From Babesia bigemina (Eukaryota): 64,000 nt of DNA. This document shows, piece by piece, positions 1-64,000 of the stretch. The position numbers and the translations under genes were made by a program. Location of the stretch: positions 124,001 to 188,000 of the forward strand of contig NC_027217.1 of the NCBI RefSeq assembly GCF_000981445.1. Reading direction: 5' to 3'. Positions within the stretch are counted from its first letter, which is position 1; each line of letters begins with the position of its first letter. The notes beneath the pieces are model-generated. The model worked only from the letters and a program-made list of their open reading frames with translations, made no database searches and was not told the origin of the DNA.

Positions 1-1512
1 AGCGTGGCGTAAAGACTGGGCGTCTTCAGCACCTGCTTCACAACGACATCATGGTTCATCAGATACGTGAAGTCGCTCAGGACGAGCAGATAGAAGCTGC
101 AAAGCATACGCGCGCCAAATGGTGCCAGCGTACCTGAATAGCCGTCGGTCAAATCGCGGGAATTGCAGCGTGTCCAGGCGCCCATCACGCAGGTGGTGGT
201 CCAGCAGGCACTGCACGCATACCTCGAGGAATCCATTGTTCACCTCTCGGGTGGCAATGTGCGAGTATGTGAACAGCTGCACGGAAAGGTGGCTGAGGTG
301 CCATTCTGCGGCGTGTTAGCATTCATACAGCGGTGACACCAACCTTCCGGTTCCCTGTACGGCTCCACAATATCCCCGTAATGCTGCACCTGCGACGCGA
401 TGGCAGGCGCGGTTACGCCAACGTACGTATACTTTCGAAAATAGCACCTTGAACGCCATCGACGTGACCATGGTCAGGTATAGCGAGTTCAACGTTTTGC
501 GCACATCCGAGGAGAGCAGCTGGTGCTTCCTGACCCAGACCGTGAGGTCCTCCTCCAGCATCACCTCGTAAAACGCGTACCTAAACGCAGGCGTGACCTT
601 GAGCAGGTCGTCCAGTAACGTCAGAAGCAGCAAGAAGAACGACTCCTCAACAGGGTCGAGGTTCCGCATGTAGGCAGTGATGGCCGCGCATATCTGCCGC
701 AGCGTGTCTCTCAGACGCGCCAAAAACTCGGGGCTGAAGAGATCCAGCAGCCGGCATTCGTCCGCCATGGTGAGCGGCGAGTTGTGCTTGGAGCAGGATC
801 CGCTGGGGTCCCACGAACCGTTGTCGCCGCAGTCGCAGCAGCCCCCCGACGTCCTCGTCAGCCTGTACTTGTGCCCATCGTGGTTCGACCTGAAGAAGCA
901 GCTGACGCATATTGCGCACGTGCTGTCCGACTCGCAATCGTAACACTTGAAGGCGATGGTCTCCTCCAGCCACTTGGTGGTGCAGAGTCCGGTGTTACCT
1001 GCCGACATGTGTAAAAGCGTAAAACAGCGTGGAAAAAACAGACGCACCACACAACATGCCACTGTATGTGCCCGACTGATCCAAAAGCGCAAATCGTGTC
1101 TCGGCGGACCGGCACCGCTGCATTTGCAGCAGTGTCTGCTTTTGCACCTTTAGACAGCGACGCACCTCGACTGCAGCACAAACACATATCGCATACTCAC
1201 GCACAATCCTCTACACCGTGCCAGCCGTGCTCACCTGTATACTCGATGATCAGCTGGTTGGCCTTGTGCGGGTTGCAGTTGGCATATAGGTATCCGTATA
1301 TCTCCTGGTACACGCGGTCCCGATCGTGGTTATCGAAGTACTCCTCGCCGAGGGCGCGCACGTCCAGCGTGCTGTTTGAGGAGCTGGCGCAGTGGCGCTT
1401 CACCCCCGACGTAGGCGTCATCTCGACGCCCGTGTTGACAGCAGAGGTCAGCGGAAGCGCATCCGTGCGCCAATACCGTAAACTGCCGACTAATTCGGCA
1501 CGTTGCTGCTAC
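1..1512 (-). CDS. UBR-box (N-recognin zinc finger) E3 ubiquitin ligase, multi-exon, runs off the left edge; 5' start not resolved
   Basis: ORF 316..1092 contains CTTKW..AFKCYDC..DSTCAICVSCF..NHDGHKY......GGCCDCGD..SW...GSCSKH, the UBR-box pattern. Further coding-like segments at 1197-1512 and below 316 are separated by GT-AG introns. Confidence 0.85.
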
Positions 1513-2716
1513 AGAATTGCCCGTTCTACGGCAGCATTGCCCAGTTCCTGCTTGTTTTGACACTCGCTTCAACAAGGGTGTGTTAAGCGTGCTCCGAGAC
1601 GTGCAGTTATCAATCCGCTTTGTGCTTGCGATACGGAGCTTTGATCGCGCGTAAATATCGGGGCTGTACCACAGGTGCCAACCTGCGCAGCGCAACGCCG
1701 GAAGCTACAATGCATACGCCTGGCGGATGAGACAGAACGGCAGTTGCAGGTATCGCCAAAAGAAGCCCTATTAACTGCAAATCGACGGATGTAAGCTTAA
1801 TTGTGCTGTATGAACGCAGAAGGCTATGTGATTAGGGTGTGGGTGCGATACCACCCAAAACTCCATCTGCCGGTGACACGCGCGCTATAGACCGCTGGGC
1901 CGCTTTACAAGCGATATCAAGCGCCGCAATTCGAATATGCAGATGCATTCCCACTATGGCGGAGCGTCTAATAAACACATGTCAGACCGATAGTTTGCTA
2001 GATGCGCGCGGTAGCGCTTGTCTCTCCAAAAGGGAGCCAAACAACGCAAACCAACCATACGCGCATCATCTTCTACACGTTTATAAGCGCCAAATATTGC
2101 GCTAGCGCTAAACATAGCCAGATGTGTGGTTTCAGACACCGTATGCGTCGCTACGCTGCACTAGGGCCTACGCGACGAGTCGTCGGGCCACAACTCTACC
2201 CTGCATTCCGCCGAGCCGACCTCACTATTATGAAAAAACGTTTGTAAGGGCGTTGTTTAGGCCAAAGTATTTGGTTGTATTGTATGTCCGTTGCGCAGCG
2301 TCGTTTACAGGCTATCTCAATTGTTGTTACGCTGCCCCGCACCTCAGGAGGCGCGCCATCACTTTTCGGGTAGTGGTGAGCTACCTGTGTCGTTGCGTAC
2401 TGTGCAAAGTGCGCCAATCACGTGTCAATGGAGCGGCTTTCCATCTAGAGCCGTCTACGCGCCGACTGGGAGCTACAACGCTCGCACAAAGCCATCCAAA
2501 CCACTGTTGCCACAGTTGGCGGAGAATTGTGGCGGTATAATAGTTATCTGGAGAATCAAGGTCACACCTATGCGATTGGCAGAGGGTCTGCCGTCTATCG
2601 CCTGAGAGGTTCAGAAGCGCCTGTATCCCGTCTCCTTTGCGCGCCTGTTTGCGGTCTAGGCACTGCTTTGTAGTTTGTAACTGTCAGGGGATATATTAAC
2701 CGACCAGTCTTCGGGA

Positions 2717-5700
2717 ATGCCCGGGCGACAAGGGCAACATCACCGGAAGCGATCCACGATGTGGTTCCAACTCTTGAAGAACGGCAACAGCGATAAGGAA
2801 CGCCTTCAAGGCTGCTCGCGGCGGTTCGACAGCAATGAGTTGGAGGTGCTGCATAAGCTCTATAAGGAGCTGGCCAGCCGGTCGCAGACCAGCGGGATCG
2901 ACAAGGAGACGTTCCTGCAGTACTTCGACCTCCCCGGGCTATGGGGAGAGCGACTGTTTCGGCACTTCGATACGAACGACTCGGGGGATGTGGAACTTGC
3001 AGAGTTCCTCTCGGGCGTCGCGGCGTGCTGCAGGGGCACCCACACGGAGAAGATCACGGTGCTGTTCCGCATGTTCGACCTCAACGAAGATGGGCGCGTG
3101 CAGAAGTCAGAGCTGTTGGCGATGCTGTCGAACTTCCCCGTCATGACCAGCAACATGACCAAGTGCTCGCAGCGCCAGCTGTCCAACCAGAGCACCGTCA
3201 TACCCTCGAGCCTGCCCTCCGCGCCGCGGTCGGGCGGAACCACGAAGCGTTCGGTGGGCGTGGAGAAGCTCAATTCGTACGTCAGCAACATCAGCGAGTC
3301 CAAGTGCATAGTGCCGGGTTTCCACGAGCCGATGATAGTGAAAAGGACCGAACCGGGTCCAACGGCGTGGAAGGACGTGGCCTCGTCGCTCAGCAGGCTA
3401 TCGCTGCAGTCGCGGGGGTCCATCGAGTTCCAGTCTAGTATGGACATATCGGCGAGAGAGTTACCAGACTCGCCGAGACCAAACGACGCTTTGGCAAAGG
3501 AGTTGTTAGGAAAGAAGAAAGTGAATGGCACCACGCAATCTAGGCCCGAGTCGGGGCGCTCACAAAATTCTGGTCTTGTTGATCGGCTATCCAGTGTAGT
3601 CGCGCTTCGCGACGGCAAACCGGACGTGGATCCTTCTTATGGCAGCAGCACCAGGGAATCCGGTCAAAGCTCACCTTCCATCCACCGCGGCGACGGTGGC
3701 GCTGCCCCTGAGCAAAGTGACCCGTGTCCTGCTGGGGAGGACGACAAGCTGGTAAATAAAACTGTGTCGGACCTGAAAAGCACGGGGAAGGACGTGTGCC
3801 GCGGCACAACGGAACGCGATGAGGCGGATGTATCGATCCAATCGCAGAGCATCCGAATGACGGACCTCCAGGATACCGACGAGTCCATCCTCGCAGCAAA
3901 CGCCATCATCGAGCAGGAGAGGCTCTCCTGCGGCGATAGCACCACCCTGGACATTTTGGTCGAGGATATACTGGAGGAATGCCAGTTCAGCGCGAACGGC
4001 AGCTTCGACTTCCCGGCGTTCAAGGCGTGGTTGTGCAAGAATAGTTCGGTGCTGTCTATGTTTTCCGAGTACCTGCACGAGGAGGTATGGGGACTACGGG
4101 GGAACGCGTTCATGACTTCGCGCGAAAACCACGCCCTGGCGCGTGGGGACGTAAATATGAGCCGCTACCCCTCTGTGCAGTACGAGCAAACTGACAATGA
4201 TCTGAGCGGCCGGACCGATCCAGAGCTCCCCGACAGAGTGGTGCAGCGCATGGTCTATCAGATGTTCCTCACTAACGGCAAGCAGTCGAGAGCGTTCGAA
4301 GACAGCATGTCGTCTCTGGGAAACGTGGTCAGTGATGAACTCCTGCAGTACGTCCAGCATGTCTCCACCGGCACTCCTACCGCGGCTGACGTCAAACCGA
4401 CCACGGCCGGCCACAATCCAGCTGACCAGAAAGCCGGTGCAAATCGCAGCAGCCCTCCAATGGCGGTATCAATCGGCAGGCAGCTGCTGTCGTGCCCCAA
4501 ATGTAAGACGCCGCTTTTCATGTGCCCGGTCTGCTTCAGGAGGCACGACGAACTGACACTACACATCAGCAACGAGGTCCACGTGGAGTGCAAGAACTGC
4601 TCGAAACAGGGCCAGATCACTGTGTTCACCTGCTGCTGGATCTGCAACTGGGATTTCACCGCGGCCGTGACTTTGGCGCTATCGGAGCTGCAGAAACGTG
4701 CCACCAACGTCGATCGGAAAGAGGGCTTGACTTCCCCGGTGGTCAAAGCAGCCTCAGCGCCCTGCACCGGCATTCTGCGTGAAAAGCGGAGGTCGCTGCT
4801 TCGGCCGACCATCAGCGTGTCGTGCAGCAGCAGCACATCCGACTCACAGAGCGAAATCAACAGTATCGATGACCCGGGCGAAGCGCATCGCAGCACAGCA
4901 GAGTGGCCGCAGCCTGTGGTCAAGATGCCGCAGAAGGTTGGCTACATGTACAAGCGGGGGAGGCATTTCTACACCTGGGAAAAGCGGTACTACATGCTCA
5001 TCGACAACGTGCTGTACTACTACGTCAGTGAGGACAGCACCACGCCCAGAGGATGCATCTTCCTGGAGGGGTGCTACCTCGACTCACTGGCAGACAGCGA
5101 CGTGTCGAACATGTTCGGCTTCTGCATTTGCCATAAGGGGCAAAAAACAACGCGCCGCAAGCTCTACGCGCAAACCCAGGAGGATTTCGTGCAGTGGGTG
5201 GACGCGCTTTCGGCCGCCATGAAGCAGCAAAGCCTCATGCAGATGTACACCGTGTGCGAGCAGCTGGGGCACGGCAAGTTCAGCGTGGTCTACCGCGCCA
5301 TCAACAACAGCTCCGGCGAGGAGTTCGCCGTGAAGATCGTGGACAAGACCCGAATCAGCCAGCAGGAGCGCGAGCTGCTGCGTAGCGAGATTGCCATCCT
5401 GCGCCTGCTCAGACACCAGCACGTCATCTACCTCAAGGATGTGAGCGACATGCGCGACTCGCTGTACATCGTCATGGAGCTGGTTCGCGGCGGCGAACTG
5501 TACGACCTGATAACCCAGCGTCACCGCCTGTCGGAGGCGCACACTCACAAGATCATCTGCCAGCTGCTGCAGATCGTCGCGTACCTGCACAAGTGCGGCA
5601 TCATCCACCGCGACATCAAGCCGGAGAACATCCTGCTCACCGACAAAAGCGAGGCTGCGACCATCAAGCTCACGGACTTTGGGCTCTCCACGCTGTGCGG

Positions 5701-6214
5701 CCCGAACGAGCTGCTGACGCAGCCCTGCGGGACCCTGGCGTACGTTGCTCCGGAGGTCCTGACGCTGCAGGGATACAACCAGAAGGCTGATGTCTGGTCT
5801 GTCGGCGTGATCATGTACCTGCTGCTGCGAGGAAGGCTGCCCTTCTCCATAAAGCAGCCGCTCACCCTTGACCTGATCGGCCACTACCGCGTCCGTTTCG
5901 ACGGGCGCCAGTGGGACTCAGTGTCCACCTGCGCCAAGGACCTCATTTCCAAAATGCTGCAGCCCAACCCGGCGGCGCGCATAAGCGTGTTCGAGGCGCT
6001 GGAGCACATCTGGGTGAGCAACTTCGTGGCGGTGAACCACGACGAGGTGTACACCGGCGTGGGGGAAATCGAGACCACCAAGGAGCTCATGCGGTCGCTG
6101 CGCTACGCCACAGACACCACCTTGGTGATCCCGTACAGCGACAGCTGCGCCAACAACATCGATGCGCTGGAGGCGGAGGAAGCCGAGGGTGGGCTGACCA
6201 CCGTCCACGAGTGA
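2717..6214 (+). CDS. CDPK7: Calcium-dependent protein kinase 7-like (N-terminal EF-hands, Cys-rich segment, PH domain, C-terminal Ser/Thr kinase)
   Basis: EF loops DTNDSGDVELAE and DLNEDGRVQKSE; PH domain (KVGYMYKRG..WEKRYY..PRGCIFL..WVDAL); kinase motifs GHGKFS, FAVK, HRDIKPEN, DFG, APE. The EF-PH-kinase order is characteristic of apicomplexan CDPK7. Single ORF; an alternative ATG lies at 2759. Confidence 0.9.
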   Translation: MPGRQGQHHRKRSTMWFQLLKNGNSDKERLQGCSRRFDSNELEVLHKLYKELASRSQTSGIDKETFLQYFDLPGLWGERLFRHFDTNDSGDVELAEFLSGVAACCRGTHTEKITVLFRMFDLNEDGRVQKSELLAMLSNFPVMTSNMTKCSQRQLSNQSTVIPSSLPSAPRSGGTTKRSVGVEKLNSYVSNISESKCIVPGFHEPMIVKRTEPGPTAWKDVASSLSRLSLQSRGSIEFQSSMDISARELPDSPRPNDALAKELLGKKKVNGTTQSRPESGRSQNSGLVDRLSSVVALRDGKPDVDPSYGSSTRESGQSSPSIHRGDGGAAPEQSDPCPAGEDDKLVNKTVSDLKSTGKDVCRGTTERDEADVSIQSQSIRMTDLQDTDESILAANAIIEQERLSCGDSTTLDILVEDILEECQFSANGSFDFPAFKAWLCKNSSVLSMFSEYLHEEVWGLRGNAFMTSRENHALARGDVNMSRYPSVQYEQTDNDLSGRTDPELPDRVVQRMVYQMFLTNGKQSRAFEDSMSSLGNVVSDELLQYVQHVSTGTPTAADVKPTTAGHNPADQKAGANRSSPPMAVSIGRQLLSCPKCKTPLFMCPVCFRRHDELTLHISNEVHVECKNCSKQGQITVFTCCWICNWDFTAAVTLALSELQKRATNVDRKEGLTSPVVKAASAPCTGILREKRRSLLRPTISVSCSSSTSDSQSEINSIDDPGEAHRSTAEWPQPVVKMPQKVGYMYKRGRHFYTWEKRYYMLIDNVLYYYVSEDSTTPRGCIFLEGCYLDSLADSDVSNMFGFCICHKGQKTTRRKLYAQTQEDFVQWVDALSAAMKQQSLMQMYTVCEQLGHGKFSVVYRAINNSSGEEFAVKIVDKTRISQQERELLRSEIAILRLLRHQHVIYLKDVSDMRDSLYIVMELVRGGELYDLITQRHRLSEAHTHKIICQLLQIVAYLHKCGIIHRDIKPENILLTDKSEAATIKLTDFGLSTLCGPNELLTQPCGTLAYVAPEVLTLQGYNQKADVWSVGVIMYLLLRGRLPFSIKQPLTLDLIGHYRVRFDGRQWDSVSTCAKDLISKMLQPNPAARISVFEALEHIWVSNFVAVNHDEVYTGVGEIETTKELMRSLRYATDTTLVIPYSDSCANNIDALEAEEAEGGLTTVHE

Positions 6215-7702
6215 TGGCGAAGCGCTCCCGCGGGCCGGGGCTCCTGGAGCTTCCGCGAGGGCCGCTGAGGCACCTCGTGTCAATGGACCCCGCGGGATTC
6301 GCGCCCGTCTGCCGCGAGCTGTACTCGCTGGCGGTGCTGGAGCGGCCTGAGGTCTGCGTGTCGCGTGGCATCCACCTCGGCGTCCGCTCCGAAAGGCTGC
6401 TCAACACAGTTTTCAAGTATGTAGTCGTCGTTGCTTTTCATGTGGCGTAGATGTGTGCGCGTGCGCCTGCTCGATGTGTCCGGCTGGGAGCGCTGGAACG
6501 ACCGTCTTGTGCAGCGTCTGGCTCTGTGCCACCGCATGGGCCAGTTCCGCTGTCTACGCGCCCTGCTGATGCGCGGCTGCAACGAGGTGTCCAACAGCGC
6601 CGTCAGCGGGCTGCTGGAAGCACTGGGCGGCGAGTTGCGGTACCTCGACCTTAGCGACTGCGCCAAGCTGGGATTTGCATGTCTTCCACCCACGCTTGTC
6701 AACCTGAAGGTACGCTTAAATAAGCTCATGGGTTGTATACTAGATGGTATTGACCGTGCGATGATAGTTGCTGACTGCGCTGCTTGGATTCGCGGCCTCT
6801 TTTCAGCGACTGGTAGCCTGGTGGTACAAACGATCGTGCTGCGGTTCCGCGCGGAGGCACTTATGCGGGAAGTACAAATGCAATATCACGTATCCTTTTG
6901 TATGTTAGTGCCGGTAGTTTGCATGCTGCGGTGTTAGATAATCTCACGGCATGTATGCAGGTGCTCCTGATAGGGTACCAGCGCAAACGCGGGAGCATCG
7001 CGGATGGCGACTTGCTGGCCCACATCGTGGGAGGAAGGCGCCTAGTTGCGCCGCGTCTGGAGTGGCTCTCGCTGCAGAACAGGCTCGAAGTCAAATCGCT
7101 GCGGGGGATCGGACGCCTGGCCCCTACCCTGAGGGTGCTGGATCTGCGCGGGTGCAGCGAAATACCTGCAGACGAGTACACGCACTGCGCGTCGTTGCCG
7201 CGACTGGAGGAACTTTACGCGGGCACTGCGCTAACTAGCGAGGTGTTGTGCAATATCGCAAAGGGCTGCCCTGCCCTCAGGGTGCTTGACGTGTCGGGCT
7301 CGGACGTCTCCCCGGACTGCGTCAACGCCATATGCAGCAATCTAAAGGCTCTGGAGAAGCTCAAGCTTACGAAGTGCACGGCGCTCACCAACCAAGGCGT
7401 TGGCCGACTGCTCGAAGCGCTGCCCGCGCTGAGCCTGCTGGACGTGTCGCACTGCTGGAAACTCTCAGACTCCCTGGCAAACGCCCTGCCGCCGATCGCG
7501 TCGAAAGGTACGAACTGTACTATTCACTTATATTGTTCCAGCAGGCGAGTTAAGCTTGGGGGTTTACAACTGCTCGATCGACCACACACGCCTGGCAATG
7601 GCGATGGAGGACCGGCGTGCCCCGACATCTGGTGCGGTTCGCATTTTGCGCCACCAGGAGTTAAATGTCGTCCCATCAGCGTCGAAGCACCTTAGAGAGT
7701 AG
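6214..7702 (+). CDS. F-box-like / leucine-rich-repeat protein, multi-exon
   Basis: ATG 6214 gives MAKRSRGPGLLELPRGPLRHLVS (F-box-like LxxLP). Intron 6417-6450 splices in frame to LRRs (LRYLDLSDCAKL, LRVLDLRGCSEI, LRVLDVSGSDV, LSLLDVSHCWKL). The last exon, after an intron at ~7508-7544, ends at TAG 7700-7702. Internal exons at 6710-6960 are not fully resolved. Confidence 0.75.
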
Positions 7703-9673
7703 CACGGCAGCTACAAGGAGGAGCAGCGTCGACCAAAAGATCCCCAGCTTGTACGTCGGATTGGCCCTGCGACGGCATGGTGCCACGACATAAAGTGAAC
7801 CTACTGTAATTGTAGAACGCAGCTGTCTCCAGCGTGCACGAATATATCGGCCACTTCAACCAGGCGCGTAAGCGGGTCTGTGAAACGTTGAACGAAAGCC
7901 GGGCCACGTGGCGCCCATGCAACAACCACCTACCACGCATGGTGTACCACCGCCACTTCTCATCGTTGCTGGCGACCACTAGTCGCGCGTAGAACAACGA
8001 GGTGGTCTCCACCTCCTCGGACGTGGGGTCGTCACCGACAACCATTAAATTGGAAAACTGCGACGTGAAGAGACGCCGTGCCCCGGCACTGCAGTCCTGC
8101 AGCTGCCGTCGTGCAATTATCGCGCACAGCTGCAGCAGCTGGCAGCACAACCGATAGCGGTCCATATCGGTCAGCGCTTTGCCAGCCAATGCCTTGGTGT
8201 CATTGAATTCGGGCACCAGCGATTCCCGGGAAATCGACTTCTGCGTGACCGCGTGCTGCAGACGGATCAGAGCCTCCGACTCATTTTGCTCCTGGGAGTA
8301 GGGGAAAATGAAGTCGTCCCGCATTATACGGTACATACTGGTGAACCACCCGTGCCCGCTGCTGACCGCGGTGCCCACCGACTCCACGCGCTCAACGCCC
8401 TTCGCACGCACCGTGAACGGCGTGTGGTCATCCGCTGCGGCGGTGCCCAACTCCGTATTGACAATCTTCGCAAGCGCGCCGTATTGAGTATTTTGGCCAT
8501 CATCGCATAGCACGAGCAGCATGCCTCCTCGGCTCTGCGGGGATTATGCGGCGCAACGCACGTTGCACCCACCATTGAAAACTGCAGCAACTGGGTCACG
8601 TCCGACGTTCTCATTACGAAGGAAGTTTCTTCTCCGCGGAACATCTGCATTAAACTGTTTGTGCGAAGTAAGATGGCTTACCGGCGGGTTCCGCCGGTTG
8701 CAATATAGCACGGGCAGGTACCCCTCGCCGTCGAAGCGCTGCTCGCCGCAACGACGACGGAAGCGCGCCTCCTCCGCCTGCGCAGTGGCGAGGTTCTCGG
8801 CCTCACGCTCGCGCACTTCGTTGACGAACAGTTCAGTGATCGCCTGCATAAGCAGCGTGTTGGGAGCGTACTCCATGCACAGCGCCGCACGGCAAATTGG
8901 GCATTTCGAACTGTACGCTGTGACCTACAGAACCATGAGCACGGGTTTATACTGCAGTTGAGTGGAATGTACGCCTATTGCGATAGCAAATTATTACAGC
9001 CGTTTGCTAACCTGGTCCACGCAGGCCTTGCAGAAGTTGTGGCCACATACTGTCGTCACCGGCCGGAAGAGCAGCTTAAAACAGATCTGTAACGAATTGA
9101 GGTCATATTTTAATGGCTTAGTAGATAATAACTAGATGCAATATGCAGGAAAGTGTAGCGACAATGCGTGGAATTGGTGCGTATGTAACAGCGGGGCAAA
9201 GGCTGCAATGTAGGTGATCGGACGCAACTTGTAGACTTGACTGTTGTCTAAACAACCACACCCAACACGGTTTCCAAGCCTTCATACAACATAATAAACG
9301 CTCTGGCAAGTAGTACTTTGGCGCCGTAATCTAACACTCATCAGGCGTAGCGTTACGGAGGCCATCCGGTGATGCATTCATCGGCGGTCAAACCGTCGCT
9401 ACAAAACTGCACTGCACAATAGAGGCTGGACAGCACACTGACACCAATCTCAAACGAATGGTTACACCCGTTACACAACAAGATTCTATGCAGCGTGTCC
9501 ACATATCGAACAATATTGCATCGACTTCCACCGGCAGCAAGGAATCCGCGTCCCGGATCTCTGGGAAGAGCACGGCACCAGAGCACACACTTGGCGCAAA
9601 GGACACACATTGCTACTAAATGAACGATGTGTGGGCTTCTTACCGGACATTCGAAGTCCTTCAGGAGACTCAT
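7692..9673 (-). CDS. C3HC4 RING finger protein with probable LON N-terminal-like domain (LONRF-like), multi-exon; may extend further 5'
   Basis: Exons give DFECP|ICFKLLFRPVTTVCGHNFCKACVDQ|...KCPICRAAL. A 27-nt GT-AG intron (8535-8561) joins ORF 8544..8876 in frame to ORF 7692..8522 (FNGGCN|SRGGMLLVL). The LON-like assignment is by motif resemblance only. Confidence 0.7.
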
Positions 9674-10402
9674 CTTTAACAGATTCCCATCGACGCGTTG
9701 TCTGAGGGAGCGACGTCAGGACGCGCCTCGGAGGCGTTGACTTCGACGAAACACAACTAAGTTTTGCTGTAACGTCCAGTGACATTATTTGAGTGACGGC
9801 GATCGCTACCGTTCTGCAAAGCGCCCCGCCCCCGGCATCCCAACGCCGTGGCCCATCCGACACTTAACCAGTAGACAGAAAGTCTTCAACATCAGGGACA
9901 GCCACAAGAACGTTGCTTTTATTATGTAAGTTTCCATCTGAGTTTGTTTTGGGGGCGTTTTAGACGTGGTTGCGCCGCAACAGCTGAGTCTGATGGCCAC
10001 GGCGTAAGTGGCACGATGCGCTTCCAAATAGCCAGCTGCATTACCTCGATTTTCGTAACCCATTTTTGTGGTTTTGTGGAGGCTGGTTTGGGCGCGTGTA
10101 ACCGACAGGCGTTCTCTGTCTACAGGGACCATGCTGACTTGTGGGCGCTTGCAACATTCGAAACGAAATTAGCGTTGTTGCGGTGCACTGTATGACGGCG
10201 TTAGGTAGCGTGTGTGCAAGGTCATGTCAAATTCATGCGATTGTGCCGGTGTCTAACGCAGACGCGGTGTCGCCTGTGACCAGCTAATGCGCCTTTTGAC
10301 ATTAGTGATATCTATCGATATGGCCTTTCTGCACAACGTGTAAATGAGCTTTGTATATAGTCGAGGGTGTAATTGAACGCAGATTGTTAGCAAGCTCTCA
10401 AG

Positions 10403-12043
10403 ATGGCTGACGGCGGCATTAACCACGCCCCCAAGTCGACCTTCACCTTCAATGTCAATGCCGCGGAATTCACGCCCAGCGGATCCTGGTACAACTACGA
10501 CCAGCAGGAGGAGAAGGAAAAGGAGCAGGAGATGGAGAAGGAGGTGACGGAAAAGTTGGAGACTCTCAACGTCAACGAAGGGGAGCCAGCCCCCGAGGAA
10601 ACGGAAGCCGTAATCGCAGAAGTGGCGGAGGAGAAGCCAGCACCACCAACGGAAGCGAAGGAGTTGTCGACGAAGAAGAAGGGAGGTCCGACCGACTCGG
10701 GAGTACCCCCGCCAGACCCGAGGCAGCACCTCAACATCGTCTTCATCGGACACATCGACGCCGGCAAGTCGACCACCTGTGGTAACATCCTCTACCTCAC
10801 CGGATACGTGGACGAGCGCACCATCGAAAAGTATGAGCGCGAGGCCAAGGACAGGAACCGTGAGAGCTGGTTCCTTGCCTTCATTATGGACACCAACGAG
10901 GAGGAGCGCCAGAAAGGAAAAACCGTGGAAGTGGGGCAGGCCCGTATCGAAACCGCCAACAAAAGGTTCACGATTCTGGATGCACCCGGCCACAAGAACT
11001 ACGTGCCAAACATGATCTCGGGCGCCACACAGGCGGACTGCGGTGTCCTCATCCTGTCCGCCCGTAAGGGTGAGTTCGAAACCGGGTTCGACCGTGGAGG
11101 GCAGACACGCGAGCACACGTTGCTGGCCAAGACTCTCGGAGTGAGCCACCTCATTGTGGCCGTCAACAAGATGGACGACCACACCTGCGACTGGTCCGAG
11201 GCCAGGTACAACGAAGTGGTCCAGAAGCTTCGTCCTTTCCTCAAAACCTGCGGGTTTGTCGAGGGCCGTAACCTCAACTTCCTGCCGATATCGGGTCTCG
11301 TCGGCCAGAACCTCATGCACCACGTCTCAGACCCCTCGTACAAAGGGTACTGCCCCAAGGCCTCCTGGTACCCACAGACCATGCCGACCCTGTTCCAGCT
11401 CCTCGACGGCATAGACACGGCAGTTTTCGACGACAAGGCCGCGCTCCGTATCCCCGTCACCGGCGCCTACAGGGACAACGGTGTCATTTGCATGGGCAAG
11501 GTGGAGTCCGGTACCGTCACCTCAGGTCAAACGTGCATTGTCATGCCCCATAAGGTCAAGGTTAAGGTGCAAAACGTGCTGTTCGACGAAGAAGAGTTCG
11601 CCTACGCCAAGCCGGGTGAAAACATCAGGCTGCGCATCGTCGGACTTGACGAGGACCAGATCAGCAAGGGCGCCATCGTCTGTGACGTCGACAGGCCGTG
11701 CCCCGTGGTCACCGAGTTCATTGCCATGGTGCAAATCATCGACCTCCTCGAGCACAGGCCGCTCATCACCTCGGGGTACTTCTGCGTCATGCACGCGCAT
11801 AGTGTCGTCGTGGAGATGCAGTTCCACAAGCTGCTCGAGACCACCGACAAGGTGACCAAGAAGAAGAAGCTCAACCCCACCTTCGTGAAGAACAACACCC
11901 TCGTCACCGCCCACCTCAAGGTCTCGTCGCCCATCTGCCTCGAAGTCTTCGACACGTGCCAACAGCTGGGCAGGTTCACCGTGCGCGACGAGGACAAGAC
12001 TATCGCCGTGGGCAAGGTGCTCAAACTCCTCAACACGGAATGA
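10403..12043 (+). CDS. eRF3: Eukaryotic peptide chain release factor 3 (translational GTPase)
   Basis: GHIDAGKST, DAPGH and NKMD motifs; RESWFLAFIMDTNEEER..GKTVEVG; GRFTVRDEDKTIAVGKV; N-terminal PAM2-like motif FNVNAAEFTP. Confidence 0.95.
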   Translation: MADGGINHAPKSTFTFNVNAAEFTPSGSWYNYDQQEEKEKEQEMEKEVTEKLETLNVNEGEPAPEETEAVIAEVAEEKPAPPTEAKELSTKKKGGPTDSGVPPPDPRQHLNIVFIGHIDAGKSTTCGNILYLTGYVDERTIEKYEREAKDRNRESWFLAFIMDTNEEERQKGKTVEVGQARIETANKRFTILDAPGHKNYVPNMISGATQADCGVLILSARKGEFETGFDRGGQTREHTLLAKTLGVSHLIVAVNKMDDHTCDWSEARYNEVVQKLRPFLKTCGFVEGRNLNFLPISGLVGQNLMHHVSDPSYKGYCPKASWYPQTMPTLFQLLDGIDTAVFDDKAALRIPVTGAYRDNGVICMGKVESGTVTSGQTCIVMPHKVKVKVQNVLFDEEEFAYAKPGENIRLRIVGLDEDQISKGAIVCDVDRPCPVVTEFIAMVQIIDLLEHRPLITSGYFCVMHAHSVVVEMQFHKLLETTDKVTKKKKLNPTFVKNNTLVTAHLKVSSPICLEVFDTCQQLGRFTVRDEDKTIAVGKVLKLLNTE

Positions 12044-12161
12044 GCGAAAACCAAACGTGATAACTCACTGATAGAGTAACTACATTATGCGGCATCAGCG
12101 CCGTGAGGTTGCGATACTGGGTCACAAGGCGCGCTTTGGCATACGCACGGGCGGAGCGCGC

Positions 12162-12599
12162 TCAGTTGTCCCACAGGTGGCCCTTGATCTGGAACTTGCG
12201 CGCCTTCTGCAGGCGGATGTTGTTCAGCTTGATGAGGTGGCGGTTGTGCAGCCGCCGGAAACGGTTGTAGTCGCGCATCTGCGCGTCCTCGATGCCCTTC
12301 CCGTACACGAACATCTGCAGCAGCTCGCCGTACGTCTTGTCCGGCTTGTCCAGCTGCCACAGCCACGATGGGTACGCCTCGTCCGGCAGCATCACGTGGT
12401 CCTCCGGAATACCGGCGTAAATGTTGAACAGGTGCTCGTCGCCTGCGCTGTCTGTCGACGCGGCGGTCACGCGCTGCGTGTCTGCGGCGCCCTTCTTCCC
12501 CTTCTGCTTAGGCGCGTAGCGGACACACCCAGTGTGAACCTGCCGCTGCAGCACCGGCATTGGGCACGCCAGGCCCGCAATGCGGCGTAATAAGGACAT
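12162..12599 (-). CDS. Mitochondrial large-subunit ribosomal protein mL54 (L37 family)
   Basis: Basic N-terminal presequence (MSLLRRIAG); NIYAG..DH.MLPDEAYPSWLWQL and RFRRLHNRHLIKLNN match the mL54 pattern. First ATG at 12599 (the ORF track starts at GTG 12602). Confidence 0.8.
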   Translation of the reverse strand: MSLLRRIAGLACPMPVLQRQVHTGCVRYAPKQKGKKGAADTQRVTAASTDSAGDEHLFNIYAGIPEDHVMLPDEAYPSWLWQLDKPDKTYGELLQMFVYGKGIEDAQMRDYNRFRRLHNRHLIKLNNIRLQKARKFQIKGHLWDN

Positions 12600-15371
12600 C
12601 ACGAGACCAGGCAGAGATGCTCCTGCAGCGCCGACGCCTTCGCCTCGTCACCGTGCAATTGCCGCCACCACCGGTACGGGATGTGTAGCAGACGGAAGCC
12701 CATGCCCGCGATCAGCTCGTGGCGCCTATGGCACAGTTAACGATAATGCACACATTGGCTTGAAAAATGAGCAAGCGGTATCAGACACCCGTGAAAATCC
12801 ACTAAGCACAATACGGCATAGGAATCCAGACAGGGCACGCGGCGCTTGCCGGGCACTACGGATTTGCCAAAAACAATGCTTTATGGTGGGCACATGCGCC
12901 TTATACATGAAGCTAGAACTTACCTGCGAGCCATAGCAGTGAGGTGTGTAGTGCCGTGGTAGTATTGGTGCTCGGTATTTATCTCGATGACGGTGTTAGA
13001 CTTAGGCTCGTAAACGTCCAGAATGAAAGGTCCTGGGTGACATATGATACGGACACACTCCAAAGCACATACCAGCCTTCATGTAGTTGCGATGAGGCAC
13101 GCCGATGAGCGTAAGCACCCTGCTCACGTCCTCGTGGTACGGGCAGTGGAAGGTCTTTGTGGTAGTACCGGAGTCATCAGCAGCTGAGTCGCGCAAGCCG
13201 GGCACATCTTGATCCGAATGGTCGTCTTCTCCTTCATCTGCTATGGCTGCATTGGGCTCATCAGCCGCGATAGGTGCCAACGTGGCATCGGCCAGCTTCT
13301 TGGCCAACGTCTGCTGCCGAACGTCGATGAGAAACTGTTTAGTGGCGTCATCCATACGGGCATATACTTCCGCTTTGAACAGACGAATGTACAACTCGAT
13401 AACCTCCAGGTGGCGCGTGTAGTGGCGGAAGTGTTGCCGGTGGTACTCGCATTTCTCCAGGAATGACAGAATCATGTCATCGCCGAACATTTCGAGTACA
13501 GTTATGGCCTTCATACGTGTGCAGTCGGTTGCTGAAGGTGTGTGATGTATAATAGAGGGCAAGCATACCTGAAAAATGCTCGATGCGCTTCGCCATTACA
13601 TCACGCAGAGGCTGCAGCAGCAACGAGTCGCAAACCCCAAGCTTCGCGAGCGAATTGGCAGCCTGAATAGTCGTGTAATATGTATAAATGTGCAGAAGTG
13701 TACGTCATCTCGTGAGTAGTGGCATATTCACTGTGCCACAGAACCTAAAGTAGCCACCGCACTCAGGTCTTATCCGCAGCGATGTAATTGGGTCAGACAT
13801 GAGGGTACGGATGGTCACACAATAACAATACCTATAGCGGGCACAGTAACTTGTTTCACGTCGACTAAAAGAGCGTAACGTACCTTTACCAAGAAATTGT
13901 TACGCAGCACGGGCCAGCACAGCACCATCTCGTATAGGTCGTCGTACAGCCGCTGATCACGCAGCCGCAGCCTGCCCAATGCCTACTCGTAATTAATGCT
14001 GATTCATATATAAGCAGCAGTGCACTAGCGTAGATGGAGCAAAGCATACCTGGAACAGAAAGACGTAATGCTTGGGTTTCATCTCTGCTCGGCGCCGATG
14101 GATGTGGTCGACCAAGGCACGCACGTGATCCGTCGGGGTGAGTTGGACCTTCGAGACGATTTGGAGAAAGCGCAGCAAGGACCGGATGCAGACGTTAGCG
14201 GCAATGGTGTTAACCCGCGTCAAAAATGCCTCCCACACCTTATCATCGATGTTGCATGTGGCAATGGATTTGCGGGCTTCATTCATCATGACAAAACGCA
14301 GATCCAGTGAATTCAATGCGGCCACCTCGTCCGGGGTTGGGGACACATAGTTAGGTTTCATCCTGTAGACATATATGTCGCACTATGATAATCGTGATGA
14401 CATACCAGTATGCCTTGGGCGCGATCCGAGTCTTCGGAGAGTCGCGTAGCGCTTCCTGCTGCTCTTTGAGCAACTGCGCTTCCAGGTTCCGAAGTTTGCT
14501 GCCCATGCCGTCGAATTTTCTCTCACGGTCACGAAAGAATGAGCTGTAGAATTCCTCCTCGGTCATGTCGTAAATGGACTGCGCAACGATAAAGCATACT
14601 TTCCGAATGCGCCGTTTGGACAAAGGCGTTACACAAAGCATTCAGGTAACGAAGGGTTTACGATGGACTTTGCCTAACATATTAAATAGCCATACATAGC
14701 GGAAGTCTTTAAAACGGAAAAGTAGGTTTGACTTACCTTATTCAAAAAATGGAACTGTTCTACCCGCGGCCTGCGCTCAATGTCGATGTCGTCCACGCTG
14801 AATTCTTTGATGTGCGACTCCGCAACTGGTTCGCGTGGATTCCAGGTTACTTTGCCGTGTTCGGCCAGCATTTGACGCTTTATCATTTTTTTTGCCCGCT
14901 TCTTTCCGTATTTCGCCTCCAGGTCGGCGGGCTTCATGGTAGCCTTCACATGCTTTCGCACCTGACAACGGGTTAATCACGCATAAATAGACGTGGTTGA
15001 CATACCTCGTGTGGTTTTAATTGGTCGTATTCCTCTTTAGTGACAAAACGTGTTCGCTTGGCTTCCAAAAATTCCTTCTGACTCAACACCCGGCCGCTGA
15101 CGTCAGCGTTGTCGTCCGTTATATCCACCACCGACTGAGTACGCGTTACCTTACCGACATCGTCCGTGCTTTGGAGCTGGATGTACCTGTCATCACTCGG
15201 GGATGGCGGAGCAGGCTGCGACGTCTTGAAGGCAGAAGTGGTAAGCCGTCGATGAGTTGCCGAGGTGCCAACGGTCCTGGCGGGAAACGATACACCTGTA
15301 CATTTCCACGTACGGCATGCTTCTGCGAGCAGAAGCGGTATCTGTCTTTCCAGGAAAAACGTGAACGCCAT
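12599..15371 (-). CDS. RAP-domain RNA-binding protein, multi-exon
   Basis: Spliced C-terminus PFILDVYEPKSNTVIEINTEHQYYHGTTHLTAMAR|RHELIAGMGFRLLHIPYRWW is a RAP domain. Last intron 12726-12923; last exon 12599-12725 ends ..CLVS-TGA. Upstream ORFs from 13002 to 15392 are helical coding exons. Start ATG 15371 is probable. Confidence 0.8.
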
Positions 15372-15816
15372 GGCACATGTGCACGGTATCACTTATAGAC
15401 ATCAAACGATGCTAGCACTAAGACCGATAAGCAATTAGTTGCTCTAAGTGACGGTGCTACCATAAGTGGGTGTAATTTAACCCTGAATCCAGATATAGTT
15501 AGGATAATGAAGGAATCCTCCCGCCAAAGTGCCTTCCGTCGAGAGGATGCTACACACCACGTACACATTTAATATTTACAGTGCCAACATTAGGGCAACA
15601 AGTTGCTGGATTAATTCCGAGAAATTGCCGATGCAGCAATGAAGGATGCGCCGTACCCAGTCAGTGCGGCGCATACCTGGAGCGGAATAAAGGCGATTCC
15701 CGCCTTCCACTTAAACACCTTTGCGCCATCTCAACTTGTGCGTCAAAATGGGCGTAGAGTGGTGGAATAAGCTTCTTTGTCGACTGGCATGTGCAAACCG
15801 AGAGTTGAAAGAGCAG

Positions 15817-18800
15817 TCACCAAGCCGTGTCGTAGTCGGAGTCGTAATTGGCTTCTGACTTAACTTCGGCTTCATTGGCTACGTTGGTCAATCCCAGCCT
15901 TTCTAGCAGAATCTTCTCGAAAAAGTTATACATTTCCATGGACACGATGCCGTTACCCATCTTGAAGTCGTTAGGTGAACCAGACGAGCCCTGCTGTCGA
16001 CCAAACAGATCCAGCAGGGCGCCTATGTCCTCAAACAGGCCCTCGCGTTCAACAAGCTGCTCCTGGCCGCTGTAAGCCCCCACCTTGTATCCATGCAACC
16101 CAAACTCGCCGATCCATATCGCGGATACGGCGTCGAAGATGGACACATGATCCCTGAACATTAGCCGAGCGTGCGCCTGCGACAGACGGAGCAGACTCTC
16201 CACAGTACGGATCGTAGGACCGCCGTGCGAGCCGCTGTCCAAAGCCTGCTGGCGCGACACCACATAGTAGGCGTGGATGACCCTTCTAGCGGCCACCGTC
16301 AGGGTGGGGAACAGGTGGGCCCGAATGTACTCAATGTATTCCTTCATCGCACCGTTCGCATTCCAATTGAAAGGCCGCTCTCCGTCGGTTTCTTCCAACT
16401 TCACGTCTTTGCGAAGGTTGCGCTGAGACCCGGCTCGCGGCTGTGTTCCATCGGTGGCCATGTCGGCCTCATCGGTCTCCTCTTCCGATATATCTTCCTC
16501 ATCAAAATCGTCGACCATTTCACAGTCATAGTCACCGCACGTCGATGAGTCGCCTGGGACGCTCGCGGTACCCTTCAAACTACGAAGCGCCCTCGACTTA
16601 GCATCGCGGATCGGGGCCTCACAAGTGTCCAACAAGAAGTCAACCAATTCAGAGTCGTTCAATGGATTTTCAGTGAACACCATTACCAAATCAAACCTGG
16701 ATAACAAAGGAATGGGTACATCTACGGAGAGCAGCGGATGACTAGAATGCGTCCCACCCTGTGAGTCATCTCTGTTCACATACCTCCGAATCATCTGCAT
16801 TTTAAAGTTTGACGCAGCGATGACACTGCACCGACAGTTGAGGGAACACTTTATGCCAACTTTGGCCACCGATATCACCTGCTGTTCCATGGCCTCGTGC
16901 AGGCACGCCTTGTCGTCAGGGTGGATGAGCGAAAACTCGTCGACGCAGCACAGTCCACCATCAGCGAGCACCAGTGCACCAGCGGCAAGCATGGTATGGC
17001 CGCAGTCGCGCACCACAGTGCAAGTGAGACCGGCTGATGTACAGTGCGTGCCAGAGACGGAAACGTGGCGGTCCACAAGGCTCTTCGCAAATCTCAAGAA
17101 CTGCGACTTTCCGGTACCAGGGTGACCCAAGAACAGGATGTGACACTGCGTGCGATTTAGCCGCGTTGCTTTAGAATCGTAGGTGGGGGAAAGGCCCGGA
17201 GATGTCCTTTGAGGAGATGTATCCCCAAAGGAACGGTCTCCGGAAAACTTGGCCCAGCGATTAACATGCGTTTCCTCTTCAAATGGTGTTGTATGGACGG
17301 GGAACCCTCCTGAATAACGATGAAGGTCGGGTGGTAATGTTTGCACGTACCTATCACGGTAAGCAAGAGGCCCAACTTTGCGTTATCCACGCCCGCCATG
17401 GTGGTGCAAATCGACTTGAGCAGGATGTTCCTGCCCGCAACTTCGTCTTTACGATACTTCGCCCAGAATGGTGAATATATGCTGTCCTCAATCGTTGTAA
17501 TAGGGTTCAGTGGCGGAGGCTTGTGCAAATTGATCACGTCTAGGTTGAGGGCATCCACAAATATCTGGGACACACACCTGAATGAATTTTAGATTGCCGT
17601 ATATGACGTGTAGACAATTGTTAAAACATCAAGCAGCTGGAAGGACGCAAAGTGCAAACGTGAAGAAACAAAATGTTTACAAATCGAGTATTGAAATGCG
17701 TTATACCTTAATTATTCGTTTGATGCATATCCGCAAACAACGTATGATAACAGTGGCACATAGTGGGTTATTACACGGACGCTTGCTAACAATTCGGATG
17801 CACAACTTACTTCCTTCCGCTGCGGAGGGTTCTCCAGCGACGTTTAACCATGCCTATCAGGTGGATGGTGTCGCCGGGCACGCATGTTCCAGTGATATCG
17901 CGCCGTAATACCACCGGTATGGCGACACCAATGGAGTTTATCCGTGAATCCTCTGATATAGATTGGCATCGTATCTCCTGCAGGTCAGCTCGCTTTACGG
18001 CAACGCCCTGGACAAAAGTGTCCCCGAAACACCTCGGCCGGAACGCTCCTTTCGTTGTTTCCAAATAGTGCGGGCATTTGGATGGAGCTACAATGAAATA
18101 GTGAAGCTCAGGAACCGCTCGAGCCAAGACGCTTTGGTGGCAACGTACGCACCTGTACTCCCGTTCCTCATCGAGGACGGAAATGATGCCCACCCTGGTC
18201 ACAGTACATACCAATGTCACCAGGCCTCCCACATCCTCTTCCCTTATATGGTCTACCCTGTTCTTCCACACGGACGCGATTGGCGGGATGTTACGCAACC
18301 GAGTTGTGAACTGGAGATTCTTCGAAATACGTTTTGTCTCGGGTAATTCGAGAGTGTTCTTGCAGTGCAAGTCATTCAACGTGCGATCTAAATACTTCGA
18401 GACGGATTGTGAATCCTTGCACAAGGACTCGATATCGTATTTTTCATGGAAGGTTTCCACAATGGCAACTGGGTCGGGGTGGCAGCCCTCCTCAATCAGC
18501 TTCTCTAACAATTCGTAAAGCAGCGGCAGAATGCGCAAGTCCAACAAACGCAATAGCACGTCAGGCGCAGTCATCAGGTCCGAACCCAATGCAGGAGCAT
18601 CAACGATAAGCTTCATCACATCGATGAAAACGCTGCGATAGTGCTTGGATATCGTGTAGCGCGAGTTATCGGCAGACCCACCTACCGACGCACGCGAGTT
18701 TGTACCCTGCGAATAGCCAGCTGGTGGGGGGATCCTTTTAGGCGTACAAGTTTCAGAATTCTGATCTGCACGACCGTCGGTAGTGGCTTCATACACGGGT

Positions 18801-19393
18801 TCCGTCTTGATGATGTCATTGGTCGCAAAATTACCGGCACATTCAGAGTCCCGATACGCTGCGACCTCAGGGGTAGAACCATTTACTGTTCCACCGGGTG
18901 GATTCCCGCATAGATATGAAGTGCGGGGAGTGGTGGCATTGGGGTCACACCGAGACGGTGACCCAGATGACAAGAATTGGGAAGATTTAATATCCTTCCC
19001 ATCGTTATAAAAGCTTGCTGATGACTGTAAGTCGTAGTGATGAGTAGTCACTGCGTAGTCGGTGCAAGGTGCTAATTTTTTTAACAACGAAGGATCCTCA
19101 TATTTATTGACGCATAGCATATCGAGATACTGCGACAGCAAATCGTCATCGCTCACGATATATTGGATGAATCCATTCACGTAATAAGAAACCGGAGAGG
19201 CCACTATGTCGCATATACGCCCCCCCTTTTTCGACGCTGTGTCTTCCCTGTATCCAAGCGGTGGTAGGAACAGCCCCGGAAAATATAGCTGCTCGACCAC
19301 CGCATCAACAGCGGATTGCTGCCGACCGGAAGCATCACGTCGATATGTATTCTGCTTCGGAAAAGATTCGCGTGGCGCGGTGATTTTGCTCAT
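15817..19393 (-). CDS. MCM9: MCM-family helicase, MCM9-like, 3 exons
   Basis: Zn finger YRCVRC..KCP; Walker A GHPGTGKSQ; AGALVLADGGLCCVDEF; HEAMEQQ; Arg finger LLSRFDL; TIRTVESLLRLSQAHARLMFR. Introns at ~17578-17810 and ~17310-17350. MCM9 versus MCM8 is judged from motif recall. Confidence 0.75.
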
Positions 19394-21782
19394 CACACCA
19401 ATGCGTGATCTCTTCCCTAAAACAACAGAATTTTAGTTATTTAACCGAAGCTCCTGGTAATACGTGTATCCGATAAGTATATGTAGCGAGTTTCACAAAT
19501 ATCGATAGGGTGATAGCGGCAACAATTACAACATGAAAATGCCGCGTCAAACGACTACATAGAGTTAATCAAAACTGCAGAACAAACTTCACATGCTAAT
19601 TGAATAGGACGCACATCGTAATCAGTTATATGTGTCACATTGCTGAATTGCCGTAGCCCGTTTACACGCCAGCACAGCCGCAGCCTAGCCACGCTCCCCC
19701 AACGAAATCAGTGTGTAACCTCTAAATGACTGCGCATAAAAATTTGCATCCAAAATTCTTTTGCTTGTGTGTGTGACATGAAGCAAATGATCATTTGGCG
19801 ATTGGTTGAAATAATTCGTACGCCTACGTGTTTTGTTCAATCAGCGAAAAGTTACACCGGTGTGTGTCGCATCGGCATGTGTAATGGTGAAATAGACAGA
19901 TGTACATATTACTAATTCCAGATGTGCCAAAGAATACACAGAGATTCGGAAGTTTTGTCTTATAAAAACGCAATCCATGAATATTGTGTGTTCACGCTAT
20001 GTACAACGTTATACCTTCTTGCATAGGAAGGTGTGATATGTTTTTACCATCTATATCAGCTGATTTTTATTGCTTAATAATTTGTTTTATGGAATTTAGA
20101 GGTATTCAGCGGCACACTCAGACACTTGTTGCCGCATTCCAGTGGTGTGTTCGCTGCACGAAAGGTTACAGTGTGATTGTTTAGGTGATGAATTGTAATT
20201 TAGATTACCTTGCTATGTCGCTTCTATTTTCGCATATTGGTGAATTTCAATTGCGTCGTTGGGTGCATTATACACCATGTAATTAAGTGGACGCGACGAC
20301 ATAATTGTGCCTGATGTGTGTTTTGCATGAGGCAACTCATTCCACGTGAAATCATATAATGCGGCCATACGTAATGTACGCTGCTATCTGAATTCATATC
20401 TCGTGATGCGACTCCCTCAAATTGAATCTGTTGTGAGGATGGAACTGTGGAATCCAGTCTGTCTACATGCATCATGTTTTATGTGACTATAGAACGACTA
20501 GACCGCGTCGAGAAATTTTAATATATCTTATATTGCAGATAATACCCGAATCACTACGTTAAGTCGTCTGCAATGTCTTAAGACGCTCTTAAATATCCAA
20601 AAAGGATTAGGACGAGATATACTGTTGATTTGTAACGGGTTTAGGAAACGGTAGAAGACCAATTTTCAGTACGCCTACGCTATTAATGCAACAACCGAGT
20701 CTGCCATCCGCTTTGATGTTGCGTGGCGGACACTCCCGATGCGTACAAGCTGCCTAATCACAGGATTCTACTACATTGACCTAAAATAGTAGTTGCGATA
20801 TCAGACTGCCACGTGGTTTAGGTGGAACTATTGTGTTTTTACGATGTTTTGCGATAGTAAAGATGATATGTGTCCCGGAGGCTCCTGGTGTAGTCAAGAA
20901 CTTTGTCGAAAGGCCATATTTCATAGCTGATCATGACACCTATAACGTTAATGGCAATCACAATTAGAAGGAAACCAAATACAACTAGGTAAGGCGCATA
21001 TTCATTTGCATTCATCTTTCACCACAGCTCTCAGAACAAAAAAAACCTGAACAATAATTAGCAACGTGCCCGGATGCCCGAGTGGCGGCTAGCGATAACA
21101 TTCCTCACCGCTTCTAATGTTATGCTGCGATATTATCCTTTAATTACTTTTGGTAAACGAATATATGTGCAGCCTACGCTTCAGATTGCGATAAAATGCT
21201 GTGAGTGCGCTGTGTAGTGGGCAAAAGGGATCGACTACGCATTCTGCCCATAGCAACGAGCTACGGGTTTAATTGTTTTTTATATTACGATATATATTTA
21301 TATGTTTCATGGAACGGTAAACTGTGGTCGCGCTTAGCTTTGCTGGCCTACATATATACGCACGTCTGCGTGCTCCACCGTGAGGGACTAAACAATAGTG
21401 GATCCGACACTAAATAAGGAATTTCCGAATAAGTTGGCGTTGTTCTCATATTTATCTCCATTAGTACTACGCTGTACGGATGTGGTAAAGTCGAGAAAGT
21501 TCGCAGAATCTATCATGTACACACGCCTCCAGGCGTTTGCTACCTACACATCAGCGCACTTGCATCCGGTACATTTGCCAAACAGATACACAAGCGTATC
21601 TCATGGAGTGACGCGTGTGAGACGCTAACATGGGTATTTATTTTTCATGCTTGACAGATCAGTGGCAAGATTATAGGATGCGAACATAACTAACAGATAG
21701 CCCACTACAATGCTAGTTAACACATTGTGCTACGTTATCTTGTTGTTGTAGCAAGGTGTGCTACGCTGTTTCTAACATTTGA

Positions 21783-24700
21783 TCATGGCATCTGCAACGT
21801 CGTGAACACTCCAGCGTCGCCAGCAGGCCGTAGCAGGCAGCGAGTGGGCGACGAATTTGTGAAATGATTGCAACCACATATGTGAAGCGTATTGATGAGC
21901 CCGAGGAATACGCATACGAAGTAGCGTAGCGGTGCGTAACACAATGACACGAGAGTGAAGATGAATGGCTCCCGGATGCCGTAGAGGAAAGCGTCCATGG
22001 CGGTCATGAGTGATGCGATAGGCTTGCCGTTGACGATTTCTTCCAGCTTAGAGATGATCTGTTGACATGTGAATGGCGGCTGTAATCCCACCTCCGGTGG
22101 CGTGAACCCGTGAGTGTAGAGGAGGGGCGGCGCAGTGGAACACAGGTGGAGGGATGAACACTTGATACTAACGTGCTTCTTGAGATCATAGTGCAGCTTT
22201 TGAAGTGACTCCCACAGCCTGTCCGGCAGGTACACCGCCCAGCTGAGGTAGGTGTGGGCGAAGCTCTGGGAGTACAGGGCGTAGGCCCGGTAGGTGATGG
22301 GCGAGCAACGTGGATGACAAGTGGCAGAGTCACTACCGCAGCCAACCAGAGTGGACAGGGTACGGGGATGCTCGTTGTCGTGGTTGGAGTTGGACTTGAG
22401 AGACTCGGAGCCCCGGATGCCACTGACAGCTTGGAGGTCCGAGTTCTTGAGATGGTCCCAGTCAGGGCAGTGGTCATGTGGAGTGGAAAGTGAATTGCCG
22501 AGTGAAGACAAGGACTCTGAAGCATACCCGTACAGCTCATTCCCGAAATTATGGAAGAAGGACACAAGCTCCCCGGTGGTGCGCGGCGTCCGCCTGGTGA
22601 TGCAGTTGAGGTAGGAGCACAGTGTCAGCAAGGGGTCCTCACCGCCGCAGCTGGGAGTGAGGATGGAGGAAAGGGTGATGCCATTTTCCGATTCCTCAGG
22701 TAAATCATCCTTCCTGAATCCCATCCTGACGCGGCTCTTGAGGCAGGGGTTGCACGGGTCGAAGGGGTGAGTCTCGAAGTCGGAGTCCCAGTTGTCGGTC
22801 AGGAACGCCTGGAGGGGGGACTTGGAAGCAGTGATGTCACTGCCGTACTTACAATCTTGCCACCCACCATGGATTTTTCCTCGTGAACACTGCGCCTTCA
22901 GGAATTGCAACTGGTAGTGGCAGGCGTAGGCGTAGTCACGCAGCTGGCAGAGGAGGGCGCAGCAATCAGGCTCCTCGGATGACTTAGGCTTCACGGTTTT
23001 CAATGACACACTTGCTTTCCAGTTGGGTGCAATGGCGGCGAGGACTGAACGGGCAAACATGGCAGTAAGTTGGAGTATGTCGAATACATCTGTGGGCCTG
23101 ATGTTGGCGTGGTTGACGGAAAGTGCAAGCTGTGAAGCGTCACTATGCGGGGCAGTAAATGCCTTCTCAATACATTTCTCCAGAGTGTCATGATGTTTTC
23201 TGTTTTGAAGCCCCGCCAGCCACTGAAGCATGTCCCGGACTGTGCGCGGTGCCTGCGATGGGAACAGCTCCGTCTCGGGGATGTAGGGGGAGCTAGGGGT
23301 GATTTTATGGGTTATCCAGGCGGGAGCGCAGGTGTCTTTAAATTCGACTGTATTAATTTTGGGATTCTCGCTCGGAGGTAGATACTGCTCTGGGCCTGGA
23401 GGAGGTATATTGAATGAGATTGCAGGAAATGATGGATCTACGAGGTCAGGCGGTGTGTCATTTCTAATATGGGTTGAGTCATCGTCAAAATCCAAATCGA
23501 AGTCGAGGTGGTTGTCTGGCAATGTATGTTTGGCGACTTCGATGAAGAACTCGGGGTCATCGAATTTGGGTGGAGGGCGGTCTGGGACGTCGATATATAA
23601 TCCCCTTGTTGGTTGTGGCTCAGCGAGAAACATAGCCGTAGGAATAGAAATACTATGTGGATTTGGATTGCGAATGGGTGCTCCAGTGGCCATCGAAAAT
23701 GTGGGTTTATTCGCATAATTTGGCATTTTAGGGAGACTAGAAATACTCTTGGAAATAATCGGTTGACCACTTAAGGATTCGGCGGCCGCTCGTTGTTTTT
23801 GGTATTCTACATCTTTGAAATGCTTTATTGCATCAAGAGTCCTTTGTACCTCTTGTATGTGCTCCTGCTGTAATCGTTTGGTTTTTATACTTTGATCTTG
23901 AGAGTATTTCTCCCACTGCTGTTGCATATCCCGTTGTAACTCGACCGTCTTGTCGTACTCCGCTAATTGTACATTTCGCTGATGTTCCTGTTCTCCTGTA
24001 TTTTGAGATTCATCTTTAATCTCTCCACCATCCAGACCTTCCGACATGTGAACTGCAAAATCCATATCAATAATCCTACGTATGTCATTCGTTTGCGATT
24101 CTACAACTGCTTGCGGAACACCATCAATTGACGCCAAATTGGGTTCGATCCTTTCATTATTTTCAAGTAAAAATGTATTAAGCCGATCACGGCCCTGCGC
24201 ATGTTGTAAATGAAATGAATTTTCATAGGCTTTGTGTTCTACTGCCCTGCGCTCTTCTTCTTTCTGCATTTCTCTATAGGATTCATCCGGCACAGCTTCG
24301 CCATCCGGGATGAAATCACGCAAATCTGCAACTGGAGTGCCGCTAAGCAGCGGTGCATAGTCACTCTGTAACTGCTGCAGTTGACGTTGACGTTCCTCAT
24401 AGGCCTCCTGGTTCTTACGTTCCGCTTCTTCATTCATTTTGTTTTGTTCTTCCGCCCATCCTAACAAGTTTTCCATTTTTGTCTCTTTTGCCTTCCTTTT
24501 CTCCTGCTGCCGTTTTCCATAATTATACAACTGCTCTAAACGTTCGACATCTTTCTGTTGCCGTTTCCATTTTTTGTTGGCCTCTCCTAGTTTGACAACC
24601 TCTTTTTGCCATGCGTCGTGTTGTTTATCTGAAAATTTCATTTCCTCCGTTCGCCTTTTCAATTTTAAACGTTGTTTATCGGATTTCGCCCTTTTTTGTT

Positions 24701-27530
24701 TTTCCTCTTCTAGCTGCTTAGAAGACGTGTCCGGGATGGCAAATGCAATGAAATCGGAAGGCAACATATTTGTAGCACTACTAACCTCATGTCTTGGTCG
24801 CCACTCTCCTAATTCATAGTAACCACGTCCATTACTATTACGGCCACCGGTAGGCTGAGGGGTAAGTCCGGGATCAGGACGGCTGGGCTGACTTGGAAGG
24901 GTGGAGGGAGTAGATGTTGGGGGATATGCACTAATGGTTTGATGCTCTGATATCTTTTGCTGCCGCAAACGTTTTTGTTGTAATCTGTTTTGGGCGTCTG
25001 GATCGTCTATACTGTTTATTATATGTTCAACGTTTCTCTGCAGTTGAGTTTTCCAGATTTCTTGTGTTGTTTGTTCGTACTTTTTGTCGAGGTTCTGGGC
25101 TGCCTCCATTTTCTTATCATTCTGTTTTCGGATACGTTCAATGATTTCTTGCGTTCTTGCCTCCGACTTATATTTGTTTTCTGCCTCCGTTTCGTACCTT
25201 TTAATAACTTCACCTTGCTTCTGCATTTCCGCCCGCACTTCATCTCGACGTTTATAGTATTTTCCCCATTGATCCTCCGCATCTTGACGTCTTTGCTCCT
25301 CGTCCAGTTGACGTTTGAGACCTGAATGGTCTAATTTCTCACTACCGTCAAGACGAATTTTGTCGGCATTGTTATGCGTAAGTTGTGGATCGAAATATGT
25401 TTCGTCCATAGCTACGCCATCTGCGTATATATCACTCTGAATACCGTCTTCCCCCTGTCCGACATTTCTTCGAAAGTCAATGGACTGACGCTCATTATCA
25501 TAACGGAGACCTGTACTCTGAGGGTAAGGACTTGGATCGGGTCGACTGAGCTGAGGAAAATGCTTCAACCGATGAGCACGAGATTGCCGTTGTAATTGTT
25601 GCTCTTGTAGAGCCTTATATTCGTTTTCCAGCATTCCTTGCCTTTGGGCATCCCAAATGTTTTCATCTGTAATGTCGGACATAGAGAAACATATATTACC
25701 TCCACCAAGATACGACGATGATATCTTACCGTTAGAACACTGTGGAACTGGAGACGTGGTCTTCTCCGCCTGGGGTCCTTGTCGATTCTCCGTCCCATCC
25801 CCTCCTAAACCTCCACCGCCGTGTCTATCAGCAGTTGAGTCCGACATACTAGGCGCCCTGTTAGTAGCGGTAGAATCCGCCTGAGACAGTGGATCACTAG
25901 ACCCTTGCGAACCTTGATCACCTTTACTCCCCGGCGGGCCTAAATCTTCTTTAGCAGTGGAAGTATGAGCTTCAGATGTTTTTCCGACTTCCTTACTTGG
26001 CGCTGTTCCTTCACTCTGACCATTTTGATTTTGCCCTCCCTCCGCTTTCTTGCCCTGGTTCTGTGCTCCCTCCGCTTTCTTGCCCTGGTTCTGTGCTCCC
26101 TCCGCTTTCTTGCCCTGGTTCTGCGCTCCCTCAGATTTCTTGCCCTGCGTTGCAGAAAGCATCCGAGTCTCAGCTTTAGCATCCTCGGCTTTGGTGACCA
26201 CAGGCTTCGCGGCCTCAATTCTAGTAATCTCGTTTGTAGGTTCAGAAGAATTCTCATCTTCAGATTCGGAATCAAGATCATCCTCAGACTCGGATGAAGA
26301 CTCAAGCTCAGGCTCCGGTTCAGGCTCAGGTTCAGGTTCAGACTGAGTCCCAGGCTTAAGCTTAGACTCAGGCTTCTTATCCTTTTTTCTATTTAAACAC
26401 TCATTTCCATCCAAAATTGTTTTCAACTTCTCCAAACCATCATTATGTCTCATAAGCTCACGGATTGCAGCGTCCCAATCACCTCTCAAAGACGGATAAG
26501 GATTCCCCTTGTTTTTGAAATCGTTGTCATAAAATGTGAATCCGTAGGGGAAAAGAGATGTAGTGGCAAACTTATTGACGTCCGGCTGGGAAACTATTCT
26601 GCTCAATTTCGATCTCACATCATGTAAATGTTTTTTTAGCCACTTAGCCATCTTCCTATCGATGTTGTTTTTGTTAAGATATGTATATTCCCTCCCATAG
26701 CCTGTGAATGAGAAGGCTCCTTCCTTGTAAATTTTGCCAAGGGATTTTTTTAGCGTAGCGCAATGTCCTTTTAAATCTGGCCAATCTATACATTTACCCC
26801 TAGATTCCAAATCCATTCTAAATGCATTTTCGTTTTCTGTGTCTTCGAATATTTTACAAAAATCTTCCACCAGGCGAAGAGCGTTAGCAACGTTGGGAAT
26901 ATCGCTGCCGTGATCGCCAAACACGGAAGTGACGAAAACATCGAGGAAAACGTTGAAGCCACGACCGTGTTTTTCACAAATACTTTTAAGGTCATCTGAC
27001 ATAAGGAACCCCTGGGCATATTCACCACCACGTTTCACCTCTGACGTATCGAAACCGCCAGGAATGACACCGTATTTATTTTCGTTTGATGTATCATGAA
27101 GATACGCATCCAGCTCCCCGCCTCTAACTTTAAACCATTGGAACCACCCAGGATACAAGTTTGCCCATTTACCCCCTCCCACTGCACTGAACTTATCGTC
27201 TACTTGATACCGCAAAAAGTACATAACGGCAAGGAATTTAGGGATGCAAGCAAGAAGAGATTTGAGAACTCTCGTAGCACTGTTATGACCATTATAATAA
27301 CTACGTGGAAATGTGCACAACTTCTTGTGAAAGTTAGACACGTGGCCGACAAATCGCGACAGTGCGGATTCAATGTCACTCTGTTTCGCATCTTTATATC
27401 GGCTTTTTAGGAGGCGTACCAGTCGACTGGCGACCTGACCTTGCATTCCCCCATCATTTTTCAACCACTCCAGAAACTGAAGACACTCCTTAAGAGTGCG
27501 GAACTCAGGGATATTACCTTTAGCCGCCAT
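21783..27530 (-). CDS. Large ves-like variant surface antigen (family often auto-annotated 'ribosome-binding protein 1-like' in Babesia), copy A, C-terminally truncated
   Basis: N-terminus TLKECLQFLEWL; low-complexity centre; conserved Cys/His C-terminal domain (APRTVRDMLQWL, CQLRDY, SPLQAFLTD, RTPRTTGELVSFF, YLSWAVYLP). First ATG 27530. Similarity to copy B stops mid-TM at ~21942. Confidence 0.8.
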   Translation of the reverse strand: MAAKGNIPEFRTLKECLQFLEWLKNDGGMQGQVASRLVRLLKSRYKDAKQSDIESALSRFVGHVSNFHKKLCTFPRSYYNGHNSATRVLKSLLACIPKFLAVMYFLRYQVDDKFSAVGGGKWANLYPGWFQWFKVRGGELDAYLHDTSNENKYGVIPGGFDTSEVKRGGEYAQGFLMSDDLKSICEKHGRGFNVFLDVFVTSVFGDHGSDIPNVANALRLVEDFCKIFEDTENENAFRMDLESRGKCIDWPDLKGHCATLKKSLGKIYKEGAFSFTGYGREYTYLNKNNIDRKMAKWLKKHLHDVRSKLSRIVSQPDVNKFATTSLFPYGFTFYDNDFKNKGNPYPSLRGDWDAAIRELMRHNDGLEKLKTILDGNECLNRKKDKKPESKLKPGTQSEPEPEPEPEPELESSSESEDDLDSESEDENSSEPTNEITRIEAAKPVVTKAEDAKAETRMLSATQGKKSEGAQNQGKKAEGAQNQGKKAEGAQNQGKKAEGGQNQNGQSEGTAPSKEVGKTSEAHTSTAKEDLGPPGSKGDQGSQGSSDPLSQADSTATNRAPSMSDSTADRHGGGGLGGDGTENRQGPQAEKTTSPVPQCSNGKISSSYLGGGNICFSMSDITDENIWDAQRQGMLENEYKALQEQQLQRQSRAHRLKHFPQLSRPDPSPYPQSTGLRYDNERQSIDFRRNVGQGEDGIQSDIYADGVAMDETYFDPQLTHNNADKIRLDGSEKLDHSGLKRQLDEEQRRQDAEDQWGKYYKRRDEVRAEMQKQGEVIKRYETEAENKYKSEARTQEIIERIRKQNDKKMEAAQNLDKKYEQTTQEIWKTQLQRNVEHIINSIDDPDAQNRLQQKRLRQQKISEHQTISAYPPTSTPSTLPSQPSRPDPGLTPQPTGGRNSNGRGYYELGEWRPRHEVSSATNMLPSDFIAFAIPDTSSKQLEEEKQKRAKSDKQRLKLKRRTEEMKFSDKQHDAWQKEVVKLGEANKKWKRQQKDVERLEQLYNYGKRQQEKRKAKETKMENLLGWAEEQNKMNEEAERKNQEAYEERQRQLQQLQSDYAPLLSGTPVADLRDFIPDGEAVPDESYREMQKEEERRAVEHKAYENSFHLQHAQGRDRLNTFLLENNERIEPNLASIDGVPQAVVESQTNDIRRIIDMDFAVHMSEGLDGGEIKDESQNTGEQEHQRNVQLAEYDKTVELQRDMQQQWEKYSQDQSIKTKRLQQEHIQEVQRTLDAIKHFKDVEYQKQRAAAESLSGQPIISKSISSLPKMPNYANKPTFSMATGAPIRNPNPHSISIPTAMFLAEPQPTRGLYIDVPDRPPPKFDDPEFFIEVAKHTLPDNHLDFDLDFDDDSTHIRNDTPPDLVDPSFPAISFNIPPPGPEQYLPPSENPKINTVEFKDTCAPAWITHKITPSSPYIPETELFPSQAPRTVRDMLQWLAGLQNRKHHDTLEKCIEKAFTAPHSDASQLALSVNHANIRPTDVFDILQLTAMFARSVLAAIAPNWKASVSLKTVKPKSSEEPDCCALLCQLRDYAYACHYQLQFLKAQCSRGKIHGGWQDCKYGSDITASKSPLQAFLTDNWDSDFETHPFDPCNPCLKSRVRMGFRKDDLPEESENGITLSSILTPSCGGEDPLLTLCSYLNCITRRTPRTTGELVSFFHNFGNELYGYASESLSSLGNSLSTPHDHCPDWDHLKNSDLQAVSGIRGSESLKSNSNHDNEHPRTLSTLVGCGSDSATCHPRCSPITYRAYALYSQSFAHTYLSWAVYLPDRLWESLQKLHYDLKKHVSIKCSSLHLCSTAPPLLYTHGFTPPEVGLQPPFTCQQIISKLEEIVNGKPIASLMTAMDAFLYGIREPFIFTLVSLCYAPLRYFVCVFLGLINTLHICGCNHFTNSSPTRCLLRPAGDAGVFTTLQMP
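22132..22955. repeat. 824-bp tract identical to 29873-30696 (direct, offset 7741)
   Basis: Line-by-line comparison showed no mismatch that I could see. The identical 79-aa and 97-aa antisense ORFs in both copies agree with this. Confidence 0.9.
26031..26150 (-). repeat. 30-bp tandem repeat (~4 units) encoding (T/N)QGKK(S/A)EG(A/G)Q
   Basis: The + strand shows tccgctttcttgccctggttctgtgctccc repeated. Confidence 0.95.
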
Positions 27531-27590
27531 ACTGCCTACTTCCAATCACCCACTAATCAACTCTCACAAAATTCCACGACTAGCCTCCAG

Positions 27591-27637
27591 AACTATGTGG
27601 ACTGGGAACCATTAGAATGATCATACCTCTAAGGTGA
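27591..27637 (-). promoter_or_regulatory. Conserved 47-bp element 61-107 nt upstream of the copy A ATG
   Basis: 37/47 ungapped identity with 34684-34730, at the same distance from the ATG. Function is inferred. Confidence 0.5.
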
Positions 27638-28322
27638 CACTGCTTAATACAGCATGGCAGACAACTAAGGGCGCTGGGTGAAAGGGCTATGAAGTGAACC
27701 GCAGAGTGGCAACACTACGCATCATGCTGAGACAATGACACACCTAAACCATCATCTTAAATCCATGAACCATCACACGAATCCTATAGACATACCACTC
27801 ACCTGAGGAGGGAAGGCGACAAGGCAAGGCAGCCACGCTGGAGTGAGAGGGTGGAGCATGATTGGAGAGGGGCGTTGTCAACAACGATTGTGGATGTTGA
27901 TGGAGCAGTACAGACAGACATTTGGTTAAACGTTAGGTGAGGCGGTAGGCATTTGCTGTTAGATGGGCTGCTCTGTGTCGTCGGGGTAGAGGTGAACACC
28001 AAGGTAGTGAGTAGAGGTATGATCAAGGTAACAAATGACATAAAGGCGATAATGAGATCAGATGTGGAGACACGCTATTTTTTGCAAGCAAATGCGGAGC
28101 GTGCCCAGACGTCCGAAGATGACGTCTAACCCGTCAAGCTGGTTAGTCCCGTTAACTTTGCCAATGCCCATTGTATGCTGTCTCGACAAATCTCGCAAAG
28201 GTCTCGATGGGCACCTACAATGTACGATTATGAAAGATTTAATAATCATGCATTAGACGTACAATCTACTATCGGTCCACAATACAATGAGCTATGTGCG
28301 ATAATTGAAATTTTGAAGTTGA

Positions 28323-28811
28323 TTAAACAGTGCTACGCAAACCGCTCAAGTTGCGGGCAAAAAAATCGCGGACCTTGTGAAATGGCCGAATGCGGCAGAT
28401 GGTCATGACGCAAACGGCGGTAACGATGAGGATGACGAATACTATCAAGGGGGCGATCAGACCGGTGGAATATACGGCGCCGGGGGAAGACATAGCAGCG
28501 GTGGAGGAGAGTGGACGTTGATTTTTACAACAATTACAACTGCAAATGTCCTTCCTTTTACATACGACCTGACAGGTCTCAGGCGCACATTGATACTTGT
28601 TATTGCGCCATTGAGTTGTGATGACACAAGTAAGGCACTTGATAGTTGTGCATCCTTCACAACAGGAGGGACAACACATACAACCAAATAAGTTACAATC
28701 ATTATCACATCTACACTTATCACTCATCTTCTCCTTTTCCTTCGTCAACCTGCACCAAGCATAAACTGCTCACCTCAGCGGCGAACACTTATGCCACTGC
28801 GCCTTCTCCAT
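28323..28811 (-). CDS. Small cysteine-rich single-pass membrane protein, copy 1
   Basis: CxCCPxCCxxC..CxCxCC domain, TM LIAPLIVFVILIVTAVCVMTI, tail RPFHKVRDFFAR. Start is either ATG 28727, or ATG 28811 via a 24-nt intron (28750-28773) that splices in frame. Confidence 0.7.
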
Positions 28812-28867
28812 CGGCCTTACGCTAGCAACCAGGTGATCGCCATCGAAAGCACCGCCGGTTAAATCGC

Positions 28868-29415
28868 TCTTATAAAGCTATCACAACTGGATAACTACAG
28901 AGGTAACGCATGTGGACGGTATCCTAGCACTGGCATGCATATCAACCCGTAACTGCTGCGCAGTCAACTTAGTGCATCACGGACCAACCGACTTGTCAAC
29001 GCCTCTTATCAGTATCACCACATTTATGTCTTAATGAGTGATTATATGAGTTACATTGCCTGCTTGATATGTTTTTCATTTTTTTACTGTTGCCATCAAT
29101 GTCACATAATCACGTTGGAGAGTTACGGCAACATCCATTGCCAAGCTACGCACATGATAGCTAACGCGGCAAACAGTCACTCAGCTGACAATTCATAATT
29201 CCACCTAGCACGGGTATCACAGCTGCCTATGTTGGTGGCCAACAGCACAGCTCCACCTAGCACTGACAGGGTGGGACTATGCGAAGACATATCAAGGGTT
29301 CTGCAAAACCCAAATCACAACACTGTATCATCCATTAAGTGGGCTACATGAACCAGGTTATGCCTGGCGGCAGTCACGCTTTTTTCAAAGCATGGTGCCG
29401 TAGATGATGCAGTAA
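28868..29415. repeat. Conserved non-coding spacer, inverted homolog of 44500-45050
   Basis: Shared collinear blocks, e.g. agtgggcta(c/a)atgaac(c/t)aggttatgc..gcggcagtcacgctttt..catggtgccgtagatg(a/c)tgc(a/g)gtaa; agctgccta(t/c)gttggt; tgttgccatca(a/g)tgtcac; gctatcacaactg. Confidence 0.85.
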
Positions 29416-29481
29416 TACAACTAGCCACTAGTGCAACACAAAATATCACAATGGAAAATGACTTCATTAATGAGGTGATGA

Positions 29482-32400
29482 TTATTGAATAAAGATTCGA
29501 CCAATGGGATCTTCGTCGAAGTAGTCGATGTCGTAGAGCGAGGGCATTTTCGTGCCGTCCGTGAGTAACGCCTTGACATCGATGACATGAGACCCTTTGG
29601 AGCGCGTTAAGTGAGATCGTATGCGCAAGACGTCCAGGCGGTATAGCATCGTGTTGGCCAAGATGAGGAGTGCCAGAGACCAGAGTGCTACGAGGGTGAA
29701 GATGAATGGCTCCCGGATGCCGTAGAGGAAATTGTCCATGGCATTCATCAGTGATGCGATAGGCCTACCGTTCACAATTTCTTTAAGCTTAGTTATAACA
29801 TCAGAGCACTTGAGCGACACCTGCGATCCCACCTCCGGCGGCGTGAACCCGTGTAAGTAGAGGAGGGGCAGGGCAGTGGAACACAGGTGGAGGGATGAAC
29901 ACTTGATACTAACGTGCTTCTTGAGATCATAGTGCAGCTTTTGAAGTGACTCCCACAGCCTGTCCGGCAGGTACACCGCCCAGCTGAGGTAGGTGTGGGC
30001 GAAGCTCTGGGAGTACAGGGCGTAGGCCCGGTAGGTGATGGGCGAGCAACGTGGATGACAAGTGGCAGAGTCACTACCGCAGCCAACCAGAGTGGACAGG
30101 GTACGGGGATGCTCGTTGTCGTGGTTGGAGTTGGACTTGAGAGACTCGGAGCCCCGGATGCCACTGACAGCTTGGAGGTCCGAGTTCTTGAGATGGTCCC
30201 AGTCAGGGCAGTGGTCATGTGGAGTGGAAAGTGAATTGCCGAGTGAAGACAAGGACTCTGAAGCATACCCGTACAGCTCATTCCCGAAATTATGGAAGAA
30301 GGACACAAGCTCCCCGGTGGTGCGCGGCGTCCGCCTGGTGATGCAGTTGAGGTAGGAGCACAGTGTCAGCAAGGGGTCCTCACCGCCGCAGCTGGGAGTG
30401 AGGATGGAGGAAAGGGTGATGCCATTTTCCGATTCCTCAGGTAAATCATCCTTCCTGAATCCCATCCTGACGCGGCTCTTGAGGCAGGGGTTGCACGGGT
30501 CGAAGGGGTGAGTCTCGAAGTCGGAGTCCCAGTTGTCGGTCAGGAACGCCTGGAGGGGGGACTTGGAAGCAGTGATGTCACTGCCGTACTTACAATCTTG
30601 CCACCCACCATGGATTTTTCCTCGTGAACACTGCGCCTTCAGGAATTGCAACTGGTAGTGGCAGGCGTAGGCGTAGTCACGCAGCTGGCAGAGGAGACAC
30701 GCTGGGTCGGGGGAATAATGAAGCTTATCATATTCTAATTTGAAGTCGATGTTAGATAGAGCATCGCCGGATTGCATACGCATTATTCCGTTCAGTACGT
30801 GTGCTGAGTAGAGACAGGCCTCGGTAAGGGTGTCGGCGATATGAGATGCGGACAAGGATAGATCGCCGTTGACCTGGAGGGCATACTTAGGGTAGAATGT
30901 ATCGCCGTTTAATGCCATTAACAGGCCTTCCATATGTCTCTCCATCTTGGCAATAATTCCATACGTATTGAAACCGACCAGCCAGAAGAGCATGGCCTTG
31001 ACGTCGGTGGGAGGCGGTAGATGGTCGGAGTCTGGTGGAGGGGGAAAGGTTGATGAGGTGGCAGAATCATGAGCGTAATTCCAAAGATTATTGCACATGT
31101 TAGGGTTAGGATCCACAGTAAATCCGTAATTTTTAAAAACACCTATATTGTTGGAATAATCGGTATCTGACTCAGGATTCATGTTGGGAATTGTAATATA
31201 CGGCAAGGCAGGTTGGATAGGTTGAGTTACGGACAATGAATGGTGACGTGTCGTATTAGAGTTCGTCGCTGTTTCATATAAATTAAATTCTTTGGCTTGA
31301 ATTTCTATCGGAATTGGTGGCATAGGCGAATTGCGATTAAAATCCTTTATAGGATGACCTGTGATATCAGGAATTGGTGACGCAGGAATAGTTTTTGATT
31401 TCAGTTTTGGCGCATTCATCGTAGGTTTGGGTGGGGTTATTGGTAGGCCAGTGGGTGCACTAATAGCAGCGAGGGATTGGAGAGGCATACGACCCGGTAG
31501 GCCTTGGGAGTTATCGGCTGGGGTTCCACTGAATAAACTACTAACATTCCGCATATGTGTTATATATGTACTTTCTGAATTTTTCAAATCTTCAGCCGAA
31601 TTAACCATATCTCGTTTATGCCAATTTATAAACGCTTGTGTATCAACATGCCATTTTAATGCTTCGCGATCTATTTTGTCGTTATATTCCTTCTCAAAGT
31701 GTTCCTCATCAGACGGAGGATCTAACACGGATTCACCATCTGGCATAAAATCACGCAAGTCCGCAATAGCACCTCCTTTTAAAGAATTTGCAAATGGATC
31801 CTGAATCGGAGCAAAGGAGGGGTAGATAGCGTTAGGATTATGGTGTTTTGGAGCATAATACTTTTGGTATTGCTCCTGCAATCGCTTATCTTCGGCCTCA
31901 GCTTGCTTATGCCAGTCCGCTTCTTTATTTTTTTGTGGGTCTCCAAATTTCAATTTTTTGTCTAGCTTACCGGCGGCTTCCCTTTTTTTTTCATGCTGCA
32001 TTATAGAATAATCATCGAACCGCCTTAGTACTTTTCCTTCTTCTTTTTGTTGTTTCCAATCATCATCTGCTTTTTTTATTTTTTCAGCATCTTGCATCCA
32101 TTGGTGTTGAACTTCACGCAACCCCTGATTATGTTTTTCTCGCAATTTTAAATCCACTAGTTTTATACCCGATTCTCCATATCTGCGATTTTCCTTTTGT
32201 ATACGTTTTGAAGACGTGTCCGGGACGGCTTCACCGTTGACTTCCAGAGGCGGAACACCCAGTATAGCCACACCAAAGTGCCTGCGTCTACCATCTCCTG
32301 GAACGTAGTAGGGCTTCCCATGGCGATGATGGCTACTTGTATGCTGAGGATAATGTCTGGGAGCAGTACTACTGGACTGATTTATAGAGGTGGAGCTATT

Positions 32401-34623
32401 GTGGGATCGTAAATTTCGTTTTTGTAAATGTTGCTGTATTGTCTGTTGAAGTCGTTGATCGAAAGTTTTTTTCTGGGCGCTCTCCCAAATGTCATCCGGT
32501 TTACTAAAATTAAAGGCAGTCGGGGATAGCCTTTGAAATTCTGGATAACAATATTCTTTGCCGTTTTCAACTTTCGGTATTTGACCATTAGGGCACAATT
32601 GGGAAGGAGTGGGAACTTTAGATGTAGCAGATCTAATCCCACCCGTCCCCCCTCCTGCATCATTGCCACCACCTCCTCCAACTTCACCTCTGCCGTCACC
32701 TGAATCAGGAGCCGCAGCGGCGGATCCCATACTACTGTCATCTGCACCATTCTGAGACACTTGACCACTTCCTTGTACAGACCCGGATGAAACCGCCTGC
32801 CCACCCGGGCCCTGGGCACCGGGTGGTGCAGCGCCTGTGGCTGGAATGCTTGGAGGCGGAAGGGAAACAGGCTGTGGACTTGTCGTAGCATTGTCCCGTA
32901 AAGCCTGGGCCGGATCTGCAGGAAGACCGGGAGGAGAGGGTGGCGCTGCAGTCACAGTCGGCGGTTGAGATGAAATAGTCTGCTTCTGAACAGTATCATC
33001 AGGTGGAGAAGATGTTGTATACCCGGCACTAGAAGAGCCTTGCGGGCCTTTCTCACTATTAGTCTCTGGCGCTCCCGCACTACCGGTAAGAGGAGATGAA
33101 GAAGATGTAGTCACCGATGAAGTTATAGGCTGCCGTTCGCTTTGACCGTTGTTTTGATTTGGAGATCTCACCGTTTTAGAGTCAGGGGATAAATGTGAAC
33201 TAGGCTGTTGAGCACCTTGGGATTGATGATTTGGAAGTCGAGAATCCCCTCCACCTCCCTTGGCTCTAGTACCACGCAGAACTATATGATGCGCCTGATT
33301 GTGCTGCATTCCGGAACCTTGAGCGACGGATGGTCTGGACGGAGGCGCAGGCTTTGCAGCCGCCGGTTTCGCGGCTGCTGCAGGCCGTGATGGTTTGGTT
33401 GATTTACATTCCTCGCCGTCCAAAAGTGTTTTCAACTTGTCCAAACCGTCATTGTCTCGCTTAAGCATTGAAATCGTATCATTCCACTTAGGTGGCAATG
33501 TATTCCATGCGTAGCCCATCGTTCCATAGCGTGTGTTGCCGAATATGAAGCCGTAAGGGAATATGTTTCCGGTCGCAAATTTCCGAAGGTGGTCTTTTTT
33601 GACATTGCCATCCTTAGGGTAGCCTGTACTAATTTTGTTGACATTTTTCCTCACCTCAGGCAAATGATTTCTGAACCATTTTGCAGTTTCGCTGGCAAAT
33701 GTCTCAGTGTTAACCTTATCAACACTCGGTGCCTGGCCGGTGTACGAAAAGGCGTTGTCGTTGAAAAAACTTCCCAAATGTTTATCCAGTGTGAAGCAAT
33801 GCTCTTTCAATTTACCCAAATTAATACATTTTTTAGGATGCTGATTTCCTAAATCCCTATCCAAAACTTCTTTTAATTTGGCACCATTATTTTTCTTCCC
33901 TGCCTCACCAACAATCTGGCAAAACGTGCTCACCAAGCGAAGCACATTCGCGGTGTTAACCTGGTGAGTGCCGGCACCAGAGAACACTGAAATCAAGAAC
34001 GTGTCGCGAAAATCGTTTTGCACACCTTTCTCCTTTTTCAAAATCTTTTCAAGGTCACCAACCATATTCTTACCCTGGGGATAGGCATAGCTAACACTAT
34101 ACTCATAACCATATGTTAGCTCCTCGGGACCGAATCCTCCTGTAATAACATCGTAAGTTGAGGACACGTTCCATCTTAGATAGTCCTGCAATGCGCCACC
34201 ATGGTCTGCGTAGCCATTACCCCACCAACTCCATTCCTTCTTCCACCCAGGATACAAATGCTCCCAATGCGACCCTCCTACTGCGGCATATTTATAATCT
34301 ACATTGTACAATAAGAAATACAATGCTGCAAAAATTTTTGGAAGGCACTCCAAGAGAGCGTTGACGATTTCTTTAGGGCTCTTCTTGTAATCGCCGGTAG
34401 CTGGCTGCTTACATAGTTTGCGATAAAACGTAGACACGTTGTCGAGGAATGTGATGAAGTAACCAGGCAATTGTCCCCCTACAGTTGTGGTACCATAATA
34501 TTGGCTCTTACGCGTAGCCAAATCTGCGGCCACATGTGGATGCATCTCATTCGCATTTTTCAACCACTCCAGGAACTGAAGACAGTCCTTAAGAGTGCTG
34601 AGCGAAATTCCATGAGATGTCAT
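29482..34623 (-). CDS. Large ves-like variant surface antigen, copy B, apparently full length
   Basis: Same N-terminus (TLKDCLQFLEWL) and C-terminal domain as copy A. Complete TM (FIFTLVALWSLALLILANTML) followed by cytoplasmic tail YRLDVLRIRSHL. Confidence 0.85.
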   Translation of the reverse strand: MTSHGISLSTLKDCLQFLEWLKNANEMHPHVAADLATRKSQYYGTTTVGGQLPGYFITFLDNVSTFYRKLCKQPATGDYKKSPKEIVNALLECLPKIFAALYFLLYNVDYKYAAVGGSHWEHLYPGWKKEWSWWGNGYADHGGALQDYLRWNVSSTYDVITGGFGPEELTYGYEYSVSYAYPQGKNMVGDLEKILKKEKGVQNDFRDTFLISVFSGAGTHQVNTANVLRLVSTFCQIVGEAGKKNNGAKLKEVLDRDLGNQHPKKCINLGKLKEHCFTLDKHLGSFFNDNAFSYTGQAPSVDKVNTETFASETAKWFRNHLPEVRKNVNKISTGYPKDGNVKKDHLRKFATGNIFPYGFIFGNTRYGTMGYAWNTLPPKWNDTISMLKRDNDGLDKLKTLLDGEECKSTKPSRPAAAAKPAAAKPAPPSRPSVAQGSGMQHNQAHHIVLRGTRAKGGGGDSRLPNHQSQGAQQPSSHLSPDSKTVRSPNQNNGQSERQPITSSVTTSSSSPLTGSAGAPETNSEKGPQGSSSAGYTTSSPPDDTVQKQTISSQPPTVTAAPPSPPGLPADPAQALRDNATTSPQPVSLPPPSIPATGAAPPGAQGPGGQAVSSGSVQGSGQVSQNGADDSSMGSAAAAPDSGDGRGEVGGGGGNDAGGGTGGIRSATSKVPTPSQLCPNGQIPKVENGKEYCYPEFQRLSPTAFNFSKPDDIWESAQKKTFDQRLQQTIQQHLQKRNLRSHNSSTSINQSSSTAPRHYPQHTSSHHRHGKPYYVPGDGRRRHFGVAILGVPPLEVNGEAVPDTSSKRIQKENRRYGESGIKLVDLKLREKHNQGLREVQHQWMQDAEKIKKADDDWKQQKEEGKVLRRFDDYSIMQHEKKREAAGKLDKKLKFGDPQKNKEADWHKQAEAEDKRLQEQYQKYYAPKHHNPNAIYPSFAPIQDPFANSLKGGAIADLRDFMPDGESVLDPPSDEEHFEKEYNDKIDREALKWHVDTQAFINWHKRDMVNSAEDLKNSESTYITHMRNVSSLFSGTPADNSQGLPGRMPLQSLAAISAPTGLPITPPKPTMNAPKLKSKTIPASPIPDITGHPIKDFNRNSPMPPIPIEIQAKEFNLYETATNSNTTRHHSLSVTQPIQPALPYITIPNMNPESDTDYSNNIGVFKNYGFTVDPNPNMCNNLWNYAHDSATSSTFPPPPDSDHLPPPTDVKAMLFWLVGFNTYGIIAKMERHMEGLLMALNGDTFYPKYALQVNGDLSLSASHIADTLTEACLYSAHVLNGIMRMQSGDALSNIDFKLEYDKLHYSPDPACLLCQLRDYAYACHYQLQFLKAQCSRGKIHGGWQDCKYGSDITASKSPLQAFLTDNWDSDFETHPFDPCNPCLKSRVRMGFRKDDLPEESENGITLSSILTPSCGGEDPLLTLCSYLNCITRRTPRTTGELVSFFHNFGNELYGYASESLSSLGNSLSTPHDHCPDWDHLKNSDLQAVSGIRGSESLKSNSNHDNEHPRTLSTLVGCGSDSATCHPRCSPITYRAYALYSQSFAHTYLSWAVYLPDRLWESLQKLHYDLKKHVSIKCSSLHLCSTALPLLYLHGFTPPEVGSQVSLKCSDVITKLKEIVNGRPIASLMNAMDNFLYGIREPFIFTLVALWSLALLILANTMLYRLDVLRIRSHLTRSKGSHVIDVKALLTDGTKMPSLYDIDYFDEDPIGRIFIQ
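29873..30696. repeat. 824-bp tract identical to 22132-22955
   Basis: Direct comparison with copy A. Confidence 0.9.
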
Positions 34624-34683
34624 TCTGTCCCCAACGACTTGTACACTAATACGCTACTTACAAATAGCCGCGGCCACTTCCCC

Positions 34684-34730
34684 AACTATGTTAATTGGGA
34701 AGCACTAGGGGGATCAAAACTCTAAGGTGA
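34684..34730 (-). promoter_or_regulatory. Conserved 47-bp element 61-107 nt upstream of the copy B ATG
   Basis: aactatgttaattgggaagcactagggggatcaaaactctaaggtga versus aactatgtggactgggaaccattagaatgatcatacctctaaggtga. Confidence 0.5.
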
Positions 34731-35745
34731 TGCCCTATACGCAACACCCTACCCAAGCCGCTAACTGCCCTAGTTGAGAACACTACAGTACACCAAGCTG
34801 AGTGACATGTGTCACGACGCGAAAACCAAGCGCGATAAGTTAGTACCCACAGCCAATCACTTGTCCACTCCACCTTCCTATACAACATAAAAAACCGAAA
34901 CAATACCACCATCTCACTCACCTTAAGCGGGATGATGGTGATATGTCCAGGCATCCTGCAGACACGAAGCTCGAATGGCTTATGACTAGGTGGGCTGCAA
35001 CAGGGGTTTAACGGCAAGGCAGCTCCCCCGACCCCGCATTGCGGCGTCGCCAAGCTGTCACCGCTCAACATACGAGAACCAATCAAAAAGCTGGCATCAA
35101 ACCGACCGCCCGCAACACGACAGCTGCGCGTCTTGCACCACGGATATACCGGTGATATAAATGCATGTGAAACATATTTTTTGCCTCAACATGCGTATCA
35201 ACAGACATCTCAATCGTGATGTTTCAACTTCACCCAGCATATACCACGCCACCTTACCGCTGTATACTAGCCAAGCTGTTGTTGCCGTCCCAGCCGACTA
35301 GACAGTCTACTGTGGGGGTGAAGTGGGGTTATGTTGGTGATGTCTACAGTGTTGCCCGCTGACGCCGCTTTACCACGCTGCCTAGCTATCGTCACGCCGG
35401 ACTAGTTGTCTTTGGCGTTCATGACCTATCTAAGAATCAAATAAATACCACGCCATACCATACAGCTAGCAGACAGTTGAACGACAACCTCAACTGGTGA
35501 TACCTGTTGACCGGTCACCTATATGATAACCCACCAACCTTCGCATACTACCGAGGTCATCAGATAGAACTGCCACACATAAACAACAACCCACAACACA
35601 ACATCCCAAACAACAATCCTTTTAATGGGTTGAATACATGAGACACTGGGTTAGGAGGTAGGTTAGGCGGTGGACGGTTGGTTATTCGGACTGATGTGTT
35701 ATTGATAGGCTGCACAATCATTAGACAATAAATACCGTAAATCTG

Positions 35746-38700
35746 AAACGATAGACCTATTGACTAGAGAACCTTCGAGAGGCACTAGACTGGCTCATCC
35801 AGGTGCGGCACTGTGCCAAGACTTCGACACTGTCCGACAATCTCTGCAAGCCGTTTCACAATGTTGCTCATGACGTTGAAAGATATCTGCCGCCTCGAAC
35901 CGCATCAGAAGAGCCGTCAGCCTGCGATGTTATTTCACGATTGTCAACGTTACAAGGCTCTGCTCCGGAAGACTCTGCGAATCCTAATAAGAACATTATA
36001 CATAATCTCTGTGCCTCCGCTGCCAGCCTATTAGGTTATCGATCTCCTGGGACCTACGACGGTTCCGGGATTGTGTACGGCAACGCCTTGCGTCTGTGCG
36101 ACGCCATCCTGGCATTCTTGTATGCCGTGCTCAGCGACGTCCATGCTAACCAGCCGTACGTTGCTGGTAAATATCTATTGTATGATGTTATTGTGGAGAT
36201 AAAATCCCAACTATGGCGTGGCCGCAAGGGGTTTCGCCAAGTCATCCCCAAGGTGGCCAATGACCTTGAGAGGTACAACGCCGCTGTCAAGGCTTCGAAC
36301 GAGAAGGTCAAGAAGCCGATTGAGACCGTGTTGCATTACGTGAAACCAGATGGTGAGTTGCATAAAGGTATACAAGCTTTGCAGATAACGGAAACATCGA
36401 CGTCCACTCAAGATGAGAGAACTGTGGAGTCCGCTGTATCCCTGGTGGAGGGGTGCAAAGAGGTTGCCGGGGTGTTTTCTAAAGGCTTGACGGCGGCAAC
36501 CAATGCCATAAATGACCTGAACCCCAAGCTGAAGAGAAAGCTTTAGAACGCCAGGAGAAGCTTTTTCAACCACGTTGACTGGCTGAGCAAGTGGTCCAAG
36601 AAGGGGCAGAAAAAGCTGTTGGACAAGATGGTACAAAAAAAATCAAGAGTCGGCTTAAACAGCTTGCAAATGCAGTCAAGGACAAAATTAAACAAGAAGT
36701 GCATACGGTTGTCGAGTTGTTGAAGGAACGTGTTAGGGAGATTAAAATGAAGTTGGAAGCAATTACTGCCAGTGTGGAGGAATATGTCAAGGAGCTGGGA
36801 ACGTGGATGGATGACGCAAAAACGTATATTCAAGATGTGAAAAAGTATGTTGATGACATCATGGAGCAACTTGATGGAAAGCATAGACAGGCTATTGACC
36901 AGGCCGCCGCGGACATTGACAGTGAGCTTGGCAAGAAAGTTGGGGAGTTGAATGAGTGGATTGAGAAAGCGGAAGCCGCCGTCAGTGTGGCTAAGCAGAA
37001 GGCGGATGATGTATTTAAGAGGTTGGATAAGGACAGCGGTACGAAGATTCGTCAAGGGTTTGAGAAGATTAGTGAAGCTAATAAAAAGATTTCGGAAGTT
37101 AATACCCAGCTGGGAATAGTGCACAAGGATTTGGGGGATTGGAAAGGTGTGGCGAAGAGTGTGCTCAGGAACTCTGTTCAGAAGGTTGGAGAGGTGAGTG
37201 ATAAGTTGGATCCAGGAAAACGAGGTGCAGAGCATCCTATTGGTGAGAACCTTAATCAAATCGATACGTCGAACGAAGATATTAAGAAGGCAAATGAACA
37301 ACTCAAAACTCAACTTGAAAAGCTGAGTAAGTGGATCACGGAAGCGGATGGTTTACGCCAAAAAGCACAAGAAAAAGCCGAGGATGTCTACAGGAGCTTG
37401 GCAGTTCATCAGCAGCTGAGCGATAAAATCAAAGAGATTCAGTAGCAAATCAGACGATTAAGGATGTTGACAGTGGGCTGGGTGATGTTGACAGCAAATT
37501 GGGAGAATGGAGTACGGAGGCTAGGAAAGTGATTCACGATGTGGTCAAAAAGGCTGAGGAGGTATATGAGAAGTTGAGTAAAGATGAAGATCAGGTGATT
37601 GGTCGAGGCATCAAGCAGATGAAAGAAGGCAGAGATAACGTCGAGAGAGTTGCTAAGGGGTTAACATTTGTTAGCGACGATTTGGAAAAATGGAGAGAGG
37701 CGGCGCACACTGTGCTTAGCACTGCGGTTGATAATGCTGTAGAGGTGCATAAAGCGTTGGATCCTGCAAGAAATAGCTCGACGCTTGGCACTGAAATTCA
37801 TAAAATTGATACAGCTAGACAGGGCATAGTTGATGCAAACAAGGAGCTTGAAAGCCAAGTGAAAAGTCTCAACAAGTGGATTCAGGATGCCGAAGATATC
37901 CGCCAAAAGGCTGAGACTAAGGCCAGGGAAGCGTATGATAAGTTGAGTGTTCATGAGGAGCTTAGCAAGAATGTGAAGAAAATTATGGAAGCAAAGGAAA
38001 AAATTGTAGGAGTCAACAAGAGTGTTAACACGCATATTGGGAGTCTGAAGCAGTGGAATGAGAAAGCTAAGGAAGTGCTCGACGGGGCAGTCACTAAGGC
38101 GCAGGAAGTTCATAATAGGTTGAAAGATAATGTTGGCCTAAAAGTTGAAGAAATAAAAAAGAGTAACGAAGCAATTAAAGAAGCTAATGCAAAGCTCGGC
38201 GACGAAGTTGCCAATCTAGGTAACTGGAACACCGCCGCCAGGAAAGTCATTGAGATGGCAGACAAGAAGTGTGATGAGATACTCAAGAGGGTTGATAAAA
38301 ATCATAATCAGCCGAAAGATGTTGAAATTTATAAGCAAGCTAAACATCTACAGGATCACGGCAAAAAGCTTCTAAAGGCTGCCAAAGATGCTAAGCAGAA
38401 AGTTGAATCCAAGGTCAAGGAGGCTTTGGACGCCGTGAAGGATATGGACGCAGATCTCAAGAAGGATTTGAAGGTGGTGAAGGATAAGATTAAGGAAGGG
38501 ATTAAAGATGTGATGAGTGAGTTTAAAGTTGGTGATTTGGGGAAAGAGGTGGAAAAGGATTTGAAGCAGTTGAGGGAGAGGATTGTTAAGCTAAGTGAAA
38601 ACGGTAAGGCCGATGGTCTTTTTAGAGGGCAGTTGAAAGCTCTTGATCAGGAAACTCAGAGTGTTAAGCAGAGGATTAACAAAATTAAGAGTGAGACGGA

Positions 38701-41586
38701 TAAGCAGCTTGAGGATCAATTTAGGACGAAGATCAAGGAGCCGCTTGACGTTAAAGTCAAAGCAGTCGAAGAAGCGATTGCGAAGGTTTACGAGAGATTT
38801 AATTCACAAGACGGTAGTGTATCATCGGAGAATAAAAAGAAACTTCAAAAGATTTTCGAGCATATTAGAGGACAGGTTGCAGATATTAAGGGGATGAAAG
38901 GTGGCAACACTGGTCTGGATGGCATTGTCGCGAACGTAAAGGGTCTGTATAACGCGTTTGTTCAGGGCAACGGCAAAGGGGTTGACGCAAGAGTAGATGG
39001 GTGGCTTGGAAGTATTTTGGGAATCAATGAGAATCAACGAGTGACGCATACTGATGGGATGAAGGCTGTGACATCGTGGATTAAAGAGTATAATGGCAAA
39101 GCTAGGAGGCTTGAAGACGCTTTGAAAATTGTTAAGGATCAAATTAAGGGTGCTCTTAGCAGCCAAATTAAAGCAGGTCAGAGGGTGATTACACAACAAG
39201 ATGTAGAAGATAACATTGTAAAAAATCTTACGAAGGTCAAAGAGGCTTGCCGAGCATTTGTAGAAGAGCTGGATAAGAAGCTGACAGACAAGCAAATTAC
39301 ACAATTTGCCAATCCGATAGTTAGCACAATTCAGAGTAGGTTGAGGCCAGGGCAGAGGCTACCGGCTGTTAATGACGAAAAACTCACCGCTGCCGTTAGA
39401 GCTGCCCTTATTGCACTTTGCAGTTGCGTCAAACAGGTAGCGGCGGAAGTAGATTATCTAGGCATAAGCCTGTTTGGCACAATTATAGACGAAACCAAGC
39501 AGGCTGTTGATGATCGTCACGGTAAGCTTGCACGAACAACTAACACGGGCACCCCTGGCAAAGCGAACCCCGACCCTGGCACAGCGCAAGCCGTGGACAA
39601 GGCGATAGAGGGGGTGAAGGAAATGGTTGACAACACGATTAAAGAGAAATTTGAGAACGAAGTTAAGAAGCCTGTTGAAGAGGCCGTCAATGGCCTTGAC
39701 ACTGCCGTTCAAGCTTACGACAAGAAAGCTAGGGAGCAAGTCAAGGATGCGGCCAAGGGGGCGATTGACAAGGCGGCTAATGTGATTAGTGACAGCACTG
39801 GGAAAATAGAATTGGGTGGGAACAATAAACTCATGAAAAATTTTAGTAATGCTCACAAGGAGATCACAACGAACCTCAAACCGAAACTTGAAAAATTACT
39901 CAATGACCACATTGGGAGGGATGACACGCGTGATGGTAAGAGAGAACAAATCAAACTGTCGAGAGATTTTAAAAGATATGATGATCATGTAAGCATTGGC
40001 TCTCTAACGGACTACGTGTATGGTCGACTTTCTCTAGCGATAGAGAAGGTTAGGGATGAGGGGCTGACTGATATTAATAAGCATGTTGGTAAGAGAGCTG
40101 GCGATAGGACTGAAGAAATAGACATCACTGGTTCGTGCAGCAAAGTAGAAAAAGAGCTAAAAGATATCGTCGATCTACTTACTCACAATGACAAAATAAT
40201 ACTCGACTATGGCGACATAACAAACAGAGGAGTCAAAACGTTGTTGACTGAGCTCGATGATGGACTTACCAAACCAGTCCCTGGTGTTTTTGACAAAGGC
40301 CTTGAAACAATCACAAAGGTTATTGGAGACCTGCAAAGAGACACGTTTGATACTAAGTCCAAGACCATTGAGGAAGCCGCCGCAGAAATTAGGAAGGAGG
40401 TTGAAGTACTTAAGAAGAAGTTGCTGAGTGATGGTGGTAATGATGACGTTATTAACGCATTAAAGGGGTTGAAGGATACTGGTATGTCGAGTGGAACATG
40501 GAACGGCAAAGGTGGCAGTCCAATAGATGGTCTCAAGAAAATCGAGAGTGAGCTCGAAAGGTATAATGAGGTGTTAGGGAAGCAACCTGGTATAATCGGC
40601 GATGCCGTCTACGGAATTAGGGATGCACTTGCAAGAATCAAAATTAAGTTGAATGAGCCCCTCACTTATGATGACGTCGTGCACCATTTGACAAGATTAG
40701 AAAAAAAGATTGGTATAGGTGATGAGAATAATGAATACAGTCTTCAGAAAATAATCAAAGCGATCAACAAGCTAAGAGCGGGGCAATTTAGTGTAAACCC
40801 GAAAGCCATCCAGCGAGCCGCGGGTGAATTTATTAAAGAACTTAGACTGATTCAGTATGTTTTGAAAGGTGAGCGAAACAATGACGTAATTATAACGTTG
40901 AGTGATTTGAAGAATGTCGGCTTAAGCGTAAATGATTGGCACAAGCATGAAAACGCAAAAGGTCTCCATAAAATCGAAAATGAACTCAAACTTCAACAAA
41001 GTCAGTTGAACGGGCAACCGAAACTAATAGGCTCAGGCGTGGAACAAATTGCCAATGTGCTGGAAGAGGTGCGAACTGCGTTACAGAGTATAGACGGAGG
41101 TACGAAAGGTGACGTGATAAACAGATTGGGAGCTCTACTAAGAGATGCATTCAATGGCTCAGAGTGGCAGAATGGTAGAGGTAAAAAAATCACTAGTCTC
41201 GGCAAAATTAAGCAGGACCTTCACCAGCAGAAGGAGAGTTTGGCTCAGCAATATGAAACAATTGACAAAGCAACCGAAAGCGTAATGCACGAAACACAGG
41301 ATATGCTTAGAAAGGCAAGCCAGAAGTTAAGTAGTGATCTCATTAGTGATACCATCGTGAAGAATTTACAGTTGTTAGAAAAGATGATTGTCCGTGGTCA
41401 AAATGGCGATGACAGTCTTCAAGGAATGTATGAGAAGATTAGTGGACTGCAAAATGAGGAAATCCATAAAAGTTCCGAAGCCATCTTTGCAGCGAAGCAA
41501 CAGGTTGGCAAGGAACTTAAAAGGCTTAAAGATAAATTACAAATCGATGTTAGCAATAAATTGGAAGACTTGGTGATAAATGGGTT
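35746..41586 (+). pseudogene. Decayed ves-like long coiled-coil antigen ('extracellular matrix-binding ebh-like' type in Babesia annotations), truncated by a retrotransposon
   Basis: N-terminus KR*TY*LENLREALDWLIQV resembles the ves start ..KLTDCPENLRE.IDWLIQV; YDGSGIVY and LCDAILAFL motifs. Stops at 35752, 35761 and 36544; frameshifts at the A8 run 36635-36642 and at ~37441-37445; no ATG. Antigen-like sequence ends at ~41586. Confidence 0.8.
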
Positions 41587-41678
41587 CGGCCTCCTTATTA
41601 AATTAAGTTATCTCATCTTATAGTGTGCTATGTGGCTACGTGCCTTGGGCCGGTTTTCGTGTTTGCGGGGCTAACGCC

Positions 41679-42102
41679 TCACGCTGAAACCGGTTGCGGG
41701 ATCCACGCCGGTCCGTTGCCGGACGTCACTGGTGCCATCCATGCGGGCATCCATCCAGTTTGGGCTTGAGGGTCTTCTACGGAATCGTAGTCTTCTTTCG
41801 GCTTCATATCCCTCATCACTATTTTATGTGTTTCTTGGATCACTACCCTTTGTATGTGGGCTTCCATGCGATCCGATATGCCCAGGTCCCGTCTGTACTT
41901 GCTGTGCTCCTTTGTCACTATTCCCTCCCACGTCATAACGTAGGGGATAACCCTGATCTTGGTTTGCTGGTTAAACTGCCGCGCCTTGAGGTCCTCGATA
42001 AGGTCTTCATACTTCTGCTTCTTGAACTTCTCCGTATCCACTAGGTTGTCTTGATTGGTGATTCCTATCTCAAAAATGATGATGGTGTTATCACCAATAA
42101 CA
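41679..42102 (-). pseudogene. C-terminal half of the restriction-like endonuclease, out of frame with the RT
   Basis: Frame reads VIGDNTIIIFEIGITNQDNLVDTEKFKKQKYEDL... to TGA 41679. The CCHC knuckle, RHD/RHN and PD motifs are absent. Confidence 0.7.
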
Positions 42103-44448
42103 TATTTCCTTACATGATACCTCCAGGTCGATCTTGTCGAAATGCGTGATGTCCATGGGAATCACGCCGATGTAGTAGTTGATGACGCTGAGGGCGTACT
42201 GGTTGATGGCCATCGAGAGGTTTTTCCCCGACAGCTTTGACGCAGCCAGTAGCTCCGTTCTCCTGCATATCTCCTGTAGTATTATGTCGAACATTCCGTC
42301 GCTTGTAAGTGAGTTTGAAGTCTCTGTGACTCCCAAGTACTTGTACGTCTCCGGGCCTTCCATCTGCTTGGCGATGCTGGCGCACGCCTCCGTGTTGGTT
42401 GCCGACTTGTCGCGGTTGATCCTGAGTCCTATGTCGTTGAAGAACTTCTCCACTTCTCGGCCCATTCCTCTCATCGTACTTTCCTCGTGGGCGAAGAACT
42501 TGAGGTCGTCAATATAGAGAAAGTGGTTAGTGGCGAAGATCCTGCCGCCAGGCACGCTTAGCTCCACCTTGGGGAAGATGCGAGTCAGGTGCCTGCTCAG
42601 CGGGTCCAAGCACAGCACGAAGAGAAGGGGCGATAGGCTGTCGCCTTGGAGAATGCCCCTCTCTACTTTCTTGTGCATGATTGTGTTCTTGTTCCACCGT
42701 ATCTCTATATTCCACCTCTTGGTCGTCTGCTTGATGAAGTTTGATAACCACCCTGGTAGGTTAAGGTTGTCGATAACCCTTGCCAGGTACGCGTGGTCGA
42801 TTGAGTCGTACGCCTTCATGACGTCGACCCACGTTGCAAGTAACTTCCCCTTGTGCTTCTCGTTGAGCGCGATGTTCGCTAACGCGTGCTCCTTTGCACC
42901 CTGTACGTTGCTCCTCGTGCCCATCTGGTTCTCGGACCGTAGTCCCCTGCCATCGACTTCTCGCTTAAGCGTCTCCGTGGCACAACGGGTAGTTAGCTTG
43001 TATAGGTTGGACATGCAAGTGATCGGCCTGTACTGTGCGGCGGACTTTGGTTTCTTGTTCTTCGGTAGTAGGTACGTGATCCCACAGTAGAACCAGTCGT
43101 CCTGCACTTTGCCTTGCTGGCATGCCTCCTCTACTAGCCTATAAATGACTCTGTGAAGGGACGTGAGCCATTTAATGTAGTAGTTGTAGATCCCATCCGC
43201 ACCGGGCGACTTCCAATCTCGCAATTTCTTGACGATCGTGACGAATTCCTCGTATGTGGGAAAGCCTGCCATGTTCTCTGCCGGTGGTCTTTCGACCAGG
43301 TATCCTTCACCGTTGTGCGGTGCGTTTGGCTTCACCCACATTTGCGCCCAGTACTCTATCATCATCCCCTCGTTTATCGCCGACTCGTCCGCGTCCTGCT
43401 GATTCTCCAGTGTCCTGTAGAAGTGTCCCGTGTAAAGCTCGAACATGCGGTTATGGTTGTACAACTCCTGCTTGAACTTGGCGTTCTTGAGTTTGTCCTG
43501 CTCCTTTTGGAGCTCCTCTTGGGTCCTGCTGATCACGTATGACAGTTCCTGCGGCTTGTCCGCGATCATGTTGTACTTGTCCATTTGGCGATAAACGCGT
43601 TTCCTATCCTCCTTCTCCAGGGGGACCTTCTGCTTGTATTTCAGAAGTAATGCTCCTATCTCCTCCAGCTCCTTGATCCTCCTCTCAGCTGCCTCCTTCT
43701 TTCCCGAGGACGACGATGGTTTCGCGCTGTACTTGTCGTAGCAGTCCTGTGCCGTTTGATACAAGATGGCTAGCATCCCCATGTCAGTGACTGGGTTGTG
43801 CTTCACGTAGTTGTGGACCACTAGATCCAGCGACCTAATCGCCGTGAAGTCGAGGGAGTCCATGGTGTGTCTTTTGTTCTTTACTGTCCTAATAACACCA
43901 GGCTCCCTCAACCTCTGTGCCATGATCCGGTCGAAATCCTCCTGCAGGGCGTTGTATGAGTCGACGTCGTGCAGCGATGCTATTTCTCCAACATCCGTCG
44001 GTTGGCTCCGCGCTGCTTTGGCGACTACCTGTCTTGCCATCTGCTCCACCTCCTTGTGGGTCTTGTGGAATTCGAAATGCTCGTTGGCATATTCCGCGAG
44101 GACCTTCCATCCTCCTCGTGGCATCCTCTGATACTTCGTCACTACTGCCTTGTAGACGTCCGGTACCCAATGACACCATGGTCCATCGATCTGACGCATG
44201 ACACAGTGCAGGAACTGTAGCTTGGCATTTAGCCTAGCGTAATGCGGCGGCATTCGTGGCGTGTTCCCGGCCCGTTCAGCCTGCGGGGCGTGCCCTTCGG
44301 GTGCCCTCGGCAACGCAGCCGTCTCAGTGAGCGCCACCTCACTGGCGGTTCCCGGTGCTATACTGTTGTTTGATTCTCTCACAGGCCCGACTTGCTCAGG
44401 TTCCTCTTCGTCCACATCCATAAAGTCATCAGACGATATGGAATACAC
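42091..44448 (-). CDS. Retrotransposon reverse transcriptase ORF (no ATG at the 5' edge; C-terminally broken)
   Basis: 785-aa stop-free frame with the RT core and YIDD catalytic motif. Confidence 0.85.
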   Translation of the reverse strand: MYSISSDDFMDVDEEEPEQVGPVRESNNSIAPGTASEVALTETAALPRAPEGHAPQAERAGNTPRMPPHYARLNAKLQFLHCVMRQIDGPWCHWVPDVYKAVVTKYQRMPRGGWKVLAEYANEHFEFHKTHKEVEQMARQVVAKAARSQPTDVGEIASLHDVDSYNALQEDFDRIMAQRLREPGVIRTVKNKRHTMDSLDFTAIRSLDLVVHNYVKHNPVTDMGMLAILYQTAQDCYDKYSAKPSSSSGKKEAAERRIKELEEIGALLLKYKQKVPLEKEDRKRVYRQMDKYNMIADKPQELSYVISRTQEELQKEQDKLKNAKFKQELYNHNRMFELYTGHFYRTLENQQDADESAINEGMMIEYWAQMWVKPNAPHNGEGYLVERPPAENMAGFPTYEEFVTIVKKLRDWKSPGADGIYNYYIKWLTSLHRVIYRLVEEACQQGKVQDDWFYCGITYLLPKNKKPKSAAQYRPITCMSNLYKLTTRCATETLKREVDGRGLRSENQMGTRSNVQGAKEHALANIALNEKHKGKLLATWVDVMKAYDSIDHAYLARVIDNLNLPGWLSNFIKQTTKRWNIEIRWNKNTIMHKKVERGILQGDSLSPLLFVLCLDPLSRHLTRIFPKVELSVPGGRIFATNHFLYIDDLKFFAHEESTMRGMGREVEKFFNDIGLRINRDKSATNTEACASIAKQMEGPETYKYLGVTETSNSLTSDGMFDIILQEICRRTELLAASKLSGKNLSMAINQYALSVINYYIGVIPMDITHFDKIDLEVSCKEICYW

Positions 44449-44499
44449 GGTCGGAGAGCGGCTGCCACCGTTTCCGACAGCCTCCCCTGCCGGTGGCTG

Positions 44500-45050
44500 T
44501 TACCGCAGCATCTACGGCACCATGGTGTGAGAAAAGCGTGACTGCCGCTATGCATAACCTAGTTCATTTAGCCCACTGAAAAGATGACTGAATACGGTAA
44601 GGTGAGTTGTGAGTTATCTGTGAGAGATGTCTACGGCATCCGACCTTGCTAGTGCAATGGGGCGCTGGGTGGAGAGCGACCAACGTAGGCAGCTGTTATA
44701 GTCGTTCTAAGTGAAATTATGCATCGTATGTTCGATGAATGACTGGTATGGTAATATAATGTGCATAGCTAGGCAATGAATGCCGCTGCGTCTCCCACGT
44801 GATGGCCAGTGGACTGCGTGGTTACGTGACACTGATGGCAACAGGGTAAATGATGAGCATCTTGACTAAGCAATGTAGTTTACATAGATACTCTTTTATG
44901 ACACAAGTGTGATTACATTCTGAAGCAGCGTTGACAACGTTGGTCTGTGATGGATAGTGTCAGCTGCGCTACAGGTGCCCGTTGACCTGCATGCCACGGC
45001 CAAGATGGTATCAACATGCTTTATCTTGGTTGTACTTCAGTTGTGATAGC
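44500..45050. repeat. Conserved ves-like 3'-flank spacer, inverted homolog of 28868-29415
   Basis: See 28868-29415. Confidence 0.85.
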
Positions 45051-45155
45051 TGCATAGTTTTGATGTGGCTGGCTATTCTCGGGACGACGGGCACCTGGCT
45101 GACGTTGAAGCTGATGGGAGCTCAGTTGCCTTGCATAGGCGCGTGTTGATGAGTG

Positions 45156-45282
45156 GTTGGTGAGTGCTGCTTAGGTGATTGATGTTTGCAGGTTGAGGGG
45201 ACTGGGAGCGGCAGTGGTAGTGTTGCAGTTGGTGAGTGCTGCTTAGGTGATTGATATGTTTGCAGGTTGAGGGGACTGGGAG
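45156..45282 (+). repeat. Two ~53-55-bp direct repeats, each containing an intron-like GTGAGT...TTTGCAG
   Basis: gttggtgagtgctgcttaggtgattgat(at)gtttgcaggttgaggggactgggag at ~45156 and ~45228. Confidence 0.85.
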
Positions 45283-45294
45283 GAACAGGGGAAG

Positions 45295-45852
45295 ATGGTG
45301 ACGATATGGAACGGTCAAGAGTGTACCAAGTGTGGTAACAAATGTCGAAGGGCTCAAGAGTGTAATTGCTGTCCTTGGTGTTGTTATGAGTGCAATAAGG
45401 CAGGTGTGGAAAATTGCGATGTATGTTGGTATCATATCTGGAAGCGCAAAGGAGGCTCGATGCGTTACGATTGCAGGAATTTCGGTTGTGAAACAAAATG
45501 TGCAGGCAAGGAGCACACATGTCAATGTACATGTTGTAGAGCGAAATGTCAAGTACCTGGCGCCTGCAGTCCCCCCGCTCCGCGGCCTCCCGTACCTTCC
45601 CCCGGTGCTGAGCGTCAGACAAGTGAACGGAGGTTGACCGATTCCTCCACTGAAGAAAGTTCCGCTCGCAGTTCCGATGCAGAAACCTCCACACCTCCCC
45701 CCCCTGACCCCCAAGCCATCGCCGCCGTCATCGTTGCCATCATCGTCGCCATCGTCCTGCTCGACCTGTGCATCTTCCGCTTCCCGGTGGGCCGCAACAT
45801 CCGCGATTTCCTCGTCCGGAAGATACCGTTCTGCATCGCGTTCTACAGCTAA
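45295..45852 (+). CDS. Small cysteine-rich single-pass membrane protein, copy 2
   Basis: CNCCPWCCYEC..CQCTCC domain, Pro/Ser stalk, TM AIAAVIVAIIVAIVLLDLCIF, tail RFPVGRNIRDFLVR. Paralog of 28323-28811. Confidence 0.75.
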   Translation: MVTIWNGQECTKCGNKCRRAQECNCCPWCCYECNKAGVENCDVCWYHIWKRKGGSMRYDCRNFGCETKCAGKEHTCQCTCCRAKCQVPGACSPPAPRPPVPSPGAERQTSERRLTDSSTEESSARSSDAETSTPPPPDPQAIAAVIVAIIVAIVLLDLCIFRFPVGRNIRDFLVRKIPFCIAFYS

Positions 45853-46805
45853 ACTGAACGATTTAGTAGCGCAATTACCTTATGGTATTATACATGAAGG
45901 TCAGAGTGCTTGTCAAATGACCTATTTTTACATGTTTCATAATCGTTGATCCGCCGACACAGCGAGACGTTTAAATACTATATTCTTATATAGCATTCAA
46001 TGCGCTTCGGCAATATTACCGGGATCTATCATGGTGACCTGTTGTACGTGTCAGTCGGACGCCAATACACGTTCTATATCTGCACTCATCTTATCCCCTC
46101 CAGGTCGTGAGACCCAATAGATGTCGATACCCTGCTCTCTGATATCATGAAAATTGTCTCTTTCTACTACGACGTGTACTACTTTGACGACTGACAAGTT
46201 GGGCAACTTGGAGCCCAACAGTTGTCACCGTATTCGTTACCTCTTGTTGGCTTGGGATGGATTTCAGTGTAGTAGTGATGAGTTGCGTTACTGTGTCATA
46301 TGCAGTGCCATGGTGTCATGCGGGTTCGCAATATGACGTGCAACTAGCAGACAATGCAGCGGAATTCAGACAATGTTTCCACACAGCTAACCTAACAACT
46401 GCCTCGTGACGTACTAAAAATGTTTAGTGGTAGACTAATTTGCTAGTTCCGTGTGGATTGTGTGATTTCGATGTCGGTATGCTGGAAAAAATTTACAATA
46501 CTTGCCGACCCGCCACTCGTCAGTCTCGCCTAAATTACGGAGGGTGACTGCAGCCATGAAAAAGTGTACCATTAACGCAATAGTTCGACCCAACCACAGA
46601 AGCAGTCTAATGTATGTATAATCACAATGACCACATCACAAACGGGTGATTATATGTAGACATTACAGATACATTATATTACGGGTGTAGCCGTGGGGTT
46701 ACAATATTAGTGAAAGTGGGCTAGGTGGTAAACGAGTACTGCGGCGGGGTTGACTGGTGCAAAGACGAAATCGTAATGTGCAATAACAAAGACACAGCGC
46801 CTGGA

Positions 46806-49800
46806 TTACGACAAATGGTATGCGTCTCCGTCATCGTCCTTGTCGTATCCGTAATCTGACCCTTGGTAACGATTACCGTCCCGTTTCAGGGCGTTGGTGG
46901 TAAGCCGAGCAATGTAATAATTGATAATGTCTTCTTTAGTTCTCCCATATCGGGCCATTTGACTTTCAATTATATCCCAGTCTTCGCCATATATACGATA
47001 TAGCCGTACGAACGCTGCAACCTCCTTTTCTGACCAATCTACGACAGTCCTTTGCGGCGCCTGTGTAGGATTGTAGGTTTCAGCTTCTTCGGCACTTTCA
47101 CCGTCATCGTAATTTCCCACATGTACGTCCTGCAACTGCGATCTTTCCATCCACCTGGGGTTTTCCACGACATGGGATGTGCGGCTTTCTTGGTGCGCCG
47201 TAAAAGCAGGTGCATTAATGGGATAGCCGCTGCTGCGGTGCGATTCATCCATCGCCTGATATGATTCTTCGACATTTGAGTCATATGCGTCATAACCCAT
47301 AGGATCTTGTACATTTTCTTCGTCACTCTGGGTTTCGTACTGCGGCGTCACGGGTTCTGACACAGAATCTTCCACTTCTTCCTCCTCAGCGGAGTACTCT
47401 GGCGTGTCTTCCGCACGGTTCCAATCGGGTGATGGACTGTCGTACTGCTCGGAATCATCTGCATAGTTCATGTCGTGGCTTTCGGTGTCTTCCATGTCTG
47501 AAGTGCCATCCACCAGAGTTGCCGAATACCTGCGCTTGAATTGCATTACGTTCGCCCCCACTCTTGTATCTATACGCTGCTGGTCAGCGATTGTGTCCTG
47601 CATGACTGCCTCCAGCACAGATCGCCCAGCGACCTTTTTGGAACAAATGGGCTTTAGTGACATGAAATGATCCGTCTTTACAGCGCTCATCACCGAAGAC
47701 AGTTGCTGCGGATCGCCGAAGTCACGGCAGCCATTCATGATGAGGCAACCGCGTCTTAGCGTAGTTTCAGCATCTCCGGGCATTGTTTTCAGCGGTAATT
47801 GCATATTCTTGCGCGTAGTGAGACACCGGAACTTCGTAGGAACGAAGTAACCCTCGTTCAAGTTGTCCAGCATTAATTGGAAGCTGTCTTCCATCGGTGA
47901 CCAGTTTCCACGGTGCTCGGTTAACGCCACATCATACGGTTTGACGTTGTCCACAACCGCAGTGCTTAGTAGGTGGTCGTTGACTGTTGTGAATGCGAAA
48001 CTGTTCTGCTCGCAGAGACTTTTCACGCTGTCAGTGTAGCAGTCGTCTAGTATGCTATCAATGGCTTGCATAACGTGAGCATCACGCCTGACGAATCGTG
48101 ACACATCGTACTTGTTTTTCGGTTTTGACTTCATATCGTTGATGCGCTCCTTAAGCTTCAGCCTATACTTGTATTTGTAGTAGAAGGACACGCAGTCGCC
48201 GCACGTTTTGTTTTCGATGAACTGAGCTATTTTGGCAAAGTTTTTGGGATACATGAGGTATTTCTCAACAAATATCCGGCACTCGTTTCGTGTCCACACG
48301 TTGCTGATGCGGCCATTAATTTCTTCAGCCAAGACGGCCTCCGATGGGAGTGAATTGCGCCTGTCATACTGCACGCAATGGTCGAGCTTATAATAGTTGT
48401 AATCTGGGGACGTCATGATTTGATATATTGGCACTGTTTTGAAGTTTGGAATGCAGTGCAACGGGTCGCTCAAAGTGTCCATGCACGAATACGTCCATCG
48501 TAATCCAGGCCCAGTGAGGTTGCTGTAACTTGGCGCCAGCCACACCGGTGCTCTGCTCCCATCATCCTCATAATTGTCCGTAACTGCAGCCTCTGGACCC
48601 AAACGTCGACGCCCGGCGTTCGGTTTTCTTGTTGTGTGTATCTGCTGGTAGTCCGACATCTCCATCTCCTTATCGTCGCGGGCGTTTTGCGCCAGCGTGC
48701 TGAATCTTTGCTGCTGGTTGCAGATATCCCCGATGCCGTAGCTGTTAACTTCGAATGGTGACAATACATTGTTGGTTATATAGGGCCAATTGATGTCGTT
48801 TTGTTTAAACCCGGCCGGCAGTGGTACGAAATTGTTGGGCTCATCCAATGCTCTTACGGGCAGAACACCCCATGCGAAATCATCCACTTTCGGTGCAGCG
48901 GCTTTCATACGCCTCAGGTAATGGTGCCACCGGCGTTTGTACAGCTTGCAAGCATGCGCTTCCGCATTTAAGATCTCGTTGCGCACAAGTATGTGTTCTC
49001 GCATAACCTGAAGCACCCTTTTAACGCAGAGCGGCACTACCACCATATCCCTTAGCAGTTCGGAACATGCCAATGTCTCAGAGTCACCATTCGTGTTCGC
49101 ATCTACAAAATCCTTGATTATTGTGGGGGAACTGGTATCAGTGCCGATCGTCGAAGCATCGTCCGCATAAGGGGTAGCGGAGCTCTCGACTAGGGTTCCT
49201 GCGCCGCTGTTGCTGGACACATCATCGTATACCCTGACATTTGTTGGGGTATTGCTGACAAGCTCATCCAGATGATGCAACATCACCAGGCTTCTGTCCA
49301 TAATGCACTCATCCAGCATAATATCCTCGCTCTGAGTCCTTTCGTCGGAGTCAGGCGGGCACATACCCTCTAGATCTTCCAATACGCCATAGCTACGGTG
49401 CACTTCAACCCTGGGCGCACGTTTGAACCGTTGTGACATTATCTCCAATGTGTCGATTGACTCGAACCGCCAGGGCATGATGCAGCTCGGCGCGTACGGC
49501 AGATACAACGCTATTTCCACGTAGTCTTCGGAATTGGGGTCATCAATGAGACACTCGCTACTCAATTTAAGCTTTTCTCGTGTCAGTTGCGAAACATCGA
49601 TCTCCAGCGCGTCAAAACAATCCGTGAACTCGTTTTTACGCAGTATACGATGCAGTTCCCGCTGCTCTTTTGCAAGGGTATCCACGGCATCCCATAGCGT
49701 GAAACTACTGAGATCCTTGAATTCCTTGAGCTTTAACATCGGTGCGTCCTCAACCTGTGTGATTCCTTCTGGGTTGGCATTGCGATCGTAGGTATCCGGA

Positions 49801-52331
49801 GACCCTTGTGAAAATAACGCACAGTTACCGCCCGACAAGTTGCCCCCATCGCAAGTTAGGGGTTGGCTTATGGTGTGACCATCAGATGGGTTATTGGTAT
49901 TAAATGCACCATGGAGCCCAAGTTCGCTTGGCATATCTTTCCCACAGTCGGTGTGGTCGGGTGTCTCATTGCTGTGAACATCATCCTTGATCGCGTCCGT
50001 TATAATATCCAGCTTGCAAACGAAGGGACTGCGTTGTTTCCATGAGAGTGGTATGTGTTCAGCCTTGATCCGCAAAGTGAACCTCTCCTGCAGAACGCCT
50101 TCTCGAGGCAGATTAGGGTATTCTGCATCCAGCATGTTCTCAGGGCATTCCATGTCGTGCCATACAATCCCACTATTACCCTGACGACGATTTTTTGAGT
50201 TATCATGAATCACTCGGTCGATTAACCTTCGATCGGAGAGGCAGTTGCAGAAACAGACACACTTCCCCAGCATCGAAGCTAACATGTCAGTTCTTGCGAG
50301 GGCGGTCTCCACCTCGAAGCGCAAACTTTCCGCATCATTAGCATTGCTTGATCCTGAATGCTTCGTACGCTTATACTCAGTAGTGCATGTATCCTTACAG
50401 GTGCAGCACCTTGGGCAGCACATGTCATTATTGCAGGAATGCTCGCTTGACCCTACCCATTCAGGCCTTGGTATACGCACTTCAGCGATGGCGCTGTGGC
50501 AAACATCTTTCAAAAACCCGGCATACGCGTTGAATTGCGCCTTTAGATTTGAATCTAGGATGGATTTGGCGAAATCAGGGTCGGAAGTCCACGGCCCAGT
50601 CTTGCCGAGGCCTTCCTCGTCGGATTCCTCCAGGGCCTCACCATACTCTGCACCTTCAGCATAGTCACTTGGTTGTATTTGACGCGTTGCAGAGGCACCA
50701 TTTATATTGCAAATTGCATCGGCAGATTCTACCTTACATATACTGGGCTCGAGATCGCCTGTGCAATGCTTTCCATCGTTCGGCAGCTTGCCCTCTGGCA
50801 CCTTCTCGTTTTGATGCTCCCACACATAACAACCAGCAGCTGTGTAGCAGTCGGTAAGCGCTTGCGCCTCGAACGACTGCTTGCTGGTGCTGCACAACCC
50901 TTGGACGCAAGCCAGTCCGTCGCTGAAGGTAATGCACGGCGATGCTGTAACTACTCCGCGATATTGGGAGAAGGAATCGTTCAACTCAGGGTTACCATTT
51001 TCCGCATCGTCGGTGATGTCTACAGACCTCCCTGGAGAGTTTTCTCGCGTTTGTTTCACACCATCAACGACATCTGGGCTGTAATGCCAGTTCAAGAGTA
51101 GCTTTGAGTATTGCAGGGCTACAATGTTGTGCCGAGTTTCTCTAACGAGTGATTTCAGAGCATCCTCAAGCTGTGCAAGCGTTTCGGAGTCCATAGGTAG
51201 CCCTGCTTGTTCTGGACATGCGTCCGCATCACCGTCCTTCCCTATAAGTCGCTTCTTGACTACGCTTACAGCCTGAACAACATCCATCATCTGGTCTACC
51301 ATCTCCCTCTTCACCCTTTTGGCGGCACTTTCCATGTTTTTAAGGTGTCCTCTGTCTTGATCATGCAAGGGCAACGGTGCTTGCGTCGCTGGAGTGATAA
51401 CGGGCAAAATGTCCTCCGTGTCTGTACCACTTTCAGCACCCGATACTTCTGGAAGTTGTTCTTCTACACCAACATCCGCGTGCTCTGACGTCTTACGGGT
51501 ATACGGTCTCTGCTGCCGGTGCCTTTGTGCATGTACTGCTTGCATCCCGTCTTCACCGCCTCCTGTGTCAATGCGTTCCGTCCTCCTTCTGTACTTCACA
51601 CTGCTACAATAGCGCCGCTTGTAAGGGTTGCTGGAATATTCATAATGCGTTAGCAAGTCTTCATCGTCGGTCATGTGAGCAAGGCTTGGGGCCTGCACCG
51701 CAGCCTGCCTCGATCCACGCCTGGCAGGCTGTTGTTGAGTTGCGGTTGCTGATGACGAATAATCACGCTTTGTTCTCTTACGCCCCACCCTAGGGTCAAT
51801 GACGTCATCGACCCTGATTTTGACGAACGTGTTGTTGCAGTACCCAAAAGGCAACGAAACGAGTGATGCCGGGTTGAACCTAAGGGACGAAGAAGAAGAT
51901 CGGCAATGACTGAGCAGCGAGTAACCGTCTTGTTTTCTTGTCGGCGTAGCTGTGCTTCCAACCTGCGCCGTATCAGCAACGCCTTGGCTTCCAGATCCGC
52001 CCGACGTCCTTGCCATTGGCGATTCCTGCGGCGTGTGCATTCTCTTCGGCCACGGGCTGGTTACAGCATCGTCTGTCGTGTTCAATGCAGCTCTAGGGCT
52101 GGGCGCCATTATCGTGTTGCCACTCGCACGCGGACTCTGCCGTCCCCTGCTGCCATATCCACGTGACATAGGGCTGCGCACAGACTTGTCTGAGCTTCTT
52201 TGCGACAGCCTGTTCATGAATAATTCATGGGCACGATGGTTGATGCCGGACATGAGTCTCAGGAGTGAGAGCGAGGGCGACATACACTCCAACGACGCTG
52301 GAGTGCCCCGCGGAACGTCCCTTCGATCCAT
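46806..52331 (-). CDS. Large double SANT/Myb-domain protein (N-CoR/Snt1-like chromatin cofactor)
   Basis: WTRNECRIFVEKYLMYPKNFAKIAQFIENKTCGDCVSFYY (N-CoR SANT1-like) and WSEKEVAAFVRLYRIYGEDWDII; 1841-aa single ORF. Confidence 0.75.
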   Translation of the reverse strand: MDRRDVPRGTPASLECMSPSLSLLRLMSGINHRAHELFMNRLSQRSSDKSVRSPMSRGYGSRGRQSPRASGNTIMAPSPRAALNTTDDAVTSPWPKRMHTPQESPMARTSGGSGSQGVADTAQVGSTATPTRKQDGYSLLSHCRSSSSSLRFNPASLVSLPFGYCNNTFVKIRVDDVIDPRVGRKRTKRDYSSSATATQQQPARRGSRQAAVQAPSLAHMTDDEDLLTHYEYSSNPYKRRYCSSVKYRRRTERIDTGGGEDGMQAVHAQRHRQQRPYTRKTSEHADVGVEEQLPEVSGAESGTDTEDILPVITPATQAPLPLHDQDRGHLKNMESAAKRVKREMVDQMMDVVQAVSVVKKRLIGKDGDADACPEQAGLPMDSETLAQLEDALKSLVRETRHNIVALQYSKLLLNWHYSPDVVDGVKQTRENSPGRSVDITDDAENGNPELNDSFSQYRGVVTASPCITFSDGLACVQGLCSTSKQSFEAQALTDCYTAAGCYVWEHQNEKVPEGKLPNDGKHCTGDLEPSICKVESADAICNINGASATRQIQPSDYAEGAEYGEALEESDEEGLGKTGPWTSDPDFAKSILDSNLKAQFNAYAGFLKDVCHSAIAEVRIPRPEWVGSSEHSCNNDMCCPRCCTCKDTCTTEYKRTKHSGSSNANDAESLRFEVETALARTDMLASMLGKCVCFCNCLSDRRLIDRVIHDNSKNRRQGNSGIVWHDMECPENMLDAEYPNLPREGVLQERFTLRIKAEHIPLSWKQRSPFVCKLDIITDAIKDDVHSNETPDHTDCGKDMPSELGLHGAFNTNNPSDGHTISQPLTCDGGNLSGGNCALFSQGSPDTYDRNANPEGITQVEDAPMLKLKEFKDLSSFTLWDAVDTLAKEQRELHRILRKNEFTDCFDALEIDVSQLTREKLKLSSECLIDDPNSEDYVEIALYLPYAPSCIMPWRFESIDTLEIMSQRFKRAPRVEVHRSYGVLEDLEGMCPPDSDERTQSEDIMLDECIMDRSLVMLHHLDELVSNTPTNVRVYDDVSSNSGAGTLVESSATPYADDASTIGTDTSSPTIIKDFVDANTNGDSETLACSELLRDMVVVPLCVKRVLQVMREHILVRNEILNAEAHACKLYKRRWHHYLRRMKAAAPKVDDFAWGVLPVRALDEPNNFVPLPAGFKQNDINWPYITNNVLSPFEVNSYGIGDICNQQQRFSTLAQNARDDKEMEMSDYQQIHTTRKPNAGRRRLGPEAAVTDNYEDDGSRAPVWLAPSYSNLTGPGLRWTYSCMDTLSDPLHCIPNFKTVPIYQIMTSPDYNYYKLDHCVQYDRRNSLPSEAVLAEEINGRISNVWTRNECRIFVEKYLMYPKNFAKIAQFIENKTCGDCVSFYYKYKYRLKLKERINDMKSKPKNKYDVSRFVRRDAHVMQAIDSILDDCYTDSVKSLCEQNSFAFTTVNDHLLSTAVVDNVKPYDVALTEHRGNWSPMEDSFQLMLDNLNEGYFVPTKFRCLTTRKNMQLPLKTMPGDAETTLRRGCLIMNGCRDFGDPQQLSSVMSAVKTDHFMSLKPICSKKVAGRSVLEAVMQDTIADQQRIDTRVGANVMQFKRRYSATLVDGTSDMEDTESHDMNYADDSEQYDSPSPDWNRAEDTPEYSAEEEEVEDSVSEPVTPQYETQSDEENVQDPMGYDAYDSNVEESYQAMDESHRSSGYPINAPAFTAHQESRTSHVVENPRWMERSQLQDVHVGNYDDGESAEEAETYNPTQAPQRTVVDWSEKEVAAFVRLYRIYGEDWDIIESQMARYGRTKEDIINYYIARLTTNALKRDGNRYQGSDYGYDKDDDGDAYHLS

Positions 52332-53108
52332 CGTGATAAATTGACCAAAACTCCAATTTCAACTTTCCATGCTGTGGAATACTTTTGTTGAATCCACAAT
52401 ATTTATTTAAGCCATTTTGAAACCTCCTCACACGTATTGACGTGCCGGGTCAACATCAGGTGTTAGCCTGTCCTAATGCATCGCATGTCTACAGGGCTTT
52501 CTGACGAAGCCTATACTCTCTTGATGCACTGGTGTACAGTCGTGCGGTAGTACAGCATCGAAATATGCTTGGAAATTCCCTGTAAAAATATTGAGGTTGC
52601 GATATCTTATCCTCCAGGGTTGACTGTTCCGCGTTTTGAGTAAGCGCGGCGGAACGGTCCACACGATCCCGTGATAGTACTCCTTCAGAGTGACTCCGAC
52701 GCGTAATACCGTGGTATTTAGAGCGTGACCCTGTCTGAATACGCTCGCGGTAGTTTGGCCGATTCTTCGTCACGCACACGACGCGACATAAACGGAGACT
52801 CGGTGGTCCACTTAGGGCTCGAACTACTGTTTTATTTTACGAGGCGCGTCACTAATCGGCGCTCTTACGAGCATCGCCTCCCAAGCTACGTGGCAACGTC
52901 GTCCCCGCATCGCGCCGCCAGAACGCAATAAGGCTCTGACACGCGTTCAAAGTGTACGTACAAGGAATTACAATTTCAATACATGTGTACAGTTCCTATG
53001 TGTTGCTACGAGCCCAACGGAACCGTACACCCTACGCGTCGCGGTAGTGTTCGTTCAGGTGCCAGTTCCACGGATTCGAGTGGAATGTGTTACAACGTCC
53101 CGACCGCG

Positions 53109-55607
53109 TCATCGCAGGTAACTCACGAAGTCCGACCATCGTACGCGTTCTTCCACCGCGAGTGCGTTGGTTACGCGTTTTGTTTCCTCCATCGGTATCA
53201 GCCTGCCGGGCGTGTTGGCGAGGAACCTGGTGAACTGCGCAATGTCCATGGAGCAACGGTCGCCGTGCGGGCTGCTGTCGAATTCGGACCACGCGAGCGC
53301 TATCTCGCCGTTCTTCCAGCGCGCAAGCGCGTTCATGAAGTGCTGGACAGCGTTAGCCTCGCTCTCAGACAACATCAGCACCATGATGTTGTCGATTGTC
53401 TGGCGGGGGAGACCTTCGACTCTCAGCGCCATTTTGAGGTCCTTAATCATCGCCTTTCCCCGCCGCAGCCGCTTGCCCAGCTGCATAGTGTCCATGAGCT
53501 TGTGTATCCGGCAGACGAATAACGAGCTCTGTGACTCCAGGACGCTGATGATGTCGAGGTACATCCGTTTGAGCGCGTTAAGCCTGTTTATGGGTCTTAT
53601 CAATGACCTGAAGTAGCCAGGCACGTTGGCTGAACGCCCTGAAGTGGCGTACCACGGGTGTGATATGATCTCGAATGCGGTGGGTCGACTGTTGGGGTCG
53701 ACGCAGATCATTTTGCGCACGAGGTCGGTCAGATTGTCGTCCCTCCTGAATATTACGCCCCTGTCCAGGTGCCTCTCCACAGCCCTGGCGTACTGCACGT
53801 AATCCATGTGCTCGTCTGGCGCTATGCCGGTGACGAGGAACGCTAGTATCACACCAACCGACCATACGTCGCTTTTGTGGGTGACTTGCCCGTCCCTCGC
53901 CTCCGGTGCTACATGCATCATCGTGAGCGCAGATCCTCCTACGACGGTGTCCAGTAGCCCCCTGAGACCCGTGTCCCGGATTTTGACCTGGTTGTATTCG
54001 TGGTCTTGCATCATGACCTTGTCAATCGTTATCGACCCGTGCACGAGGTTGTTGCAGTGCAGATACAGCAGCGCCTCGATGACCTGGGACATCACAACCT
54101 GAACGAAGCCGGTGGTGTACTCCCTCTCGCTCTTGTTGCTGATGTGGTGCAGCAGCGACCCGCCCCGGCAAAACTCTGACACCACGTAGATGCTGTTGGC
54201 GTCCTGGTAGGCGTCCAAATACAGCGCCAGGTGTTGGCGTTGCAGCTGGGCCAAGCGCGCCACCTCAAGGGCAATCAGCTCGAACGGAGGCACCTTGTCC
54301 GTTTTGGTGATTATGTCGATGACTCGCATTTCTCCCGTCTCGATCTCCGTCGCTAGGAACTTGGAGCACGAGTAGCCACTGTACAGTTTTTTACGGAACT
54401 CGAATATATTGGATATCTTTACAAAGTTGCTGCACTGCTCCTGCCCCGGCTGGCCCTGCACGTGCAGGCCTGTCAGGTTAACGCACTGCATCACATCCAG
54501 AGCCCGTCTAACAACGTGCGCAACCTCCCAGTACAACATGATGAACGTTTCCCGGTCGATAATAGCTCCGTTTCCGATTCCGTAGAGTCTGAGCAGCCTT
54601 GTCACCGGCGCCCCGTCGATGGCCGGTATGTTGAGGGAGTGGACGAGGAAGTCCGCGATGTTGTTGAACGTCTTGAGCGACATACACCCGTCTCCGTACT
54701 GGATGTATATGTTTTCTGCGGTCTTGAGGAAGATCTCGGTGGAGTCGGTTTGGGAAAGGAATTCATCAATTGCCGAGTTGCAGGCCATTTGGTAGCCAGC
54801 ACCGTTCGTTTGCTGCACTCCGCGTTGCGCAATCTTTTCAATTGAGGGCGTTTGCGAGGACCCTGGCGTCGTGGTATCCTCGTTATCACGCGACATAACC
54901 CCTTGGATGAATGGGGGTTGTATTTCACTGCTGGTTTTGAGGGTCTCTATGGTGCGATACGGGTTTGCCATAGGACCCCTCGAGAACATCCGTTTGGTAT
55001 CCACCGGCTCGGGAGTTTCCTTTGCCGAGCAGTACGGCTTGCATATGTCTTCTAAAGCCTCCTTCCGTGTGTTACTGTACATTTTGAGCCTGAGCCACAA
55101 CTTGTTGCTATCCTCGCGTTCCTTCACAGCCCTGAAGTAGGCGCTCTTCAGCTTCTCTATCGACTGCTGTATTGCGTCTATCTCTTCGGCCGACACCGAG
55201 TTAGGCCTGGAATACGACATGTCCATTTTCACGCATTGGATGCACTCCTGGAGTTGCGCGTTCCATCGCCTTTCTAGGCTCTGGAATTCCGGTGACTCCC
55301 ACTTCACAAGGGCGTCATTGCGACAGCTTCCGGAGTCAGTGTCCAGACTGCGCGAACGTTCGTTGCCATGGCAAGCGTATGAGTCTCCGTAAAGGGCCGC
55401 ATTGCCGCTGGCTGTCCCGTCAGGCCTACCGAGCGGGCACGGCGAGCTGTATTGGTTGATTGCGCTGCACTCCCTCTGCGCGTGCTCATATTCGTTCTGC
55501 AACGCAGAGATCACCTCCTTCTTGAGCAGCACTAGCGTTTCAAACGCCTCCACGGAGTCGTCGGCTTTGGCAAATTTTTTAACGCCACTCCCTCTCGCGT
55601 CCACCAT
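53109..55607 (-). CDS. CDPK-like kinase-fold protein with degenerate EF-hands; probable pseudokinase
   Basis: IYVVSEFCRGGSLL, APE, KSDVWSVGVI and DPNSRPTA..HPW are present. HRD is HGS, DFG is DTG, and no VAIK lysine is visible (RVIDII). Confidence 0.75.
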   Translation of the reverse strand: MVDARGSGVKKFAKADDSVEAFETLVLLKKEVISALQNEYEHAQRECSAINQYSSPCPLGRPDGTASGNAALYGDSYACHGNERSRSLDTDSGSCRNDALVKWESPEFQSLERRWNAQLQECIQCVKMDMSYSRPNSVSAEEIDAIQQSIEKLKSAYFRAVKEREDSNKLWLRLKMYSNTRKEALEDICKPYCSAKETPEPVDTKRMFSRGPMANPYRTIETLKTSSEIQPPFIQGVMSRDNEDTTTPGSSQTPSIEKIAQRGVQQTNGAGYQMACNSAIDEFLSQTDSTEIFLKTAENIYIQYGDGCMSLKTFNNIADFLVHSLNIPAIDGAPVTRLLRLYGIGNGAIIDRETFIMLYWEVAHVVRRALDVMQCVNLTGLHVQGQPGQEQCSNFVKISNIFEFRKKLYSGYSCSKFLATEIETGEMRVIDIITKTDKVPPFELIALEVARLAQLQRQHLALYLDAYQDANSIYVVSEFCRGGSLLHHISNKSEREYTTGFVQVVMSQVIEALLYLHCNNLVHGSITIDKVMMQDHEYNQVKIRDTGLRGLLDTVVGGSALTMMHVAPEARDGQVTHKSDVWSVGVILAFLVTGIAPDEHMDYVQYARAVERHLDRGVIFRRDDNLTDLVRKMICVDPNSRPTAFEIISHPWYATSGRSANVPGYFRSLIRPINRLNALKRMYLDIISVLESQSSLFVCRIHKLMDTMQLGKRLRRGKAMIKDLKMALRVEGLPRQTIDNIMVLMLSESEANAVQHFMNALARWKNGEIALAWSEFDSSPHGDRCSMDIAQFTRFLANTPGRLIPMEETKRVTNALAVEERVRWSDFVSYLR

Positions 55608-56202
55608 CCTGCGGTTCTCACCACGTACGAGGTCACCAGAGAAGCGCGATTTAATTAACTACAGGTGAGCAACGAGGGCCTTACATTTGCATATTCACGT
55701 AGAGTCCTTGACTATTAATCTCCGGCGCTGTCTATTGCCCCTTAGGCAACGACCCTTCCAATACGTCAGCCCGGGAGCGAATTAAATTGCCAAACTCGAC
55801 TGCCTTTCACATACATATGACTCGCCCATACGCCATCAGCCCCGGAGCCTCAGCGCTGCGCTGGCGTTTTTAAAACTATGTGTGTATACACATCGGCAAG
55901 CCTCAAACCACATTTACCGAACGCTTCCTATCCGAATACGATGGACTGAGCCACCTCGGCATTTAACTGAACATATACCGCGACGCTGATGGCTGTTCCA
56001 GCCGCTGTTCACACGATACTACACACCTTGGGCTGTCGCTACGACCCACCGGCGGCATGTTCAGCGACAGCCATAAACTGCCGATAGCAAGCACGATTGA
56101 GCGGCAGATTCGTGATTGGTATTAATGTTGATTTATACATCGACGATCGGTTAGTCAGCAGCGAGGCAGCGGTTCGTGGAATCCCGAAGGCGCGCTTGCA
56201 GG

Positions 56203-56969
56203 ATGGCGCTATTGCGGCGCCTAGCCGTTTTCGCCTCCGTTCTGCTGTTGGCCGAGAATACGGCAGCAAAACAGCTTCATCGCAACACGGCGCACATGCT
56301 GGAAGTCCCATCGGTCAACAATCACCGACAGAAGGTTAGTGGGTTTTGGCCTTTAGTAGAGGGGTATTTACTTTGTTCGTTCGCTGGCACTGATTTGCAT
56401 ATTTCGTGAATTTATCACCTTAGTATCTGTGATATGTATTATAAATAGTCGTATGCATCGTATATGTCGCTAGGCGCCCATATGATTCCGATGCTTCATG
56501 TGCCTTCTCGCCTCTGCAACTACTTTTGAGCTCTAATTTTCGCCGCAGGCCTATGTGAAACCCAACACAATGTCCGAGTCCAGGCACCAGACCACGCTGT
56601 CCATGTCGTCACCCTCATCAGAATCGAGGAACGAGTCAAAGGAGGCTGACAAGGCCGAGGAGGCCCCTACTGTAACTGCTGAAGATTTTATTCGTGGCAG
56701 GGCAACTATTGAGTTCCCTGCAGGCGCCACATACGCCAAAATTGATCCCCAGAAGAGTCTGATTGGTGCCATTGTTATTTTCGGGATATACCTCGTCGGG
56801 ACCATGTTGTACAACTACATGTGAGTTGCGCTGTCGTATGCACATATTCCGCAGCCGGAAAGTAACGGAGAAGAAACGCGTAGAGCAAGCGTTGCGCGAC
56901 TACGAGGAGGAGAAGGAGCACTACATCGAGTACGGGGAAACGGTGGATGTTGCCGGCTCCGGGTCATGA
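56203..56969 (+). CDS. Small signal-peptide, single-pass membrane protein, 3 exons
   Basis: Exons 56203-56334, 56549-56820 and 56855-56969 splice in frame at GT-AG sites. Signal-like MALLRRLAVFASVLLLA; TM LIGAIVIFGIYLVGTMLY. Confidence 0.7.
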
Positions 56970-57225
56970 GTCGCGCCGCCTTCCACTAAGCTTGATTTGT
57001 GTGTGGTGGGGTGAACGGTATGAGCCGCTTGTCTGACGGACATTTTTTAATTACACCTGATAAAGACGTTTCCATTTAGCACGCCACATAGCGCAAGCTT
57101 CCTTGAGCTGGTGTGCTATTCCCGCTGTCTTCGCCGGTTTCGGTCAACTAGAAGGCCACTCCTTGGACGGTTACTGCCTTCGCGTGTGATCCAGGGCCCA
57201 TTTCACTGTACACACTCGAGTAAAG

Positions 57226-59085
57226 ATGTCGAATGACTACTCTGGTTGCGGCGGTCTTGAGATTTTCGTGGCTACTGCCCTGAACGGCACGATCGGCTGC
57301 AAGAACGACATTCCATGGCCACACATCCGCCAGGATTTTCGTTTTTTGTGTCGCGGAACGACTTACGTTGAGCCTGAAGTGAAGGCTGCCAATCCTTCCC
57401 TGCAGAACGTCGTGATTTTCGGTCGGAGGACGTACGAGAGCATCCCGCAGACCTCGCTTCCTCTAAAAAATCGCATCAACGTCGTCCTGAGTCGCACAGT
57501 GTATGTTTGACGCTTATAAGTGTAAACGTGGCCTAGGAAGGATATTCCTGGAGTTTTGGTGTACTCGTCGTTGTGCGAGGCCATCCGAAGCCTTCGTGCC
57601 AGCGTTCCTCACAATAAGATCTTCATTTTGGGTGAGTAGTTCTGTCTTACAGCACTACATGTGTATACGTGTTGTGGGAAATGCGTGATGGTTTCGTCAT
57701 TGCGTTTGTGCCCATTTATTTGCCTTCCATTTACGATCTGCTTTTGTCGTGGCTCTGAATTAGCACCGCGTACCGGAAACATAGTAACTGACCTTATCGG
57801 GCTGTATCCACTCGTAACAGTTTGCCAGTCTGACTATGTTTGTAGGCGGCGCCGACTTGTACCGTGAGGTGTTAGAGAATGACCTCTGCGACAAGATTTA
57901 CCTGACCCGTTTGAACAAGGAATACGAGGGCGACCGGTTCTTCCCTCCGATCCCGAGCAGTTTCCAAATAACTGGCATAAGCCGCACGTTCTCCACCGAC
58001 TTCGTGACTTACGACTTTGTCACCTACGAGAAGGTTTCGGCGTCTGCGGCAGTTCGCCACCCGACCTTGGACGAGCTCCTCCTGACGGGCGAGGAGTTGA
58101 ATGTGCCGCAACCCAAGTACATTGCCTGCCCCGCCGTGAAGGTGCGCTACCATGAGGAGTTCCAATATTTGGACATTCTGGCTGACGTGCTGAGCACTGG
58201 AACACTCAAGTCCAACAGGACTGGCGTCGATGCGTACTCTAAGTTCGGGTACCAGATGCGCTTTGACTTGTCCAAGTCGTTCCCGCTGCTGACCACCAAA
58301 AAGGTCGCGTTGCGCAGCATCATCGAGGAGCTGTTGTGGTTCATCAAGGGCAGCACCAACGGCAACGACCTGCTCGCGAAGAACGTGCGCATTTGGGAGC
58401 TGAACGGTGAACGCCGCTTCTTGGACAACTTGGGTTTCACCGACCGCGAGGAGCACGATTTGGGCCCCATTTACGGTTTCCAGTGGCGCCACTTCGGTGC
58501 CAAATACCTGGACATGCATGCCGACTACAGGTTTGTCCCATCACGTCGATGCGTTGACGCCTTGCAGCGGACAGGGTATTGACCAGCTGAAGACCGTGAT
58601 CGAGAGGATCAAGACCAACCCCAACGACCGCCGTATGATTGTGTGCTCCTGGAACGTCTCGGGTACTGTTTTCATGGGCATTGTGTGATTTTGCCTCAGA
58701 CCTTTCCAAGATGGCGTTGCCTCCATGCCACTGCCTGTTCCAGTTTTACGTGCGCGATGGGAAGCTATCTTGTATGATGCACCAGCGTTCTTGTGACCTC
58801 GGATTGGGCGTGCCGTTCAACATCGCGTCGTACTCGATATTGACGGCCATGGTTGCTCAGGTGTGCGGCTTGAAGCTGGGCGAATTCGTGCACAACCTGG
58901 CAGATGCGCACATTTACGTAAACCACGTGGACGCCGTCACCGAGCAAATTTCTCGTGTGCCCTACCCTTTCCCCCAGCTGAAGCTGAACCCCGAGATCAA
59001 GTCTATTGAGGACTTCACCGTGGATGACATCATGGTTGAGAACTACGTGTCTCACCCCGCCATAAAGATGGCCATGGCCGCCTGA
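57226..59085 (+). CDS. dhfr-ts: Bifunctional dihydrofolate reductase-thymidylate synthase, 5 exons
   Basis: Exons 57226-57500, 57537-57631, 57846-58530, 58568-58662 and 58700-59085. [74 protein letters not shown]. Confidence 0.97.
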
Positions 59086-59733
59086 GCGGCCTTGACGGCA
59101 CAAATGACGCCACTCGTCAGCTCGTTGCAAAATAAACGCAGCTTATGACTACAGTTACAATATGCACGATACTACTTTGTTTTTGCCTTATGCTGCATTG
59201 TAGCCGTTCACTGAGGTGCTCGGCCACACCGAGGCTACTGTTGTGTTGGGTAGCTCGATACGTATATGCTATAGTGGTGGTGTCGGCTGGTGTGACGCCA
59301 TTGTGGACCCCTATAGTTGGAAGTTTGCGCACTCCTTAAGAGCAATACTGTGAACAGAAGCGGTGATAATGCCGATTCCATATGTGGATTCTCGTCATAG
59401 AGCTATAAAGTTGGTTTCATCTAGACCACATAGACGCACTTGTAAATATAGCGAGTTCGTTTCAAACAGCGATTCGGTTTCCATACACCGGAGAGACACA
59501 GCAGCCAGGTAGCGACTGGCGGCAACCTTGCCTTGCTGGTACCAGCGAAGATTCTCCGCGCAAATATAACAAACATACTGCTCCGACAACGTGAGATCAA
59601 TTTGTGCAGAAACGCCGACTGCTGGTAGGATGCTGTGGCAACGCTAATCCGGTTGTGAGGTGTGTGGCAATACTCGGCTCCGCCGCGGCGCGGTTGCCCT
59701 CAGCTGGTCTTTTCTATCACATATTATCGCAAA

Positions 59734-60486
59734 ATGGCCAAGCTGACTAGGATCGTGAAGAAGATCCTACTGAAGGACGCCCCCGAGCGTGACACTCGCC
59801 GGCCGGAGGCAGCGCCTCCGCCTTCGGTGGAGTCCCTCGCCACGCGCGGTTTGGCGCAGCCCACCGTCGACTTCGGGAACCTGCCGATCATCGACGACAA
59901 CGAGTTGCGGCTGCGCGCCAAGGCGAAGGCTATGGTGAAGGTGAGCCGCAAGGGCTCGGGTATCGCAAAGGAGCGCAACACCGCCTCCAAGTTCAAGGCT
60001 AAGGTTGTGCGTCCCAAGGTGAAGAACGCCGACGCTTCGTCCAAGCCGGTTATACCCGCGGCAACCGAGGATGCCGACTCGGATTCCGCGCCGCAGAGCC
60101 CCGTCAAAAAGCCGACCGGTGGCACCAAGCATGCCGCGAAGACCAAGGCTAAGCCCGCGGCGCCGAGCACCAAGGTCATCAAGAGCGACGTGAAGAGCGA
60201 TTCGCGCGGCAAGCGCAAGCGTGAAGCCCGTAAGGAGATGTGGCGTCGAAAGTACGACTTCTCGAACGAGGCCAAGCGGCTCGTGGCCGCGTTCCACGAA
60301 GAGGACAAGCACGGCCCCGCGCTGGGCAACCTTGCCGGCCTTAAGGGCGAGTTGTCGTCGCTGGAACAGATGATGCAGAGCGCACCTCCGGCGGCGCGCG
60401 AATCTGCGAAGCCCAGCAGCAAGCGCCTGCTGCGGGCGAAGATACGAAACAAGGCGATGCTGCAGGCCGCTATGAAGAACACATAA
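59734..60486 (+). CDS. Basic Lys/Ala-rich protein, possibly SLX9/FAM207-like ribosome biogenesis factor
   Basis: aaaATGG start context and coding-like GC3. KRKREARKEMWRRKY..LGNLAGLKGEL loosely resembles SLX9. Confidence 0.55.
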   Translation: MAKLTRIVKKILLKDAPERDTRRPEAAPPPSVESLATRGLAQPTVDFGNLPIIDDNELRLRAKAKAMVKVSRKGSGIAKERNTASKFKAKVVRPKVKNADASSKPVIPAATEDADSDSAPQSPVKKPTGGTKHAAKTKAKPAAPSTKVIKSDVKSDSRGKRKREARKEMWRRKYDFSNEAKRLVAAFHEEDKHGPALGNLAGLKGELSSLEQMMQSAPPAARESAKPSSKRLLRAKIRNKAMLQAAMKNT

Positions 60487-60735
60487 CCACGTTTTAATTA
60501 GTGCTGCAACTGTTGTGTCTTGCCGCGCGCGATTGTTGATGACGAGTGCTGCATCCGGCACGAGCCGCCTCCGTCGAACGCAGACGCTCCCGGAGGGTAG
60601 TGCCGGTGCCGCCGAGTGGCGCAGATCGCTGTGAATTTTGTTGTTGCCTGCCGCCACCATTTTAACGCGGCGTGTTTCCTGCATTGCGCAAAGGCGCGGG
60701 GCTTTCGGCCGCTTCTCCCCCGTAGCGTCGCGGCG

Positions 60736-63337
60736 ATGTCGGACCACGTGCAGTGGTTCCGTTTCCAGAACCTGCAGGACGACTTCATCAAGTACTATCG
60801 AGCGAGCGATGTAAGTGCCGATGTGCGCGATTACGCGTTCATGTGTGTGCAGAAGCACCGCATCGACGAGATTAGGCTGAGTCGTCTGAGCATCCTGTAC
60901 GGGGCCGCCACGCTCAACCGGCGCATCGAGCACATCTTCAAGGATGAGGAGACTAAGGGTAGGTGCCTGCGCTGGCGTTTCCATCCCGTTTGCAGGCATG
61001 GTCATTTGCGCCCATCTGAAGCACTCGAAGGTGCATGACTTTTACATCATTGCCGCGTGCCTCATATACGGTTACACGCTGCTGCACACGAACTGGCATG
61101 CCGACAATGAGTACACGCTGTTGTACAAGCTGCGGTCCACCAACTGCCGCCTGGTCATCGTGGACGACGAGATCGAGACGGAGAGCATGATCCCCGACGT
61201 GAAGTACCTGCGCATGTCGGACGTGTACGCCGAGTCGATTTACAAGAAGAGCCTCACGTTGCGCAACTACCTGTCGCTCGTGGAGTCCTCGAGCAAGGAT
61301 GGGTCCGGCCACCGCATGCAGGAGATGTTGTCCGACCAGTCGAAGCACGTCGGGAACGCGGACCCGAACGCTGTGATGATGATCACGTTCAGCAACAGCG
61401 GCATATCCGGGATCCCGCGTGCGCGCAGGGTGACGTACGGCGAGATGGCGGGGCACTTCAAGGCGTTGGAGGCCATGGGCGCCTGGCGCCCCTCGGACGT
61501 GTTGGTGGTGTTCATGACCAACCCTACCTACGACTTCTTCACGAACATCGTGCTGTACTACTGCATGAGCCGCGGGAACGTGCACGTCCACTTCCTGCAG
61601 CGCTACATGTCCACGTACTGGAAGATACTGTGGGAGTCTAACGAGCACGCCAAGAACGTGTTCGCGCAGCTGGGCAAAAACTACAAGGTCGGTTTTTCTC
61701 CGTTGCGCGTCACGCCACCGCAGATCCTCAGCTTCCTGTTCCCCCGTCAGTTGGAAGCGTTGTTAACGCTAGATGAAGTTGCGCAAGAGTGCAAGTTGTT
61801 CGATGCGGGGAACGCCGTGATCGGTTCGCCGCTCCTGCCCAGACCCTCCATCAGCTTGGAGCAGGCGGGCACGGACGACTTCCAAGATTTGCCCAAGGTC
61901 GCCTTTTCAAAGCAGCATACTGCTGTTTCGGAGGCCGCCGAGGAACCTCCCGTCACATCCCCCAAATCGGCCACTCCCTCCGACCCCGGGCATCCGCTTG
62001 TGTCGTACGGCTCAGGCGCGATGGCCCTGGCGCGGTCCAGCATCAGCAAGGTGTCGAAGTACATCTTTGGCAAGCGCATGCCGTCCAAGTCGGACCCTGA
62101 GAGCAGGGAGGGTGGCGCCGAGGGTGCTTCAGGCGCCGATGAGGACGCCGGGGAGGGCCCCCGCGTTGCTAAGCCAAACTCGACGGACGATTGCGAGCGA
62201 CCGAACAGCGGCCGTGGCAACGGAAAGCCGCGCCATATCAGCCTCTACATCCCCAAGTTGCACTTGAAGTTCAGCGAACTTCGCAACGTGCTCTGCGACA
62301 AGAACGTCCTGTTCTTGCTAACTGGCACTCACGCCAATTACGATTTGTGTAAGTCCGGGCGTTTTAGTTGTGCTGATGTGTCGCCAGGCCGCCTCTTTGC
62401 GTGCCTCACCGGAGGCAAGAAACCTATAATGAAGTACGGCTGCAGCGAGATCTCCCCAACGGTACGTGCGGCATTCCGGAGTGCTCATCCGTCCGCAGTT
62501 AACGCTGATCCCGCCGGCATTGGAGCAGCAACGTCTGATGGAATTGTACCATATCGGTTTGAACAACAAATTCAGGGACAAGCACGTGATTGGGCAGTAC
62601 ATCGGCACTGCCGTGGACGCCGATCGCGGCCTGTCTGTGGTGAGGTCCGTGGACAGCGTGGACCTGAACTTTATGGTAAGTGTTCGTCTGTCACCAGTGT
62701 TTAACGCTTAAACAGATCCCTTGCGTGCCGTATGAGCCCGGTTACTTCGTTTGCCGCGAAGACGACTACACCAAGCTGCTGCTCCCCCGGGAGCTGCACG
62801 GCAGTATCATGGAGGACGGCACGTATCTGGGCCTGGGCGACGTCGGGTTTTACGTGGACATGTTCGGGTACCGGCACTTTTACTGGTCGCACAAGGTGGA
62901 CCACTCCATCCCCCGCGGCGTGGCCTACCCGTACTTCGACATGCTCGCCCTGAACCAGGTGATGCAGCAGGCCATCTGCGCGCGGTACGACCTGACCGAG
63001 CCCGTGGTACGCGTCGAAACGATGTGGATGCCTCAGCCCAGGGGCGGCAGCAAGATCGTGTGCGCCGTGGAGCTCATCACTGCCCTGCGCAGCGAGATTG
63101 CGGAGGACATCACGTCGACGTTTTTGGACATGTGCAGTACGTTTATGCGGTGTTGCCGCTAATGCGCCTCAGAATCCGCCGGCGTCTTCACGAGCTGCCC
63201 CGTGCCGGACGAGATCCGGGTCGTTTCGATCCCTTGGGCCTACAAGGGCTCGGTGAACTACCCTGTGCTACGGGTGAGTGTGTGTCGTACATGTGTTGAC
63301 TGGCGCGCAGGAGCAATTGCAGAGGATGTCACCATAA
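60736..63337 (+). CDS. AMP-binding (ANL/acyl-CoA synthetase-like) protein, multi-exon, degenerate motifs
   Basis: ITFSNSGISGIPRA (A3 P-loop-like), KYGCSE (A5), YLGLGDVGF (A7), IPWAYKGSV (A10 region). First intron 60959-60995; last intron 63274-63310; ends EQLQRMSP-TAA at 63335-63337. Confidence 0.7.
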
Positions 63338-64000
63338 TGTCACGTCTTTTAAATTTACGCGTGTGTAAACGTTTCATTGTGGCCGGTTCGGTGAGCGCCG
63401 CCGCGGCTGCGGTGGTGTCTGAGAACGTTGTGACCCTGCGCTGGGTAAGTGCCCTCTGCCGGCCTTCCGCCATGACTCTCGCCAGGTCCGCACCGATAGC
63501 ATGTCGCCAGTGCTGTTCGCGCTCGACGGCTCCAGGGGTGGGTGCAGCTCCCCGCGTTTGACCCTGCTCAGACCTGGCGGTGGTGATCCGCGCCACCCGC
63601 TTCTATCGCAACGACGTCGTGCTGTACCAGCACCCCAACGACGGCACCGAGCTCTTCGGCCGCCTGGTGGAGATAAACGCCAGCGAGGCCCCCAGCCACA
63701 AAAAGCGCCGCGTGCCGTGCGGCCACTGCTGGTATGCGTACATGCCGGCTGCCCGTAACGCCACTCAGGGTTGAGAACGACAACCCGCGCTCGGACGAGC
63801 CGGACAGCAACGAGTTCGGAGCGGTGAGTGTTAGCTGTACAGTGCGGTGACCATGTGACCACGCCGTCTAGTCATGCATCGGTGAGCACTTGGGTGCGAC
63901 AGATTGAGTTGTGTCCTTTGCGTTAGCAATAGCGTTTCCGTGTGTTTGCGATTACTGTGCAGATCCCACTGGGACTCCTGCGCGGCTGCGTCTTGGCGAC
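63337..64000 (+). CDS. Mitochondrial inner-membrane peptidase (S26, IMP1/IMP2-like), multi-exon, runs off the right edge
   Basis: Spliced: MSRLLNLRVCKRF..TLRW|VRTDSMSP..|..NDVVLYQHP..|..VPCGHCW|VENDNPRSDEPDSNEFGA|IPLGLLRG. Exon 1 63337-63444 (36 codons); intron 63445-63485. Confidence 0.8.

What the first reader, a model, noticed from the sequence alone, without database searches (positions are those of the whole stretch)
12590..12730. RAP RNA-binding gene stop overlaps the mitoribosomal mL54 start (TGATG): a functionally coherent pair
Seen: the RAP last exon (12725-12599) ends CLVS-TGA at 12601-12599, and ATG 12599 begins MSLLRRIAG. Established: apicomplexan RAP proteins largely act on mitochondrial rRNA fragments, and mL54 is a mitoribosome protein. 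Inference: an operon-like unit for mitoribosome biogenesis.
Basis: partly seen in the sequence, partly recalled or inferred. Interest (0 to 1): 0.7.

Follow-up and report, generated by a model that had tools for sequence, protein, structure and literature searches.

The report
Conserved overlapping mitoribosome gene pair
In this tick-borne Babesia parasite the stop codon of an RNA-binding gene shares one letter with the start codon of a mitochondrial ribosome gene, a one-letter overlap also found in Babesia bovis; the second gene likely has its own promoter inside the first, while the first gene's message likely runs through both.

Summary
Observation confirmed. On the minus strand TGA 12601-12599 of a nine-exon, 654-aa RAP gene (identical to a named Babesia bigemina protein) shares its A with the ATG of mL54. 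Published coordinates show the same 1-nt overlap in B. bovis, a 7-nt gap in Theileria annulata and T. parva, and the same order and strand, 642-919 nt apart, in five Plasmodium species. It was the tightest of 39 B. bovis and 22 T. annulata tandem pairs sampled. 'Operon' is only partly supported. The RAP mRNA has no room for a 3' end before mL54, so it likely contains both ORFs. But mL54 likely has its own promoter in RAP intron 8: piroplasm promoter motifs lie there, and one thin contig runs unspliced into it. Leaky scanning is unlikely (39 upstream AUGs), and no splice gives a fusion here. The RAP is the likely orthologue of essential, predicted-mitochondrial PfRAP15 and is not one of the solved mitoribosomal RAPs. 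Best reading: nested promoter with 3'-coterminal transcripts, locked by compaction (0.6). Termination-reinitiation at TGATG is open (about 0.2) and directly testable.

The parts
12599..15371 (-). RAP gene, 9 exons (15371-15006, 14961-14737, 14578-14406, 14362-14050, 13982-13884, 13662-13569, 13531-13073, 13032-12924, 12725-12599), 654 aa: disordered N-terminus, helical-repeat body, C-terminal RAP domain
   Evidence: (identical to named B. bigemina protein); intron 4 (14049-13983) is the only one of 8 introns seen spliced in a contig
12726..12923 (-). RAP intron 8 (198 nt), likely also the mL54 promoter and start of its 5' UTR
   Evidence: GT..AG; initiator TYAYWWW at 12770 and AATGTGT at 12756; one 151-nt contig covers 12638-12788 unspliced
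12750..12756 (-). AATGTGT, the first 7 letters of the published Theileria promoter motif AATGTGTAA, 157 nt before the mL54 ATG
   Evidence: 6 copies in 64 kb, another 198 nt before the RAP ATG
12599..12725 (-). RAP exon 9, likely doubling as mL54 5' UTR; its AUG at 12703 would open a 34-codon upstream ORF ending at TGATG on any mRNA that starts in intron 8
   Evidence: GC at third positions 34/39 against 375/589 in exons 1-8 and 121/137 in mL54
12597..12601 (-). TGATG: RAP stop overlapping the mL54 start by one base
   Evidence: no difference listed there in a 95-99% alike contig that spans it; same 1-nt overlap in B. bovis
12162..12599 (-). mL54 (mitochondrial ribosomal protein L37 family), single exon, 145 aa with a basic N-terminus
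12044..12161 (.). 118-nt gap to the convergent eRF3-like gene; likely shared 3' end region of the mL54 and RAP mRNAs
   Evidence: poly(A) site not mapped
10403..12043 (+). eRF3-like GTPase gene (PAM2 plus EF-Tu domains), convergent neighbour
   Evidence: the name eRF3 is my reading of the domain set

Best explanation
The RAP stop and the mL54 start overlap by one base; mL54 is likely made mainly from its own mRNA started inside RAP intron 8 or exon 9, while the spliced RAP mRNA likely runs through the whole mL54 ORF to the same poly(A) site. Shown: the overlap, both identities, and the conserved order from Babesia to Plasmodium. Inferred step 1: an old tandem pair, still 642-919 nt apart in Plasmodium, was squeezed in piroplasms once the mL54 promoter lay inside RAP. 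RAP lost its C-terminal tail down to the domain edge and the spacer shrank to 7 nt (Theileria) or -1 nt (Babesia), where the shared A locks it. Inferred step 2: any poly(A) site inside the mL54 ORF would also cut mL54's own mRNA, so the two mRNAs are likely 3'-coterminal and the long one is bicistronic in structure. Inferred step 3: the RAP protein is a likely mitochondrial RNA-binding processing or assembly factor rather than a stable ribosomal subunit.
For: Promoter in intron 8: 1 of the 6 AATGTGT copies in 64 kb lies there and another before the RAP ATG; of the 11 regions scanned, only intron 8 and the RAP upstream gap hold both that motif and an initiator (motifs from PMC4761415 section 6 and PMC4148916 passages). 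A start there gives a 5' UTR near the B. bovis median of 152 nt. In run X1 a contig crosses the intron-8 acceptor unspliced by 63 nt, while another contig is spliced at intron 4. Exon 9 has mL54-like GC3 (Fisher p 0.003). 39 AUGs precede the mL54 AUG on the spliced long mRNA, with no depletion (20 out of frame against 14.0 +/- 3.1 expected). Same-strand overlapping loci are common in T. parva (29% of loci overlap a neighbour); Cryptosporidium dicistrons coexist with internal monocistrons. Compaction: 8 of 8 unfused Babesia rows end 34 aa after the Met of the RAP-domain MG[FY] motif, against 47-100 aa in the 7 of 8 Plasmodium rows where the motif was found.
Against: No start site or poly(A) site was mapped. 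The RNA evidence is one read-length contig at depth 2.65 from a run only guessed to be RNA, and pre-mRNA or intron retention would look the same; it also reaches 20 nt beyond the initiator candidate. Six motif patterns were tried, the G-box (ATGGGG/CCCCAT) is absent, and the initiator also occurs in intron 4. The GC3 step may be a regional GC gradient. Pure compaction does not by itself explain why this pair is the tightest sampled in both genera. The frame relation differs between Babesia (-1) and Theileria (+7), which fits this reading but does not exclude reinitiation.
Confidence: 0.6

Rival explanations
1. True operon-like unit: mL54 is translated mainly from the long RAP-mL54 mRNA by ribosomes that terminate at the RAP stop and restart at the overlapping AUG.
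For: The -1 overlap is kept between B. bigemina and B. bovis and the gap is 7 nt in two Theileria species; it is the tightest of 39 and of 22 sampled tandem pairs; both products are predicted mitochondrial; coupled reinitiation on cellular mRNAs is reported in human cells (PMC3923131, abstract only).
Against: Promoter motifs and an unspliced contig in intron 8. No TGGGA in exon 9 (the calicivirus motif is recalled, not from a call) and no unusual folding at the junction (z 0.48, 1.08, -0.90, -0.62). Genes 642-919 nt apart in Plasmodium, where mL54 has more reads than RAP15 (base means 6093 and 3665 over spans of 663 and 2139 nt). Reinitiation after a 654-codon ORF is usually inefficient in eukaryotes (recalled).
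Confidence: 0.15
2. Two ordinary monocistronic genes: RAP polyadenylates about 100 nt into the mL54 ORF at a site used only by the long transcript, and the overlap is a passive end point of compaction.
For: B. bovis median 3' UTR is 116 nt; 125 of 805 same-strand T. parva pairs keep their order in P. falciparum anyway; the RING and eRF3-like neighbours also seem to be retained near the pair in P. falciparum (orthology not tested); m6A-guided polyadenylation separates tandem genes in T. gondii (PMC8313237 passages); 130 CDS overlaps occur in T. parva.
Against: The same site would lie inside every mL54 mRNA; the mL54 ORF is 60-66% GC with no AATAAA-like hexamer (weak, since the piroplasm signal is not established).
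Confidence: 0.2
3. Alternative splicing joins the RAP body to mL54 in one fusion protein that lacks the end of the RAP domain.
For: 2 of the 9 piroplasm proteins (B. ovis P0019, Babesia sp. Xinjiang P0021) are annotated as exactly such fusions, joined at the intron-8 donor.
Against: In the window 0 of 20 AG sites after that donor (12900-12482) give an open RAP-mL54 frame; the two models use different acceptors; B. bovis, T. equi, T. annulata and T. parva have two separate models. Likely gene-prediction merges.
Confidence: 0.04

Closest known systems
Cryptosporidium parvum polycistronic transcripts with internal monocistrons (PMC11761812; passages and section 8)
   Same: Compact apicomplexan genome; two ORFs in different frames likely on one poly(A) mRNA beside a short downstream mRNA.
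   Different: There the cistrons are separated by an internal UTR and do not appear to share function; here the ORFs touch, both are predicted mitochondrial, the order is old, and the long mRNA is not yet shown.
Overlapping same-strand loci of Theileria parva (PMC7126163, PMC4761415; passages and named sections)
   Same: Same lineage; neighbours whose UTRs lie in each other's coding sequence.
   Different: Those are mostly UTR overlaps with undefined bounds; a conserved stop/start overlap for this pair was not found in print.
Green algal bicistronic genes read by leaky scanning (PMC11291117, abstract)
   Same: Nuclear two-ORF arrangement.
   Different: They show AUG depletion before ORF 2; here 39 AUGs and no depletion.
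Termination-reinitiation at stop/start overlaps (prokaryotic -1/-4 pairs, PMC10666635 search listing; human mRNAs, PMC3923131 abstract; caliciviruses, recalled)
   Same: Same -1 TGATG geometry.
   Different: Coupling untested; no TGGGA motif or stable structure before the junction.
PfRAP15 (PF3D7_1123600) and the T. gondii mitoribosomal RAPs mL160/RAP13 and mL155/RAP5
   Same: PfRAP15 is the likely orthologue (its 90% cluster holds a 712-aa protein with RAP at 637-693) and lies next to mL54 PF3D7_1123700. The model's best fold matches are the mitoribosomal RAP chains (E 1e-12).
   Different: Only 14-17% identity to those chains; the coccidian orthologue has no close chain in the PDB, so it is a paralogue of the structural RAPs.

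Membership tests
RAP-domain (FASTK-like) helical-repeat proteins | C-terminal Pfam RAP domain above cut-off | tested here: met
   47.1 bits against 24.2, aa 592-648
RAP-domain (FASTK-like) helical-repeat proteins | Helical-repeat body before the RAP domain | tested here: met
   All-helical aa 273-508 at block pLDDT mostly above 90; fold matches to T. gondii RAP chains and FASTKD4
RAP-domain (FASTK-like) helical-repeat proteins | Mitochondrial location and RNA binding | not testable with these tools
   Only a basic N-terminus and a MitoProt score of 0.998 for the likely Plasmodium orthologue
Structural RAP subunits of the apicomplexan mitoribosome | Orthologue present among the solved T. gondii mitoribosome chains | tested here: not met
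   Besnoitia orthologue matches only over the RAP domain, E 3e-6; family profile best E 1e-19 to a paralogue; PF3D7_1123600 not found in 11 searched supplements of PMC11652630
mL54 (PF08561) | Pfam match and homology to solved mL54 | tested here: met
   44.5 bits against 21; E 1e-32 to 9i05_AF
Eukaryotic bicistronic mRNA | One capped, polyadenylated mRNA holding both whole ORFs | tested here: inconclusive
   A contig spans the junction (12138-12660) but none joins spliced RAP exons to mL54, and contigs cannot show single molecules
Eukaryotic bicistronic mRNA | ORF 2 translated from that mRNA | not testable with these tools
   Needs ribosome profiling or reporters
Leaky-scanning bicistrons (green algal type) | AUG depletion before ORF 2 | tested here: not met
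   39 AUGs; 20 out of frame against 14.0 +/- 3.1 expected
Termination-reinitiation units | Stop within a few bases of the next AUG, conserved | tested here: met
   -1 in B. bigemina and B. bovis, +7 in T. annulata and T. parva; not in Plasmodium
Termination-reinitiation units | Ribosome-tethering element before the stop (calicivirus-type TGGGA, recalled) | tested here: not met
   No TGGGA or GGGA in exon 9; folding z-scores near zero
Termination-reinitiation units | ORF 2 output depends on ORF 1 termination | not testable with these tools
   Reporter experiment needed

The most novel reading that the evidence does not exclude
Piroplasms use the conserved stop/start contact for real translational coupling: ribosomes that finish at TGATG, coming either from the full RAP ORF on the long mRNA or from the 34-codon RAP-frame upstream ORF on the short mRNA, restart on mL54. 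This would be a nuclear termination-reinitiation unit tying a mitochondrial RNA factor to a mitoribosomal protein, evolved from an ordinary tandem pair still seen in Plasmodium.
Probability: 0.2. Interest if true: 0.75.

Novelty: new member of a known kind. Interest (0 to 1): 0.45.

Why it matters
It is a small, genetically reachable locus at which to ask whether piroplasms make and translate bicistronic mRNAs, so far reported among apicomplexans for Cryptosporidium (PMC11761812 calls itself the first report). It gives a graded series in one gene pair (about 800 nt, 7 nt, -1 nt) for how compaction pushes a promoter into the upstream gene. It is a concrete case of the unexplained retention of organelle-targeted neighbours between Plasmodium and piroplasms (PMC3176833, section 21), and it points to the uncharacterised, essential RAP15 group as a candidate mitoribosome factor. 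Practical points: two public gene models are probably false fusions, and tagging or deleting the RAP 3' end would disturb mL54.

Tried and rejected
No whole genome was held, so gap statistics come from published coordinates, 1 of 400 parts of one supplement, not from this genome. No RNA holder on record was listed; the two runs laid are guessed RNA, contigs only, one study; lack of cover over most RAP exons is not used as evidence. A first exon model with an extra exon and a wrong start had stops and was dropped. The metagenome scan gave 2 distant mL54-like loci (31-35% identity), not examined. In-frame fusion by splicing: rejected for this window. Leaky scanning: rejected. Special RNA structure at the junction: none in 4 folds. 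T. orientalis, B. divergens, B. duncani, B. gibsoni, B. ovata and B. caballi adjacency could not be fixed from accession numbers. No complex prediction was run, as binding is not claimed. Literature searches found no paper on this pair; three look-ups in earlier scan findings returned nothing.

Full report
What is there. On the minus strand the letters at 12601-12597 are TGATG. The TGA closes an exon (12725-12599) that carries the C-terminal part of a Pfam RAP domain; the ATG opens a 145-aa ORF with PF08561, mL54, 62-75% identical to all 9 relatives found and close to the T. gondii mL54 chain. A nine-exon model from ATG 15371, with 8 of 8 GT..AG introns, gives 654 aa, identical to a protein that NCBI names as Babesia bigemina. 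The last exon is not in doubt as coding sequence: the RAP domain spans aa 592-648 across the exon 8/9 junction, and the 3 listed differences in that exon in a related strain are all synonymous in the RAP frame. Splicing of intron 8 was not seen directly.

Conservation. A supplement of PMC3176833 (searched rows and part 8 of 400) gives coordinates that include the stop codon (mL54 426 nt = 142 codons). B. bovis RAP ends at 162387 and mL54 starts at 162387: the same 1-nt overlap. T. annulata and T. parva have 7 nt between the genes. T. equi has consecutive locus tags. In P. falciparum mL54 is PF3D7_1123700 and the likely orthologue of the RAP is PF3D7_1123600; the pair keeps order and strand in 5 of 5 Plasmodium species listed, with gaps of 642-919 nt, against tandem medians of 1385-1592 nt for three of them. 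None of 23 listed T. gondii RAPs neighbours its mL54 by id, and the Chromera ids are far apart. The order is therefore shared by piroplasms and Plasmodium, and the contact is piroplasm-specific. In step with this, 8 of 8 unfused Babesia rows (6 species) end at one alignment column, 34 aa after the Met of the RAP-domain motif, while Plasmodium orthologues carry longer tails; three Theileria proteins end one residue earlier (counted).

Is it more than chance? In the 144 rows read, the pair is the smallest of 39 B. bovis tandem gaps (next 29, median 157) and of 22 T. annulata gaps (next 68, median 207). The sample was picked for holding the pair. An exponential fitted to genome-wide medians puts gaps of 10 nt or less at 2-3%. 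Against over-reading: 29% of T. parva loci overlap a neighbour, 130 in coding sequence (PMC7126163 passages), and 125 of 805 same-strand T. parva pairs keep their order in P. falciparum (PMC4761415 section 9), although only about 2% of genes lie in blocks of three or more (PMC3176833 passages). A RING gene and an EF-1-alpha-like gene lie near the pair in both the window and P. falciparum, so the pair may sit in a wider old block; their orthology was not tested.

How it most likely works. With no spacer, the mL54 promoter must lie in RAP or be RAP's own, and the RAP 3' UTR must lie in mL54. For a promoter in intron 8: it holds an exact TYAYWWW initiator at 12770 and AATGTGT at 12756. The latter occurs 6 times in 64 kb, once there and once 198 nt before the RAP ATG, and matches the motif described near Theileria start sites (PMC4761415 section 6). 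The implied 5' UTR of about 170 nt is near the B. bovis median of 152 (PMC4148916 passages). In run X1 one contig covers 12138-12660 with no difference listed at TGATG, a second runs unspliced from 12638 to 12788, 63 nt into the intron, and a third is spliced at intron 4. Exon 9 has GC3 34/39, like mL54 (121/137) and unlike exons 1-8 (375/589; p 0.003). Each clue is weak: the contig is one read long at depth 2.65 from a run only guessed to be RNA, six motif patterns were tried, the G-box is missing, and GC falls regionally across the locus. For the 3' end the argument is geometric: a poly(A) site in the mL54 ORF would also truncate mL54 mRNA, so both mRNAs likely end in or beyond the 118-nt gap before the convergent gene. 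This resembles C. parvum dicistrons with an internal downstream monocistron (PMC11761812 passages, section 8). m6A-guided polyadenylation (PMC8313237 passages) could in principle give the long transcript its own site, which is the monocistronic rival.

Could the long mRNA yield mL54? Hardly by leaky scanning: 39 AUGs precede it, with no depletion, unlike green algal bicistrons (PMC11291117 abstract). Not by a spliced fusion: 0 of 20 acceptors open the mL54 frame, so the fused models of B. ovis and Babesia sp. Xinjiang are likely prediction merges; they do show the same order and strand in two more species. The Xinjiang joint reads R-L-M, which is what an acceptor four bases before an ATG overlapped by a TRA stop would give (inference). 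Termination-reinitiation stays open: the geometry fits, but there is no TGGGA and no unusual fold. One twist: any mRNA starting in intron 8 carries the AUG at 12703, in a strong context, which opens a 34-codon ORF ending exactly at TGATG. Unless the start site lies downstream of 12703, mL54 has to be reached by skipping that AUG or by restarting at the overlap, so the overlap could matter on the short mRNA too.

Functional coherence. The model (mean pLDDT 77) is a helical repeat plus RAP domain whose best fold matches are T. gondii mitoribosomal RAPs at 14-17% identity. The Besnoitia orthologue has no close chain in the PDB, so this group is not among the solved structural RAPs, of which five are reported (PMC11742926 passages). 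PfRAP15 scores 0.998 in MitoProt and is listed as essential (supplement tables of PMC8917122 and PMC8190603); no study of it was found. Two other P. falciparum RAPs are mitochondrial and tied to mitoribosome regulation (PMC8917122 title, listing and passages), and the prediction for the family is 15 mitochondrial and 3 apicoplast of 24 (PMC8190603 passage). A shared compartment is likely; a shared pathway is inferred.

Verdict. Real, conserved and not found in print by my searches, but most likely a nested-promoter, 3'-coterminal arrangement of a kind known from compact apicomplexan genomes (0.6). An operon with reinitiation as the main source of mL54 is 0.15, separate monocistrons 0.2, fusion 0.04. 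Supplements I could not see (B. bovis start-site tables) may settle the main question.

Noticed in passing
window 42094-44499 (-): An 802-codon open frame with a reverse transcriptase domain (PF00078, E 6e-31) beside large surface-antigen-like ORFs. Apicomplexans are generally described as lacking transposable elements (PMC3176833 abstract passage), so a retroelement-like gene here deserves its own look.
   Followed up: no
window 21786-41620: Three very long ORFs (1920, 1723, 1398 codons) without Pfam match that look like ves/VESA-type variant antigen genes (label recalled); two share an identical 60-aa opening in an overlapping minus-strand frame at 22007-22624 and 29796-30365.
   Followed up: no
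window 15817-19432 (-): MCM-family helicase gene (MCM OB, P-loop and lid domains) ends 445 nt before the RAP ATG on the same strand.
   Followed up: no
public gene models P0019, P0021, P0022, P0041: Likely annotation errors at this locus: RAP-mL54 fusions in B. ovis and Babesia sp. Xinjiang, a T. equi RAP lacking part of its RAP domain at the same intron, and a P. falciparum isolate model of 1408 aa that joins RAP to further sequence and is labelled SMC5.
   Followed up: partly
proteins P0036 and P0003: A full 653-aa RAP of the B. divergens cluster and an mL54 of the B. divergens cluster both list a longest Logan contig of 4987 nt; if it is one spliced contig it would cover both ORFs, but that could not be checked and would not show one transcript.
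   Followed up: partly
window 57818-58579 (+): Part of a DHFR-thymidylate synthase gene.
   Followed up: no
window 8994-12043: RING gene and eRF3-like gene, divergent; genes of similar description are PF3D7_1123300 and PF3D7_1123400, near the RAP-mL54 pair in P. falciparum but on its other side, as if the pair had inverted as a unit.
   Followed up: partly

What the first reader, a model, noticed from the sequence alone, without database searches (positions are those of the whole stretch)
28323..45852. Repeated cassette: large ves-like gene, conserved ~550-bp spacer, small Cys-rich TM gene
Seen: the same three-part unit occurs twice in inverted orientation (34623 to 28323 on -, 35746 to 45852 on +), behind two different antigen subfamilies. 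The non-coding spacer is clearly alignable although the flanking proteins are highly diverged. Inference: the spacer is a selected terminator/promoter module and the small protein is a dedicated partner of the antigen. It is positionally analogous to SmORFs near B. bovis ves genes but structurally different.
Basis: partly seen in the sequence, partly recalled or inferred. Interest (0 to 1): 0.7.

Follow-up and report, generated by a model that had tools for sequence, protein, structure and literature searches.

The report
Miniature variant antigen beside Babesia ves1
Beside its large surface-antigen (ves1) genes, this cattle blood parasite carries a family of about 60 small cysteine-rich membrane-protein genes with a shared non-coding leader, which likely encode a second, miniature set of variable surface antigens rather than one-to-one partners of the large ones.

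Summary
The non-coding stretch aligns at 66-67% over about 600 nt (score 369, shuffles at most 34), far better than the small coding sequences do. The small proteins belong to one family (59 proteins found; 56 of the 58 others named Babesia bigemina): a fixed 18-cysteine scaffold with about 25% identity between the cysteines, a linker, one transmembrane helix and a near-invariant tail (97%), no signal peptide. Genome-wide, 22 of 27 mapped members sit next to a ves1 gene (background 4%). Best reading: a ves1-linked family of miniature variant membrane antigens, co-duplicated with ves1 3' flanks; the spacer is likely flank plus promoter and spliced leader. Expression, surface location and binding are untested. 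I found no description of the family in eight literature searches.

The parts
29482..34623 (-). ves1a-like antigen gene, intact, 1713 aa, C-terminal TM at about residue 1640 and short tail
   Evidence: ORF and translation; hydropathy; degenerate VESA motif at residue 1205 (motif as given in PMC6630957); no Pfam family; class name inferred
28728..29481 (-). unit-1 non-coding stretch between ves stop and small-gene ATG; alignable core 29415-28826
   Evidence: a third copy in one contig of run X1 matches 28808-28889, 29202-29236 and 29339-29441
28750..28773 (-). predicted 24-nt GT-AG mini-intron in the small gene's leader
   Evidence: pattern scan; predicted, not shown by reads
28323..28727 (-). 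small Cys-rich single-TM gene, 134 aa, tail type II
   Evidence: aligns with P0039-P0043; TM 90-108; not found by its own word search
34624..35763 (.). head-to-head intergenic region between the ves1a-like and ves1b-like genes
   Evidence: sequence; LAT-like divergent arrangement described in PMC4066756
35764..41597 (+). broken ves1b-like (coiled-coil) gene: no in-frame start, one stop, two frame changes, cut before any TM
   Evidence: class name inferred from the coiled-coil sequence and N-terminal likeness
41598..44499 (-). LINE-like non-LTR retroelement, 5'-truncated and internally deleted; RT frame 44499-42091, endonuclease-like piece 42161-41679
   Evidence: PF00078; best solved relatives R2 and L1 proteins; piece translated; a 4608-nt contig of run X4 covers 41598-44499, has 788 letters in place of 33 at 42089-42123 and runs on unlike beyond 44499
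44500..45294 (+). unit-2 non-coding stretch; alignable core 44500-45101; duplicated exon-intron unit 45156-45282
   Evidence: 25 of 58 annotated family proteins have N-terminal extensions matching 45063-45293, control 1
45160..45191 (+). predicted 32-nt GT-AG mini-intron
   Evidence: annotated gene models of relatives skip the equivalent letters
45232..45265 (+). predicted 34-nt GT-AG mini-intron
45295..45852 (+). small Cys-rich single-TM gene, 185 aa, tail type I
   Evidence: 35 relatives, all named Babesia bigemina; TM 142-160
21783..27530 (-). third ves-like gene, not followed by the spacer or a small gene (outside the finding; negative control)

Best explanation
The two small genes belong to a family of about 60 Babesia bigemina genes that sit beside ves1 antigen genes and likely encode miniature variant membrane antigens, and the shared non-coding stretch is likely the ves1 3' flank plus the small gene's own promoter and spliced leader. 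Shown: the family, its fixed cysteine scaffold, hypervariable spacing residues, single TM helix, near-invariant tail, lack of a signal peptide, and its linkage to ves1. Inferred: the protein is inserted like VESA1 (N-terminal Cys domain outside, basic tail inside), the invariant tail binds a common export or anchoring factor while the disulphide-held head varies under immune pressure and is shuffled between copies; flank and small gene are copied along with ves1 3' ends when ves1 genes duplicate or are replaced by gene conversion, so the gene travels with ves1 in general and not with one chosen antigen. In unit 2 a LINE-like element now stands where the antigen's 3' part and the first 66 nt of the flank would be, and the small gene survived intact.
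For: Family: 36 proteins of 111 candidates, 25 representatives among 1.84 billion, all 65-280 aa, 24 of 3087 candidates for the second tail type; 59 distinct, 34 type I, 21 type II, 3 with both tails, 1 unassigned. In 17 members with a whole Cys domain, identity outside the cysteines is 22-26%, while 37 type-I tails are 97% identical over 44 aa; Cys domains do not sort by tail type (4 changes, at least 2 forced by well-supported branches, 168-198 of 500 shuffles as low), as expected of mosaic antigens. Linkage: 22 of 27 adjacent to a ves1 gene in accession order, 24 within two, background 4.0%, best of 100000 draws 8; MFS control 3 of 38, 6-Cys control 1 of 24; type II 9 of 15 adjacent by estimated accession, 4 of the 8 firmly placed. 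Leader is family-wide: 25 of 58 annotated proteins match it; a third collinear spacer-plus-gene copy in one contig. VESA1 has the same plan, no signal peptide, C-terminal TM, short tail (PMC6630957 passages; PMC2034396 passages).
Against: No evidence here that any member is transcribed, translated, exported or surface-exposed. Accession order gives neither strand nor distance: of 7 members whose ves1b neighbour has a visible strand, 3 lie on its 3' side and 4 on its 5' side, and two ves1a-cluster genes have a member on each side, so 'at the 3' end' is not a strict rule. The ves lists are from one published clustering table, 76 of 81 ves1b-labelled rows seen. The tree rests on 71 columns with 10 of 14 inner branches open. 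A TM 24 residues from the C-terminus also fits a tail-anchored protein with a cytosolic metal-binding head. Spacer constraint and gene conversion cannot be told apart with three copies; block clustering is weak (p=0.018).
Confidence: 0.55

Rival explanations
1. [quoted passage not shown]
For: Tight linkage; head domain 24-27% Cys and 13-21% Lys+Arg; CKRD reported absent from B. bigemina VESA1 (PMC4066756; PMC6630957); a faint likeness between the small-protein and ves1a TM-tail junctions (E 0.22, not significant).
Against: No long protein among the 25 profile hits and no VESA1_N match in 16 members at E up to 1, so homology to CKRD is not detected; tail types do not sort by antigen class (13 vs 6 and 7 vs 2, p=1.0); only 17 of 80 ves1a-cluster, 10 of 62 ves1b and 1 of 13 ves1ba genes have a mapped type-I member adjacent; unit 2 keeps an intact small gene behind a destroyed antigen; gene 27530-21783 has none.
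Confidence: 0.2
2. The spacer has no regulatory role of its own: it is a homology arm or a passenger, kept alike by segmental duplication and gene conversion around ves1 loci, and the linkage is a by-product of where fast-evolving genes and LINEs are tolerated.
For: ves1 genes are routinely replaced at fixed loci and other multicopy genes gather at the same breakpoints (PMC4066756); RT-module genes show the same linkage, 7 of 9 adjacent; no Rfam family on the spacer; transitions equal transversions, 87 vs 86.
Against: The two small genes are of different tail types and only 28-30% identical yet the spacer still aligns end to end; identity stops sharply at the small gene and 3' flanks do not align; MFS and 6-Cys multicopy families are far less linked; predicted splice sites are kept next to the ATG in both units.
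Confidence: 0.2
3. The small proteins are tail-anchored, cytosol-facing metal-binding proteins (metallothionein- or zinc-cluster-like) inside the parasite or host cell, not antigens.
For: About 18-20 Cys in 70-84 aa with CxC, CC and CxxC groups, no signal peptide even after predicted splicing, TM close to the C-terminus.
Against: Non-Cys positions are only 22-26% identical among paralogues of one species and heads are shuffled between tail types, more like immune-driven variation; about 60 copies tied to antigen loci; no metal-binding family matched.
Confidence: 0.12
4. The spacer is a degenerate or multi-exon coding region that gives the small protein a signal peptide.
For: Unit 1 has a 50-codon ORF with a hydrophobic start at 29467-29315; few indels in the first 300 nt.
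Against: Stops in all six frames of the long blocks in at least one copy, no third-position excess; unit 2 has a stop in that frame and lacks its start; the loose ends of the third copy, read together, do not keep the frame (my reading of two printed ends); the third copy's contig is collinear with the DNA.
Confidence: 0.03

Closest known systems
SmORF family of Babesia bovis
   Same: Small multicopy, species-restricted genes found with ves1 clusters; similar family size (44 vs about 60) and about 50% paralogue identity (PMC2034396 passages).
   Different: SmORFs have a signal peptide (43 of 44) and no TM; these have a TM, no signal peptide and a Cys scaffold. Jackson et al. found no smORF homologue in B. 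bigemina.
BbigVes2 (short ves-like genes of B. bigemina)
   Same: Short genes at ves1-like positions in the same species (PMC4066756).
   Different: ves2 derive from the ves1b 5' end, have a signal peptide and no TM; this family has a TM and tail and shows no homology to ves1; two of three members looked up are absent from the clustering table that labels ves genes, the third is unlabelled.
VESA1 (ves1 products), including the B. bovis CKRD
   Same: No signal peptide, variable Cys/Lys-rich region, low-complexity linker, one C-terminal TM, short conserved tail (PMC6630957).
   Different: One tenth of the size; no detectable sequence homology; lacks the conserved VESA C-terminal domain.
Giardia VSPs and Plasmodium PIR proteins (recalled, not tested)
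   Same: Variable Cys-rich head with a near-invariant TM and cytoplasmic tail, typical of protist variant antigens.
   Different: No Pfam match to either (one member hit RIFIN at E 0.26, chance level); analogy of plan only.
LINE-like elements of Babesia
   Same: RT-bearing non-LTR element; reported for B. bigemina, B. ovata, B. divergens (PMC9141347 passages) and as RT gene clusters.
   Different: The passages I read do not report their linkage to ves1 (7 of 9 adjacent) or a copy cutting a ves gene.

Membership tests
SmORF | N-terminal signal peptide | tested here: not met
   No hydrophobic N-terminus by hydropathy, also after predicted splicing; no dedicated predictor run
SmORF | No transmembrane helix | tested here: not met
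   One strong TM helix in both proteins
SmORF | Association with ves1 clusters | tested here: met
   22 of 27 adjacent, background 4.0%
SmORF | Sequence homology to B. bovis smorf | tested here: not met
BbigVes2 | Homology to the ves1b 5' end, signal peptide, no TM | tested here: not met
   No self-BLAST match between small genes and ves genes; TM present
VESA1 | Conserved VESA C-terminal domain | tested here: not met
   Profile vs ves1a C-terminal 272 aa: probability 0.3%, E 0.22
VESA1 | CKRD homology | tested here: inconclusive
   Composition alike; no VESA1_N or long-protein hit; no B. bovis VESA1 sequence was in hand for a direct comparison
VESA1 | Exposure on the infected red cell and clonal variation | not testable with these tools
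   Needs localisation and clonal expression data
6-Cys (s48/45) proteins | s48/45 domain with signal peptide | tested here: not met
   No Pfam match; different Cys pattern
RLE-type non-LTR retrotransposon (element at 41598-44499) | Non-LTR RT domain | tested here: met
   PF00078 E 6e-31; R2 and L1 proteins best in PDB, E 5e-11 to 2e-7
RLE-type non-LTR retrotransposon (element at 41598-44499) | C-terminal restriction-like endonuclease | tested here: inconclusive
   Piece at 42161-41679 looks like one by recalled motif only; not scanned against a profile; the part before it is deleted in this copy
RLE-type non-LTR retrotransposon (element at 41598-44499) | Target-site duplication or fixed target | tested here: inconclusive
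   Flanks come from two non-adjacent places (ves coding DNA and spacer), sharing only a 3-letter word at the joints

The most novel reading that the evidence does not exclude
B. bigemina has split the variant-antigen design in three: full ves1, secreted 5'-derived ves2, and this third family, a membrane-anchored stand-alone cysteine/lysine head that replaces the CKRD lost from its VESA1, is switched on with the neighbouring ves1 through the shared spacer, and pairs with it on the red cell; the same spacer serves as the downstream homology arm for ves1 replacement and as a landing site for the LINE.
Probability: 0.15. Interest if true: 0.8.

Novelty: new variant of a known kind. Interest (0 to 1): 0.55.

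Why it matters
B. bigemina was thought to have no SmORF counterpart other than ves2, and the role of its VES proteins is described as unknown (PMC9806345). A family of about 60 small genes with the sequence signature of variant antigens, filed only as hypothetical proteins, would be a third layer of its surface repertoire. The near-invariant 44-residue tail is a ready handle: one primer pair or antibody would detect the whole type-I family and test expression, location and co-switching with ves1. The ves1-linked LINE offers a possible local cause of ves gene breakage and turnover.

Tried and rejected
No genome is held for the window, so the spacer could not be searched genome-wide; linkage was tested through accession order instead. 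Word search with the unit-1 protein found nothing (3 candidates); its subtype appeared only through the profile search. RNA structure: the two-sequence consensus fold has scattered short helices, 10 of 114 pairs with double changes, not testable with two sequences; Rfam gave 2 chance-level hits, neither on a spacer. Structure model of the small protein is poor (mean pLDDT 60.6, pTM 0.24); Foldseek found no match; Atlas hits were all under 0.9. Complex prediction of the ves1a C-terminal part with the unit-1 protein: no answer, score 0.00 twice, no evidence either way. Proteome table of PMC4066756: 4 member tags whose prefix rows were seen in full are absent, uninformative at 8% proteome coverage. 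Six tags not found in 7 supplements of PMC9531838; no member tag in Tables 2-3 of PMC9806345, whose supplements I could not open. My early idea that members lie 3' of the two dominant VESA1B genes was dropped: strand data put one on the 5' side. Earlier findings of this scan: none. PMC13465657 concerns host BovB/L1 matches and was not used.
Full report
Observation. A self-comparison of the window finds the spacer pair at 28876-29415 and 45051-44500, 67% over 572 columns, E 1e-44. Aligning the whole non-coding stretches (754 and 795 nt) gives 66% over 613 columns and a score of 369, against a maximum of 34 in 300 dinucleotide shuffles; the two small coding sequences score 46, only in the TM part. 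The long blocks hold stops in all six frames in at least one copy and mismatches show no third-position excess, so the stretch is non-coding. Conserved columns are only mildly clustered (p=0.018). Both small ORFs are there: 28727-28323 (134 aa) and 45295-45852 (185 aa).

Unit 1 is as described. In unit 2 the large gene has no in-frame ATG, a stop at 36544, two frame changes and no TM segment; some of these could be assembly errors, the next cannot easily be. A reverse-transcriptase element lies on the minus strand between it and the spacer (PF00078, E 6e-31; best solved relatives R2 and L1 proteins). A 4608-nt contig of run X4 covers 41598-44499, carries 788 letters in place of 33 at 42089-42123 and continues unlike the window past 44499, so the window's copy is 5'-truncated and internally deleted. 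Its ends join ves coding DNA on one side to the spacer, 66 nt in, on the other; whether the loss came with the insertion or by recombination between two copies is not known. A third ves-like gene, 27530-21783, shares 1007 nt at 96% with unit 1 and has no spacer or small gene behind it.

The family. The 185-aa protein has 35 relatives among 111 candidates, all named Babesia bigemina hypothetical proteins. A profile search of 1.84 billion representatives returned 25 proteins of 65-280 aa, including a second tail type that matches the unit-1 protein; a search with that type gave 24 of 3087 candidates, all B. bigemina. In all 59 proteins: 34 type I, 21 type II, 3 with both tails in tandem, 1 unassigned; 56 of the 58 others are named B. 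bigemina and 2 carry no name. No Pfam family fits. The 13 heads examined are 70-84 aa, 24-27% Cys in a fixed pattern. Among 17 whole heads identity outside the cysteines is 22-26%; 37 type-I tails are 97% identical over 44 aa; heads do not group by tail type, on a weakly resolved tree. There is one TM helix and no hydrophobic N-terminus, also after removing the predicted introns. Many annotated models have spurious-looking N-terminal extensions; 25 of 58 match the last 230 nt of the unit-2 leader (control 1) and skip the letters I predict as 32-34-nt GT-AG introns, so the leader is shared by both tail types. One 4544-nt contig of run X1 holds a third spacer-plus-gene copy, collinear with both units (83% over 44500-44837, 90% over 45727-45865); whether that run is RNA is only a guess.

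Linkage to ves1. No genome was held, so I used accession order. Accessions of 27 chromosomal type-I members (the 8 on unplaced contigs were left out) were set against ves1 lists from Table S2 of PMC5660447: 80 chromosomal rows of the ves1a cluster, 62 ves1b and 13 ves1ba rows (76 of 81 labelled rows seen, one dropped because it lies in the RT cluster). 22 of 27 are adjacent and 24 within two; background is 4.0%, the best of 100000 draws 8; controls MFS 3 of 38, 6-Cys 1 of the 24 rows seen. For type II, 15 of 16 tags could be placed by offset: 9 adjacent, 12 within two; of the 8 firmly placed, 4 and 6. Against a strict rule: only 17 of 80, 10 of 62 and 1 of 13 ves1 genes have a mapped type-I member adjacent; tail type does not follow antigen class (p=1.0); of 7 members with a strand-known ves1b neighbour 3 are on its 3' side and 4 on its 5' side, two of those with another ves1b on the far side; two ves1a-cluster genes have a member on each side. 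The strand of the small genes themselves is not given in these tables.

How it likely works. Shown: a multicopy, ves1-linked family with a constant scaffold, variable head and constant tail, behind a shared non-coding leader. Inferred: insertion with the head outside and the basic tail inside, as described for VESA1, which also lacks a signal peptide (PMC6630957; PMC2034396); a common trafficking partner for the tail; immune-driven variation and shuffling of heads; co-duplication of flank and small gene with ves1 3' ends, in keeping with the routine replacement of ves1 genes at fixed loci (PMC4066756). The spacer likely carries the ves1 3' UTR at one end and the small gene's promoter and spliced leader at the other; a 9-letter block kept in both copies contains an AP2-type core (motif recalled), a lead only. 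I give this 0.55. Rivals: dedicated partner supplying a CKRD in trans (0.2), passenger or homology arm (0.2, not exclusive), cytosolic metal-binding tail-anchored protein (0.12), hidden coding exons (0.03).

Comparison with what is known. It works like SmORF or ves2 in position but fails their defining features (signal peptide, no TM, homology). It resembles VESA1 in plan but shows no significant homology. Jackson et al. note in passing that other multicopy genes gather near ves loci and that species-specific genes often have a conserved C-terminus and a TM, which may include this family, but they do not describe it in the parts I read. LINE-like elements in B. bigemina are known (PMC9141347); 7 of 9 chromosomal RT-cluster genes lie next to a ves1 gene and 9 of 9 within two (left out: 14 rows on unplaced contigs, one Myb gene, and one row that may be this same locus), and one other locus shows the order ves1ba, RT, small gene.

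Literature seen. Searches: over open PubMed Central papers and bioRxiv only; none turned up a description of the family or spacer. PMC4066756: abstract, passages, Results parts 1-2 of 4, section 24, proteome table part 1 and searched rows (its figure file not read). PMC5660447: passages, section 28, Table S2 parts 2, 4, 8 and searched rows. PMC9806345: abstract, passages, section 14; supplements not seen and likely to bear on expression. PMC9531838: passages and one supplement search. PMC10463595, PMC6630957, PMC9141347, PMC13465657, PMC10471129, PMC9477259, PMC10434002, PMC2034396: passages only. Giardia VSP and Plasmodium PIR comparisons are recalled.

Verdict. Observation partly confirmed, interpretation partly supported. 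A real, apparently undescribed ves1-linked family with the marks of a miniature variant antigen; function untested. New variant of a known kind, interest 0.55.

Noticed in passing
window 41598-44499 (-): LINE-like element that cuts the ves1b-like gene; RT-cluster genes are ves1-linked genome-wide (7 of 9 adjacent), and two RT-like genes are among the most blood-stage-enriched in PMC9806345 Table 3.
   Followed up: partly
window 41607-41707: Contigs in runs X1-X3 match only this 100-nt 3' end of the element and then run on unlike it: possibly short LINE-derived repeats elsewhere.
   Followed up: no
window 26036-26147 (-): 30-nt tandem repeat in the 27530-21783 gene encoding a decapeptide that recalls mammalian ribosome-binding protein 1; many ves1a rows are annotated 'Ribosome-binding protein 1'. 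Likeness recalled, not tested; mimicry or host-derived DNA is open.
   Followed up: no
window 21949-22955 and 29690-30696: Two ves-like genes share 1007 nt at 96% in their 3' parts while their middles do not align, a likely recent gene conversion; the 21783 gene then ends in a different, weakly hydrophobic tail.
   Followed up: partly
window 45156-45282 (+): Duplicated exon-intron unit in the leader; annotated relatives show variable numbers of such units translated into false N-termini, so many public gene models of this family probably start too early.
   Followed up: partly
P0033, P0034, P0036: Three family members carry both tail types in tandem, giving two predicted TM helices: fusions or mis-spliced models.
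   Followed up: no
window 15817-19432 (-), 46806-52358 (-), 53109-55658 (-): Ordinary flanking genes: MCM-family helicase in two open frames, Myb-domain protein, protein kinase; the antigen block 19500-46500 is an insert of lower G+C among housekeeping genes.
   Followed up: no
window 19433-21782: 2.3-kb A+T-richer stretch without an ORF of 100 aa after the third ves-like gene.
   Followed up: no

What the first reader, a model, noticed from the sequence alone, without database searches (positions are those of the whole stretch)
41587..44495. RLE-type non-LTR retrotransposon inside a piroplasm antigen island
Seen: a stop-free 785-aa ORF with the RT core plus an endonuclease remnant, flanked on both sides by recognisable parasite sequence, which argues against simple contamination. 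Established: piroplasm and Plasmodium genomes are generally described as lacking transposable elements. From memory, the IFEIGIT/KY/IPYVMTWEG tail resembles RLE elements of microsporidia and invertebrates. Inference: horizontal acquisition (possibly in the tick) and fairly recent activity, since the RT frame is intact while the host gene has decayed.
Basis: partly seen in the sequence, partly recalled or inferred. Interest (0 to 1): 0.8.

Follow-up and report, generated by a model that had tools for sequence, protein, structure and literature searches.

The report
Broken copy of young Babesia retrotransposon
This is a broken copy of a jumping gene already reported in Babesia parasites; its intact sister copies are almost identical, so the family was likely moving recently, and its closest named relatives outside the piroplasm parasites are mostly in microsporidia, which hints at, but does not prove, an ancient jump between unrelated parasites.

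Summary
The element is real but dead, and the premise is out of date. The RT frame (42091-44499, minus) is 98% identical to 1347-aa Babesia bigemina proteins with RT, CCHC knuckle and restriction-like endonuclease. This copy lacks about 950 nt at its 5' end, and 788 nt (knuckle, catalytic PD) are replaced by 33 nt, shifting the frame. It truncates an already frameshifted ebh-labelled antigen-like gene. LINE-like elements in B. bigemina, B. ovata, B. divergens and T. equi are published (PMC9141347). Recent activity is likely, but the evidence is eight gene records at 99.7% identity or more, not this ORF. Babesia elements form one clade, and one piroplasm origin is not rejected (p-AU 0.57), so there was no recent uptake from ticks. 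They nest among microsporidian elements (SH-aLRT 99, 99), but AU tests of that nesting are borderline (p 0.058, 0.084). An ancient transfer is plausible; I found no paper on it. No contig bridged either junction in 8 runs.

The parts
41595..44499 (-). Defective copy of a B. bigemina RLE-type non-LTR retrotransposon (about 2.9 kb of an about 4.6-kb element)
   Evidence: tblastn of full-length P0003, 98%; contig of run X2 laid at 41598-42089 and 42123-44499, running 950 nt further at the 5' end
42123..44499 (-). N-terminal region and reverse transcriptase, full-length residues 157 to about 950; first ATG at 44421; the frame runs on into the filler to a stop at 42091
42325..43050 (-). RT core (Pfam RVT_1, E 6e-31) with QGD and YIDD
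42090..42122 (.). 33-nt filler of unknown origin in place of 788 nt that held the end of the thumb/linker, CCHC knuckle, RHN and the endonuclease PD; shifts the frame
   Evidence: joint 42089-42123, 788 letters between; a 14-nt match to a neighbouring gene is chance (51 of 200 shuffles)
41679..42089 (-). Out-of-frame remnant of the restriction-like endonuclease (E, KQKY) and C-terminus, full-length residues about 1213-1347
   Evidence: the fold of a sister C-terminal fragment (P0243) matches R2
41595..41678 (-). 3' UTR ending in an A/T-rich tail, no poly(A)
   Evidence: sequence; 3' end fixed by contigs of X2 and X4 that stop or diverge at 41598
35764..41590 (+). Host pseudogene of the 'extracellular matrix-binding ebh'-labelled family (intact paralogues 2969-3075 aa): frame breaks near 36640 and 37442, last about 1100 codons missing at the element
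44500..45051 (+). Host flank homologous to the region downstream of the stop codon of the paralogue at 29482-34653; lies directly against the element's truncated 5' end
   Evidence: a contig of X3 has this flank with other sequence before 44498

Best explanation
This is a broken copy, missing its front end and its zinc-knuckle and nuclease core, of a single-ORF RLE-type (R2-like) non-LTR retrotransposon family of Babesia bigemina that was likely active recently and likely inherited vertically within Babesia. Full-length copies would move by target-primed reverse transcription: the C-terminal PD-(D/E)XK nuclease nicks DNA and the RT copies the element's RNA from its 3' UTR (inferred from domain content and fold likeness to R2, not assayed). 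This copy landed antisense in an antigen-like gene. A deletion during or after insertion likely removed the element's 5' end together with about 3.3 kb of the host gene, which would explain the missing target-site duplication; a separate event replaced 788 internal nucleotides with a 33-nt filler. It cannot move by itself. Copies likely persist in antigen islands because the rest of the compact genome tolerates insertions poorly (inferred).
For: 98.2-99.3% aa identity to the ten B. bigemina family proteins other than P0131 that were compared; P0131, named 'reverse transcriptase homolog', has the same deletion and 767 of 768 identical residues. Four distinct 1347-aa sequences under eight CDR accessions, 99.7-99.85% identical to P0003, some on 2.8-3.5 Mb contigs, with CCHC 1119, RHN 1146, PD 1202, E 1218, KQKY 1235. 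C-terminal model (pLDDT 82): 7 of 7 Foldseek hits with E below 0.001 are R2 proteins; VIA Z 13.5 (rmsd 3.6, 165 aligned) and 13.0 to R2Tg and R2Bm, next 8.4. A 4608-nt contig of run X2 holds the undeleted element. Babesia elements form one clade at support 100 in all four trees; piroplasm monophyly is not rejected and the constrained tree is 3.9 lnL better (p-AU 0.57). Element divergence B. bigemina / B. ovata 75-79% against 71% for the adjacent Myb-like gene. T. equi holds five 1312-1314-aa copies, four of them 98.2-98.7% identical to the fifth, P0061. Two further gene models fuse the element to paralogues of the same host family (P0122, P0149) and one to another neighbouring antigen-like family (P0132).
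Against: No contig bridged either host junction in 8 runs laid, and those runs barely covered the host gene, so this exact arrangement rests on one assembly. Some full-length records sit on small contigs (7-39 kb) that may be redundant. The Babesia tree joins B. caballi with B. divergens (SH-aLRT 91-97), whereas PMC10463595 places B. caballi nearer B. bigemina and B. ovata; a second B. ovata lineage (P0088) makes sorting of old subfamilies possible, but transfer between Babesia species is not excluded. The free trees do not join T. equi with Babesia. No genome was held, so copy number, target sites and enrichment in antigen islands were not counted.
Confidence: 0.85

Rival explanations
1. On origin: the piroplasm family came once, long ago, by horizontal transfer from a microsporidian sharing an invertebrate host, before or near the Theileria equi / Babesia split, and was then inherited and lost patchily.
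For: With distant outgroups, piroplasm elements lie inside a radiation whose named members are mostly microsporidia (Vairimorpha, Nucleospora, Hamiltosporidium, Pancytospora in the innermost clade; Enteropsectra and Dictyocoela outside it), behind branches of 99 and 99 and 97, 94, 96. T. equi RT-RLE is 51% identical to a Vairimorpha apis protein but 41% to B. bigemina. No other apicomplexan name appears in the listed hits.
Against: AU tests did not reject a tree with the piroplasm elements outside the radiation: p 0.084 (RT only) and 0.058 (RT to RLE). Many of the nearest rows are unnamed metagenome proteins of unknown host, and mite-like and Octopus-labelled members are in the radiation too, so the donor is not fixed. 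Trees were 'quick' mode, without bootstrap.
Confidence: 0.5
2. One reading: a recent horizontal acquisition by this parasite, for example in the tick.
For: Sister copies are nearly identical; related elements occur in mites.
Against: Present in five piroplasm species with divergence in step with a host gene; Babesia clade at 100; the nearest non-piroplasm proteins are only about 50% identical in the RT region; no tick name among listed hits.
Confidence: 0.04
3. Chimeric assembly or contamination by microsporidian DNA.
For: No read-level bridge of either junction.
Against: The family lies on megabase contigs of several species, including a subcloned, long-read B. caballi assembly (PMC10463595, passages); host homology stops cleanly at both ends; element G+C 0.53 against 0.51 for the Myb-like gene.
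Confidence: 0.05
4. The element actively targets ves/ebh-type antigen genes, or its RT helps to move them, rather than merely surviving there.
For: Three other gene models join the element to antigen-like genes; the two 3' junctions seen both have the same four bases next to the tail (n = 2); most RLE elements are target-specific (PMC4640811, passages); ves1 genes are routinely transposed, and a retro-origin of ves1-alpha has been suggested (PMC4066756, passages).
Against: No genome-wide count against a background; insertion points differ in position and orientation; B. bovis moves ves genes without any detected TE (PMC9141347).
Confidence: 0.15

Closest known systems
LINE-like TEs of Babesia and Theileria equi (Rodriguez and Makalowski 2022, PMC9141347: models Bova_19, Bdiv_22, Tequ_3)
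   Same: Same species, same class; 0.97% of the B. bigemina genome; three B. divergens copies classed LINE R2 by MGEScan; Tequ_3 hits an R2 Pol protein in Swiss-Prot. I did not align the paper's model sequences to this element, so identity of family is inferred from species, class and abundance.
   Different: The paper gives no RT tree, no RLE anatomy, no account of intact near-identical copies and no microsporidian link; it leaves one gain with two losses and two gains with one loss as equal.
R2 retrotransposons (R2Bm 8gh6/8ibw, R2Tg 9dou/9nl3, 9nl2)
   Same: Single ORF with RT, CCHC knuckle and C-terminal PD-(D/E)XK nuclease; fold match; profile match E 2e-30.
   Different: Distant in sequence (14-18% in the nuclease region); no Cys/His zinc fingers seen in the N-terminus of P0003; this copy is not in rDNA.
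Non-LTR elements of microsporidia (Vairimorpha, Hamiltosporidium, Nucleospora, Pancytospora, Enteropsectra, Dictyocoela proteins; LINEs labelled Dong-R4 in Microsporidia sp. MB, PMC13174016)
   Same: Nearest named non-piroplasm relatives, up to 49% in the RT region, colinear from the N-terminal region to the nuclease.
   Different: Babesia proteins have a longer low-complexity N-terminus (1347 against about 1145 aa) and a long stem branch. That these microsporidian hits are the Dong-R4 elements of that paper was not tested.

Membership tests
Non-LTR retrotransposon | Non-LTR-type RT with catalytic YxDD | tested here: met
   RVT_1 E 6e-31; YIDD; best PDB matches are LINE-1 ORF2p and R2
Non-LTR retrotransposon | No long terminal repeats; simple-sequence 3' tail | tested here: met
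   No terminal repeat family; A/T-rich tail at 41595-41610. The 5' end is missing here, so only the 3' end was seen.
Non-LTR retrotransposon | Dispersed multi-copy family with different flanks | tested here: met
   14 proteins in two clusters on several contigs; another 3' flank in X4; different fused neighbours
Non-LTR retrotransposon | Target-site duplication | tested here: inconclusive
   Longest shared word between the flanks is 5 nt, but the 5' junction coincides with loss of about 3.3 kb of host gene, so a duplication would not survive
RLE-type (R2 group) element, full-length family members | C-terminal CCHC knuckle, RHN and PD..E..K nuclease after the RT in one ORF | tested here: met
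   P0003 motifs, conserved in alignment A1; fold match to R2
RLE-type autonomous element, this copy | Complete ORF with knuckle and nuclease active site | tested here: not met
   CCHC, RHN and PD absent; remnant out of frame; 156 N-terminal residues missing
R4/Dong clade | RT phylogeny with reference R4, Dong, NeSL, HERO, CRE and R2 elements | not tested
   No named reference elements of these clades came from any call; the R4/Dong label is a recalled lead only
R2 clade in the strict sense | Insertion into 28S rDNA | tested here: not met
   This copy lies in a protein-coding antigen-like gene; other copies are fused to such genes
RLE-type element | Sequence-specific target | tested here: inconclusive
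   Two 3' junctions only, sharing four bases
Active retrotransposon | New insertions or demonstrated RT and nuclease activity | not testable with these tools
   Only near-identity of full-length copies

The most novel reading that the evidence does not exclude
B. bigemina and T. equi carry still-mobile RLE retrotransposons that their ancestor acquired from a microsporidian, a transfer between two unrelated intracellular parasites, and the element keeps knocking out or rearranging variant-antigen genes.
Probability: 0.35. Interest if true: 0.7.

Novelty: already known. Interest (0 to 1): 0.36.

Why it matters
The copy itself is ordinary debris. The family matters more than the literature I saw suggests: complete, nearly identical RT-plus-nuclease genes in B. 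bigemina and T. equi would make these among the few apicomplexans with a possibly live retrotransposon, a source of insertions and deletions in antigen islands and of strain markers. If the microsporidian nesting holds, it would settle the gain-or-loss question left open in PMC9141347 and give a case of TE transfer between parasites of different supergroups; published microsporidian transfers that I saw are with animals (PMC4202319, title and passages). It also offers a testable source of RT for the suggested retro-origin of ves genes.

Tried and rejected
No whole genome was held, so there is no genome-wide copy count. Metagenome scan with P0003 alone: 70 pattern matches, none a relative; with alignment A1: 79 loci, none over 52% identical in the RT region; flanks of L006 and L011 look like an animal (mite-like by low-complexity content, my judgement), not a microsporidian. 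Sequencing runs: 24 listed, 9 hold part of the stretch, 8 laid; none bridges a junction; no RNA holder listed, and the runs guessed as RNA (X5, X6) are not used as evidence of expression. Filler origin from a neighbouring ves-like gene: rejected as chance (51 of 200 shuffles). TSD search: nothing over 5 nt. Pfam Cas9_C hit on the remnant (E 0.005, below cutoff): rejected. Pfam names no VESA domain in the host gene or its neighbours; 'ves-like' is my recalled reading of their C-termini. Names for the next tier of relatives: 10 of 10 clusters unnamed. Literature: ten searches showed no paper linking piroplasm LINEs to microsporidia; term look-ups found no 'Babesia' or 'Theileria' in PMC7313128 or PMC4202319 and no 'reverse transcriptase' in the main texts of PMC3505731, PMC4066756 or PMC5660447; their supplements, Repbase and subscription journals were not seen and may bear on novelty. 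Earlier scan notes: none by sequence; the eight by words concern other genomes and were not used except as a pointer to PMC4640811. Tree rows dropped: of 210 proteins matching the RT region 169 covered 80% or more, 162 were at least 350 aa, 93 remained after dereplication; the 48-, 42- and 35-row sets were hand-picked from these and from later hits.

Full report
Observation. The minus-strand frame 42091-44499 is open for 802 codons (776 from the first ATG) and carries a non-LTR-type RT (Pfam RVT_1, E 6e-31; QGD, YIDD). A second frame, 41679-42089, holds the IFEIGIT / KQKY / IPYVMTWEG tail. The flanks are piroplasm sequence: on the left a gene 43-54% identical to B. bigemina proteins of 2969-3075 aa labelled 'extracellular matrix-binding ebh'; on the right 552 nt that match the region downstream of a neighbouring paralogue; further out a Myb-like gene, a kinase and MCM genes.

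The copy is broken. The best database hits are B. bigemina proteins at 98% identity. Against the 1347-aa P0003 the window holds residues 157-950 and, in another frame, about 1213-1347. A 4608-nt contig of run X2 lies on 41598-42089 and 42123-44499, has 788 letters where the window has 33, and runs 950 nt further at the 5' end. The lost piece holds the CCHC knuckle (1119), RHN (1146) and the nuclease PD (1202); only E1218 and KQKY remain, out of frame. So the RT core is open but the element cannot move by itself. A public gene model with the same deletion (P0131, 767 of 768 residues identical) is already named 'reverse transcriptase homolog'.

The host gene has frame breaks near 36640 and 37442 and stops at 41590, about 1100 codons short of its paralogues. 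The sequence right of the element corresponds to what follows a paralogue's stop codon, so the element's 5' end and the gene's last third are both missing at one junction. One deletion, during or after insertion, explains this and the absence of a target-site duplication (longest shared word 5 nt); this is inference. The 33-nt filler has no significant source in the window (51 of 200 shuffles match as well). None of the 8 runs laid bridges a host junction, and they hardly cover the host gene, so the local arrangement is unverified by reads.

The family. Two clusters hold 14 B. bigemina proteins; four distinct 1347-aa sequences, under eight CDR accessions, are 99.7-99.85% identical to P0003, some on 2.8-3.5 Mb contigs, others on small ones that may be redundant. 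A model of a sister C-terminal fragment (pLDDT 82) has R2 proteins as all 7 Foldseek hits under E 0.001 and as the top two VIA hits (Z 13.5 and 13.0; next 8.4). The full-length element is therefore a single-ORF RT-CCHC-RLE retrotransposon that would work by target-primed reverse transcription like R2 (inferred). Near-identity of complete ORFs makes recent activity likely. T. equi shows the same pattern: five 1312-1314-aa copies among 13 cluster members, four of them 98.2-98.7% identical to P0061. B. ovata, B. caballi and B. divergens hits seen were partial or fused. Three other gene models join the element to antigen-like genes (P0122, P0149, P0132); without a genome I could not tell targeting from survival.

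What is in print. Rodriguez and Makalowski 2022 (PMC9141347; whole text read, supplement searched by term) report LINE-like elements in B. bigemina (133,787 nt, 0.97%), B. ovata, B. divergens and T. equi, none in B. bovis, C. felis, T. parva, T. annulata or T. orientalis, and leave one gain with two losses and two gains with one loss as equal. The B. caballi genome paper (PMC10463595, passages) notes an expanded RT gene cluster. The premise that piroplasms lack TEs is thus out of date. Ten searches and term look-ups in five further papers found no statement on RLE anatomy, intact copies or a microsporidian link (listed under Tried and rejected); supplements of those five papers and Repbase were not seen.

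Origin. In four trees (93, 48, 42 and 35 rows) the Babesia elements form one clade at support 100, with this copy next to P0003 (in the two trees that include it) and B. ovata as sister. Element identity between B. bigemina and B. ovata (75-79%) is close to that of the adjacent Myb-like gene (71%), as vertical descent predicts. B. caballi groups with B. divergens, against the published species tree, but B. ovata has a second lineage, so old subfamilies may have sorted. T. equi is unplaced in the free trees; holding it with Babesia gives a tree 3.9 lnL better (p-AU 0.57), so one origin is allowed, not shown. With distant outgroups all piroplasm elements lie inside a radiation with microsporidian members on both sides of branches at 99 and 99. 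Forcing them outside costs 24.9 and 32.7 lnL but is not rejected (p-AU 0.084 and 0.058). Many nearest rows are unnamed metagenome proteins, and mite and Octopus-labelled proteins belong to the radiation as well. No tick name appears among the 120 best hits listed in each of two searches. I put an ancient transfer from a microsporidian at about even odds and a recent tick-borne one at a few percent.

Verdict. A real but dead copy of an already reported family. What I did not find in print is that the family is RLE-type, has complete near-identical copies in two species, and branches among microsporidian elements. Interest 0.36; about 0.7 if both the transfer and current mobility were shown.

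Noticed in passing
window 46806-52358 (Myb-like gene); proteins P0060, P0146, P0260: In B. ovata an RT fragment of this family is fused by annotation to the orthologue (71%) of the window's Myb-like gene, with two more RT pieces on the same 48-kb contig: the element lies at the same gene in the sister species, apparently on its other side or inside it. Hotspot, rearrangement or misassembly.
   Followed up: partly
window 41591-41610; run X4: A second 3' junction has one more A/T-rich tail unit and the same four bases next to the tail as this copy; a weak hint of target preference (n = 2).
   Followed up: partly
window 41607-41707; run X6 record 4: About 100 nt of the 3' UTR (13 differences) sit alone in the middle of a 2790-nt contig: possibly a severely 5'-truncated insertion or a related subfamily's end.
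   Followed up: no
window 45156-45294: Short tandem duplication (72-74 nt spacing) that draws very high contig depth in several runs; apparently a high-copy motif upstream of a small Cys-rich membrane-protein frame (45271-45852) whose C-terminal part matches a high-depth contig in X6.
   Followed up: no
window 21783-27545 and 29482-34653: Two tandem antigen-like genes share a nearly identical stretch of about 250 residues near the C-terminus while differing elsewhere, as after gene conversion; the first has a different, apparently degenerate end.
   Followed up: no
protein P0088 (B. ovata): A second, divergent lineage of the element in B. ovata (about 50% to the B. bigemina type), so at least two subfamilies coexisted in Babesia.
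   Followed up: partly
L006 5743-8883, L011 81-1607: Relatives of the family embedded among animal-like genes, matching Dermatophagoides-labelled proteins in the hit lists: the radiation also reaches mites.
   Followed up: partly
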